A DNA stretch of 64,000 nt, from contig CM022671.1 of NCBI GenBank assembly GCA_012295275.1, forward strand, positions 32,178,001 through 32,242,000. Direction: 5' to 3'. Under the pieces are notes generated by a model. That model was not told the origin of the DNA. It worked only from the letters and a program-made list of their open reading frames with translations, and did not search any database. Below, piece by piece: positions 1 to 64,000 of the stretch. The translations under genes were made by a program, and so were the position numbers. Within the stretch, counting starts at the first letter, position 1; each line of letters begins with the position of its first letter. The stretch comes from Chrysomallon squamiferum. Lineage: Eukaryota; Animalia; Mollusca.

Positions 1-779
1 TGACATCACAGCTATTTGAAAAACTACACCAGTCTCCCCAAGTAAGCCACATTATGTTTGATCTTTGTTTCATGTGCAAATACCTACATCCTATTTAATC
101 ACTCACTGACTGCCGCATTAATCCCCAGCCTCTGGGCAAACCCAGGCAGGTTACACATGCTTAGATACACACACTGATATTGCCTTCAGTTTAAAAAAAA
201 AATGAAATGAACTCCTCACCATGAATTTTGACAGCATCATGATTGATAAAGCGCTGTAGCTGCTGCTGTTTTTATCTGGCTGTGGTAATTTGTTCACAGT
301 AGGGAGACATGGTTTTAAATGAAGTTTACACTGTGGATTCATACTCCCTGCAGAGTTGGCTTGGGGGAAAAAATAAAAAATAAAAAAAATAAAAATAAAA
401 AGCTGGAATGTTGTGTTTTAAGAAATGGACTGTTTTAAGAAGAAGAAAAATATTATTATTATAGTAATAAAAAAATATATATATATATAATTCCAAAAAA
501 GAAAAAAAAAGAAAAAAAAAAGGTAAAGTAAATATTTAGGAGAAGATTTTAGATATTTTGGATGTATTTATTTATTTAAATTTAATAATCTAAATTTTAA
601 ATTGTAGATAAATTGCTGGCAAAATAAATATCTGAATAGTTTCATTCAGATGTTTGATATTTAGAGTAAATTAATAGATTATCATTTACCATTTAAAAAT
701 ATGGTTAAATACAATCACTGTTTATTTCATATGAATTCATTTTAAATATAGTTTTGCATTTTTTGGTTTTGGGTTTGTT

Positions 780-818
<39 letters not shown>

Positions 819-2024
819 TTTATCTCTTTGTTTTGGAAAACCATTCTACATGATATTTTTGAATGATTCAAATTTATAACTTTTTTTATTAATTTATTTT
901 GAATAGATAATAAATTTTACTAATTTTACAAATCCCAACAGTTTATTTAAAAGAGCAAACATCTATTGATAATTTCTTATTAGTTGAAATGTAAATAAAT
1001 AAAGCAAAACTGAAAAATTATGTTTAAAATTATTGACATGTGACTGAAAAAATATAAAAGTTTTTATCAGCTTTAGATTTAAAAGAAAGAAAACAAAACA
1101 AAAAAAATTAAAAGACAAAACTCGCTGTTCAAAGGAAGAAATCACTTGATAATCACTCTTTTGTATGTTTGCAAATCATAATTAATTGGACATGAGAAAA
1201 AAAAATCTGTATGCTGTAATTGACAGTATTGATTATGGATATTGTTAGAACCAGCTGAAAGCACTGCAAACATGTCTCTCTTATCATTTTTTTTTTTTTT
1301 TTTTGAGCTTAATGTCACAATCGAAACGCAATTGCGATGTAATTTCATAGATAATGAGGACAACTTAATGCTGAAAAATACTAAAAAGGCATGGCTGCCC
1401 TATTTGAGAGGCACCCACGAACATTATCTCCAAAGAAATACCGGAAATGAGAGGATGAAAAGCACCTCTTGTTTATGAAATAAAAGAATTTTATTGACCG
1501 TGGCAAATAATGAGTATGTGCACAGACACACGTTGAACGATGTTGCCATTTCTAAAAGCTTCCTCCGCTAACGGTTCCAATAAATGGCTCGAGCAATAAC
1601 GCACTCATCTCTTTGTATGTGCCAAAGATCAGGCCAAACAATGACAACTTTCTGCTCCATTAGTCCAAATTAACCTGGCTCACAGTTATTGTCTGCCTGA
1701 ATTAAAAATGATACCTGTACGAGATTAGTAAAAAACTGTTATAGATCAGTGGAAAGTCACTCTTTGTATATCTGTTGTGCAGCAGGCAGCCAGCTATAGG
1801 GGAATTAGTCGAGGCTTTTATTGTGAAGAGCTTGAAAGGATTCGGTGTGGATTTGATTGTGAGTTTGTCAAGAGCTGTACATTAAAACTGATGGTCTGTT
1901 AGCAGCAGTGATTTCCAAGAACAAGGAAAACAATTCTGAGTTGCTTCTTAACTATAAGGAATAGTTGATGTTTTAATTGGGTACAGTTAATAAGTATACT
2001 TTGTTCTGATGGTTATTGATTTTT

Positions 2025-2049
2025 ATCATCATCATCATCATCATCATCA
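2025..2049. repeat. (ATC)n microsatellite
   Basis: Direct reading; degenerate ATC-rich sequence continues to ~2160. Confidence 0.9.
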
Positions 2050-5000
2050 CAGTCACTGCCACCATTATCATTTTATATAATTTCATCACTATTATCATTA
2101 TATCAGCATCAACATCATCAATACAACTAAAGTTGTTGCTAACATCACCTTAATGATCATCTTTTTATTTTTATTTTTGCATTCTGCAGTAATATATTGC
2201 TAGAAAGAAAGAAAAAAGCCATTTTTAATTGAAACAAATATGGCGATACTCTTTTAATCACTTTAATAATGTTTGTAAATGATGGAAATAATATTACAAT
2301 TAACATAAAAGTGGGGTAATATGTGTGGGTGAATCCAGTACATGTTTCTCTCAGCCATTTTTTCAGTTTTTATTACGATCATTAATGGGCTTTTTTTTTT
2401 CCATCTCGAAGGCAGAATGTTATTTAGTTTCCTGATATGGGAAAAGCTATATGGCGTAATCTCACTTTTTATTTGCATTCTTGTCAGATGAGATAATACA
2501 TACTAGACTGTAATATTTTTCTATTACTTGCTTTTTATTTTGATTTACATGTAAAATAATGAAAATAATAACAGTAATTTCTTTTTTGTTAATAAATTTA
2601 ATGTATTAATCAGTCATTATTTAAAAAGCTTAGAATAGGAGTAATTTTAATTTTCAATATTACATTTTAATATTTCAACCATATTTTAATGCTTTATATT
2701 TTTACAGCATTTTTATGGGGAAAAACTAAAAACTGAAATAAATGATTATTATGTGTTCATGTTAATGTGTATCAAAATTGTTTTTTCAAATTCCATTTTT
2801 TGCCTTCATGTCTCCCACTAGATGAATATAAATTGATATTGGCAGACATTATTAATGGATATTACAGCCATTCAAGTGCATTTTCTTTTATTACCAGTGT
2901 CGCTGGTTAAATAATGTATTTTTATTCTTTACAAGTGTTGGCACCTGACTTGGCAAACACACTAAGCTGACATATTTACTTGTGACTGTAAATGCCTATT
3001 TAAATACATTAAATTAAATATTATTGCCTCCATTCAACTTTAAGTATGTAGTTTGCCCCAAGAAGCAAATGCTTTATCCTTGGTAATGTTCAATAACTTT
3101 GAAATGTAATTTTATTTTTGCTGATGGACATAAAAATATAATTACACTATTCAATAATGTTCAAAGCACTTTTGCTTCATTGAGTTAGCATGCAAGTTTC
3201 CTCAAAGACATTTATCTGTCTTTACCCTTTGGAAAAATGCAATAAAATATTGAACATGTCCATTCATAGGGCAGTCTTTTGCTGTTCTTGCTTCATGTTT
3301 AGGCACTTCACTTTGAAAATGAATTCAGTGGCTTGTAATAAGCTGTTAGATAAACATACATTTACCAAAATGCAGTTAACATACTTATTGTATAGACACT
3401 AGACATAATTTAAAAGAAACACAGAAGGAGAGAGGGGAAAACATTGTATATATACATTCTGTTTTCACAGGTTAATAATTGCCTGTGGCAGGATGTTTGG
3501 ATCTGATTGCATATTTTGTCTGATTACTGTGTGAACATATTGCATAGTGCAAAGGCCTCTAGTAATAATTTCTGTAGCCACTGTGCATAACCTGACATGT
3601 CGTTTCTAATGCTTCATTGGTTAAATATTTCATACTGTGGATAAACAGGAAAGCTAGATAGTTAGGTTTAGCTGAATGCATGTATACTTTCATTTGTTCG
3701 GTGTTTTTTAAAAGTATGCTTAGAGACCACTTTGTTTACTTTCTGTATGATTTCACCATCTTGGAAACACATCATATGGAAATATAGGGGTTTTTTTTCT
3801 TAAGAATTTTGAGGTGATATCCCAGTGGTAGAATAAGCACAATTGATGTAATTGGAATCTGGACTCTAATAGAAGCTGAGACTGTTACTCTCTTGCCCTG
3901 TGGTTTCCTCATCACCAAGTGAGCATGGATGTGTCAGAGGTAGGCTGAAATTTGTTTTTCATTGTGGCGTCGCCAAATTGGCGGGAGCATAACAATCAAA
4001 TTATGGCTCTATCCGCGAAAACTTTGTTCATTTTTTTTTTTTTTTTGTTCCATCTGGCTCCAGCCTGCTTCATTCAGGAAGTAATAACAATTATCAAGTT
4101 ACTCTGACAGAATAAAAGCAATTTGATGGAATATTGCCTTTTCATTCATCAGACAAAAACTGGGGGGAAAGACAGAAAATTCAAATTTGATTATAGATGG
4201 TAACACTGTTAAAGGAAGCAGTGGTGAAGAATTTGTGTCTGGTGCTATGGCAGACTAACAAATAGTAATCTAAAGCTAATTTTTGGTTCACTGTATCTTT
4301 TGCACACTTTTTAATTTCTTTCTCCATTTACAATACTGAATTTTAAAATATGTTGTAATTGTTGCATAGCAGATTATTTTATTTTATTTTATTTTATTTT
4401 ATTTTTTTTTTTTTTTTTTTTTTTTTAATGTAGTTCTCTTGAAATCTGGTTTGACAAACTAATAGGCTTAATTATTTTAAAACAGATTGTTGGCATCAGG
4501 ATTATGACAATACCATTATATTTATTGAATTCTAGGATGATAATAATAATAATAATACAACAGCTGAAACAATAATCATCATCATTATCATCAACTACAA
4601 TAAATTTATACATTTAATTCATTTTTATATTTTTTATTAATTTTTTTTACTTTATCAAGAAAATTATTTTTAATGTATATTTGTGTGCTTTCAAATTGGA
4701 ATGTAAAGTAGCTAGAGTTGATGTATTTTTTTTTTTTTTTAAATTCTGTTTTGAGTTTTTCTTTAACGGTGTTACAGATGGCAAACTACATTTCTTGTTA
4801 ATGGATACCTGTTGTATTTGTTTCATTTTAGCCCACATAATATTTCACTGTCACAACACTGAATAGAAAAAGCTTTACAGATGCCTGTCTTTTTAAAAAA
4901 CCAACAGAAATGTAGAAATAGCATTGTTTTATTACATTTATTTATTTAACTGGTTAAAAAGAAGAAATAAAATAAATAACTAAAAATAAATAAATCATTT

Positions 5001-8000
5001 TTGTTTTCAAACATGTACAGTGTCTCATATTGACAGACTGTGGTACAGTGAAGGTTGGTCTTACATTTCCCAGACTAACTTATAGCTAATTTGTAATCTT
5101 GACAAGACAGATATGTTTTAATGCTATCCAAAGAAACAGTTGGTTATGGATTTATGTACAAACCTCCTGAGCCTGCAGCTTGTTTTATCAGTTTGAAAGG
5201 GAGAAAAAAAAATGTCTGAAAGTCTATACCCATACAGGTGGGATCAGCTTAGGCAGATATGCCAGAACATTCTTACCTAGGATTTCCCAGCTGACTCATC
5301 CCAAATAAACACTCAAAACAGATGGTTGCGACTACACAGAATTATTTTTTCAAGTTTGTATGACTATGCAAATCTCCTTGATAAATGTTAATAATATGAG
5401 ATATCCCAAACCTGATACTAACTTTTAAAGTGGCATATCTTGCTGTTGTAAAGAGACCCTCTGATAGAGAAAGAAAAAAAAGGTATTGAAACACTAAGTC
5501 GAGAGATTTATGTCAATAAAGTAAAAATCTAATATCACTGAATTTACTCTATAGCCAAACACTTGATAAATCATTTGAGAATAATCTGCCAGAGGGTGAA
5601 ATAAAAAATATTAAAGTCGGTACTAATCTTTTTTTATTAGCATCCGTGGGGTGGTAGTGCATTATGGAATTTATTTAATTTTTTTTTTTTTTTTTCAAAA
5701 AGTAAATGTTTCCTTCACTTCCTTATCAACTTCTTTTTATTTGTGTTTGTGTGTGTTAAAAACTACATCTTTTTTCCCATCTGGTTTTTAAACATTAAAA
5801 AAAATTCTGGTTGATATAAATATAAAAATATTTGCTTTTTATTTAAGTGTAATTTGTTTTATTAGTGTTATGGAAAAATGGAAAATAAATACATTTCTTT
5901 ATATTTTTGTCTAGTGTTGAAAAACTAAAATAATGATCATGTTTCTTTCTCAGCAGAAAAGTAAATTAATTATTGATCTTTATTTTATGTAATTTGTGCT
6001 TTACAATTATTTCATTTTACATACTAGAATAAGAAAGGTATTTTTTGTCCTCCAATTTAAGAATCAATAGTCATATAAAAAATTTCATTTTGATGTAGAC
6101 CCAAGTTTTTAATATTTATTTATTTAAAATAACTATTGGAGGCATTAAATGTAAAATAAATTTGTTTGATGAATAGTTTTATTTTCATTACAGATATCTG
6201 GCAGTTATAACTTTATTAGCCTTCTACTGAAATAAAACCTAAGCTTGACATATCATGTTACTAAAATGTATCTGTAATATTCTTAACAAAGATAAACATT
6301 GTTATTAGAATATCATCAGTGACATACAACAACAGATGAGCATAAACTTGATACCCAGTTAAAAAATGTAAGTGATACTCAGTTAATAGTTTGACATATC
6401 AGCTTGATAGCCTGTTATTACATTGTAAAATCAGCTTGTTACCTTATTACTAAAATGTAACAGCAGTGTATATATCTGATAAACATCAGCTCTTAAGAAA
6501 GCAGTTGCTTTGTATTATGTTTCGGTAATGAAATATTCCTTGTGACAGTTTCCGTTTATTGCCTGGCTTTTTCTTTAAAGCCAGAAACAAAATCTCTGCA
6601 GTAATTAAATAAAGCATTTACTAATCATAATACTTTTTCCTCTTTTTTTTTTCTTTTTTTTTTATTCAGTCTGGATTAAGAAAAAAATGTTGCACTATTT
6701 TTATTTTTCATTATTTTTAATTTTTAATTTTTTTTTTTTTTTTATGTATCACACTTGATCCTCATTTTAAAAGAAGAAAAAATCCTTGTCTTAATTTGTT
6801 TAATGCAGCGTATTAACACCCACAAATGAAACCCATTAACTGTATCAGTTTTTGAGCTGCTGCCTCTTCCACTTAGTAGGGGGCCTAACAGCTTTCCTTC
6901 ATGTTTATGTCTGCAGCTATAATGTGATTAGTTAAAACTCGTTAGGATGGCAGCAGTTCTATCAGCTGTAAACACCGGCAGCCATTACAAGTCTCACAGC
7001 TGATTTACACCTAGCTGTTACACTAACAAACTGCAGTCATTCTCAAGTACATGCTACCATTCTTGTCATATTTATTTGGGCAAGTATGGCCACCTGAACT
7101 CTTTGTAAAGGAAGTTTTCAGGGATGGGGATCTCTCTTGAACCTGAACTGCCTAATGAAAGAAGATCTGGGGAAAAAGAAGTTTATTGGACTTCCCAGTA
7201 AAAAAAAATCTGAAGAAAAAAAAAATTGTTATGTAAAATAGTGTATGGTTTTGTTTTTATCTTTTACTAGCCTGCCTTGGAATGGACAGCTTATGAATTT
7301 AAATTACAAGTTCTGTTACTATTTAGGGAGAACCTATATTGTAAGAAATATGTCTGAATAGAAACAAGGCAAAATCAATATTATTATTATTACTATTATT
7401 TTTTTTTTTTTAAATAACAACTATCCTAAATTACAACTATCCTAAATTTCAAAAAGAACACAAATGATACTATTCATTATTCAAATATTCTAAATTCACA
7501 AAAACATTTTAAAAAATTGAAAATGTTGTTGAATAATTCATAAGGCTATGAAGGATATTTTTTCAAGATCAAATGAAAATGCTGTTACACCATTATGGCT
7601 CTGCAGTTGAGAATGGAAATCTTCTATTAATAAAAACTTCTCCAGACAGATTAGTTTAAAACTTTTGGCATGTTTTTCTGTCTCAGAAAGAATCCAATAA
7701 ACCTGGATTTGTTTCTTTTATTTACAAAATGCTTTGAGAATCATTTGATGGTTTTTTCCAACAGCAAAACTGTGGCCAACTTTGTTGTGGGCTGCTGATC
7801 TCGTGTTTTAGCAAGCAATTTGGAGCAGGAGAGTGCCAGGTAAGCCTTTAAGTCAGTGTGTTCATAAAAACAATCCTGTTTTTTCACATTATGCTGGTCA
7901 GGCAATCCGTTGAGCCAGCCACAAGCTTTTCCAATATATGCACAGAGCTCTGATCTTGATCAGCTTCATGCTTGAGGACTTTGTTATAAGCAGACAATCC

Positions 8001-10049
8001 AGCATAATGCCCTTTGGAATGTGTGTAAGTTAGGAGAGATGACTTTGCATACAGAGACTTTGGCTTACAAAACCCATTGGACATTTTCCCATTCACCGAT
8101 GGTCACTACACTCAATACTGGAGTTAATCTGGTGTGAATGATGGGTTCTTACTGCATACAAATGAGTGGTAATGTTGTTTTAGAAAAATCTTTTTTTCTT
8201 CTTTGATAGGCTCTTTATCATCTAGGGCTTGGCTGAGATGCCTACAGATCACCATTTGTCATACTATTTTCTTAAACAAGATAAATGTTCATTTATTAGT
8301 GGGTAAGTTGTTTTTTTTATCACCAGAATTGGATAATAACATATAATAATAGAAATGGCAATACTAGTGAAATTCTAGAAATGGTTTTTGAGGAGTGATC
8401 TATAATAATTTCAAATGAAGACATCTTTGACTTAATTTTCCTAATTAAATTGATTTTTCTTTTTTCTTTTCTTCTTGAACAGAAATATATGAATATACGT
8501 ACTAAAGTACATCTTAATTATATTGTGTCCTGATAGAATATTTTACTGAATACATATTGTTACCATGCACATACCTTGAGATATATCAGCTTAAATTAGA
8601 TTTTAAAAAGGAAAAGAAAAGAAATAAATCTCTTAACACAAGGAATTTTGTTTGTCCACTGTCAATTTCACTGCCTAATTACCATTTTTACACACCAACA
8701 GAGTATACTTTGCCATTACGTATCAAAGACAGGTTGTTTGAGTTTACAAACTTAAATTACTCTATTTGTTCACCTGATCCTGGTGTTGGGTAACCCAGTA
8801 AGAAAGACTTGGATTACATGCTTCATATCATAGGAAGTTAGTAATTTTCACATTGTAGATGACTCCAGCCAAGAGTTATCTCTAGGTGGTGGCTATGAAG
8901 TGGTGACAGTTTGAGTATGCAGTCTGCACCAAGTCTCAGAAAAACATTTCAGTTCTGCAAGAAGGTCATCATCTTGGTTTGGTGTAATCCCTAGACAATC
9001 GTGTAACTATGTAGCTGCCCTGGTAAATACTTGAGTTGTTGAAACACTGGGAGATAGTGAAGAGCCAGCCCAGTGATAAATGGGTATCATCATTACAAGA
9101 TTAGCTTTATCCATCACCTTAGAGTGAGATAGCAGGCTCACTGGGGTGGTGTCATGTTGGTTACTCGTGTATTTGACTTCAGGTGAATGTTTCTGTAGTA
9201 GCAGGTTTCTGATAATGGTATTTTTAATGGGTTTTTTAGCATTCAGCTCTGTATAATCACAGAGTACAAAGAAAAAGTAATATGTGAACATTTTATTTTA
9301 TTTTCACAGATTCATGCTTACATGTACACTTTCTTAACTGACTGGTTGAATATAAATTTTAATAATTAGTACCAAAGCAATTGTGAAATTAATAGGAGTG
9401 TGTTGATTTTATTTACACAAAATTCATACTTAAATGAACACGCTTAATGATTGGTTGCATGCAAGCTTTAATGTTTGGTAACAAGATCTCCATTATGAAA
9501 CATGTCATTGTTGATAGAATTTTTTTTTCTTTTAAGGAACTGCTGTGAGTTTTTAGAAAATAATAAATTAATTTTGATTTGACACAGCTAAGTCTTCTCA
9601 GTATTTCATGCTACTGTTATTGCTTTGTGAGTTGTGATAACACCAAGTACAATATTAGTTCAGTGGATTATATATGTTTTTGTTTGTTTTATTTATGTTT
9701 TTGTTTGTTTTATTTATTTATTTATTTGTTGTTTTGCATATTATTATTATTAATTTATTATTATTGTTATTGTTTTGTTTTGTTATCTTTTTTATTAATA
9801 TTTATTTATTTAAAAAAAAAAAAAAAAAAAAAATTGTATTTGAAATATGATTTAAAATATTAATTTTTATTATTCCTATCAATCATTATAGCATTCTTTT
9901 TTTTCAAATGGAATGTTATTTTAAATTTTTGATATAATTTAAACATTTTAATTTTTTTTAATGCATTTTATTAATTCATTTAACAATCTTTCTGAAATTT
10001 TTATACACATTAAATCATAAATTATATTTTCTTTATCATACTTTTTTTC

Positions 10050-10151
10050 CTTTTTTTAATCACTCAACCATTTACATCAGTCTTTTTTTTTATTTCCTTT
10101 TTTTTTTTTTCTTTTTTTAATCACTCATCCATTTACATCAGTCTTTTTTTT
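10050..10151. repeat. Direct repeat, 61-bp period, 2 copies
   Basis: tttaatcactca(a/t)ccatttacatcagtcttttt occurs twice. Confidence 0.85.
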
Positions 10152-13100
10152 TTTAATCTCCCTAAAGAATCCATTAGATTGTCTGGCTTCTGTAATAGCA
10201 ATTCAGGTCTTGTAACAGGTAATAAATAATAATTTCTGTCTGAGAGAGGCAATTCTGATTACAGGAATATGGCAAGTGCTCTTATAGTTTATGGCAATGG
10301 TTTCTAGGCATTTCGGCGACAGTTACTCAGCATTTACTGAATGTTTCTTACTCGGGAAGCATGTTTGTTCTGAAGAATGAGAACTGAGATATTTATTGAT
10401 CGCCATGAATGGTATTTGATCAGCGTCTCGAGATGAAAACCATAACAACTTCTAATATTTATAGTTGATGATGATATTTGCATTCGCCTCTTGAGAGATC
10501 ACTCGTAGCTGTCTTATTCAGACTATTAGTTCCCACAAGTTGATATTTCTTACAATGAAACAAGCAGGCTTTATTTAAAGAGAAAATATTTTTTTAAAGA
10601 AATACTGGAAATAAGTCATATTTCTAGGTTTCTTTTTTTTTTGTTGTTGTTTATTTTATTTTATTTTTATTTTTATTTTTTTTTGTATCTGGAATCAGTC
10701 ATTTGATTTTATAATGATACTAAGGGTTACTGTTACCAATATCAACAAGAAATCATTTACATACTCTGGCAGAAAATTGTTTGGCTACTTTCTGCAGAAA
10801 CTTAGTGAACTATGACCTTTTATCAAAGGCTGTGGTATGTGCTTCCTGTCAGTGGAATATAATAATAATAATAAAAATTATATAATTCTCTATATGGATA
10901 ATATTTTTCAAAAGTTTCTTTAAATTTTATTTTATACCTTTTTTTGGCATCATCATAAAATAAAAATTTTGCAACACATATATGTTGTTAGTATTGAAGT
11001 GTATTGAATTGTAGTGAATTATTTGTTAATTTCATTCTGTTGCCTGGGCTGGAATTAATAATAGCCTAATATATACGTTCAGCATAATAGGTCTGATCTT
11101 GCAGCATATGTTTTCTAACGCATTTTTTTCTATAGATTATTTGATAGCTTATTACATCCTGCAGCTAACTAAACAGTATAATGTACCTTGTTTAAATGGT
11201 GTAATAAAGCTTGTTTAACAGTTGTTATTGAACTACGCTGAAGTCACATATCTATTACCTGGGAAATTACCGTTTATCATCACAAAATATGTTTAATAAG
11301 GCAGCCAGCAAATTCTTCAGTGCTGTGTAAACAAACATTTCAATTAAAAGATGTGTGTCAGAACTGATCTGCCTGTGGTTATGTTCCAGAATTCTCCAGT
11401 CTGATCATAGCATTCCTGGAAGATTTTCACATACACTTTCACAGAATCTGCAGAGAAATCTCAGATGGCAACCTACACGTGTTGAGAAAGTATAAATTAT
11501 GTTTGTTATGAAGAACTCGAATCACCTGCTGTTTGTCAAAGAAATACCAGCAGGAACACCAGGATAACAAAGCTGATTTTGAGCTCAGTGGCGAGTTTGA
11601 GATAAAATATCATCACTGTTGTCTGCCACAGATACATATATAGACAGCGAGATGTTGTTTTATCATCTTTATCTGGCAAAGAACAACAAACAGTTTGCCC
11701 TCACTTTCCTGCTATCAGCAGAGAAGGTTCAATTCTTTACCCTATGTTGATTCAGTCGGGCTATCTGGGGTTCATCTTGATGAAGGAAATTATCTCTGTG
11801 ATGGAAATGTGGCTGCTGCAGGGTTCTTCCACTTGTAGTTTAATATTCATGATGTTTTTCTTATTTATTTACTCTTTTATTTCTTATTGAAAAAAAAATA
11901 ATTAAAAATTACCTCCCACGATAATATAATTTGTTACATGCATATCAGAATAATTTATCAATAGATGTCTGGTCCTGAATGTTTTATATTCATTGGGGTT
12001 TCTACTAATTTCCTTGCATAATATATATATTTTTTTTTTCCTTCTGATATTCAGTTCCTTTATTCTGATTCTTTGTTTCTATGTCTGTTTGTGGAGAGGG
12101 TATGAGTGTGGAATGTGAATGTTCTGTCTTTACTTAATTATTTAAAAAAAAAAATACAACAACATCACCAAACAAAGAAGAAGAAGACGACGAAAAACAA
12201 GTGTCGCATTGAATTAACATGTTGAAAATTGAAAATCATTATATAGATGTATTCACCACAACAGAAGAATCTTACATCAAAGTTAATTTGAAATTAATTT
12301 CAGGGTGATTTGTAATGTGAAGTCATCAAACAGCCAGTGACATCATTAGTGAACTAACACAGAGGCAGACTGTGGTTACTGGTTAGTCATTAGGAAAGCA
12401 GTTTGCCAATGATGTGTATTAACAAGCAGTAATCATTACATTCTACAACAGACTGACGCTAGATTAGTGCTGCTACTTGCAGAAATCACCAGCCTTCCAT
12501 TAATTGAACTTGACTGCAAAACTAAATATATTGCACTCCCAGGATTTGGAAAAGAGAAAATGTTATAGATCCTTTTATTTTGTATAAATGTCTAACTGTT
12601 TTGAAACATGTCAGTAGCCACTGACAGTTAGAATGGCAGTGTGTCTTATACTTCATTAGTTATCTCCTGGTAGGAATTAGGCACAGGATGTGATCCAACT
12701 TTTAATGTGAAGACATAACCATTGTTCTGTTTTATAGATTACTTTTATTTAGTCATGTTACAGCTTTTCATTTTTTATCTGTTTTTTTGTTAAATTATTC
12801 CTTACCTTAATTATATTCTTAAATTATAAGACGTACAGAATGAGGTTTAAAATTTATATTTTTGTAGTGAAAAGTAATTAAATTTGTATAGACAAACAAT
12901 ATAAATTTAACATTGGGTCATGGGAAAGGTTGCTAACTGAACTGTTAATGGTGTGATATTCAGGTGCAGGAATAATCACCAGCAGCAATTACAAGTCACT
13001 GTTGGGTATTGTACTCAATAATATAGGCTAAAATAAACAGTTTAAAAAAAAAAAAAAAAAAAAAAATAGTAAAATTTTTTTTTTTTAAAGTGTAAAATAA

Positions 13101-13870
13101 TAATAATAAAAGGATCCATTGCGTTGGTCTTGACAAGTGGTGAATCACACCACTGAGTGCACGCAGGTACAGTTCAGTGGATTGAATGGCCTCTTGATAA
13201 TGAGTTATAACATGTTAACAGCACTGGAGATCATAATGGGTCTATTTTTCAAATAATGACAGATGGGCTTCCAACACAAGATGGGTTGAAGAGTTTTCCC
13301 ATGTTTTCACACAGAAATTTTCAATTTCTTCAGCACACAGACCTGTATGCATGCATATGTGTGCATACACATACATGAAAAGCTTTTTGATTTTACTATA
13401 ATCAGTACATAGTTGTTGGGTTTTTGTCAGGGTTTTTTCTCTGTCTGTCTTGTTACAATTTTTTAAAAATTCATAAAGAGGGTGAACCAGGTTTTTATTT
13501 TATTACCTGATATATAATCAATCACTGATGTGTACTGAAGAATTGCTTCCCATTTTTTTCAAGTGGATGGAATTACAAAACAAAATCACTTGGGAACTGA
13601 AGATGACATATGGTCCTTAAAGATTTCTGCATGGTTTTCAGCACTGATGTTTATAGCAGTGATTAATATGATATGAATTACCAGCCTCTGCTTTGTGTAT
13701 GTGTGTGTGAACGCATTAAATAAACTTAACAAGGCTGTCTTCTTTCTTCTTTGAAAAAAAAAAAAAAAAAATTTCTTCTGGGAGAAAAGTGAGATTACCA
13801 TGTGTCAGCATCTACTGAGTACTGTTTAGGTGCTTTTGATATATTGAAGTGAGAGATAGAAATAATGAAC

Positions 13871-13922
13871 GAGTGAGTGTGAGTGAGTGAGTGAGAGTGT
13901 GTGTGTGTGTGTGTGTGTGTGT
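13871..13922. repeat. (GAGT)n(GT)n compound microsatellite
   Basis: Direct reading. Confidence 0.9.
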
Positions 13923-16244
13923 CTTTTATTTGAAATCATAAGAAACAAAATTCACATATGAATCTATTTTAGAAAAGATAAGATGTAATTGCTTGCATAT
14001 GTTTATGCCAAAACATATTTTTTAATAACTGTTTTATTGTATTAAAAATTTCAGTTGGCTGTCACTAATTTTAACCCAGTAGGCTGGTTACAAAACATAG
14101 AAAAGATGCTTTGTTTTTCATGAGTTTTTGTTTTCACATATAATACACCAAATTACAGTACAGCTCAAAGATAATTATATGATCTGGGCGAACTCATCAG
14201 ACACAAGACCATGAATAAATAATTTAAAAAAAATAAAAAACCTGTATAAATGATAGTCATTAAAATATACCACAAGTTTTTACAGTTTTTATTGTACCGA
14301 TTTCCTATTGTTTGTCACTTTATAAAACTGTGTGTGAAATTGATGAGGTCCATTGTGTAAATTAACAAAAGATTATTTTTATTTAGAAATTATTGTTTTT
14401 TAATTGTATATTTTTTGTTGTGTTGTTATTGTCAAAGGTAGAGTTTCACGTTAGTTTAAAAGGAAGCAAGAAATTTAATAGAAGGATAAATAAATTATAT
14501 GTTACAGTTCACAACTTTTTATTTTATTTTGCTTAAAAAGTAAAGTAATATTCTTGCACTGACAAATGAGTTTCTATAGACTTTTTTCTCCCATTTATTT
14601 GTTGATTATTTGAGTTTCTGAGCAATAATGTCTTTGAAATGGGGGGGAAGGGAGAAAAAAAGAGCCATAACTTTGGACCAAATAATTTATGGGTAATCTA
14701 AAAGTAAATAAACATTTCCTCAGATGTTTTTTTCTTTTCTTTTTCTAACAAATATATAATCAGTAATCTGGCTAAATGACACCGTAAAAAATGTACAATT
14801 CCTTTTTTGTTCTGTTGTTTAAATTTGAAACCTTATTTAAAAAAAAATTCAGAAATGAAGAAGAAATAAAAAATATTTTAATTGCTTGTAAATCAAAGAC
14901 AATCATTAAAAAGGGGAAATAAAAATTTAAAGTAGAAACTACACCCTAAGCTGTTGCTTTGCACAAGCAGAGTGGTACTCTGGTGTAACATTAACTACTA
15001 TCTGCGATTACAAACCAAACAAACTTCACTGGAGTGTCTTAATGCTCTAGGATATTGCTGTGAGTTGAGGTCCTTGAGCGGCAGTTATTAAGACAGATTT
15101 TGTCTCCCAGACGACACTCAAGTCTGATAAGAATTCATGCTCTTCCTGCATATTAAACACAGTTTCCACCAGCCAGGCAAAGTAGTGGCTCTGAACAACA
15201 GGCAATTACAGGAGACAGGCCTTGTATTAAGACTGTGTATCGATCCACAGTCCCAAACGGTGATTACTGGACCTCGCAACACACTATGCTTTTGATTGTA
15301 CATACCCTGTGTGACACAGGTCCCTGCTCTTTGGTCTAACAACATTGTCAATCTGGCCAGCTGAGAGAGAGGCTTCCCTGGCTTTAGCGGGCAATAAAAC
15401 CATTAAATCAGAGTTATCTTCATGGTGATGGCGCTATCTTGTTGGCAGAGGATTTTAGTCACTGCAGGTAGCCTTTGGAAACATTACACCAGTTAATATA
15501 TCTGTGGGGATTTAGAGACCCAGAGGCAATATAATAAATTCAATTACTGTATTACTTGTAGCTGGAGTAATCTGAATGTGTTCTGGAAATTGATGTTGTT
15601 TATGATTCATTCACTGGATGGTTTGTGCAATTATCTTCCTTGGTAAGTACCATGCATTTAGTTTTATTGTGATTTTATGGGTTTTATGTTCTGAAAAAAT
15701 AGCGGCTTTAAACATCCTTTGAAAACTGTAATGAAAACTATTACTGTTATTATGATTATTTATAGAAAAGAAAGATCCCGTTAATGTGAATTGCTTAAAA
15801 AAAATGTATATAAAAAAATATGTATACGAACATTTATGGTGGTTGTTATTGCTTACAAAGAATATTAAATAACAGCAAAATGAAAAAAAGAATTTGAATA
15901 CGGTTACGTAAATACATTATATGTCAGATGTCTAAGTGTTCAGAATAAATCATTGTGTGGCTCACTAGGGGAGCAGGTGCTTTGTTTCAGCTACATCAGA
16001 AAGAAATATCTTTACTGTTAGTTGCCCACAGCAGGTTTCTTTTTTTTTACCACATTACTCTTGTTCTTGACATTTTGATTGATTTATTTTAAACTGTATA
16101 TATGATACAGATACTTTTTTATGTGTATAAACATAACAAATGATTGTAATGATCATGAGAGGAGGTTTTGAATTGCAGATTATTTTTCATATGTGACATG
16201 TCTAGCAGTGACATATTACTGCTATAAAAAAGTACTGATATACA

Positions 16245-16372
16245 CTCTCTCTCTGTGTATGTATGTATGTATGTATGTACATGTGTGTGTGTGTGTGTGC
16301 ATGTTTGCATGCTTGTGTGCCTGTGTGTGTGCATGTTTGCATGCTTGTGTGCATGTGTGTGTGCATGTGTGT
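16245..16372. repeat. Compound (CT)/(TATG)/(TG)/TGCATG microsatellite
   Basis: Direct reading; six TGCATG hexamers. Confidence 0.85.
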
Positions 16373-19300
16373 TTTCATATAAAAGTTTAAAGCTGGGATC
16401 TGTATTGGTGTTGAATTTTTAGTTGGTTTTTTTATTATTATTGTTTCAACTAGTATTAACAGATGACAGATAAAAAAATATATTGTATACATTTTCCTTT
16501 TCACATGTATCATCCATTATAAAGCTAGAAAATCATTAGTTTTGAGTTGCTTTTCTGATCTTTCACAGAATATTCACAAATATTAGCTTGATACTGCTGA
16601 GTGTGGCAAGTATTAATTTTCATGTGATCAGTCAATGTTGACAAATAAGTAATGAAAATGATGAAGTATAGTAGAAGCACATATTCTTTATCACATGTAT
16701 CATTATTCACTTTTGACAAATAACATCTACAAACATGATAAGTTATGAATTTTTTATTTTTTTTTTTTATTTTTTTTTAGTTAAGAGATGCACATTCTTT
16801 TTTTTTTTTTTTTACATATCAACCATAACTGATAACTAACCTGAATCTAAATCATGAATCTGTATTATCTTAATGTGTATTTTTTTTTTTTTTTTTTTTT
16901 TTCATTTTTTAAATTTTTTTTTCTCGTAATTAACAAAAGTAATGCATTATTCTTTTTTTTTTTTTTTCTTTCTGTAAAGTATTGACCAACACAGAAAAAA
17001 ATCTAATGAAAATCATGAACTGGGAATAAGAGATAAAATTTGTATTCTTGTTGGGTTTTTGGTTGTTGTTTTTTTTTGATTTGTTGTATTTATCAGAAAG
17101 CTATGAATATGATGGGTTGGGTGTTTTGGCAATAAGTTAGAGAAAATAAAAAACAGAAATTGTTAATTCCTATAGCAGAAGCTTTAAGGAAATTCTTGAC
17201 AGTTGTGTGTATACTTGTGTTCAAGTGGAAACAGCAGGAAACTGGCAAAAGCCTCTTGAAACTGGGTGCCAAATTTCTAACAGTTCATGTCAGATGAAGT
17301 GGGTCTTGATGTTCAGAAGCATTTAAATGATGGATTCATTGGTGACTTTGCAATTACAGGCTACACTGTCCTTGTTATCACACAGGCTTTTTAAATTTAA
17401 TTTTTTTTTTTTTTTTTTTTTTTGTACACTGAAAGCTGGACCACCCATCTCTTTGTGTGTATGGCATAAACTGTTATAAACATGTGTTCTTTGGGAATAT
17501 GCCCAATGGTGCCTAATGTCATTCTGTTGCATGTTTTATGTATCTTAATGGATTCTGGCTGGATTTGTTGAAATGAAATTGTCTGTTAGCCTGTCAAATG
17601 CATTCCCCGGTGAGATCTCTTTAAATATTGATGTAATTTATCAGCTTCAAATGGGCATTGTGATAGGCAGTTGTGTATATATATTGTATTTATGGTTTGA
17701 TTTGTATTTCACTTCTCTCAGTGTTTTCCAAATTTAGATTTCACGTTTTTCTGTCAGTTGATGACAGTTGTTTACAAATGATTAATTCATGTCAGTTTAC
17801 ATTTTGTTATTCAAATAATTTCAGTTAAACAATTTCAGTTAAATAATTTCAGTGAAAAAATATCATTTTACATAAATATACTATCATTTGCTAGTTTCAG
17901 TTATAATTGCATTTACAGTTGTTGGAAACATTTAACAAAAAATATTTGTTTGTTTGTTTATTTTTGTTTCATTAAAAAAATTGTTATTTTTAAATCTAAT
18001 ATTCTGTTTATAACATTAAACTCAGTATTTTAATGATGTCACGGTTGGACCAGGTGTGACAGACAGATAGACAGATAGATAGGTTTGCTGAGGTTATTTG
18101 CTACTCTTATTAAAAACAAATTATTATCTTTTTTGTTAAATCTGTTAAATGTTTAAAACAAAACAAAATACTAACAATACTGTTTTAATATGTTCAATAA
18201 ACATTTAATTAATGTTTTAATCACTTTAAGATAATTACAGTTATAGTATTTATAATATTTTATAGTTAAATAAAGTATAATCTTTTTATCACTATACAGT
18301 TTTAGTACACTTTTTATGGAACTGTATATAAAACTGTCATCAGAGCTTATTAACCTGTAGTTCATGCCAGGTGCATCTGCTTCCTCCACTACTGAGTAAA
18401 AAACAGGCCATGATGTGTACTTTACCCTTTGTGGAAAGTGATCTTGAAAGAGAGTTAATTGTAGACAAAATATATCTGTTAATTTAGAAATATGTCTCTT
18501 TTTTTTATGGATAAGATTTTTAAGGAAACTAGTGATTTTTAATATGTCTTCTGCATGGTTGTGTGTGTATGTGTCCATATATTTCAGTGTATTCTTTGTG
18601 TTGTTTTGACAACATTTCGGTTGTAATTTTGTAATTATCTACATCGTTACTTATAAAGTCAGTGATTTAAACTTGCTAATGACATTTTTCTAACAGTCAA
18701 TTTACCTCATACAGTTTAATCAACAAACTAGAACATTTGTCTGCAATGATTGATTGGGAAATAATTTTTTTCTTCTTTCTTCCCTTTTTCTTTTTCTTCT
18801 CCTCTTCTCAAAAATAAAAGTCACATCACTCCCATTTCATGCCATGTTAGTATTAGCCTGTAATATCATAATTAGCAATTTCCTGGCATCGATTCCTTAG
18901 AAAAAGAAAATCAATCTCCACCAGTGCCTGCTCCATTCATTTGAACCTTACGACAGCAACAACAGCATGCCTGCCATGGTTCTGCTCAGACTTATTATAC
19001 ACTCGGCAGCTGAAATCAATTCACTCACCAGCTTTTTGAAATTCCATTCTTTGATCTTCTGCTTGGAATATCGATCACATTGCACGCAATAAAAACGAAG
19101 AATGCACTTAATTTGAAAAACCGTTCCCCCCACTCCTCGCCTGTATAAAATGATGAATGTTTATGAAGCACTAACCAGAATGCTTCGGTACATTTATTGG
19201 TGTTAAATAGTTTCCGTCAACTTCGCTCCCAGCTAGAAAGAGGAAATTAAGCAGGCATGCCAGCGAGCTGTTTGTGAAACCAACATTACAACCTTTTTGG

Positions 19301-22300
19301 ACAATGGACTGATTGATCCATTATGATTATTTTGAGCTCGAGAAAATTGATGTGCTCGACAAATTGACTGTTGGGTCTATAAAAGTCAATTTAGTTCACT
19401 TGCGGATTATTTGCATAAAATAAATTGTGGAAATAGCAATTATTATAATTACTATTTTTTTTTTTTTTTTTTTTTTTTTGAATTAATGTTCTGTTTCCTT
19501 TTCAGTTTTTTTTTTTTTTTTTTTTTTATTAGTTGTTGTTATTTTAAATAATAAAATGTAGAAATGTGTATTTTAAAATGAGGTTAAAAAAAAGGAAAAA
19601 AAAAAAAAGATATTTAATCAATATTTTTCAATGCCAGGATATAATTATGTAATTAAAATAAAGCTTTAAATTCAACAGTTTATTATTTTTCTGCTAATCT
19701 TTTGATCATAGTCTGTTATCAGATTGATGAAATTACGCCAAGCAGATAGAGCTGGAATTAATCAGACACATTCAAAACAAATTGATTTTGTATTCCATTA
19801 ACATAACTAGAACTGAAGGTCTGGTCACATCCAAAATCAGCTAACACTGATTTCATTAATTCTTTATAGTCTGAATGTTCACCAGACCCTTTAAAATAAC
19901 TCATGTGGAACATAAGGCTAAGGTCAGATGGACAGGATCAGTGGTCAGCTGTGAGGCGTGGCTATGATAAAATGGTTGAAAGCACCAAGGGTCACTAATT
20001 TCACACCTGCCAGTGTCCAAATTACCACAGGTCATAACAGGAAAGTCGTTGCAATGTATTTATCTCAAGACTGCCTTCTGGGTCCTTGTGTTCTCTTGCA
20101 TCACTTTGTCTTTTGACCCGGGGCAGCTTTTTAAGTAGAGCTGGGAATAGATTGCAGAGAGGAGTAGGAGGTCTGTGTTAAGGGCTTGATTAGTCATAAG
20201 TGCTTATTGTCACTCTTGCATGCCCCCAGAAGATCTTAATCAGAAACAACAATTTGAGTAAATTTGTCAGTGGAGAGGAAAGTCATCCCCTGACACAAAA
20301 GTGCCATCCATTTTATTCATTAGCATGTAAGGTTAAGTCTTTTGGGAGGTTGTTGTGGAAATTACACCAATTGGCTAATCTTGGAAGTCGAATGAAAAAT
20401 TAATCTTGCAAACATAACAAGGTTACAGCGTGCTTTCTCGCCTGAGACTTGACAGCTTCTAAGCTTGGCTCTCTTCAATTACTCTTCTTTGTGTTGCAGC
20501 TATCTGGCAAATTAGGTCTGTTTGGACAATGACAGACCTGTTGTAACAAGATGGTGTGAAACAATAATTTGTGCCAGCATGAGATCGCTGCTAATACAGA
20601 GCTCTGCCATCTGTGACACTGTCTATTAGCTTTGTTGACTGTTTTTTTTCTCCTTATTATTAATTTTTTATTCTCTTTTCCATTTTCTGTTTTTTTTTTT
20701 TTTATGAATTTTTTTTCTTTGTTTACTTTAATGATTGTTTTTATTCCTCTCTTGTTTTATTCATTTTTTGTATTTCTTTTGTTTTTGTTTTGTGTAATCT
20801 AGTATTAACACCATAGGTCACACTGAAAACTAGTTGTTTGTTCATATAAATAGTTGTGTCAATGACACTTAGGTTTTTATTATTATTATTTTATTTTATT
20901 TATTTATTTATTTATTTAATCTATTAATTTCAGGATTCTGTCATCATCATCATCATTATTATTATTATTATTTTTTAACATTTATTGACTAACAACAGTA
21001 CAAAATATATTTTAAAAAAAAGAAGAAAATTCATTAATATTTACAGAAATACTTTAAAAGATTATAAAATGTTAATATTATTTTGAAAGATTATAAAATT
21101 TGTCTTCTGTTTGTTTTTATTTTTTCAAACAGAGCAAACTGTTTCTTTTAAAAATTGTTCTTTTAAGAGATTATAATTGTCATATATAAAACCGGAAGTT
21201 ATTTTAAAGTTCAAGATTATGAAGCTTATTGTGTATATTCTCTTCAGTAAACATTTACAAATAACTCAGACAACTCATGTTTAGGTTATCTTTTTATGAT
21301 ACAAGTCTTTTTTTTTTTTTTTTTTTTTTAAATTTATAAAAATGTTTTACGTCACAAACATCACATAGAATAATACTGCAGACAGCTTTAGAGATCAGAG
21401 TGTATTATAAACATAATCTTTTCATTAAAAACATTCCATGTACTTTTTTAAAGATGTACAGAGCAGCATTCTTGGTGGTTCCCCACATCCTAGTAATATC
21501 CTGTTTATAAACAGTTAAAAATTCCCTGTATTTATGTGGAAATGCTCTTGTAATACAACATAATACGATTACATGATAATTGTCAAAGCTTCATGGAGTC
21601 TCAGAAATCTTGTTTTATCTGTGTAGCCAGAGTTTGAAATCTTTGATCGGACTTCTAAACATGTAAGGCGTGATGACAACTTCACTTTGAAGCTTTCTTT
21701 GATCCATGTAACAATGGAACCGTGCTGCTCAATGTTGACTTGGGATTATCAGTCCCTGTCACAACGACGTTGTTGTCTGAGGGAACTCTTGTATGTTGTA
21801 GTGCAAGTGAAGCGTATACAGTGTTCTCACTTTGTTGACAGATTTCTCATGAACTTCCTACATTAAGATGGCAGTCAGCCTGTACTGGTAATATAATAAG
21901 CAAAATCAAGTTTAGCTGAGCTTTAAGAAAACTTACCATTGATTTTACAGTCAATAATATGTTCATTTTAGCATATCCTGTGTGTGTATGTATTTTGTAT
22001 TTTGTATATTATGTATGGTATAAATGTTTTGTATATGGATGTATAAATGAATATTCATGTATATGGGTATGGGTATAGGTGTATGTGGAAGTTTTGTAAA
22101 TCCAAAGAATTATCTGTTTATTCGCTGGAAATTAATGCATCTCTAAGGAAGTCTGATGTTGTATTTTGCATTGGCAGTTTAACTCTAAGGATGAACTTAG
22201 TGCACTAAAGTGTGTTCTGACATAAAACCAGCTGTCTTTACTGTGATTGTTTTCTGAATTACATCTGGCTACTGTATAAAATCCTCTAGACATTTTGATG

Positions 22301-22492
22301 ATTTCATAGTATTATTTCAGTAAAGAATTCTCACATTAATTTGTCATTAAATAAAAATTTATGTTTAGCAAAACATGTTGAAAAAAAATATTTTTCTCTT
22401 TCATGCTGATTTGTTCTCGCACACACACACATGCAAGCACTCATTCACTCTCACACAGATACATAACTCTTTCTATATTTCTCCGTCTCTCT

Positions 22493-22495
<3 letters not shown>

Positions 22496-22579
<84 letters not shown>

Positions 22580-22584
22580 CACAC
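22496..22584. repeat. (CT)n(CA)n compound microsatellite
   Basis: Direct reading. Confidence 0.95.
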
Positions 22585-23147
22585 AAAAAGACACATAAAA
22601 AAACAATCTTTTTAACCCAAAACTGCTTGTTTTTTTATGATTGGTTCAGTTCTGAGTTATAAATTTCTCTTTCACTTCTTCCTAACTTTTTAATAGCTAC
22701 TTAAAAAACATCATAAACATGACAAGTAAATGGAAGATATGACCTGTATGTAATGGCCATCTGGGAGGTGCAGGGTTGTGAAGTAGGAGATTAGCTACAC
22801 ACAACAGCAGTAAAAGTGTCCGGTGAACTCTTCAGAGGTGGAACAGGTTTAAGATATTCAAGAGCAGGCCCAGTCACAAAGTCACAGTATTAGAAATAAC
22901 AGCTGTTAGCAGCTTTAAACTACAGAACGATTCATAGCTGGGAAGAACTACTGATTTGTAGATAATAATTATACTTTGACAGCTGGCTGCTTTTCAAGTG
23001 TTTGTAGTATGTTGGATATATTTAGTCTTAATGATATTTGAGAAGCTAATACATGTGAAAATGTATCTGGCAGATGGTAATTAGATATGACATAATTTGT
23101 AACTAAATATGTGATGGATATAGAGGGAGGAAAATAAAGAATTAAAA

Positions 23148-23202
<55 letters not shown>
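23148..23202. repeat. (AAT)n microsatellite
   Basis: Direct reading. Confidence 0.95.
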
Positions 23203-24689
23203 TTAGTAATGATAATAATAATCATCATCACAACAAAAACAGCACTAACAACAACAATAATAATAATAGTGATATTTGTCCCATTCCCTTAAAACATCAA
23301 AAACAATAGCTTTCCTGGTATTTTATTTTATTTATATGATCTTAAATTCTTTCTGTAAAATATTTAATTTTTGAATTTGATTTACATAGTAAATGTCAGC
23401 AGTTAAATAAAAGAGAAATAAACAGTTTTAGTTTCAAATGAAAAAAATTAGAGAGAAAAACTACTTAAAGCTACACTGACAAATCAGTATTCCTTCAATA
23501 ATGATTCTTTTTTCCACAGATAGCAATTAAACATGTGTGGGCTTATTTCAAACAGTGATTATACAGTTTTTCTTGGCCTTGTTTGATCCTGACATAAACC
23601 CGCTCAGCACTAGTACAAAGGAATAAATTGAAATGAAAATAAAGGAGTCATTGCTCCTGTGATTCCAGTTTAAGCAGAACTGATAAAAGAAAACTTCCCT
23701 CGAGCTCTTTCTGTTTAACTGTTTGCTTCACACATTAAGTTTCAGCTTCATTAAAAACGACGAGCCTCGAGGCCGCAATAAACTTTTATTGATGCTTTGT
23801 CTTTTCCCCAGGAGCCATTTTTCATGATTATTAGCTGTGACTTCTAAGTAAGCGTACAAGTTAAAAACACTAGAAGATAAACAACATTATACTCTTGATT
23901 GCCTTGCTCAACAAAGCTAATGTATTTTGATGTAGTATTTCTTCTACTTGTCTCATCTGATGATAAATAATCCTTACCCTCCTCCCCCCCCCAACACACA
24001 CACACTTTAAAGTTTATAAATTAAATGGTTTTGATCATTGCCAATCTCTGGCAATTTATTGGAGTAAATTGATTTGTATTAAAAACATTCAGCCTTAATC
24101 TTGTGGTTGATAAAAAACAAAATTCTTAATATTTCAGAGTGATTGGGTTTTGATGTTTTCATTTTGGAGTAGGAAATTTACTGAATGTTACAGTCTATTG
24201 AAACTGCTGGATTTGAAATTTATTTATTATTTTTTTTAAATTGTGTTTCACCTTTGATCAGTTTGGTAATAATAGTCACATTTATTACCACGGATTTGAT
24301 GTAATAAGATGGTTTTTAATGTTTAACATGAGCAAACTCAGATTAAATTTTCTGCTCAGTCAGTTGGTTGAATTGGTTGGGTAACTTGCCTTTTGCAAAA
24401 ATATTATTTTAAAAGAAAATGATGATATATTTTTAGTTAATTGAAAAATTAAATTTATGTGTTTTTGTCGAGCAGTTTTTTCTTTTTTTATAAAAAGAAA
24501 AAAAACATAATTTCTACAGAATTATTTAATTATTTTTTTTCAGAGAATTAAAAATAAAATATTACCTTTTCTTTATTTTCTGTTTTTATTATTTTTTTAA
24601 ATTGATTTAAATGGTCAAATATTACAGTGCTGTACAAAACAAACTGTATATTTTATTTATTTACTTATGTTGATGTTTTCTTCTTCCAG

Positions 24690-24824
24690 CAGAATTTGAA
24701 CCAAAATACTCCGGCAGCCAGTGACGAATCCCAGACAACAGAAGAAGGTGATATAGAGGACCCGCCACAAACCAATGGCCCCACCCATCCACCTCGCTGT
24801 GTGTCACGTGATCGACTAAGTGAT
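24690..24824 (+). CDS. AUTS2: Internal coding exon of an AUTS2/FBRSL1/tay-family gene (equivalent of human AUTS2 exon 3): QNLNQNTPAASDESQTTEEGDIEDPPQTNGPTHPPRCVSRDRLSD
   Basis: Pyrimidine tract plus ttccAG acceptor (AG 24688-24689), with a second CAG ending 24692. Donor GAT|GTACGT. 135 nt, open, phase 0/0, GC- and CpG-rich island in AT-rich DNA. Ends in SRDRLSD, matching the recalled SRERLSD of AUTS2. Confidence 0.88.
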
Positions 24825-26753
24825 GTACGTGTTGTCTTTTCTTTCCATCGTTTTTCATTTTTGTGCTCGTTTCTTCTTCTTTCTTCCCAACTGAAAATCC
24901 TCTAACTACCATTGCTATAATTATTTACATTTTTAATATTTATAATTTTGCTATTACAGAATTAGCATAAAGGTTGTTATGTGTTTCATTAAATAAAGAA
25001 GAAACAGATAAAATAAATAAACTAGGCTTTGTGGATTTAAAATTGTATTCGTGAGTAAAACAGGTGATTCAAATCATGAGTAAGGTAAAAGCATTGCACA
25101 ATTCGCTAAGTTATAAATACAAGATATTTCTGATACAAAAGTGAATTTATCATCTTTTATTCTTAACTGACATGTTTAAAACATTTTTGTTGTAAACTAT
25201 GCTGATTCACATATTAATAGTTATAGTGGTACAAGGTTCCATTGTAGTTATTTATATATACATATTACAAACAGTGAAAATGATATTTTTGTTTATATGA
25301 TAACAGAAAGTTTGCTTAGGACTATAAGATAAAATAATTTTTCCATTTTTGATAACAAAAATAGACTAGTAGTTTAAAATGTTTAAGTTGACAATCATCT
25401 AGGAAAGCTATAAAGATTTATTTTTGTAATCAGAAAATTGTTTCATTTGTTTAGCAAACACTTTTTTCAGTGAATTTCAAAAATGTACTAAATGCAGAAA
25501 TAAATTAAATTTTATATTTATTACTTGTTCTGAAATAGAAACATTTCAGATTACAAGCATTTTGGATGAAGGATTCTCAATCTATATTGTGACTATAAGC
25601 GGAGTAACAGATTATATCTTTGCTGCATTTTGAAATGTCATATTAATTTGTCTGTACTTGCTGACCCACCCATTAAATGTTGATAAATTAAATTTTACAA
25701 ATTATATATAAATTATAAAACTTAAAAAAAAAAAATACAAATAATTTTGCAGAAATGAATATTAATGTGTGTTTTTTTTTACAAAAATAAATAAATTTAT
25801 ATATATTTTTAAGATATTAATAATAAATAAATAAAAAATTTAATAATCCTTTGTTGTATAATACAAAAAAAAAATCCTATTTGCTGTTGCTTTGTTTGCT
25901 TTGTATCCATCCATAATGGCTGACATTTTATGGCCAGTTGGAGATATAATCCCTTTTTAAACCTGATAACTGTAGCATGGCCCACAATTAATTACTGCCA
26001 TACAAAATTTCATGCCAGTCTGCTTTATTGATTGCAAAAATATTGCTTATCTATTATTACTGTCAATCGGGTTTTATTTCATCGCTATATGAAAGGAAAT
26101 AGTGTAAATTGATTGGTTGCTTCTGTAATGGACAAGGGGTAAAGGATGCTTTTTATCAAAAAAAATAAAGAATCCTATCAGCTCTGTTCTCTACAATGCT
26201 TCCCTATTGTAAGCTAACATGGTGAAAAGCCATTGATTGGATTCAGATTTTCAGGAGGAAGAGAAGCTTTCTGAATCGTTATCGGGCTACCGGCTATAAT
26301 ATGATTATTATCGCAATACAAGGAAGCAATCGTCCAGAAAGATATAACACTCTTCACACTGCCATGCACATCTTCCTGTCGCATCAATTATAGCACGCTG
26401 CTCTCGAGAGCATGGCGCTCAATCAATAGGTCACAAGGAGAAATCTGAAACATGCTTGGGCTGCAAATGAAGTGTGTTCCTATTGTAATGGCTGCTAGAG
26501 TGAGCCCTCATGAGTTGGCATTCAGCTCTTTTCCTTGTGTTTGTAATTTGCTGTGTGTATGTCTGTGTGTGTGTCTATAAAATTAACCCCTCATTGATGG
26601 ATTGATGAAGAGGCTTGGAAATAGAACTGTATTCGTGGAGTGAAAATTTTATTATTGACTGGTCTCACCGAGACAGGTGGCCTCTTGAATGATCATCTGT
26701 GAGAAAATGGAAATAAAAGAAAATTTAAAAAGAAAGAAAGCCAACTAAAATTG

Positions 26754-26788
<35 letters not shown>

Positions 26789-27048
26789 CTCTTATCATGG
26801 CAGCTTGAAGGCAGAATGCATGATGTGAAAAACTTGTTAAACAAGACTCTTTTAAAGTTAGCACTGTACTTGCAATGCTGTGAACATTGATTTTATGTCT
26901 TGTTGAGGTCATGGTGGCTAGCTGTTTTGTAAGACAAGTATTTGACAAAGTAGTTTTTAAAATATTCCATTTCTTTCACTTGATTTGATAGCTGAAAGCT
27001 TCGTCATGAAAGGATGCTTATTTGTTCTTCAATCTTGATTTTTTTCAG
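24825..27048 (+). other. Intron, 2224 nt, GT-AG, phase 0
   Basis: GTACGT...tttcAG joins two in-frame exons. Confidence 0.85.
26755..26785. repeat. (CA)n microsatellite
   Basis: Direct reading. Confidence 0.95.
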
Positions 27049-27084
27049 ACAAGTACTCACTCCAGTTCAGGCCAGGGATATATT
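27049..27084 (+). CDS. AUTS2: 36-nt coding microexon (equivalent of AUTS2 exon 4): TSTHSSSGQGYI
   Basis: tttttttcAG acceptor and ATT|GTAAGT donor. 12 codons, phase 0/0. Same length and S..SS.G.GY pattern as recalled AUTS2 SSAPSSLGTGYF and FBRSL1 SSAHAVSGRGYS. Confidence 0.9.
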
Positions 27085-27116
27085 GTAAGTATTAGCCTTT
27101 TTATTATAATTATTGC

Positions 27117-27153
<37 letters not shown>

Positions 27154-30100
27154 AATAATAATAGACATGGCACCCAAATTATATCTTTGCATCTCACTTC
27201 ATTGTCTTGAAAATATTTTTGAACAATGAAGACAATCTTTTTATTTTTTATTTTTTCTATCTCTGTTTATGTTATAATTTTTTTTACTTTCTTTCTATTC
27301 TTTTTCTGATGTGAACATAAGATGCACACAGTCTTCATACAAAACATTCTTGTTGAGTCATGCATCATGTGGGTTTTTTATAAAGTCAGCTTTTGTTTAT
27401 GGAATGATTATTAATGGGCTACTTAGATTCTGTTGCATTTAATGATTTCTACATTAAAGTGAATGGTTTTATTTGATTTTCTCTTCTTTAAAACCATTTT
27501 TATGTCTTTATTATTTATACAAAAAAAATTTGATTTTTTATTAAAGAAAAAAAAATAATTTGTTTTTTATTTATCAAAACTAAAAGTGAAACTATATATT
27601 TATCTGTGTGCGTGTAATTTTTTATTATTTCCATTGTAATATTATATGAAAGGAAAGTATCATTTTAACAAAACAAAAACATAAAACAGTGAAACCAAAC
27701 TCTTGAAACATTTTAGGGTAATAAAATTTAAATTGGTGAAGGGGAATTTTTTAAAATTTATTATTGTATTTTCAGTTTCAAGAAATATATTTGCTACAGA
27801 CATATAATCAAAACTTTATCATTCTTTTTATAACCAGCATTTTTAAAATTTAGTTAAAAATAATTTAATCTGGGAATAGCAGCAACTCTCCTGGAATGAG
27901 GCAAAATCACAGGGCTAAATAAAGAGGTCAGATTGATACAGGTTTGGCCTAATTGTATTTAATTGCATAATTAACAGCTCAGTGATTTTTCAGTTTAGCT
28001 TAATGCCACAGGGAAGGGATCAATTTAAAGGAATTAGTACACTGTCACTTCTCAGTTACCCAACACTACATGTATTAGGTTTATGATTAGACAGGCTGAT
28101 AAACCGTTGAATTTCAGAGGTCAGCTGCTGTTATATTCCACACCAAGCTTCATTACCCTAATGCCTGCTGCAATCTTTGGTAACAAATCCCCTTTACAAA
28201 TTGTCATCTTGTTTCACAACATTAGGCAATGATAACCACATGTTTTCAGCTTCTGTTGCACACCTCATTTAGTCTGGTTTAGTGATGTAAGGGCCAGAGG
28301 TATGACGTAATAGTTCAGTTGTATATCTCTGTGGAATGGTATAATTTAGTAGAAGCAAATTGCTGTGGTCGGTTATTTTTGGATATTGATTTGTGAAATT
28401 GTTTTCAAAATGTCTCTGGTGGCATTAGAATGACTTTTAGACTGCAAGAACAGATAATTCAGGTCATGGAAAGTATTTGAATTTTTTTTCTCCTTCTCCT
28501 TGAAGAACATTATTGTTAGAAAATTTCAATGATGTTGTTTACATTATTTTTTAAAATGAAAATGATGTAGGTAATAATGGCAGTTTCTATAGACATGTAT
28601 ATCAGCATGAGAATACACTTTAATTTTTAATTTAATATACATTTCTTTGGGTTTCTTATTTATATAGTAAATGATAATGTACAAATAACATTTTTATTTG
28701 TTTTTTTGACAGCTGAATTTTTTTTAAATTTTTTTATTTATTTATATGTAAAGCAAAAAGGTTTCTGATGGTCATTTTATTGGATTCATTCTCAAGTATC
28801 AAAAATTCAAACTGTCAGTACAGGTCTGATTTTTGTTAGGCAATCAAGAAAGAAAATCAGCAGTTTGAAGTTTTCTCACAGTTACTGGTTTGCAGTATGC
28901 TAACAGTTAATTTACATTGTCTAGTGAAGGTGCAAAATTTCAATTTATATGGTCTCACAAAGGTGCAAACTTTCTGTACTTGGTATTATATGGTGCGTCT
29001 TTTAACAGTTAATTCCTAAATGCAGCCGTATCACAGCATGAATTCCTTCTCTAATTTAATTTAAGCAGCATCATGGTGTAATGAACCGTCTGACCTTTGT
29101 CATTACATACATACATTGCTGGCCATATAACATTTAGTAACCCATGAAATAATATCACAAACTACATATTGCTTTTTATGATATAACATGTAAAATATCA
29201 GGAAGTTTGACAAGACATTACTCAACTTTGTTGGCAAGAGTTACTGCACTAGTGAAAATATTAGCAGTTAAAGTGTCCACTGAACTTGTAGACTCGTGTA
29301 TAAATACCAATCTTTGCCTGGGGACTGGAATTTTGCTGGTCACAAGGTCATGTCACTAGTGTTAACTTTTAACACCTCTCCCTGCCTTTGATGTGACTGC
29401 TATTGGTGAGACATTATTTATTGCTGCCCTCTGAATTAGTCTGTGTATTTTAAAATGTTCTTTTTGGACAGTTATTTCCAAAGTAAATCATGGAAATTAG
29501 GGCTTGATTTTTATTTGACACATTTTATTTTATTTTTCATTTTTTATTTCATATTTTTTTTTTTTTTTTGCTGTTCAGAATGGCCTTTTGGCAATGTTAC
29601 AAGCAGACAGAAGATTAAAACAGTGGTATTTTAAAGTGAAAAAACAAAAATTAAAGAAAAATATTGAAAATATTTCAGTACATTTTAATAGATTATTAAA
29701 TAGATACTAAGCATATGGTTTTTGTATGATGATGTCCTAAAGATGGCACTTGCATAAATTTAAAAATAAAAATGTAAATAATTTTTTATTATTATTATTT
29801 CATTGTGTGTGTGTGTGTGTGTGTGTGTGATGTATTTTTATTTTTATTTTTATTTTTATTATTATTATTTTTTTTTTTGTTGTTGTTTAAATTATAAAAA
29901 AATATATATTACATTACATGTTATTAAAATAAGTGATATTTCACAAATGCCAGTTTCAGACACAGAACAATTCATCATCGAAAAAAAAAAAAAATCAAAT
30001 AGTTCTTGACAAAAAATTCAGTGGACTTCTGACATTTAGTGAAATTTTCACTTATTTAAAATGTAATTCATCAGCATGAGGCAATGAATTAAAGGAAATT

Positions 30101-31541
30101 GGGTTGGCAAAGTGCATTCATTAATTATTTTTCATCTTCTCTGTGTCTCTCTCTCTCACTCTTGTCTGTCTTACAAACTCTGCCACTGACCAACATCCAT
30201 GGAGACATGGAGCGAACATGTCTTAGTGAGGAACACCAACATCTGACAGGACAATTTCAAACAGTTCCGAGCAAACACCAATCACATTAAAGGAAATTGC
30301 TCCACTCTCGGGGAAACTCGCAGCTCTTCAACAAACTCATTGCAGACGTAATTGGCATTTGGTCGAGAATAGAAGTGATGTGCCTCTGCTACAAGGGGTT
30401 GCCATGACAAAGGCAGGAAGTGTTGGAGAATGCTCTGTTGATTGGTCCTTATTTTAGCCAGGCATGACCGAGGGATCATTACAAAGACCTACGGGGAGTG
30501 CGTGAATATCAGGCTCAACCAGCCGATAATTTGCTGAACATGATCCCAGGCTGTCTGCCTGATTGTCTGATCATTAAGAATGGTTTGCTGAAGAAAGAAC
30601 TGATATTACTGCAGGGCAGCATTTTAAATTAGCAAATGCTGACTGCTGACTGTTTTCTGTCTGGTCTCTTTAAGACTGTCACGTAGAACATGTCTTGATG
30701 AAACAATACTAGGTTGTAATAATTGTTTCTGATGAGAATTATTTTACATTATAAATCTGAAGTAATTCAAAGAAATATTTCATAACTGCGGACTGTTGTT
30801 TCTTGGAAGGAAATTACTTGGATTTAATTTCTCTGTATGAGCTTTTGTAAAGAAATGTCTAGACAGTCTCCGGATTTTGGATATTGATGTAGGAATTAAT
30901 TTGATTGTTTGTTTGGTTTTGTTAAATTGTTATTATTATTATTTTTATTATTATAAAAATAATAATAATAATAATATTTCATATTTTTTTATATTCATTT
31001 CCTGAATGAAAAACTGGATATAACCTTTAATTCCTTTTGTTTATTTAAATAACTTTTTTTTTTTTCCTCAAGTAAAATCATACATTTGTTTCTTCTTCTT
31101 CTTCTTCTTGCTCAAAGGAAAACTCTCAGAGATTTGTTCAGTCTTTTCTGAGTTTTCAGAACATAAATTAGGGTTTTCTATTCCAGGAAATGTCAGCAAT
31201 TTATTATGTGTGTGACCTAATGCCTTGTTGACAATAGCTTTGAGCTTTCAGTAGGAAATGTATATATTTAAAGAGTACAGACAATGATCTTTATGTGCAT
31301 CTGTGCATGGCAGAGTGCACAGCAACTGCAACAGATAGATGTGATAAATGAATATCTTTTGTTTCTCGGAACACTGGATACATTATAAATAAGTATCCCA
31401 TGACATTTTAACATTAACAGTTGTTAGGTGTCAGACATATATTTTATGTATAATGATATGAAAGACAAAACTTGCCGATAACATTTCTTTTGTCTGTTCT
31501 TCCAGTTTAGTAAAAGAATTTTGTTTTGTTTTTTGTTAATA

Positions 31542-31574
<33 letters not shown>

Positions 31575-33879
31575 ATCATGTAAAATACAACAAAAAGTCT
31601 TTGATAAATTATATATGGGATAGTAGTTGCAAAGGGATATTGTCCTCTAGGTGCACTAAGGAAGGAATTGAGAAATGTTGTATTTTAAAAAATGCTTTTA
31701 ATTTCCATTATGTGGCATCACACACATGGTTAAAGACCATACATTTATGCTATGATTATCATACATGGATAGAGCACTATCCAGTGAACCCTTTCATTAA
31801 ATAAAACCAACAACTGTTAGTATCAATGTCAAAAAGTAAACACACCAGAGAAAAACTTATGGAAAACAGGAGCTTCTGAATGACTTGTTTGTTTTGCTAC
31901 TTTCAGTCACACTGGTGCAGTCAGTGGTGTAAGGTGTGCATGTGCAGTTAGTTTATTTTCTCACATGTTGAAATGCTCTGTTCAGCAGATGCCCATGTTT
32001 GTTTGGCTTGTTGATTATATTACTCACATCAGACAAGTGTTCAGTTATTCAGGAAAGATGCTTGGTTATAATGGCTGGCATACAGGTCATCTGGTTCTTG
32101 GAACTACTGGCACACAAGAACAAAGAATTGTTTTTATGAAGAAGGCTATACATTTTAAGAATATTTATATCTTAATTCAGTGATTAACTTATTTTAAGAC
32201 ACCCAGAGACACATACAAATACAGAAATGAATGAATGCATAAATAAATTGCATGCTTTATGCAACTGTATGGTTGCCTTCAAAGCTCCCAGTTGTAGTCC
32301 AAATAATAAGGATTAATATTTTGCCTGAAGTATTTCTGACAGTAGTTAATTCACAATTCCGAGAGAGCTTCACTTATAATATATAGCCTAAAACCATAGT
32401 TAATGCTGTAAGACTGATAACAAATTGCTTATAACCTACTTTTGTGATGTAGGTTTCATTTCTGATTCAACATTACAACCAGTGAATGAATGTGCTGAGA
32501 TCAGCTGAGTATATTACTTATGCATTCAGGTTAACAAATGTCATAAATATGATCATACAACCTAAGGGTTGTAGTTTCAAAAATTTACAAGGATCAAAAA
32601 TAATGCATTATGTTCCCATTCCAAGCAGAGTCCCATGACTGCTTTGTGAAAAACACTGGTTTAGGTTTTCCTGTTTATAAGAAGGTGTTTATAAAAAGAT
32701 CCATGCTGCTAATTGTAAACTGTCCATTGCATTGTGGTAGGAGGTTTCCTGGCTGATTTCACCATTATATAACAACCCTGTGTTTGAAAACTAATAGCAG
32801 TTAATAATATAATGCGTTGACATTAAGTTAAACAAATATTCATTGATTTAAAAAACCACACTTAATAAATCATAAGTGACAAGACATTATAAAAACTCTG
32901 TGGTTAGTAATCTATTTGGTTATATATCAGTGTTTGGTTCACCGTTCCTGGTATCTTACACCCAGTTATCTCTAACATCTCTGCTATGTTTGACATTTAC
33001 TGAGTTAATTGTACACACTATCCTGTTATATATTCTGTTACTCAATTACCGAGTGCTGTTACTTAAGTTATCTTCCCTGACAGGAATGTCGTTTTAACTA
33101 ATAGCTGGTGTACCTTTGTTTGACATGCTATATCTTTACAGTTCTGTTTCGTTTTTATTCCTTTCCTCTTATTTAAAATTTTTTTCTTTTTTTTTTCTTA
33201 ATGTTCTAACAAAACACATTTGCTATATAATTTAAATTTGCATTTGAGAAATATGATGAGGGAATGTTTTTTTTTATGTTTTAGACTATCATTTCAAATA
33301 TTTGAATATTTTCTTTATATTTATTCCATTTTTTTTCTTTAAAATTTTTTTCTTCAGATATTTATCCAGAGTTAATAAAATGTATATAGCTATCTAATCT
33401 ATCTGTCTAATCTATCCATCTAATCTAGTGATTTAATCTACCTATTTATCTGTGTCAATCTGACCATAACTCTCTCTATTTTTAATTTCTGTCTTGCTTC
33501 CTTTTCTTTCCCCAACCCCATACCTTTTTTTAGGTGGTTTTTTTTTGTTCTTTTTTTTCTGATATAAACCGAGACAGGAGTAACTTCTGGTGTACACTCA
33601 CACAGCCAGTGTCAACAGTAGCCAGGCTGCATAGAGTTGTCTGGCCCGACCTTCATCCTTGAACAATTACAATTCAAAATGGTTGACACAGCCTGGAGTG
33701 GTCCCCATTATCACTGCGTGTGAAGGACTACAACAAACACGCTGTCACACCAATTGCAAGCTGATAGCTCTGCCATTGAGATCAATCAATACGCACAGAG
33801 GTCAAAACTTCCCAGCATGCATTAGCCTGTTTACACTGATTCGTTAATATTAATAAGCTTTGTCTCTTTTCTCTTGCAG
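27085..33879 (+). other. Intron, 6795 nt, GT-AG, phase 0
   Basis: GTAAGT...ttgcAG joins the two microexons in frame. Confidence 0.85.
29804..29829. repeat. (TG)n microsatellite
   Basis: Direct reading. Confidence 0.95.
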
Positions 33880-33912
33880 CCGGAATGTGACAGTGCCACG
33901 GATGATGATAAG
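33880..33912 (+). CDS. AUTS2: 33-nt coding microexon (equivalent of AUTS2 exon 5): PECDSATDDDK
   Basis: Strong acceptor ctttgtctcttttctcttgcAG and donor AAG|GTAGGT. 11 codons, phase 0/0. CDS..DDDK matches recalled AUTS2 CDSDSDQEEK and FBRSL1 CDSESGPDDK. Confidence 0.9.
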
Positions 33913-34914
33913 GTAGGTGTTGTTTTTTTATTTTCTTTCCTTCTTTCTTCTGTTTGCTAACACATTATGACATCATGTACACGTCTTCCTAATATCCTGA
34001 GGGTATCATCGCCTGCCATGAATTAAGATAAGATGGCAGTGAGGCAGCATCACTGTGCTTGTTTGTGATAGACACAGGAGTGTGTTTCATTGACCAAGTA
34101 ACCAGATGTCCATGGTGATTCATCAGCCATTCTCCATGGATCAGTGCAGTGTAATTCTCACAGAATGTAGTTGTATTTTTTTTCAGTGTCTTGATTATTT
34201 AGAGCAGCATAGCAGACACCGATCATATAGCTTCATCACCTTTTGACCTTACATAGAAATTGTATCGTCTCTTCTTGATTTAAACAATATATATATATAT
34301 TTTTTTATTTATCCTCTTTTCATATTTCTTTGTTGTCATACTTAACTGGCTTTAAGTTAATCAGTTGCTGGAAATATAATTGCTTTCTTTTCTCAGCTGT
34401 TTGTTAAGCATTGTTTACACATACCCCAGTACCTGCCTGTAACTGTGAATTGTATGAATTCAAGTAGTGATGATAGATATGTATGTCTGCAGCGTGGATT
34501 AATATTTTAAAAATACATTTAAACTTACTGTCAAGGGCTAAAATGTTCAGACTGATCATCTGGTTGTTGTTGTTTTTTTTTTTTTTTTCACCTCCATTTA
34601 AGGAACAGGACATCAAAAGAACTAGGATTTTAGCAGTGTGGAGCAGTGTCATTGTGTTTAGTGAGTCTATGTAGGCTTTGTGTTTCCAATCTTAAAGGGC
34701 CCCTACCTGCCGTGTGTAATCAAGTGATCCATATGGCGTGTACAGATCTATACACAGCAATGATTTCAAATGGCAGTACATTTGTTGTATGCTTGTTGTT
34801 ATAAATTAATAATGCTGCTCAAAGGTTTCAGTTGATGATAATTTCGTTTGTTCTGTTTTTTGGTTTTGCAGTAATTATTTATATATTTTTTTTTTTTTTT
34901 CTATTTTAATTTAA

Positions 34915-34946
<32 letters not shown>

Positions 34947-36404
34947 TATAATTATTTTATGACTTCACTGAAACTTTTTTGTTCTTGCACAAGTCCAAAA
35001 TATTGTAGTTTGTTGTTGCTATTAATAATAACCAAAATTATAAATATTTATTATTATTATTATTATTATTTGTTGTTGTTGTGAAATTACAAGAGTATAT
35101 AATTATTGTTGTTCACATTTTTGTGTACACTCCTTAAATACTATTCAATAACAATAGGTAGAAAGTAGATTTGCAGCTTCACAGTTTTACAACTGAAAAA
35201 AGCCTCTGTTACCAGAGATACTGATATATATAAATCTGATATTTCCTGGTAACCATGAGGATCAAACTATTTAATCTTGGGAAGTCTGTATACATATTTT
35301 TTTTAATTTTTAGTTTATTAAAAGATCTTGTGAGTGTCTGATGGCAAGTTATATCACTGTAAGTTATACAAATGTCTGTGTTGGAATGTGTTGAAATATT
35401 TTTAATCAGATGTTTATCACTAAAACTTTTATTGTAAAAGAAGTATGCTGTTGGTGAACTATTTTTTGATAATTATTTATTAATCAAGCATTTAAAGTCT
35501 AGTAGTCTGAACAAATGCCCTAAACACAGTTTGTTTACTCAGTGTAACCTTTGTTAACAATAAAGCATGATGTTGTTATAAACAAGATATATCCAGCTAT
35601 ATTCCTTTATCATGTCATGTAACTAAATCATTTGTATTGATAAATTAATAGATAAATTGATGCATGAGGTAATTATGCCACTTCTAATCATCACAGTCAC
35701 TTGTTGTTGTTGTTGTTGTTACTTGTTTATCAGTGATATAGCTATAAATGAAAATATTACTTTATTATTAGCAAAGGACAGAAACATACGAATAAAACTA
35801 GTCACTAGGATAGATTGTTTTAACTTTCCATTCCCACAATTGCTAGAATATTTTAAATACCTCAGGACATGTAAAGAAAAGATTAGTTTAGACACGTTTG
35901 TCTTTTTCTTTCATACTTTTTAAGAAAGTATTGTAGAACAGTAAATAATCCTAGATACGTATCTGTTGAGAATGATACTGCACAAAAGAAATATTAACTG
36001 AAAAAAAAAGACAGAAAAACATTCATTTTTCATTTTTTTTTCATTTTCTTTTTTTATCTTTTTTTTATTATATGACAGGCCTCTCTGGAATTGGATTTCT
36101 ATCTGACAATAATTTACATTTTCCTCTTGATTTTTTTTCATTTTTTTTTTTTTTCCATTCCAAGTTTTTGCTTGAGGTGTTATTAAATCTTCAACACAAA
36201 TCATTATATATTTATCAGCAGGGATGTTTTATTTTGGTGATTAATTATGAGGTGGAATTCAGGATGAGGATTGATTTTAAACACTTTTTTTTTTTTGAGT
36301 AAACATTTTTTCATTTAATTTCGTAAATTTTTATTTCATGTTATTTTTTTTTAATTATTTATATTATTCTTAAAAAATATGTTTTGTTGAAGTTTAATGT
36401 ATGA

Positions 36405-36426
36405 TTATTTTACCTGTCAGGTGAGT
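36405..36426 (+). other. Candidate recursive splice site (abutting 3'ss and 5'ss)
   Basis: ttattttacctgtCAG|GTGAGT, junction 36420/36421. Confidence 0.4.
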
Positions 36427-39400
36427 TTATGTTGACCTGTTAATCTTGTCTAAGTGTCAAGTGTCTGGCTTGTATTTTATCTCTGTGGCAGCTGTATCTA
36501 TATTACACCCTTGTTGTCGCATGCTGTGTAACCCACACCACATCTACAACATTTATTATGCATTTTTTTGTCATTAGGCAATTTGATCCTTGTTGATAAA
36601 CAGGCTTATGCAGTATATTCATTTTGCTCCTCATGTTACACAAAGCAAAAGATATTTAAGTGTTTAATACCATCTCTGTTTTTTTTATAAACAGAAAAAC
36701 AAAAAATGTGTATACCTTTTTTTTTACATCTTTCGTTTTATCACTTACTGGCATGTATGCATGTCTCTAGGGTTAAAATGATTTTTCTTTTGACTTGGAA
36801 ATCTACTCAAGGAGCCAGATATTGCACACTGTTAATCACGATAACACAATGTAATTTTCCAAGAGGCATTTTATATCTCCTTGTAAATTTTATGGGGTCT
36901 ATTACTACCAAGTTCTAAGAGTGCATTAATGCAGATAGATAGCCCAATATGCAAAGGGCGTTTGCAATCACCATAAGTCTATTTTTAACTGTCAGGAGGG
37001 CACCTGTTTTTAACCCAGGTAGACCCATGCTGTGTTTTCAAGTGTTTAGCAAGACATAAGTTTTTAAAACACCAATTTAACTTGACATTTGTTGCATGGT
37101 AATAAGAAAATGGCATGTTTGTTGCATGCGTAACACTGACATATTCATTTTTTAAATTTGTTTTTATGTTGTTATTTATTTATATTTTTTTACTCAGCAC
37201 ATTACAACTAATGTAATTGATGTAATTGAAGGAGGTTTCTAAATTTTAAAAATTCAGATTTTGATTTATTTATTTAACAAAATATTTGTTCATGATTACC
37301 ATCACAAAAATCTCTTATTTCAGCTCCCAAAACTGTTACATAGTACTTCCTTTTTTTCGTCTTTTTCCAACAACCACAATAACTATTACTGCTATTACTA
37401 CTGTTAATAACACTGCTTCTGTTGCTGTTTCTAGGACTACTGCTGATGTGGTTTTACATCATCAGTTGTAAACAATTTTTTTTATAAACTGGAAGAAAAA
37501 AAGAATGAGAAAAAGAATTGTCCTAATTACTTAATACCACCTTTTTCTGGTAGGATTGGGAAATGGATTAATTGCTACTGCTTGCACTAATACCATGCAT
37601 CTACACAACCTGAAGGGGTTTACTTTGAGTTCTTTTCAACCCTATTCCAGTGATTTCATGGGCTCAGTCATCCCTTTGAACTGCAGCGTGAAGAAGTCAT
37701 TTGTTAATAACAAAGGGCTATTGCGCCTCAAACCAAAGGACTAGGTGATTGCGCTCAATTGCATTTCAAGATCTCCAGTCATTCTCACTTGATAAGTACA
37801 AACTGCCAGGCCAGAGGAGGATGATAGGAAAATATTTATAGAGTTTGCTTTCAAGTGGCTGCAATTTATGCAGATGGCTTTCTCTTAGGGTTCAAAAGAA
37901 GCTGTTGTGTCTGAATCAGCTGAGACTAAATTTGATGGATATTTACAATTTGATGACAGGCTACATTGGCTTTTTTTTTTTTAATTTCTTTTTTTATTCC
38001 GTACGCCTGGCAGAGGTTTGAGTATTAGTAGAAGAGAGAAACTGAGTCATAAACAGCCCAATAGAACTGTCAAATTTATGTGTCACTTCTTTTTATTCTC
38101 ATTAACCTGCATCACTTGATCAGAGGTCTGGGAATTCATGGACACTGCATCCATTTCATTCTTGTTAGAAGAGCTCCAACAGGGAGTACTGAATGTCCTC
38201 TGGTGGCCAATATGAAATTCATGACCTCGGCTTTTCTTCGTTGTAGGTTTTTAGGATATTCATAAGTTTAGTGCTCCCACTGGAGCGATCATTCCAGATC
38301 ACTCATGCAATGGACGGCAGAGCTGATTTAAGCACCAAGAGCATGTTTGCATGAAAATCACATTATTTGCTGGGAAATTGAGATCTAATTCGGTATCTCG
38401 CACATTATGTCTCCAATCAGTATAGAGAATCCCCATCAAAGGAAGAAAAAAAGGATTTCCAATAAATTTGATTTTCTTCCTTTTGGAATTTCCCTTGAGG
38501 TCTATAATTGAGCAGCAAGTACACTTGTTATTAGTTTCCTTTTTTTTTTTTTTTTTTTTTTTTGTCTCTTCTTTCTTTGTTTTTAATTCTTTTTTTTATT
38601 ATTTTTTTTTTTTTTCTTTTATTTCTAATATTTTCTTCATTTTTTTTTTTTTACAATTATTTCCTTCTTAAGTTTTTTTATTTTATTTTTGTTTTATATA
38701 TATAAAAACAACAGCATAGAAACTTGCCTCTTTGAATTAATTATAATTGGAATATCACAGATACTTACATTCAAGTTAGCTAAAAAAAGGACTTTAATAT
38801 GAAATACATTTCTAATACATTAGTAGTGTGTGAAACCTCATTTTTACTACAGCACTTTATTATTTTTGTTTGTTTTAAATGATTTTTAAAATATCTGAAC
38901 TATTGCACAGTTTATGTCCCTATTACAAGATGATAAAGGAAATAAGAAAAGAATGAAAGAAAGAAAGAATGAAATGAACAAACTGAACCTTTGTAAAGCA
39001 CACAAGATTTACACACTAAATTAACCTTATTTTACTGTTTATTTATATAAGTACTTTTGAATAATATTAACCAAATTGTGCTGGATAAATAACAAAACTG
39101 GATTACTTATAAACAGATTAGTAATGGTCAACCTGCATTAAGGAAGTAGGTTAATTTCCTATACTGACTAGTTCAGAAATCTTGTTTTCCTGTTGAATTT
39201 GGCTGCATGACTTGTCCTTTTAGATTAGCTTATTTTCATGTTCCACAATGTTCAAAAATAAATTTTGTCAGACCCCACTGGAAAGGAGTAAATGGGTACT
39301 ATGCACTTATGTTCTTCACTTAAAAACATACAAAATATTTTTTGATTTTTATCTGCTAACCGATTAATGTAAAATTTATTGCTTTGCATGTGTAAGATAG

Positions 39401-42400
39401 GTGTGGACTATACATGTTTTTCTTTTTTTTTTTTTTTTTCTGAAGCCTATAGAAAAGACTGAATGCTGTCATACGTAATTATGTCTGTTCAATTAATCCT
39501 GCATTTTATCTTCTTTCAAATGACGACTGAGTGTGCAAACAGGAGTCACTGAGCTGTATGATCTGACTAAATAACACAATGATCTGTGTAATCTTATTCA
39601 CAGAGTTATAAAAAAAAAAAAAAAAATAATAATCTTTTCAGTTCAATTCATAAATGTGTTAATGGCAGTCCTGCCCTGTGCAAATACATACAACTGCACA
39701 CTTGTATCCATTCATTTGGGTATTGTAAGATACATTTACTTACAGACAGACAGAGAGATATAGATACATACACCTGGTTATTAAATGCCTGTAATTTGAG
39801 AAAAATAAGAAAAACTCTGACCTGATGTATCCTTTTGTATATCATGGCCAATCCTATGTTGAAATTAAGAGACCTGAAAAATAAATAAGTTGTTTCTTTC
39901 TTTGAAGGAATTGAACAGAGCGTTTTGGTTAATCTTGCCACCGCTTTTCATCTTAGAGTTAGATAGTAGGTGTAACAGTGTTTGTAGTTTCTTGTTGGTA
40001 ATCACTCTGCACTTGGTAAGTGTTTTCAGCATGGTGGGTTGTGACTGTCCTTTACAGGTTTATTCTTGTCAGTCTCTGCCCTTTCATATTCTGAAGAATA
40101 ATTTATATTTCTGACTTTACACAGGTTCAGTCTTTGATGAGGTGTTTTATTGCTGTGACTTTGCTGACACTTTTTAAGACAGAAAATTATTAAATATTCA
40201 TAAAGAGCAAAAAGAAAAGGAATGAAGTCTGTTAAATTAAAATTGTGACTGATACAGATGAACTGACAAAAGGGTTTAAACGTGTGTTTTTGTAGAGAGA
40301 AAGAGAAAGACAGAGAGGGAGAAGACAAGGGATGGAAAGACAGGTGAAGGAGGGTTAGAGCGAGAAAGAAAGAAAGAGAATAAATATGAGACATGGAGAC
40401 AAAGAATCCTAAAACATTTCTGTTATATTACCTTGAAAATTCTTTGACATTGTCAGGTTTTCTTATTTACAGCCTATAAATGATGACAATTTAGCAGTCA
40501 ATGGCTACCTGTGGATTTTATAATAGAATTGCTCAGTGAAAAACTGTTTAAATATTGACATACACTTGATGCAGACTTTTGAAAACAGAAAGTATTTAAT
40601 AGAGCTGTTGTATTGATTTGTTGCTATGGTGCAAAAATAACATTAAAAAAGATATTTGAGACATTCACAAATACCTTTGAAACGTAATCTTTTGACAGGG
40701 TAGAGTTTGTATTGTGTAATTGTTGCAGATAAATATTCTGGGAAAAAGATCAAATGAGAGATGTGTTTGTGTGAATGAGATTATGTAAGTAAGGCTGTGT
40801 GTGTAATAAAGGTAATGTTCTGTCACAACATATCATTGAAATAATTTTCATACTTATCACCTTCCACCTCATCTGTTTCTTGGAAGTGTGACAACACTTT
40901 CCAGTTTATTGTATTGATCTCTTGATAGGTTTACAGTCGACCTAACACCTTTGTAATCAGTAATCTGACAATGTCATCAGGTAAACGTGTGCTTTTAATC
41001 GGCACACCTGTGTTTTGTCTGTTGGATGCCAAACCACTAACGACGGTACACCCCGTAATACCTGAACTAAGTCTCCAAATAGCCAGATAACGCCATGAAA
41101 GGTTTTTGCGAAACATCTGTGTAATTTGTTGAGAGCTCACTACAACCTGCACCATTAGTGATAATCTCGTCTTCAGCTAGCTGTCAGACTCCCTGTTTAC
41201 TCATTATATGTGCATTAAGTTTTTGCCTGCTTATTGGCAGATAACTCCACACAGGTATGGAAACTTGTTAATCTAATAAGATTGTTGAGATTAAAAGTAA
41301 TAACAGTGCTGGTGATAGCCTGAGGCATATGTGCTGTTAATTGCACATTTTCTGCTCTACTTTGTAAATAAATCTTACAGTGTAATTTGGATGCAAGCTG
41401 ATTGTGTTTTTGACTTTTCTCTGTTGTAGACTATGTATTTAAATTTTGATTAGTGTTTTCTTTTTCCTTTGTAGAGTTTCCTATTGTTGTTTGTTTTTTA
41501 TGTTACGTGATATATATTTACCTATATAATTTCAAAGAAATTTTGTAAAATTGGTAGCAGGTTTTTTTTTTTTTGTTTACTTTCATTTAAAAATTATGTT
41601 GTAAACATCATTTAAATAAATCAAAGGAATTGTCTTAAATATTTTTTTCTATATTTACATACAAAATTTAGAGTTTATTTTACATGCAAATATTTTCATC
41701 ATTTTTTTTTTTTTTTTTTTTTTTTTTGTATTTCGTTTCTTTTTGCTATAATTTTGGGAGCATTTTAAATGTAAATTAATCCCACGTTTTAATGAACTTC
41801 TTTGTTTTGCATGAAATAGCTGAAACATTTTATTTTGTGTGGGTGTTCTTAAAAAAAGTATCAATTGAATAAAAAACTGATCTATTTTTTACACCTACCT
41901 TTTCTTTTTCTTAATTAAACAGTGTTAGGAAATATATAAGATTAAGGCTTAATTTTTCTTTAAACTGTTTATATCAACAGCATCAACTAATGTGCATACA
42001 TGGTAATGTAATATTCAAACTAAAATTATGTTAGTGATGAGCTGGTTCTTTTAGGTGATTGTGCCCTATTTGCAACTAAAAATAATTTTCTCTGTCTCTG
42101 TATAATGTAAAAAAAAATCAACTTTTTTCTCTTTGGTTTTTCCCAGTGATCCACAATTGGTTTATCACAGATTGATACTTGCTTTCCCATATATGGGAAG
42201 GTGAATATACTAGACTGCTTGTTGCTCTTTTTTTATGCAACCACTGCTAAGATTTGTATGTTATCAATTTATCACTGCAGAGGCTTTGGCTAAGTTTTGC
42301 TATGGTTTACAGTATTTTGAGGAATACGGATATAAAAATTTAATATAAATTAATGGATTAAAAAAGACGAAGGAAAAAAGTATGTATGTGTGTGTAAAAA

Positions 42401-43520
42401 GAGATTTGTTTTTAAAGTTATTTAAGAACACATTAAAATGCTTTGAGAGAGTTGTTTTTAAAAAAGAGTTAAATAAATTGCACATAATATTTCTCCAGAA
42501 ACTTAATAGGTTATAGATTTTTCTGTCTCTTTATTTTGTTTTTTTGTTATGACATAGAGGCAATATCGTTTATCCCTATTTTCTATTTCATTTTATTATT
42601 ATACATGTATTTTTTACATGCCAAATTTTCTGATAAATTGATATTTTCTTACAACTTAATAAAAAAAATGGTATTACTTTTTTCACATGTAACGGTAACT
42701 TTTGCTCTGGCAGATAACAAAAAAACAAAAACATTTTTTTTTTTATTAAGCTGATAAACTGGAAATTTATAGATTGAAAGCAAAAACTACTAATGTTTTT
42801 TTGGAACACAAATTACTTTTTTTTTTAATATGAAAAGGAGAAAAAAAAAAAAAAAAACAAACAAAAATACTGAAAAATTACTTCTTGAAAATTTAAATGA
42901 TAATAATTTCTAACAACAACAACAGAATGTCTGTAATCCCCACACCACAGTAATCTGCATGTCATTACTGATTCATAGACACTGATCATTATGGTCAAGG
43001 GATATTCATATTCATCATCAAACGAGACAATACAAATCAAATACTAAACAGTCCAGACTTGTGGACACCCTACGGCTCTTTAAGATGTCACCAGTGTGTA
43101 GTGATAATTGTTATAATTTGGAAGAAATCATATACCTAAGCTGGGATGATAGCATCAGATGCGATAGAAAAAACAAAATTGGCAGTTTCTTGTATGGATT
43201 TGTATTAGCTCTAACTGTCATTTGTGATAAATTGGAGAAAATTTGTCACGACCATCTCGGTATTGTTGTCTAGGCAGGAGTAATTCCACGATTACCTTCA
43301 ACACGACAGAATGTGTAATTATCATATCAGCAGTTTTTCACTTGTATTATTACTTGCTTGCAGAGTAAAAACTATTCCTGTTGTGGGATTATTTGTCATA
43401 GATTCTTGCAAGAGTAAAGTAATCTTCTTTGATAGCTTGAATAAGACAGATTTAGATAGGATTTTGTTTATTTGTTTAAATGGAACTTTTTTTTTTCTCT
43501 CTCCCTTTCTTTGTTATTTT

Positions 43521-43538
43521 ATTTTATTTTTATTTTTA

Positions 43539-43570
<32 letters not shown>

Positions 43571-43808
43571 TTTTATTATTTACTTTGTTTTATTTAGTTA
43601 GTTTTATTTTTATTATTTTTTTATTTTATATGTATATATTTAAATTTTATTTTTATTTTGTTTTGTTTTGTTTTGTTTTGTTTTGTATTTTATTATTTAC
43701 TTTGTTTTATTTAGTTAGTTTTCATTTATTTATTTATTATTATTATATATTTTTGTTTTGTTTATTTATTATTATTATTTTTTTATTCAATATGTATATA
43801 TTTAAATT
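43521..43808. repeat. Imperfect tandem duplication of a T-rich unit containing (TTTTG)n
   Basis: tattttattatttactttgttttatttagttagtttt and tatgtatatatttaaatt each occur twice. Confidence 0.8.
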
Positions 43809-44089
43809 ATTCCCATGTAATTAATGAATTTGTTTTGGGTTGTTGTTTTCTGGGGGGTTTTGTCACATAATTATTTGTCATTTATACCTATCTGTCTTAT
43901 TTTATTTGTTTGTATCAGCCAGTGACATCTGTTGCTTTTGTAGTTAAAGGTATTGTTTAAAAAATAAACCCCAGATGTTTCTGTCTGTAATTTGACATGC
44001 ACTATTTATTATTGTTTAACATGCAGTTATTGTTGTGTAATCTCTTTGTTATTTTGTTTTAGTCTATTATTATGTAGTCTAGTCTAATT

Positions 44090-44520
44090 GTTATAATTAG
44101 GTAATTCTAGATTTTGAATAATTTTAGGCTATTTATTGTTATGTAATTTAAGGCATTATATTATATATTTTAGGCTGTATTTTGACATTTTAGGCTGCAT
44201 TATGTAACTCCAGGCATTACAATATTTGGCAATTTTTGTGCAATTTCATGAATTATGTAACATTATTTTAGGATGTATAATGTACTTTTAGGCATTATTT
44301 CATTTTAGGCTGTATTATGCAATTTGAGGCATTATATCATCTCATTTTAGGTACTGTGTAACTTACAAATTTGATCAGGTACTTTTAAGCTATATTGCAG
44401 TTTAAATATACTAGATCATTTTAGGCTATTGATTGTAGGTGTAATTTAAGACTGTATTATTATGTCATTTGTATTACAGAGTAATTTTAGACTGTTATTG
44501 GGTAATTTAAGGCTTTATGT
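44090..44520. repeat. Degenerate minisatellite, ~20-25 bp unit, core TTT(T/A)AGGC
   Basis: Recurrent ttttaggctgtattatg and taatttaaggcattata variants. Confidence 0.75.
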
Positions 44521-45189
44521 TGTTTTGAATATATTTTTGTGTTAAGCTGTTTCTTTTTATTGTTTTTGAGGGTTTTTAAAATGTATAAATCATTTTGACA
44601 TGAGTATTTAAAATAGTAGGTGTGCATAACTGATTTATTGACAGCAACAGATGTTAGTAATTTATCAGTTCTTATTTTTCACTCTGTTATTGATTGACAT
44701 TATTCAGATAAATTAAATAAAGCATTTATAAAGTGCATGCTGATATACACACACATGCAGTTTTAACACACACAAAATATACATACACAGGTACAAATAC
44801 AAATATGCAGGTACATACATCTGTATACTTATTTTCAGTCAAATGCTATTTATTTTGTAATAACCTTCAGTGGAATGCTGAACACGTTGAAAATGTAAAT
44901 TAACCTTTTTTGAAGGAGTCTGTGATCTCTTCAGAAGTATACATTATTTATCAAAGGTCATGTCTGAAGTATGAGCATTAATTTTTTAAAACCAGCACTC
45001 TGTTCTGATGACAGACGAAAAGTCTTGAGCTTCAATCAAAATGTCACCAAGATTCCTCACAAACCCACCTTAATAATAATGTTTGGTGGACATCTCCCAC
45101 CCTCAGGCATCTACCAAGTCCAGTAAATGCTCCTTCATTTGGACTTGCAATTCAGCTACATGCTAATAACAACATTTCAGAGAAGTGAT

Positions 45190-45828
45190 CTAGCTCGAGG
45201 GGCTGTGCTTTTAACACTAGTATTTGCCTGTTCACTCAGACGTAAAATTACAGACTGGAGATCCGATTTGAGAAAAGTTATGTTGTCCCGCGGGGTAATT
45301 TGGGCTGACTCCAATGCTGAAGAACTGCCCGTCTGAACAGAGCATCCCAAGGTAGGCCGCGTCAGGTGGTATAGACTGTGACATCTCTCTGTAAGGATCG
45401 CACAAAGCTGTCTATGACCCTTCGCCTGTATTGGTGAGAGGTGTACATTACAGGCTTTGCTGTTATTATGAACAGCACCTTTGAGCTGAACGACAACGAT
45501 TTGGAGAGAACACAAGAGGTGGATTACCTGCCGTATTGGATGGCAAATGTGACAGCTTGATACGTTTTTATCTGGACACATCTCAGTATCTGATCACACT
45601 GGGATTATTTGTGTGTGTGAGACTGTTGTGCAGTAAGCAGTGCTGTCTGTTATTGTCATTACTTCTTGTTTGACTTAGTTTATAATTTAATCTCGGTCCT
45701 GTGATACCTGAATGTGTTAATGTTATAATAGCAGATGGGATATTTTGTATGATGTTGTGCATTCTAAATTGGAAATCTGAGGTTGTGATATGTAAAACCA
45801 ACCTTGGATCAGGCTAGAATTCAGAAAG
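45190..45828 (+). promoter_or_regulatory. CpG-rich island, possible alternative promoter/first exon or enhancer
   Basis: Clustered CpGs (ccgcgg, ggccgcgtc, ccgtc). TCAGT near 45583. Donor AAG|GTGAGG at 45828/45829. Confidence 0.35.
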
Positions 45829-46513
45829 GTGAGGATTTTTATTTTGTTTTGTTATTTTTTTTCCTGATCCATTCTTTTAAAATTTTACATCTGCCTCAGT
45901 GTTTTATTGTGGTTGTTTTGTTTTGTTTTTTTATAATTTTTTTATTTATTAATTTTTCTAAAAATAATTATGAAATGAAACAAATTTACTTTTTAAGAAT
46001 ATTTTCAGCTATTGAACTATATGGCATTTGTCTTTTATTTCAAAACTTTTCTTATATCTTTTTTTTAAAACCTTTTATTTACAACCTTTCTTTTCTACTG
46101 TGGATGTTGATATCAACATTAATGTTTATTTATTTATTACCTCCTACTTATCTTATTTACTTATTGTAAGAGTAACTTCCTAGTGAGGGCGTGGAAAGTG
46201 TAATTTCTAATTTAGTCATACTTGTGGTTATTTTTTTCAAGTAGCTGTAGGCAAGGTCTAGTCTGGCACTTGGACATCTGATATTTCTTAAAGAGCGAAT
46301 TGAAGGTGGTTGTTAAACTGAGGTCAAGTGCTTCCTAATGACTTGCTTAGAAAAAACATAGTAGAAGTAGTATGTACTATACATCCAGCACTAATTCTTA
46401 TTAAGAAGGGAGTATGTAGAATAATAAATTCTTGACCTGTACTTGAATATCGAGCAGGATATTTACATATTCATACATGCGCACACAAAAGTATTCATAC
46501 ATATATTCACATA

Positions 46514-46578
46514 CAAGTGTATAATCATCCTTATTAGCACACATGCAAGTGTATAAATATCCTTATTAGCACACATGC
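46514..46578. repeat. 32-bp tandem duplication
   Basis: caagtgtataa(tc/at)atccttattagcacacatg occurs twice. Confidence 0.9.
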
Positions 46579-46585
46579 ATGAGTG

Positions 46586-46646
<61 letters not shown>
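46586..46646. repeat. (CT)n(CA)n compound microsatellite
   Basis: Direct reading. Confidence 0.95.
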
Positions 46647-46648
<2 letters not shown>

Positions 46649-49600
46649 GCAGACAGAAATGTAGAATTACTGTAGCAAATAATGAACAGGTATAAATAAT
46701 ATTGTGCATTTACTCAGGTAATAAACATTTGCTAATGTTACTTGACATTTAAAATATTTTCTTTAAAAACAAACAAACAAAATAAAAAAAGGAATAAATA
46801 AATAAAATATTCAAAATTAAGAAAGAAACAAAAAACCCAGGCAGACTGTTTTGACAAGACCCATTTTTTCTTCTTCATTTTTTTCTTTTTCACATTTTTA
46901 GAATATTTTTTTCTTCTGTTTATGTTTTCCTGATCTTTTTTCTTTTTGGCTTATCTTTCATTTTTTTTTTTTTTCCATTCACATTTTGTTTGTCTGAAAA
47001 ATTCTTAAAGGATTTTTTTCCCTCTTTTTTTTTTTTCATTTCTTTTCACTACTTACATAGCTGTGGGTGCTAGTGTTTACATGATGGTTATTCAATTGCA
47101 CCATAGTGTCAAGCCATTAGAAATCAGATAGAGATTTTATGATCTTCTATTCTTATTTTTATGTTGGAAGGGAATGTTATTTTTCTCAGTTGAGTGGCAA
47201 CTGATACCAAGCTGTTTGAATAATCTGAACACAGCAGTGCTTTGATAAATGTACGACTAATATCAGATGACTTCTCTAGTTTCAGTCATTTTGTATTATT
47301 ACAAACAGAGAAACACACATAATGGGATACTAGTAATTATCTTACATTAAAAATTTGTACCAGCATAGTAATCTGAAAATTATAACTCCTTTTGAACATT
47401 AGTTTGAGCTTGTTTAATACTATTGTAAATGGATGATAAAGGATGGTGTAGATGTAAAGATGATGTTTTAATTTTCTTTTCTTTTTTTAGTATATGTAGG
47501 TGGATGGGAAGATATGTGAGATTGACAAAGAGGAAGGGAGAGAGAGAGAAAGAAAGAGAATTTTATTAGTGTTTGCATGTTATTTTTCATTATTATTATA
47601 TATTTTTTTATGTTTGAGTAAGTTTTGTTTTTCATTTAGGACAAATGTATATACACAAGTGAGAGAAAACTAGTCAGAGAGGTAGTGTGGTATATGAGAG
47701 TGTGCGAATGTGATCACCATCATTTAAAATCAAACTGAAAAAACATTTGCCATAATTCACACAGGTTTTTTTTACAGTTTTAGCTAAGATAGGATTTGAT
47801 TAATTGTTGGTATCAAATCATCCACTGCGCCACCCTTGATGTGTTTATGACAAGTGAATAATTGGTCACGGCATATAAATAGACACCAGCTTTTGTTGGT
47901 GTATCTGGTGCAACACACATTAAATTGGTGTTGTTGTGTATACTTTGAATTACCGGACCCAGCCCTTTGCTACTTGTTGGCATAAATCAGTGGTGAGTAG
48001 TTAGTTTGTTCACACTGTGACACTTTAAATTGTTGACACGTGAAAAGTTCTCTGCCTGAATATGGAATAATATTTCCAGCTGCTTGTCATAAAAATATCA
48101 GATAGTCAATATGGAAGTTATTCACGTCCTCGTTCTCTGTTCATTTGTTTCCATTGAGAGGCACTCGACAAAAGTTTTTATAGCTGAATTGCCAGTAAAT
48201 GTGTAGCAGGCTTCAGAAAGTGTTTAGGGACAATATTTGTACAGTTCATGCAAGGTCGCTTTGCAGTGTTCCTTGTGGATGTGTTTAGTTTCCATTTCAC
48301 CTAGTGAAAAGATAACCCGCTTGTGAGGCCAGTCCAATGAGCTGCAGCTGTGTTCTCGTCCACACTCTTCCACTTCTGTTCTTTTTTTTTCTTTTTTTTT
48401 TTAAATTCCATGTTTTAATGTTTGCTTTGTTAAAATAAAATAAAAAAAATAAAAAAAATCTTTTGATATTTTGTGAATAATAATGACACAGAGTTGTACA
48501 CAATTGTGTCTTTGATTGCTACCTCATATGGAAAATTTGCAAACATTCCAGATGTGAGGCCTTTTATTTTTTGACCCCTTCTTCTTTGCACAAGATTACC
48601 ATGATTGCTTTTATAGCACTGTGGGCCCTTTAAGAATCTTCCAACACCATTACATTTGTGACGGAGCACACTGAGGTCTGATGAATGCATCTAACTGCTA
48701 TCAATTTTCTTTGCTACTTTAATCATTTATGAAAGGCCCCTGATATTTAGTCATGTTACATTCTGTGCCAAGCTCACAATGAGGCACAGTTCGATATCTG
48801 CTGCAGTCACCCTCATAAATTGAGGTTTATGATATCAGAGCACAGCTATTGGGCTGACAAGCAATTTCTCAGCTGAAAGACTGGCTGCAGATGAGTTGAG
48901 TTCATGGCAGCCATCATGAAATTTTGACAGTATCAGCTACGAAGCTGAAGAGAATGTTAGGCTGAAGGCTTCTTATTTTCTATAATTTTCAAATTTTTTA
49001 TTTTTTTATTTTAAAACTGTTATCCGTGTTTTGCTTGTGAGAAACTAAATAATAAATCCTTGAATAATTAAATAAAATAATAATGATAACATAATTTTTT
49101 TATTTCATTTATTGTTCAACTGCAGTCATAGATGCATTATGCATACATGAAAGCACACACTTTCACTTGTAAATTCACAAGCACATACAAATAACCAAGT
49201 GCCCCCAAAAAATATAATAACAATATTTAAATAAATAATAGTAATAAAAGAAGAAAAAAAAGAAAGAGAGAAAAGAACTTGAGTATTTTATTCTTTTATT
49301 TTATTATATTTTAAAAAAATTGAAAACGACATAAAGCCATTACCTTTTCAGTCTGATAAATGGCAACACATCAGGTTATCTTTCTGCTCATCAGTTTTTA
49401 AGCATTCTGTTTTTCAACCAATATCAATCAGTGAAATGGGATTGTATTTTTTGTTTCTTTTCTCTTGGTGATTTATCAGAATTCCACATCAAAGTTTGCC
49501 ATGTGATGCTTGGAGTTTTTGAATCAAAAAATAATACATGTAAGTTGCCACCTTGACAGATATAACATGGCTCTGTGGTATCTCCCAGGATCAGTTTTAG

Positions 49601-52600
49601 ATTTCGTAACAGCTGCCGAAACCAGCTAGTTTATCTGACAGTGTTTCAGTTTACTGTTATTATAAATAGAACAGAGATAATACTTTTTCATTCTTCTTTT
49701 TTTCAAAAAAAATTTCTATTAATACATTTTTAATTAGAAATTTTGTTAAATGAATGCATGCATGTGTTAGTGTGTAAAACTAGCAAAAATGTGTAGATCT
49801 TTGTGCATGTGCTTGTGCATGTGCATGTGTGAACATGTATAGCAACTGGTGAGGTGCAACAAGTGAGGTGGCATTATGTTTGCTCATTGGAAACCTGTTT
49901 TAATTTCGTCAAGCCTGGATTGCTCTGTATTCAGCTGTATCACATTCTGCACATGTGTGACATAAAATGCGTTTTTATAGCTGCAACATGTTCATCTGAT
50001 TAATCTGGACAGTTGGTATTGATTCAGTGGTAGAGCTGGAAGAAAAATAAAAAGGACAAAATAGATAAAATTTATTGCATTTAAACAGTTCAAACAGTAA
50101 AACACCATGTATCTACAGCATGCTGGTGAAATTTGAATCATCTGTGTTGTTTCCTTAGAACAGAAAATTTGTCAAATATTTATTTATTTATTTTTTATTT
50201 TATTATTTTTTTGTGGGTTTTTTTTTCATTTCTTATTTATGATCATTTTTAAAAAGAATTATTTATTATTTTGTTTTATTTTTATTTTTATTGGGTTTTT
50301 TTTTGGTTTGTCATCTGTAAAGTAGTAAACAGAATTTTATTGATTTATTTTTTCACCTATAATCAAGAAACCAGCAGTATAATTACTTTAAATCTCCTGC
50401 GATTTAATTTCCAAGTTCATTTTCTACATTTTTTTTGTTTAAAAAAATGTTTTATATAAATAGACTGCAAAGCAGGACTACAGTATCATTAAGTACATAT
50501 TTTTTGAATTTTCTCACTTATTTGTTTCTTAAATTATTATTAATTTTTTTTTATCTTAAATATTAAATTTATATTGGTTAAGGAAAGGAAATTTTCTTTT
50601 AAAATTATTCCACCAAATCACTGAACAATAATAATACTTTAATTTTGCTTTTTTAAATACTTAATTATATTAATATTAAAAAAAAAAAAAATAATAATAA
50701 AAAAATTAAAAAATTAAAAATTAAAAAAAAAATTAAAAATTAATCTTTCAAACTAATATGCATCTGTGATCTGGTTAGATGACAGTTATGATTCTATAAA
50801 TTATTTCATAACTGTTTTATTATTATTAATGTTAGAAATGTTTCTGTTATGCTGTTACTGCATTGCTGTTATCTTTTCTATTAATAAAATGTTAAAAAAT
50901 AATAATAAATAAATAAAAAATGAAGTAACCATAGCAATTAAAAGAAAAGATTATTAATACCACAACCAACTATTACTGTTAATAATTCCATTGCTCCTGC
51001 TGCTACCACTACCACCATTAACTACTATAACTGCTCCTACTGCTACTAACAGTAATGTTCATATAATATTAGCCTCACTAGAAAAAGATAATGGAAAATG
51101 ACTCATGACAGTGTTAAAACAAAGGCCGTTATAATTGTATTTTCTCATCATTCTTGTTTATCTTCCATAAATTGTTAATACATTAAAATGTGACTTTAAT
51201 AATTGATACAAACCCATGTTATGTTTTCTGCTGGTAATTACCTTGTACTGTTAATTAGGGCATTGGATGTGGGAACACACAGATCAGATTAAACTGCCAA
51301 TCTCAAAGGATTACTTAAAATGTTTTATAGCCTAGATAATGTCAGACATTAATATTTGTGGTATTTCTATTGTCTTTTTCTTCATACGGTTGCCAGGAGA
51401 CCAGACTACTGATGCTTAATAATGCATTTGTACAGATATCCCGTTTAATCACGTAAAATGGAACTAAATCTCTCTCCATGGTATTAATGACAATTCTTTA
51501 CATTCAAATGAAGATGCAACCGGAAAAAGCGGAAATATTGTTCACACATTATGTCGCATTAAAAAGTCTGCATTGCTGTCCATTGGAATCAATATGCCTT
51601 TGGTCTGATAGAAAATTGTACACAATAAACTTGACTGAATTGTGTTGACAAGTAATGGTAATTTCAAGCTCTAATCAATCCTTTTTGCAATGGTATCCAA
51701 TTTCCTGCCCTGAAGACAATAATCGCCCTTCATCTACATTAATTCACGCAGATACAAGTTTCCCAATGGATGTCTAACTGTTTCAGCTTCCCGAGATAAA
51801 TGGCTTATATCGAGGGATCATAAACTTCCCATAACATTTGTCAAAAATTAAAATGGTAATTGTTATTGTCTGGTGATGGTCTGATAGAATCTAGTGCATT
51901 AGGAAATCTGAATTCAGCAACAATTTGATTTATGCTAGTGTCAGGCACAGGGTTGATATATTTTTTACTGGTTTCATTTTAATACTTTGAAATTTATACA
52001 TGTAGACTGCAGTGTGCCATTGATCTGTGTTACAAGACTGTCAGAAGAGGGAGAACAAAAATATATTTATTTGTTTCTGGGTTTTTTATTTTTATTATTA
52101 TATATATACTTTTTAACTCTTTCTGTTTGGAACATTATTAATTTAATGCTGCTTGAAATGATAAATTTAAGAAAAAAATATCACAATTTTTTTGACAGGT
52201 TTACTCTCCCCTGTTTAATTTATTATTTATTTATTTATTTTTTTTTTAAAAAAAAAAAAAATGTTTTTACTTTATTATTATAATTATTATTATTATTATT
52301 TTATAATATCAGAATAATGTTTCTGGATCTCACTGTGAATAATTATGCATTATCCTTGAGACTGATTTTGGAAATAAATTAATTCCATGTCTGTTTTCTC
52401 ATACATATGGCTGATCAATATAATTGATATTTGTGCTATGCTGAGAAATTTCTGCAGACATCAAGAACAGATGTTGAGTAAACTGGTAATTAGCTGATAA
52501 AGTGTTTGTTAGGGAGTATTTCTTCAAAATATATTTGTATTTGGTTGTCTTATTCCCAAGAATGATTTTTTTTTTTTTTTAAACTATTTTTGTTTAGGAA

Positions 52601-55600
52601 GAGAAATTAAATTGTAAGTTCTTCAAAGCATAGAAGAATTAAGAATGTTGTATCTTTAAAAGAAATGAAAAAAAATCAAATATATTCTTGGTAATAACAA
52701 TGTAAGAAAAGCTTTGTGTGATAGTTTCAGTTAAATGGAACACTCTGGTCAAGGTTACTTGTTGTTTTGTTCAGATTATGTTATTTTAATGAGTAACTTG
52801 CCTGCTGAACAGAATTTTTATGAGCCTTTTTTTTTTCTTCTTTTTTCTTTTTTTTTCATCATGCCTCTTTTCATTGGTGTCTGAAATTGGTCTCTAATAA
52901 AATCAGGCATGCACATTGATGTTATTACATGTTTAAAAGCATCACAATACGAGTGGATTATGCATCATAATTTCACCATTAACTTGATTACAATTTCTGA
53001 GTGATCATAAAACCCAGCTCTAAACAAACCGAGCATTTAAAATCCTATTCTGCTTACAGGGCAGCGCTTTGAAGCAGTGCTAGGAGGCGAAAATCCCTCA
53101 TTAACTTGCGTAGCTATTCAGCCAGCTGAATTGCAGTGTTGTCAGCCTAAATTTATTTATTACGAGAATAATCATCTCCGATAATACATTTATTAAAGTA
53201 ATTGATCCATTATCTCCCTTGCCCGTGTTGCTGTGTACTCGGAATATTTTCGTAAGTGGATTCAGCATGGCTGCGAACAAAGGTTCGTGTTGCGAATCGA
53301 TTGTCTTGTTACTCACACAAGAACTGAATCAATACCTCAGTATAGAAGGAACTCTGTGGTGTCCAAATCGTCCAGCTCAGACAAATAGACTAACCAGAGC
53401 TAAAATAAGATACTAAATTACCTAGATGAATGGACTGGATGTTTCAATTGTCTACAACGTATAAATAGTCACGGTAATAATTTGTCTACATTTTAGAAAC
53501 TTTTTTGAAATATCTGAAGCAAATCCTTTTCTTTTATAGTCAGATGTTATTTTTAATGAAATGTTAAATTCATGAGATACCATTATTATTAGTCTGTCAA
53601 ATTTAAATAAACAGTATTTTCATCAGGTTTAGATAATTAAGACAATCTAAATGGGAAGTTTGAATTTAATATTAATAATTTTTAATTAAACTATTATACC
53701 ACTAATAAAATGGGCACCATATATATGTTTTACAATTTAATATGTATCAATAATAAACAATTTTGAACATTTTAATCAAAAAAATATATATTAAAAAAAT
53801 CTTACTGACTTCTTACTGTACTACTGTGTGTGTATATATATATATATATATAGTATATATATAATTAGAATAAAAATTAAAATATTAGTCTTAAACATTT
53901 TATGTAATTTAAAAAGACTAAACTATCTATTGTGCATAAACCAGCAAAAAGAAATAATAAATTATTTTTATAGGATGAATCAGTTTGTCTAAATTCAATG
54001 GTATGATTGTATCAGTTGTCAACACCAATTGAATTAGATGATATAATTTTAATCCTTTAGAGTCTTGTACATAATTAAATTGGAATTTACCTTTTTCAGA
54101 TAAGAAGAAGAAAAAGAGAAATTCTCATCTGTTTTGCTAAAGTTTTTTTTTTTTAAATTCCATTTAGTGGGAGAAAAAAATATTGGTCTTGGATTTATTA
54201 GTTTAATACATGAATGACAGATCATTTTAATAAGGTTTTTAAAATATATTTTAAAATTTTCATTGGTGTTTATTTTATTTTGTTTTTTTTTAATATTCTT
54301 CATATATATATAAACAATATTAAAAAATATATATATATATAAAAATAATATTAATAACGTAAAGTAACAATAAATTTTACAATTTTTTTTTTATCACAAG
54401 AATTTGTGCTTGACATAGGTCTGTATCTATGAATTTATGCATATAACTATAATTGTAGATTTGGACAGTAATGTGAAAAACAAATAAAAGCATTAACTGC
54501 GATCAGCTGTTAAAAAATAGCTCTACCTTTTTTTCAGAAAGAGTTTAGTCAGACATTTGAAGGAAAAAAGACGTTGCAGAAGTCTGTGTCATGCTTGTAT
54601 TGATTTCTGTCTTGCCCTCTGTGTGCAGTGTGTAGATGGATCTCACTGGAATACAGGAAAATTGGTTAAATGTATTAAATTATCCCCTCGATGGTGTGGT
54701 GTTTTTGTAATTTTCCAGTTTGTGCTCATGGTGTTAAGCTTCAATTTAGAATATTGAACTAAACCTGGGGCCAAGAAAGCGTAAAGATCTCGTAGCCATC
54801 AATTTGGCACTCCCTTGGGCTTTGGCCATTGTTAGAAGTGTATTGCTACACTTTCTTGATATTATCCCTTGTCGACTCCTGAGGCAATCTCATTGATATT
54901 GCTGGCCACAAAATCTCCCATGATTCTCTTTCTTAGATTTTAATGGCTTGATCATGTTGATAGATCCCTTGCTGCTGGATGCAATCTTGTTACTCGGATG
55001 GGTCACAATGTGGGCTGTGGTCTGAACTGCAGTGCACTTGGCCATGTTGAGAAATCCCTCATCTGTCTCGATTGCTAGCATCGGTTTGCCAGCATTGGCC
55101 TCCTTTTGCTTTGGGGAGCTTTCGTAGATCTGGCATGGAAATTACCGACACATAATTTCATTATTTGTAATGGAGGAAGCTCGTCGCAGATATGTGTCTG
55201 TGAATTGATGAAGCTTTTCTCTGTCAATTCAAATTTGATTTGCCGTGGTATTAAGTGGAGCCTAGCAGCTCTTTACCTGATCAGGGTCTGGAATATGGTT
55301 GAATCTTGGATCAAGTTCCTAACATTCACTTGATTACTCGAGATTCTCTTGCACACAGTTACACAGGGTGTGGGAAAGCAATTTTATAAAACAGACAAGT
55401 TAACAAAATAAAGGAAAATACTAAAGGCTGATAGGTTTCAGTTATGATCCTATTTCTTGCTTTTTGTTTTTAAATTGACCATTTAAAGAAATAAGGAAGT
55501 GTACATGTATGTATTCTGACATATAGATAGGACAATTATGCAAAATTCCATTCCAGTTCTTAAACCACATTTATGAGTCATACATTCTTTCCTTCTTTCA

Positions 55601-55610
55601 AAATAACACA

Positions 55611-55613
<3 letters not shown>

Positions 55614-55680
<67 letters not shown>
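55614..55680. repeat. (CT)n microsatellite
   Basis: Direct reading. Confidence 0.95.
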
Positions 55681-55684
<4 letters not shown>

Positions 55685-55979
55685 CTCTTCTCTATCTCTC
55701 AATTCCATATTTATTTTTTCTTTCTATTTTTATTTTTTTTCTATCCATCTCTTCTTTCTCTGTGTTACTATGCCAATGATTTCCTGCCAAATACATTAGT
55801 GGTTTATGTGTTAATTACCATGCTAGAAATCGTCAGCTGAAGGTTACCATTCAATATTTGTTACATGTAGAGTTGTGTTGAGATAATGACAGGGTTGTTA
55901 TTTCTTGATGGAACAAGGTAACCCCCAAGGCAGATGTTATCTGAGAGGCCTCATTGTCAAGTTCAGCTCAGCATGGCAG

Positions 55980-56017
<38 letters not shown>

Positions 56018-58249
56018 TATCCCAGCTAATAGCCTGGTTTGGTAGTATTGCTCCCCCTTTAAGATACTCAAACTATATATCTGATAATGATAGCAAGACT
56101 TGAACAAAAGAAAATACACACTGACTATCAGTTTGTGCTGAGATCAAGGTATGTATGTGTGCATGAATGTGTCGAGTTTGTGTTTATTTGATTTACTTTT
56201 TTTATTTTTTTTATTTTATATATACATAAGATTATTATTATGTGAATTTAAAACACACATAAACAGAATATAACATTTTTAAAACAGATGATAATAGAAT
56301 AAACATTACTATATTTGTTTGAAAATTGGGCAGGCATATAAAATGTAATTTTTAAGAAAATATTAAATTTACTTAGTAATAGTGAACACAGAAGTAATTG
56401 TTTCTAAAGTTTAACAGCAGATATTTGTTTTCTACATTTATTATATATGATTTTATTATTTTTTATTTATTTATTTATTAATTTATTAATTTATTTTTAT
56501 TTTACAAATTATCTACATACGAGAACATTAATGTCTGTCACTGCTGATGTTTCATCACACTAATAATCTACCAACATTAACAGAACCTTTTCTCCTTGCC
56601 TCCAGTCATGCTGTACTTCTTGTTATTTCAGTGAGAATCTACTATTTATTATTTGTGTCAAAACAAGATTATTTGGAAAGGTTGAAAAGGCATTGGCTCT
56701 TAGTTTTTACAGCTTTGCACCAAAGTTTATTGTTGTGAGCGGATGCAGGTGTCAACAGCAACATGGTGCACCTCATTAAGTATTTGGTTGGCAGGGTGTA
56801 TGAGTGGATTGATGTCATGAATGATTTCTTTTTTCTTTTCTTTTTTTTTTTTTTTTTTTAAATTGAAGGAATTGATGAGTACAATGGATTCAAAATCATG
56901 AAATTTTAGGGGAAGGAATGGAATGTTTTGTTGAGTTGAAGGAATGGATGTATAGTCGTTTCAGAATCTTGAAATGTTCTGTTAAATTCCGGAAATGGAT
57001 TAAGGGGGTCTTGAAATTTTGAAATGTTTTATTAATTTGATAATGGTTCTTAAATTGTTTTTGTCAGATGATAATGGTGGACAGGATACAAAAGATAAAT
57101 ATAAAAGATTCTAATTTTTGAAAAATTTAATTTCTGTGTTACTGTTTCAGTCTAGAAATATTATATTAAATATTTGAGAAGGGAAATTCTCAGAGTGTAC
57201 ACATTTCACATATTGATGAAGTTTTTAGGAGGACTGCATGCATTAAAAACACAATACAGACCTACATTTAGCAAACTGGTTTATTGCTGGTACAAAAAAT
57301 ATCAGTTTGCTCCATGCTTAGCAAATATCTATTTTAAATCAGCACTTAGTAACATTTTCAGCTGTGTTTAATTTTGCTGACCTGCTAAAATTAGATAGGA
57401 ACATTTTTTTTTTACAGTAATTCAATATCAAGCAAAAAAACATTACAAAAACAAATTAAATAAACTTTTTCTTTATTTCCTGTTATTATTTATTTATTTA
57501 TTTATTTTTAAAATTATTAACAATATTTTCTTGTTGGATATGTTCTCAAATTATTTATGTCTTTTGTTAAAAATAGGAATTTTTCTCAATGCTTGTGTTA
57601 TTTGAAAATGTCTTTCTATATTATTTTTTTTTATACTATATTTTAATATTTTATCGATTCAAAATGTAACATAACCCTCAAAGGCTATTAAATATATGAA
57701 TATCTATTACAGTCTGATAAAATGTCACATGTGAATATTAACTGAAGGCAAGAGAATTTTCTCTGTCAAAAGCTGCATTGATATTCAGTGTGCTGTGTTG
57801 GATGTCATTTAAAACGTTTTATCAAGAGAAATTTCCCTGGTATACTTGTTATCTCAACTAGCAATGTTATTCCCATATTTGTCTAGATAACACCATGTCT
57901 AGTGCTGATTTCAGCTTAATGTCAATTCATGGCTCTGTCGATTGCTGTTTTATGATCAAGTGCATTAAAGCTGGGACAAGCATTCTCAGTGTTGCTGGTG
58001 GGCTTTTCAAATTTGTGAATGATGGCCCATTGAATCTGTCAGCCCGGCCCTTGTAACTTCTCAATCCCTTCAATACAAGACAGATTTTGTTTTCCCAACG
58101 TTTTTCAGGCTAACAATTGAGGGTTACTATTCTAGGATCAAAGATCTCTTAACCCAGTGTTGTTGTTTCAGAATACCACTGTTCCTGATTTGCTAGGATA
58201 TATTTTTTTCCCCCCTTTTTTTTCTGTTAAGCTGCTGGTTGGCCAGTGA

Positions 58250-58910
58250 TCTTGCACACCGTGCTGCTAGACTGAGCACAAATGAACAGCATTTTGTGAG
58301 CGTTGGTTTATTCCCATTGAAAGAACAGCCTGTGGTGAGACGGCTACAGACAGCTTCGTGCAGTCAAGTGCGAGGATCGCTTGTGTGGTACAGCCCCGGA
58401 TTCAATGAAAACACTGAATACCTTTGGGATAGTGTCAAAGCAGCTGCTTAAACACACCAGTCAGCCGGCAGCCATTTTGTTGTGGCAGTTGAGAGGAAGA
58501 GAAGACGACTAAAGGTTTCCCTTCACTGTGTCTTTACTGGGAGTTTTTCAGAAAAAAGGAAAGAAACGGGGAAAAAAACAAAAAAGCTTGTGATTATTAT
58601 TCTCTGTGGATCAGTTAATGTTTTTCACGAGTTGGTGCTGTACTGGTGTTATTGATATTTGTCACTTTCTCACAAAAGGAATTATGTTTGCTTTGCTAGA
58701 AACGGTTTTGTTGGATTAGATTTTTATTTTCTCTTTCTCTGTCTGTGTGTTGGCAGTGTTTGGTAGCAGCACTCGCTGTGTGTCGTGTGTGATTCATTGC
58801 AAGTATTGACCAAGGCTTCTCTTTATTCTGCGGCTGATATTTGTAGTTGTGGATTTTTTCATTAATACATAATTTAGGTTCTTTGACAAGGAAGCACTTT
58901 CCATTACAAG
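58250..58910 (+). promoter_or_regulatory. Candidate intronic alternative promoter and non-coding first exon
   Basis: Local GC and CpG enrichment at 58250-58510. YY1-like GCCATTTTG at 58471-58479. UTR-like sequence ending at consensus donor CAAG|GTGAGT (58910/58911). Confidence 0.5.
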
Positions 58911-59057
58911 GTGAGTTAAATTTGTAATTGCTAAAATTAGCTTCTCATGTTGAATTATTAACATGAATAGAGCAGGATTACAAGGAAACTGGGATATTTA
59001 TTACAGTTACATTAATACATACTCTGATCCATTAATCTAGAGGCCTCCTGCTACTGT

Positions 59058-59335
59058 ATCATTGTAACTTGCTTAATATATACTATTAAATTCCATTCTA
59101 GTTAGGCTGATATGTACTTTGATATATGTACCATTGTAATTAGATTCATAAATATTTGATATATCACTGTTGTTAGATTTAATATATTACATTCAGAATT
59201 AGGTGGATATATATTTTTATATAATTATATATATGTCTCATTCTAGGTTAATATATATCTAGATGTGTCATTGTGTATAAATTCATGTATTTCAATGTTC
59301 CATTGTAATTAGGTTGATACACTTAATATATTATT
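59058..59335. repeat. Degenerate minisatellite, ~36-bp unit
   Basis: Recurrent ccatt(g/c)ta(a/g)ttag(g/a)ttgatat...tgatatat units. Confidence 0.6.
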
Positions 59336-60156
59336 GAGGTTGATTACTGGGTTTTTTAAATTCAACAAATGAAGATAAATTAATGAAGTGCCTTGAACAA
59401 CAGTGATGATAATCATCATCTTCATGTTATTATTATTATTATTATTATTATTAATTTGTCACATTCACTGCACCAGATAAATTTTCTTTTATTTTAGAAG
59501 GAAATCATTATAGTTTTTAAGTAATCATCTCGGTTATCATGCATCTTTTTATGTGTTTTGTTTGTTTTTTCAAAACTGTATTTATTAAGTGTAAAGAGTA
59601 ATATTTTATTGTTACCTCTTCGATATCATTCTAGTAAATAATACATATTTAGCCCCATCTTTTTTATTTCCAAACATTTTATTTTATATATAAATATTCA
59701 ATTATTATTATTATTATGAATTAGAAAACAGAAATTAATTCAAGTAGGTCTTGCATAGTTCAAATGCAATGAAGTGAATTTTGAAAATATATAGATACAT
59801 TTTTTTTTAAAACTATGAATTTCACAAAACTGAAAAGGGCATTGAACAGCAAGATGTATTAATTATTCATATGAAATTGTTTCTGCACCAACTGTACGCC
59901 TTCTTGCACATGAAACATTAATCAGTGGCTCTAGACACAGCCAAGAATAATACACAGAAAATGAATAAAATAGAAGAAAATATTTATAGTGCAAGAAAAT
60001 TAATAACAATCATAAAAATAAAAATAAAGCAGACAGTAAAAAAAAAACTAATCACTGAAAATTTATCACATCATTTCAGAACTGAAAAATGGGAATTTAA
60101 ATAGTTTGTGGTTTAAAAGGTTTTTGTTGTTGTTGTTGTTGTTAGTGGTTTTATAC

Positions 60157-60194
<38 letters not shown>

Positions 60195-62816
60195 TTTTCT
60201 TTTCCCGTTTTTGGAAAATATAATTTATTAATCTTTTACAACATTTTTTTTCTGTCTTTCTTTCATTTCTCTGTTCAGTCTTTTGTGAAAACCTGTAGAC
60301 AGAGTTAATACAAGTTTTTGTACTGGCTTTAAATAAATAATGATCTAAGGTGCATAATAAAGCATTTACAAATCAGAGGTAAATGAGTACACTGCCATGT
60401 ACATGAATTAAACTTGCTGTATATGGAACGTGCTGGAGGTATAAATAGAACATCTAGAACACTAAGCCTACACAAAAAGAACATTTGAAAAATTGCTCTT
60501 GCTAATGCTTTAGAGGTGGGTTATACTTGCTTGTCCTCTACTTCAAAGATGAACTTCAAAGTGGGTGAAAAAAAAAATGCTGAATTTATTATTCCCTGTT
60601 GTCTTTTACATTGCGCATTACCTCAGTGAATAGTTCCTTGCATGACAGAGCACATTTAGCAACTAATGTACTCCGAAAACCATAATTGACTGCTAATGGG
60701 AATTCAGCTTTTGCAATAATTGATGAGGGTGGCGCGTTAGTTCCTGTGTGTGTGATAAAATTTGTTTAATAATTTACGTGGAGCCTTTAAAAAGGATTGA
60801 CTTCGGGCTGTGTTCATGAGGAATGTAGAGTCCATTCCACATGCTGCTTTACAGTATTCATTTCTATCTTGTTCTTTTTTCCTCTTACCTCTTGAGCTCT
60901 TTCTGTAATTTTTATTATACTTTTTTCTCATCATTCCTACTCATTTTTTCTTTCTTTTCTACTAACATATTTTCTTCTCTTTTCATATTTCTATGTTTTT
61001 AACTTTCTTTCTTTTTTTTTAATTTAATAATTGGTAGTCAAAAATAGGAATGATTTAAAAAAAAAATTAAAATTAAAAAGAAATAGATCAACAATAGAAA
61101 AGAGGAAAGGAAATTAGTACCATTTTTTTAAAAATTGGTTTTAAAAAAATGTTGCAGGAAAAATTGATGTTGACGGTAACAACTTGTAAGATGTCAGGCT
61201 GTTTGAAATATTTGAGAAATTCTGCTGTCAACCTCATCAAAACATTCTAAAAAGAGAATTCTTTCTTCATTTTTTATTCTCCAAATTTAAATTTATAAAA
61301 TGTCAGTGGTTTCTAGGACTCTTTTTTGTAAAAATTTTTTTACTTATTAATACCAGAATTTTAAGAATCTTTTTTTTTTTTCTTTATAAAGTTTCTCCTT
61401 TTTATTGTGGTTTAGACCATTATTTTAGGCCTGACTTTCAGAAAAAATTTTTTATTCCAGGTTGCACTTACTGCTTCCATTCTTCTTGTTTCTGACATGT
61501 TTATTTTGAAAAGTTTTATCTCACTGGTCATTTTGATAAGAAAAACACTTGATATACCAGAACAAATATTGTTTTTGTCTGTGAAGATGAGTAAAAACAA
61601 ATATATAAAAAAAACTAGAGGGACCAAAAATACTCAGATGTCAGAAACCTCCTTTAGTTATTCTTGTCATACAACTGACATGTTGTTCTTCCGAAACACA
61701 AACCTCATTACCATGGCTATTCATAATACACTGGACATTTTCTTACCTCAAACAACACAGTGAAGAAGAAGAAGAAGAAAAAAATAATAAACAGAAAAAG
61801 ATTCTTTTTTCATTACTGGCAACAGTTGGCGCACATTCCTTACCCTCCCAAGTACAGAGGCATCCAATTATAATTGTTTTTGTTAGCTTGTATTTGTTTA
61901 GCTTTGTAATTGGAAAAACAGTGTTGTGACATGTTAATCCACAATTCTGGTAGACAGGTTAAGTCTCAAGTGTTCCTGATGATGTTTCTTCTCTATTAAC
62001 TAGATTCATTTGGTTTCTGTGCTAGTAGTTACATTCATTCATTTTGGTGTCCTCATTGTTTTTCCTCTTCTTGTCCTTTTTCTTTTGTTTCTCAGTTTGT
62101 CTTCCTCACCCTGTGTGTGCGTATGCTCTTTTCTTTTCTGTATATTATGTATTTTTCATTTCTGAGTTATTTTTATTATTTGTTAATTTTAAACTGTAAG
62201 GCACTGATTGAAGATAGTATGGTTTTGATTATTATTATTATTATTATTTATTTATTTATTTTTTATTATTTGTTATTATTTGTTTTATTTTTTTATTTTT
62301 TGGCATTGGATATTAAAATGGTGTCTAACCATAAATCAAATACAATTTTGCCCTGAGCATTTATTTATTTATTTTATTTTATTTTATTTTACTGAATTTT
62401 TAATTTTTTAATTTTATTTAATTTTATTTATTTTTTTATTTTTTTTTGTTCTTGTTCTTGTTGCTCCATGACGCTGCAAATATTTTCAAACTAACAAATT
62501 CCCAGGCTTGCATATTCCCTTTTCAAATTTTTTTTAAATGACATCTGATTGTAATTACTGCTTCTAGCTTTCAACAAAAAACCCTGCTTTTTACATTATG
62601 TATTAACCATGTATGTGTTGCACATAAATTTGATTTGTTTGTCATGTTTTATGCCAGTGTCTTTTATTAGATCGCTGACAAATAATACAGCTTCCCATTA
62701 GCGTAAAGTTACAACTGTAGTGTCACACACTTCATTAAACACAAGTAACACTGCTTACCATAATAATTAATTCAAACTGTAACTTCGACATTATAAAAGT
62801 ATCAAGAGCTTTTAAA

Positions 62817-62854
<38 letters not shown>

Positions 62855-64000
62855 CTTTTTTTCTTTTTTTGCAAATGTTTTTCTAAAGCATTTAGTAAAA
62901 TGATTTATAAAAAAATTTCTTAGGTAAAGCTACTGTAAAGCTTTGGTATATTTCAAGTTGAAGGTTTATTTTTCAGAATAAGCTGCCTCTATCTATCTGT
63001 GTCTTTTATTTCTCTCTCTCTACCTCCCCAACTATTTCTATTTTCTGTTTTATTTTCCTCTCACATTAAAATAGCAACCTTTTCTATAATTTTGTATTTA
63101 AATAGATCTTTTTTTTTTATCTTCTTTTTCTTCGAGGAAAAGAAAGAAAAAAAAGACAACAAAAAACACTTTATTTAATTTGGCAGCTCCAATCAAATGT
63201 TTTTTTTCTCCCCCGTCTTATAAAAATGGTGACATTCTCACTTCTTTGGAATAAATCAATGACGTGCTTTCAGTGAAGGAGGGAGTGACTCTTTGAACAT
63301 GTCTAATTTGTGCTGTTTCCCTGTGACAGTTTGTTTGGTAACTTTAGAATATCTTCTCAGGTTCAAGTCCTTTTGATGATCTCATTAAAGGCATCTGCTA
63401 GTCAGACTTTGAAGTTGTTTTCTAGTGTGACCCAGCAAAACCCAGGTCTGTGTTCACCAGATTACTGTAATCAGCTTTTGCTTGAAATGAAATGATAGGT
63501 TTATGTTGGAGATAACCATTTTGTTTTTGTAATGATATGTCGAATTATTTTTTTAAAAATAATTACTCATACATAGCCTGGGTCTCAATTAATTTGTAAT
63601 ATGGTCCCTTAAGCCATTCTGATTATTTTAACTGATTTTAATTTTCCTTTTCAGTTTGTTTTATTTCTGGCTAATGATTCAGTGTAATAATAATAAACAG
63701 GGTATTTCTGTAACTGGTGTATGTATTATATCTGCACACACCACAGTGGCAGTTTCATAGTACTGCAACCCTCTTAAATAAAGCCTTTGTGGTTGACTGG
63801 GTTTGTTGACTGGTGAGGCTATGTCCTGTGTTAAAAAGACAGTTTATCTGGAATACTTCACCCTTGAGACTAGCTGTATGGAGACATGTATTTGGATTAG
63901 GTGATAGATAAACAGTCACTGTGTCCCGGGGGAGTTGGTGAGATCAGTTGAGTTTATCTAGCCATGCTATTTAATTGATTCTGGATATTTGCAGCTGTAC

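What the first reader, a model, noticed from the sequence alone, without database searches (positions are those of the whole stretch)
24690..33912. AUTS2/FBRSL1/tay orthologue with a conserved chain of microexons
Seen: three GT-AG exons (135, 36, 33 nt), all phase 0, splice to ...SRDRLSD|TSTHSSSGQGYI|PECDSATDDDK. Known (recalled, not searched): AUTS2 has SRERLSD|SSAPSSLGTGYF|CDSDSDQEEK split at the same positions over very long introns, and FBRSL1 and insect tay share the motif. Inference: intron positions, the 36-nt microexon and the long-intron layout are ancestral. Only 204 of 64000 nt are coding, so ORF-based annotation would probably miss or truncate the gene.
Basis: partly seen in the sequence, partly recalled or inferred. 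Interest (0 to 1): 0.8.

Follow-up and report, generated by a model that had tools for sequence, protein, structure and literature searches.

The report
Invertebrate AUTS2-family gene, short conserved exons
These three short exons are part of an animal gene, likely an invertebrate's single copy of the known AUTS2 neurodevelopment gene family, with introns at the same positions as in the human gene; RNA also joins three different upstream pieces onto them, which may yield forms lacking the part predicted to dock on Polycomb.

Summary
The three exons are real. Their peptides match published AUTS2-family 'Region 3/36R': the 36-nt exon is 9/12 identical to amphioxus, oyster and snail, 6/12 to human. 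All three downstream exon ends fall at the residues where human exons 3, 4 and 5 end, in phase 0. RNA contigs from 3 of 3 RNA runs laid (one study) show junction 24824-27049. Junction 27084-33880 has only an indirect hint. Corrections: (1) two more spliced segments lie in the window (ending at 41 and 6367), so '204 coding nt' is too low; (2) 36 and 33 nt exceed the strict 27-30 nt microexon cut-offs; (3) fly tay keeps the region poorly; (4) an ancestral long-intron layout is untested. The family, this region and its short exons are published, including mollusc and amphioxus members. The one new lead is three alternative 5' partners for the exon-3 equivalent, resembling zebrafish auts2a alternative first exons. 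The scan noted AUTS2-family loci in two other genomes, but not this exon chain. Verdict: new member of a known family, low interest.

The parts
1..41 (+). Exon A, 3' end only (5' end not seen, probably before the window). Open in frame from base 3; donor GT at 42. Either an alternative first exon or a cassette exon; no counterpart noticed in the published orthologues read.
   Evidence: Loose ends of contigs in runs X1 and X2 match 8-37 (X1 from 12) and continue through 41 into 24690
6338..6367 (+). Exon B, 3' end only (5' extent unknown); donor GTAAGT at 6368. In-frame stop at 6320-6322 and no in-frame ATG after it, so likely a non-coding alternative first exon or a cryptic/poison exon. Minor form.
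   Evidence: One contig of run X1 (depth 4.1 against 23.4 for the exon A form) joins it to 24693
24687..24692 (+). Tandem acceptor CAGCAG; both AGs are used (exon start 24690 or 24693, one Gln more or less)
   Evidence: Exon A joins at 24690; exon B and a third partner from outside the window join at 24693
24690..24824 (+). Exon C, 135 nt, phase 0/0, ends in SRDRLSD; equivalent of human AUTS2 exon 3
   Evidence: RNA contigs cover it and stop at both edges in 3 of 3 RNA runs; human boundary at residue 208
27049..27084 (+). Exon D, 36 nt, phase 0/0, TSTHSSSGQGYI; equivalent of human exon 4 (36 nt)
   Evidence: its first 29 bases follow exon C in RNA contigs; 9/12 identity to amphioxus, oyster and Biomphalaria
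33880..33912 (+). Exon E, 33 nt, phase 0/0, PECDSATDDDK; equivalent of human exon 5 (30 nt), with two extra residues before the conserved Cys-Asp
   Evidence: best-scoring + strand exon candidate in the window by a simple splice-site score; junction not directly observed
33913..64000 (+). Inferred intron of more than 30 kb; no exon-6 equivalent found
   Evidence: Motif scans at 1,462 AG sites found no convincing match; T-over-A skew persists to the window end

Best explanation
The window holds internal exons of an AUTS2-family gene, likely the single-copy invertebrate orthologue (aAUTS2p), equivalent to human exons 3-5 and predicted to encode part of the disordered N-terminal arm of a nuclear scaffold protein. 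Shown: exon coordinates, splicing of C to D, three different 5' partners of C, use of both AGs of the tandem acceptor, and intron positions and phases shared with human AUTS2. Inferred from vertebrate work: exons 1-2 (outside the window) dock the protein on PCGF3/5-type PRC1, a central region recruits p300 or CoREST, and residues near 600-700 bind WDR68/DCAF7. The 36R stretch has no published function; my best guess is a Ser/acidic linear motif tuned by phosphorylation (CK2-type sites, consensus recalled). Exons D and E are most likely short constitutive exons, kept because all flanking introns are phase 0, not neural switch microexons. Isoform variety arises upstream of exon C.
For: Peptide matches over three consecutive exons to published family members (counted by eye): the last 7 residues of exon C are 7/7 with amphioxus; exon D is 9/12 with amphioxus, oyster and Biomphalaria, 7/12 with Tribolium, 6/12 with human; exon E after its first two residues is 5/9 with amphioxus. 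Boundaries coincide with the human exon table. Junction C-D in 3 of 3 RNA runs laid, and both RNA-versus-window differences in exon C (24755, 24824) are synonymous. The 9-residue spacing from Cys to the basic residue matches the invertebrate orthologues read (human has 10). One family gene per invertebrate species examined (PMC7732068). Binding maps: AUTS2 1-208 needed for PCGF5/RING1B, 600-700 for WDR68/SKI; FBRSL1 1-163 binds PCGF3.
Against: No database search gave a family hit: exon C alone found nothing, and only three unrelated repeat proteins. The searches could use only the 45-residue, mostly unconserved exon. The defining Auts2 domain (PF15336) and the IDGF motif lie outside the window, so orthology rests on about 30 residues plus intron positions. 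Junction D-E is not directly seen. All RNA evidence is assembled contigs of one study. No function was tested in this animal.
Confidence: 0.92

Rival explanations
1. Same gene, but exon A (and B) are alternative first exons from internal promoters in intron 2. They would give isoforms without exons 1-2, hence without the nuclear-localisation signals and the Polycomb-docking segment, switched between samples. This is compatible with the best explanation and refines it.
For: Runs X1 and X2 show A joined to C; run X3 shows a different partner with a Lys/Arg-rich in-frame end, not in the window, as expected for the exon-2 equivalent. Window bases 1-2 are TG in frame, so the codon could be ATG. Zebrafish auts2a has first exons 1B and 1C spliced to its exon 4; the 1B form swaps 166 N-terminal residues for 16 unique ones. 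That zebrafish exon 4 equals human exon 3 is my inference. FBRSL1 1-163, exactly exons 1-2, binds PCGF3.
Against: The 5' ends of A and B were not seen. An ordinary cassette exon A explains the same contigs. Contigs cannot show transcript starts. The base before position 1 is unknown. B is minor and seen in one contig.
Confidence: 0.4
2. Exons D and E are regulated neural microexons (SRRM3/4-eMIC type) whose inclusion tunes the protein.
For: Both are short and frame-preserving. Teleost Auts2 has lost the exon 4 equivalent, so it can be dropped. About 60% of neural 28-51 nt exons respond to srrm3/4 loss in zebrafish.
Against: Every contig leaving exon C (3 of 3) enters exon D; no skipping seen. 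Lengths exceed the 27- and 30-nt definitions. Only one TGC lies within 60 nt upstream of D, and for E it is part of the acceptor.
Confidence: 0.1
3. Chance motif matches in non-coding DNA, or a decayed duplicate of the gene.
For: No database hit for exon C; no downstream family exon within 30 kb.
Against: Spliced RNA with exact AG/GT edges, synonymous-only variants, ordered motifs absent from shuffles, and boundaries matching human.
Confidence: 0.03

Closest known systems
aAUTS2p, the single-copy invertebrate AUTS2-family protein (Branchiostoma belcheri XP_019617514.1, Crassostrea gigas XP_011428497.1, Biomphalaria glabrata XP_013085616.1, Lingula anatina XP_013416597.1; PMC7732068 S1 Table)
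   Same: Region 3/36R in the same order; exon D 9/12 identical to the first three; 9-residue Cys-to-basic spacing in exon E.
   Different: Two extra residues (Pro-Glu) before the conserved Cys-Asp; this 4-letter motif had 0 hits in the S1 Table text held, where each sequence is cut at 400 residues. Extra exon A. Intron positions of these orthologues were not checked.
Human AUTS2 (NP_056385.1) and FBRSL1
   Same: Introns at the same residues and phase 0; 36-nt exon 4 in both; a long intron before the exon-3 equivalent and after the exon-5 equivalent.
   Different: Exon 5 is 30 nt against 33; exon 3 is 102 (AUTS2) or 90 nt (FBRSL1) against 135/132; the two middle introns here are 2.2 and 6.8 kb, below the 16-301 kb human AUTS2 range; exon D only 6/12 identical to AUTS2.
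Zebrafish auts2a (PMC5555464)
   Same: Several 5' partners splice onto the exon inferred to equal human exon 3; NAGNAG acceptors occur in the gene.
   Different: There the partners are 5'-RACE-verified first exons; here their starts are unseen. Teleost Auts2 lacks the 36-nt exon. Its NAGNAG sites are at other exons (3, 8, 15 in zebrafish numbering).
Drosophila tay bridge
   Same: Same family; keeps equivalents of exons 5 and 6.
   Different: Region 3 is only 22.2% identical to human and described as not well conserved; the protein is 2,486 residues.

Membership tests
AUTS2 family (aAUTS2p/AUTS2/FBRSL1/FBRS/Tay) | Region 3 (36R) with the conserved Cys-Asp couplet | tested here: met
   comparison by eye with published sequences
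AUTS2 family (aAUTS2p/AUTS2/FBRSL1/FBRS/Tay) | Exon boundaries of human exons 3, 4 and 5, phase 0, with a 36-nt exon 4 | tested here: met
AUTS2 family (aAUTS2p/AUTS2/FBRSL1/FBRS/Tay) | Auts2 domain, Pfam PF15336 (human 645-857) | not testable with these tools
   Expected beyond the window; no genome is held. 0 Pfam hits for exon C plus 23 of the 51 long stop-to-stop frames
AUTS2 family (aAUTS2p/AUTS2/FBRSL1/FBRS/Tay) | Region 2 (IDGF motif) and N-terminal NLS in exons 1-2 | not testable with these tools
   Not in the window in six frames; expected upstream of base 1
AUTS2 family (aAUTS2p/AUTS2/FBRSL1/FBRS/Tay) | Exon-6 equivalent directly downstream | tested here: inconclusive
   Not found in 33913-64000; human introns here reach 301 kb, so absence in 30 kb decides nothing
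AUTS2 family (aAUTS2p/AUTS2/FBRSL1/FBRS/Tay) | Binding to PCGF3/5-PRC1 and WDR68/DCAF7 | not testable with these tools
   The mapped binding regions lie mostly or wholly outside the window
Neural microexons (SRRM3/4-eMIC programme) | Length 3-27 nt (30 nt in some definitions) | tested here: not met
   36 and 33 nt against definitions
Neural microexons (SRRM3/4-eMIC programme) | Tissue-regulated inclusion | tested here: inconclusive
   3 of 3 contigs include exon D; contigs drop rare forms

The most novel reading that the evidence does not exclude
An internal promoter in intron 2 of the AUTS2-family gene, splicing onto the exon-3 equivalent, is an ancient switch shared by this invertebrate and zebrafish. 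It removes the Polycomb-docking exons 1-2 and so toggles the protein between PRC1-bound and PRC1-free forms by tissue or stage. Exon A would be its first exon, giving a unique 14-residue start if the base before the window is A.
Probability: 0.13. Interest if true: 0.55.

Novelty: new member of a known kind. Interest (0 to 1): 0.22.

Why it matters
Modest. It gives a direct case of three intron positions and a 36-nt exon shared between an invertebrate-type AUTS2-family gene and human AUTS2, and it flags a gene whose N-terminus is easily truncated in annotation. If exons A and B are first exons, the long/short isoform logic known from vertebrate AUTS2 (PRC1-bound versus PRC1-free) would extend to invertebrates and become testable there.

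Tried and rejected
Protein searches with exon C alone: nothing (longer proteins; similar length; Atlas; Pfam); one search gave three unrelated repeat proteins, rejected. A motif scan of metagenome contigs for the 36-nt exon with splice sites gave 3 matches; all carry the same 57%-GC sequence with a stop in the frame, rejected as chance, so intron positions in other invertebrates stay untested. Rfam: 0 hits in the window. Repeats: only simple T-rich and microsatellite tracts among those shown. GC-rich patches at 15176, 30176, 45201, 54901 and 58226 were translated and none resembles a family exon. Run X5 (kind unknown, second study) laid nothing on exon C: no evidence either way. A search for cDNA-position notation found nothing useful. 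Taxon: exon D is equally close to amphioxus and molluscs, so the phylum is unresolved. No fold or complex prediction was run, since the segment is short and the mapped partner-binding regions are outside the window.

Full report
Observation. The window is AT-rich animal-type DNA (26-34% GC per 2 kb) with no N; no whole genome is held. With a simple splice-site score the 33-nt exon ranks first among 14 + strand candidates and the 135-nt exon passes; the 36-nt exon has weak sites and falls below my cut-off. Family-type motifs tied to a splice site occur 1, 1 and 1 times on the + strand against means of 0, 0 and 1.4 in 40 shuffles. The motifs were written after seeing the sequence, and the third alone is not beyond chance.

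RNA. Five runs hold the region: four RNA runs of one study and one run of unknown kind from a second study. I laid three RNA runs and the unknown run on 24665-24860. In 3 of 3 RNA runs the contigs cover only the exon, stop at 24823 and go on with a C (a synonymous variant of 24824) plus the first 29 bases of 27049 onward, so junction C-D is shown. The unknown run laid nothing. Junction D-E was not observed. One contig (X2) extends 71 nt past 24823; 1+36+33 is 70 and the next intron begins with G, which fits a graph branch one base after exon E. That is a hint, not a proof. The other RNA difference, 24755 A>C in X3, is also synonymous.

The 5' side of exon C has three different partners. One (X1, X2) maps to window 8-41 with a GT donor at 42 and joins at 24690: exon A, open in frame from base 3. 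One (X1 only, depth 4.1 against 23.4) maps to 6338-6367 with a GTAAGT donor and joins at 24693: exon B, with an in-frame stop at 6320-6322 and no in-frame ATG after it. The third (X3) has no match in the window at 3 mismatches, joins at 24693, and reads in frame as a Lys/Arg-rich end, like the basic patch that closes human exon 2; I infer it is the exon-2 equivalent upstream of the window. Both AGs of the CAGCAG acceptor are therefore used. Contigs show presence, not absence or level, so the sample-to-sample difference is suggestive only.

Identity. No search with the 45-residue exon C found a relative; only its last 7 residues are conserved. The identification rests on published sequences in the S1 Table of PMC7732068 (cells cut at 400 residues), compared by eye. 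Amphioxus matches the end of exon C at 7/7, exon D at 9/12 and exon E (after Pro-Glu) at 5/9. Oyster and Biomphalaria match exon D at 9/12, Tribolium 7/12, human AUTS2 6/12. [quoted passage not shown] It reports one family gene in each protostome examined and in amphioxus. Exon D does not separate molluscs from amphioxus, so the phylum stays open.

Gene structure. The human exon table (PMC9008325 supplement 1) gives exon 3 = residues 175-208, exon 4 = 209-220 (36 nt), exon 5 = 221-230 (30 nt), all whole codons. In the human sequence printed there, 208 is the Asp that ends the motif shared with exon C and 221 is the Cys. FBRSL1 has 90, 36 and 30 nt. So the three donor positions and phases match. 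Exon E is 33 nt because two residues precede the Cys and the acidic run is one shorter than in human; the five invertebrate orthologues read have the shorter run. I could not check intron positions in other invertebrates: the metagenome motif scan returned only a chance match. The Biomphalaria model starting six residues before the 12-residue segment suggests an intron there, by inference. On length: human introns 1-6 are 16-301 kb. Here the intron from A to C is 24,648 nt, C-D 2,224, D-E 6,795, and the next more than 30,088, with no exon-6 equivalent found. The pattern is partly similar, but ancestry of intron length is untested. By the 27-nt and 30-nt definitions D and E are not microexons.

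How it likely works. By homology the product is a disordered nuclear scaffold. In vertebrates AUTS2 1-208 is needed for PCGF5/RING1B binding and 600-700 for WDR68/SKI, and the short isoform does not bind PRC1 (10.1101/2021.06.29.450402). FBRSL1 1-163 binds PCGF3 while 164-778 binds CoREST and not PCGF3 (10.64898/2026.10.20.760506); 1-163 is exactly exons 1-2. None of this was tested for the present animal. For 36R my guess is a phosphorylation-tuned Ser/acidic linker motif (CK2 consensus recalled). The alternative 5' partners recall zebrafish auts2a, where first exons 1B and 1C splice to exon 4 and the 1B form replaces 166 N-terminal residues by 16 (PMC5555464). Zebrafish coding starts in exon 2 (PMC9454499), so I infer its exon 4 is human exon 3. 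If A is a first exon, its product would lack the Polycomb-docking part; window bases 1-2 are TG in frame, so one unseen base decides whether it starts with ATG. A cassette exon fits equally well, and convergence is likelier than common ancestry.

Novelty and verdict. New member of a known family. Searches listed no paper devoted to intron positions or alternative 5' exons of invertebrate AUTS2 orthologues, but I read only listings for most, and Fig. 4d of PMC7732068 draws exon schematics for ant and fly that I could not see. What I saw: PMC7732068 text parts 1-3 of 7, passages, part 1 of supplement 16, and parts 4-5 plus search rows of supplement 1; PMC9008325 passages and supplements 1 and 3; PMC5555464 sections 13-14 and passages; 10.64898/2026.10.20.760506 section 7 and passages; passages only of PMC9454499, PMC12626424, 10.1101/2021.06.29.450402 and 10.64898/2026.05.13.724911; abstract starts only for PMC8378409 and PMC8042270. 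Supplements of the preprints were not seen and may refine the binding maps. Earlier scan notes list no finding in this genome and two AUTS2-related loci in other genomes; I tested neither and they did not change my reading. Interest 0.22.

Noticed in passing
window 1-41 and 6338-6367: Two spliced segments upstream of the finding, joined to the 135-nt exon in RNA contigs; acceptor choice at the CAGCAG site differed by partner (24690 for A, 24693 for the other two).
   Followed up: partly
window 24200-34100: The four RNA runs hold 30-47% of the sampled words of this 98% intronic stretch, which points to abundant intronic RNA or DNA in those libraries, yet no contig covered the intron bases flanking exon C.
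   Followed up: no
window 15176-15476, 30176-30601, 45201-45501, 54901-55151, 58226-58500: GC-richer islands (0.47-0.53) inside AT-rich introns; no family-like peptide, no Rfam hit, and no Pfam hit for the long frames tested at four of the five; possibly regulatory elements or repeat remnants.
   Followed up: partly
window 33880-33885: Two extra codons (Pro-Glu) at the start of exon E relative to the published orthologues read; may reflect an acceptor shift in this lineage.
   Followed up: partly
window 1-64000: T-over-A skew on the + strand in all four intronic stretches (0.03-0.13), consistent with one long + strand transcription unit filling the window.
   Followed up: partly
window 43515-43781: Tandem duplication of a 117-nt T-rich unit, about 2 copies at 84-92% match.
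   Followed up: no
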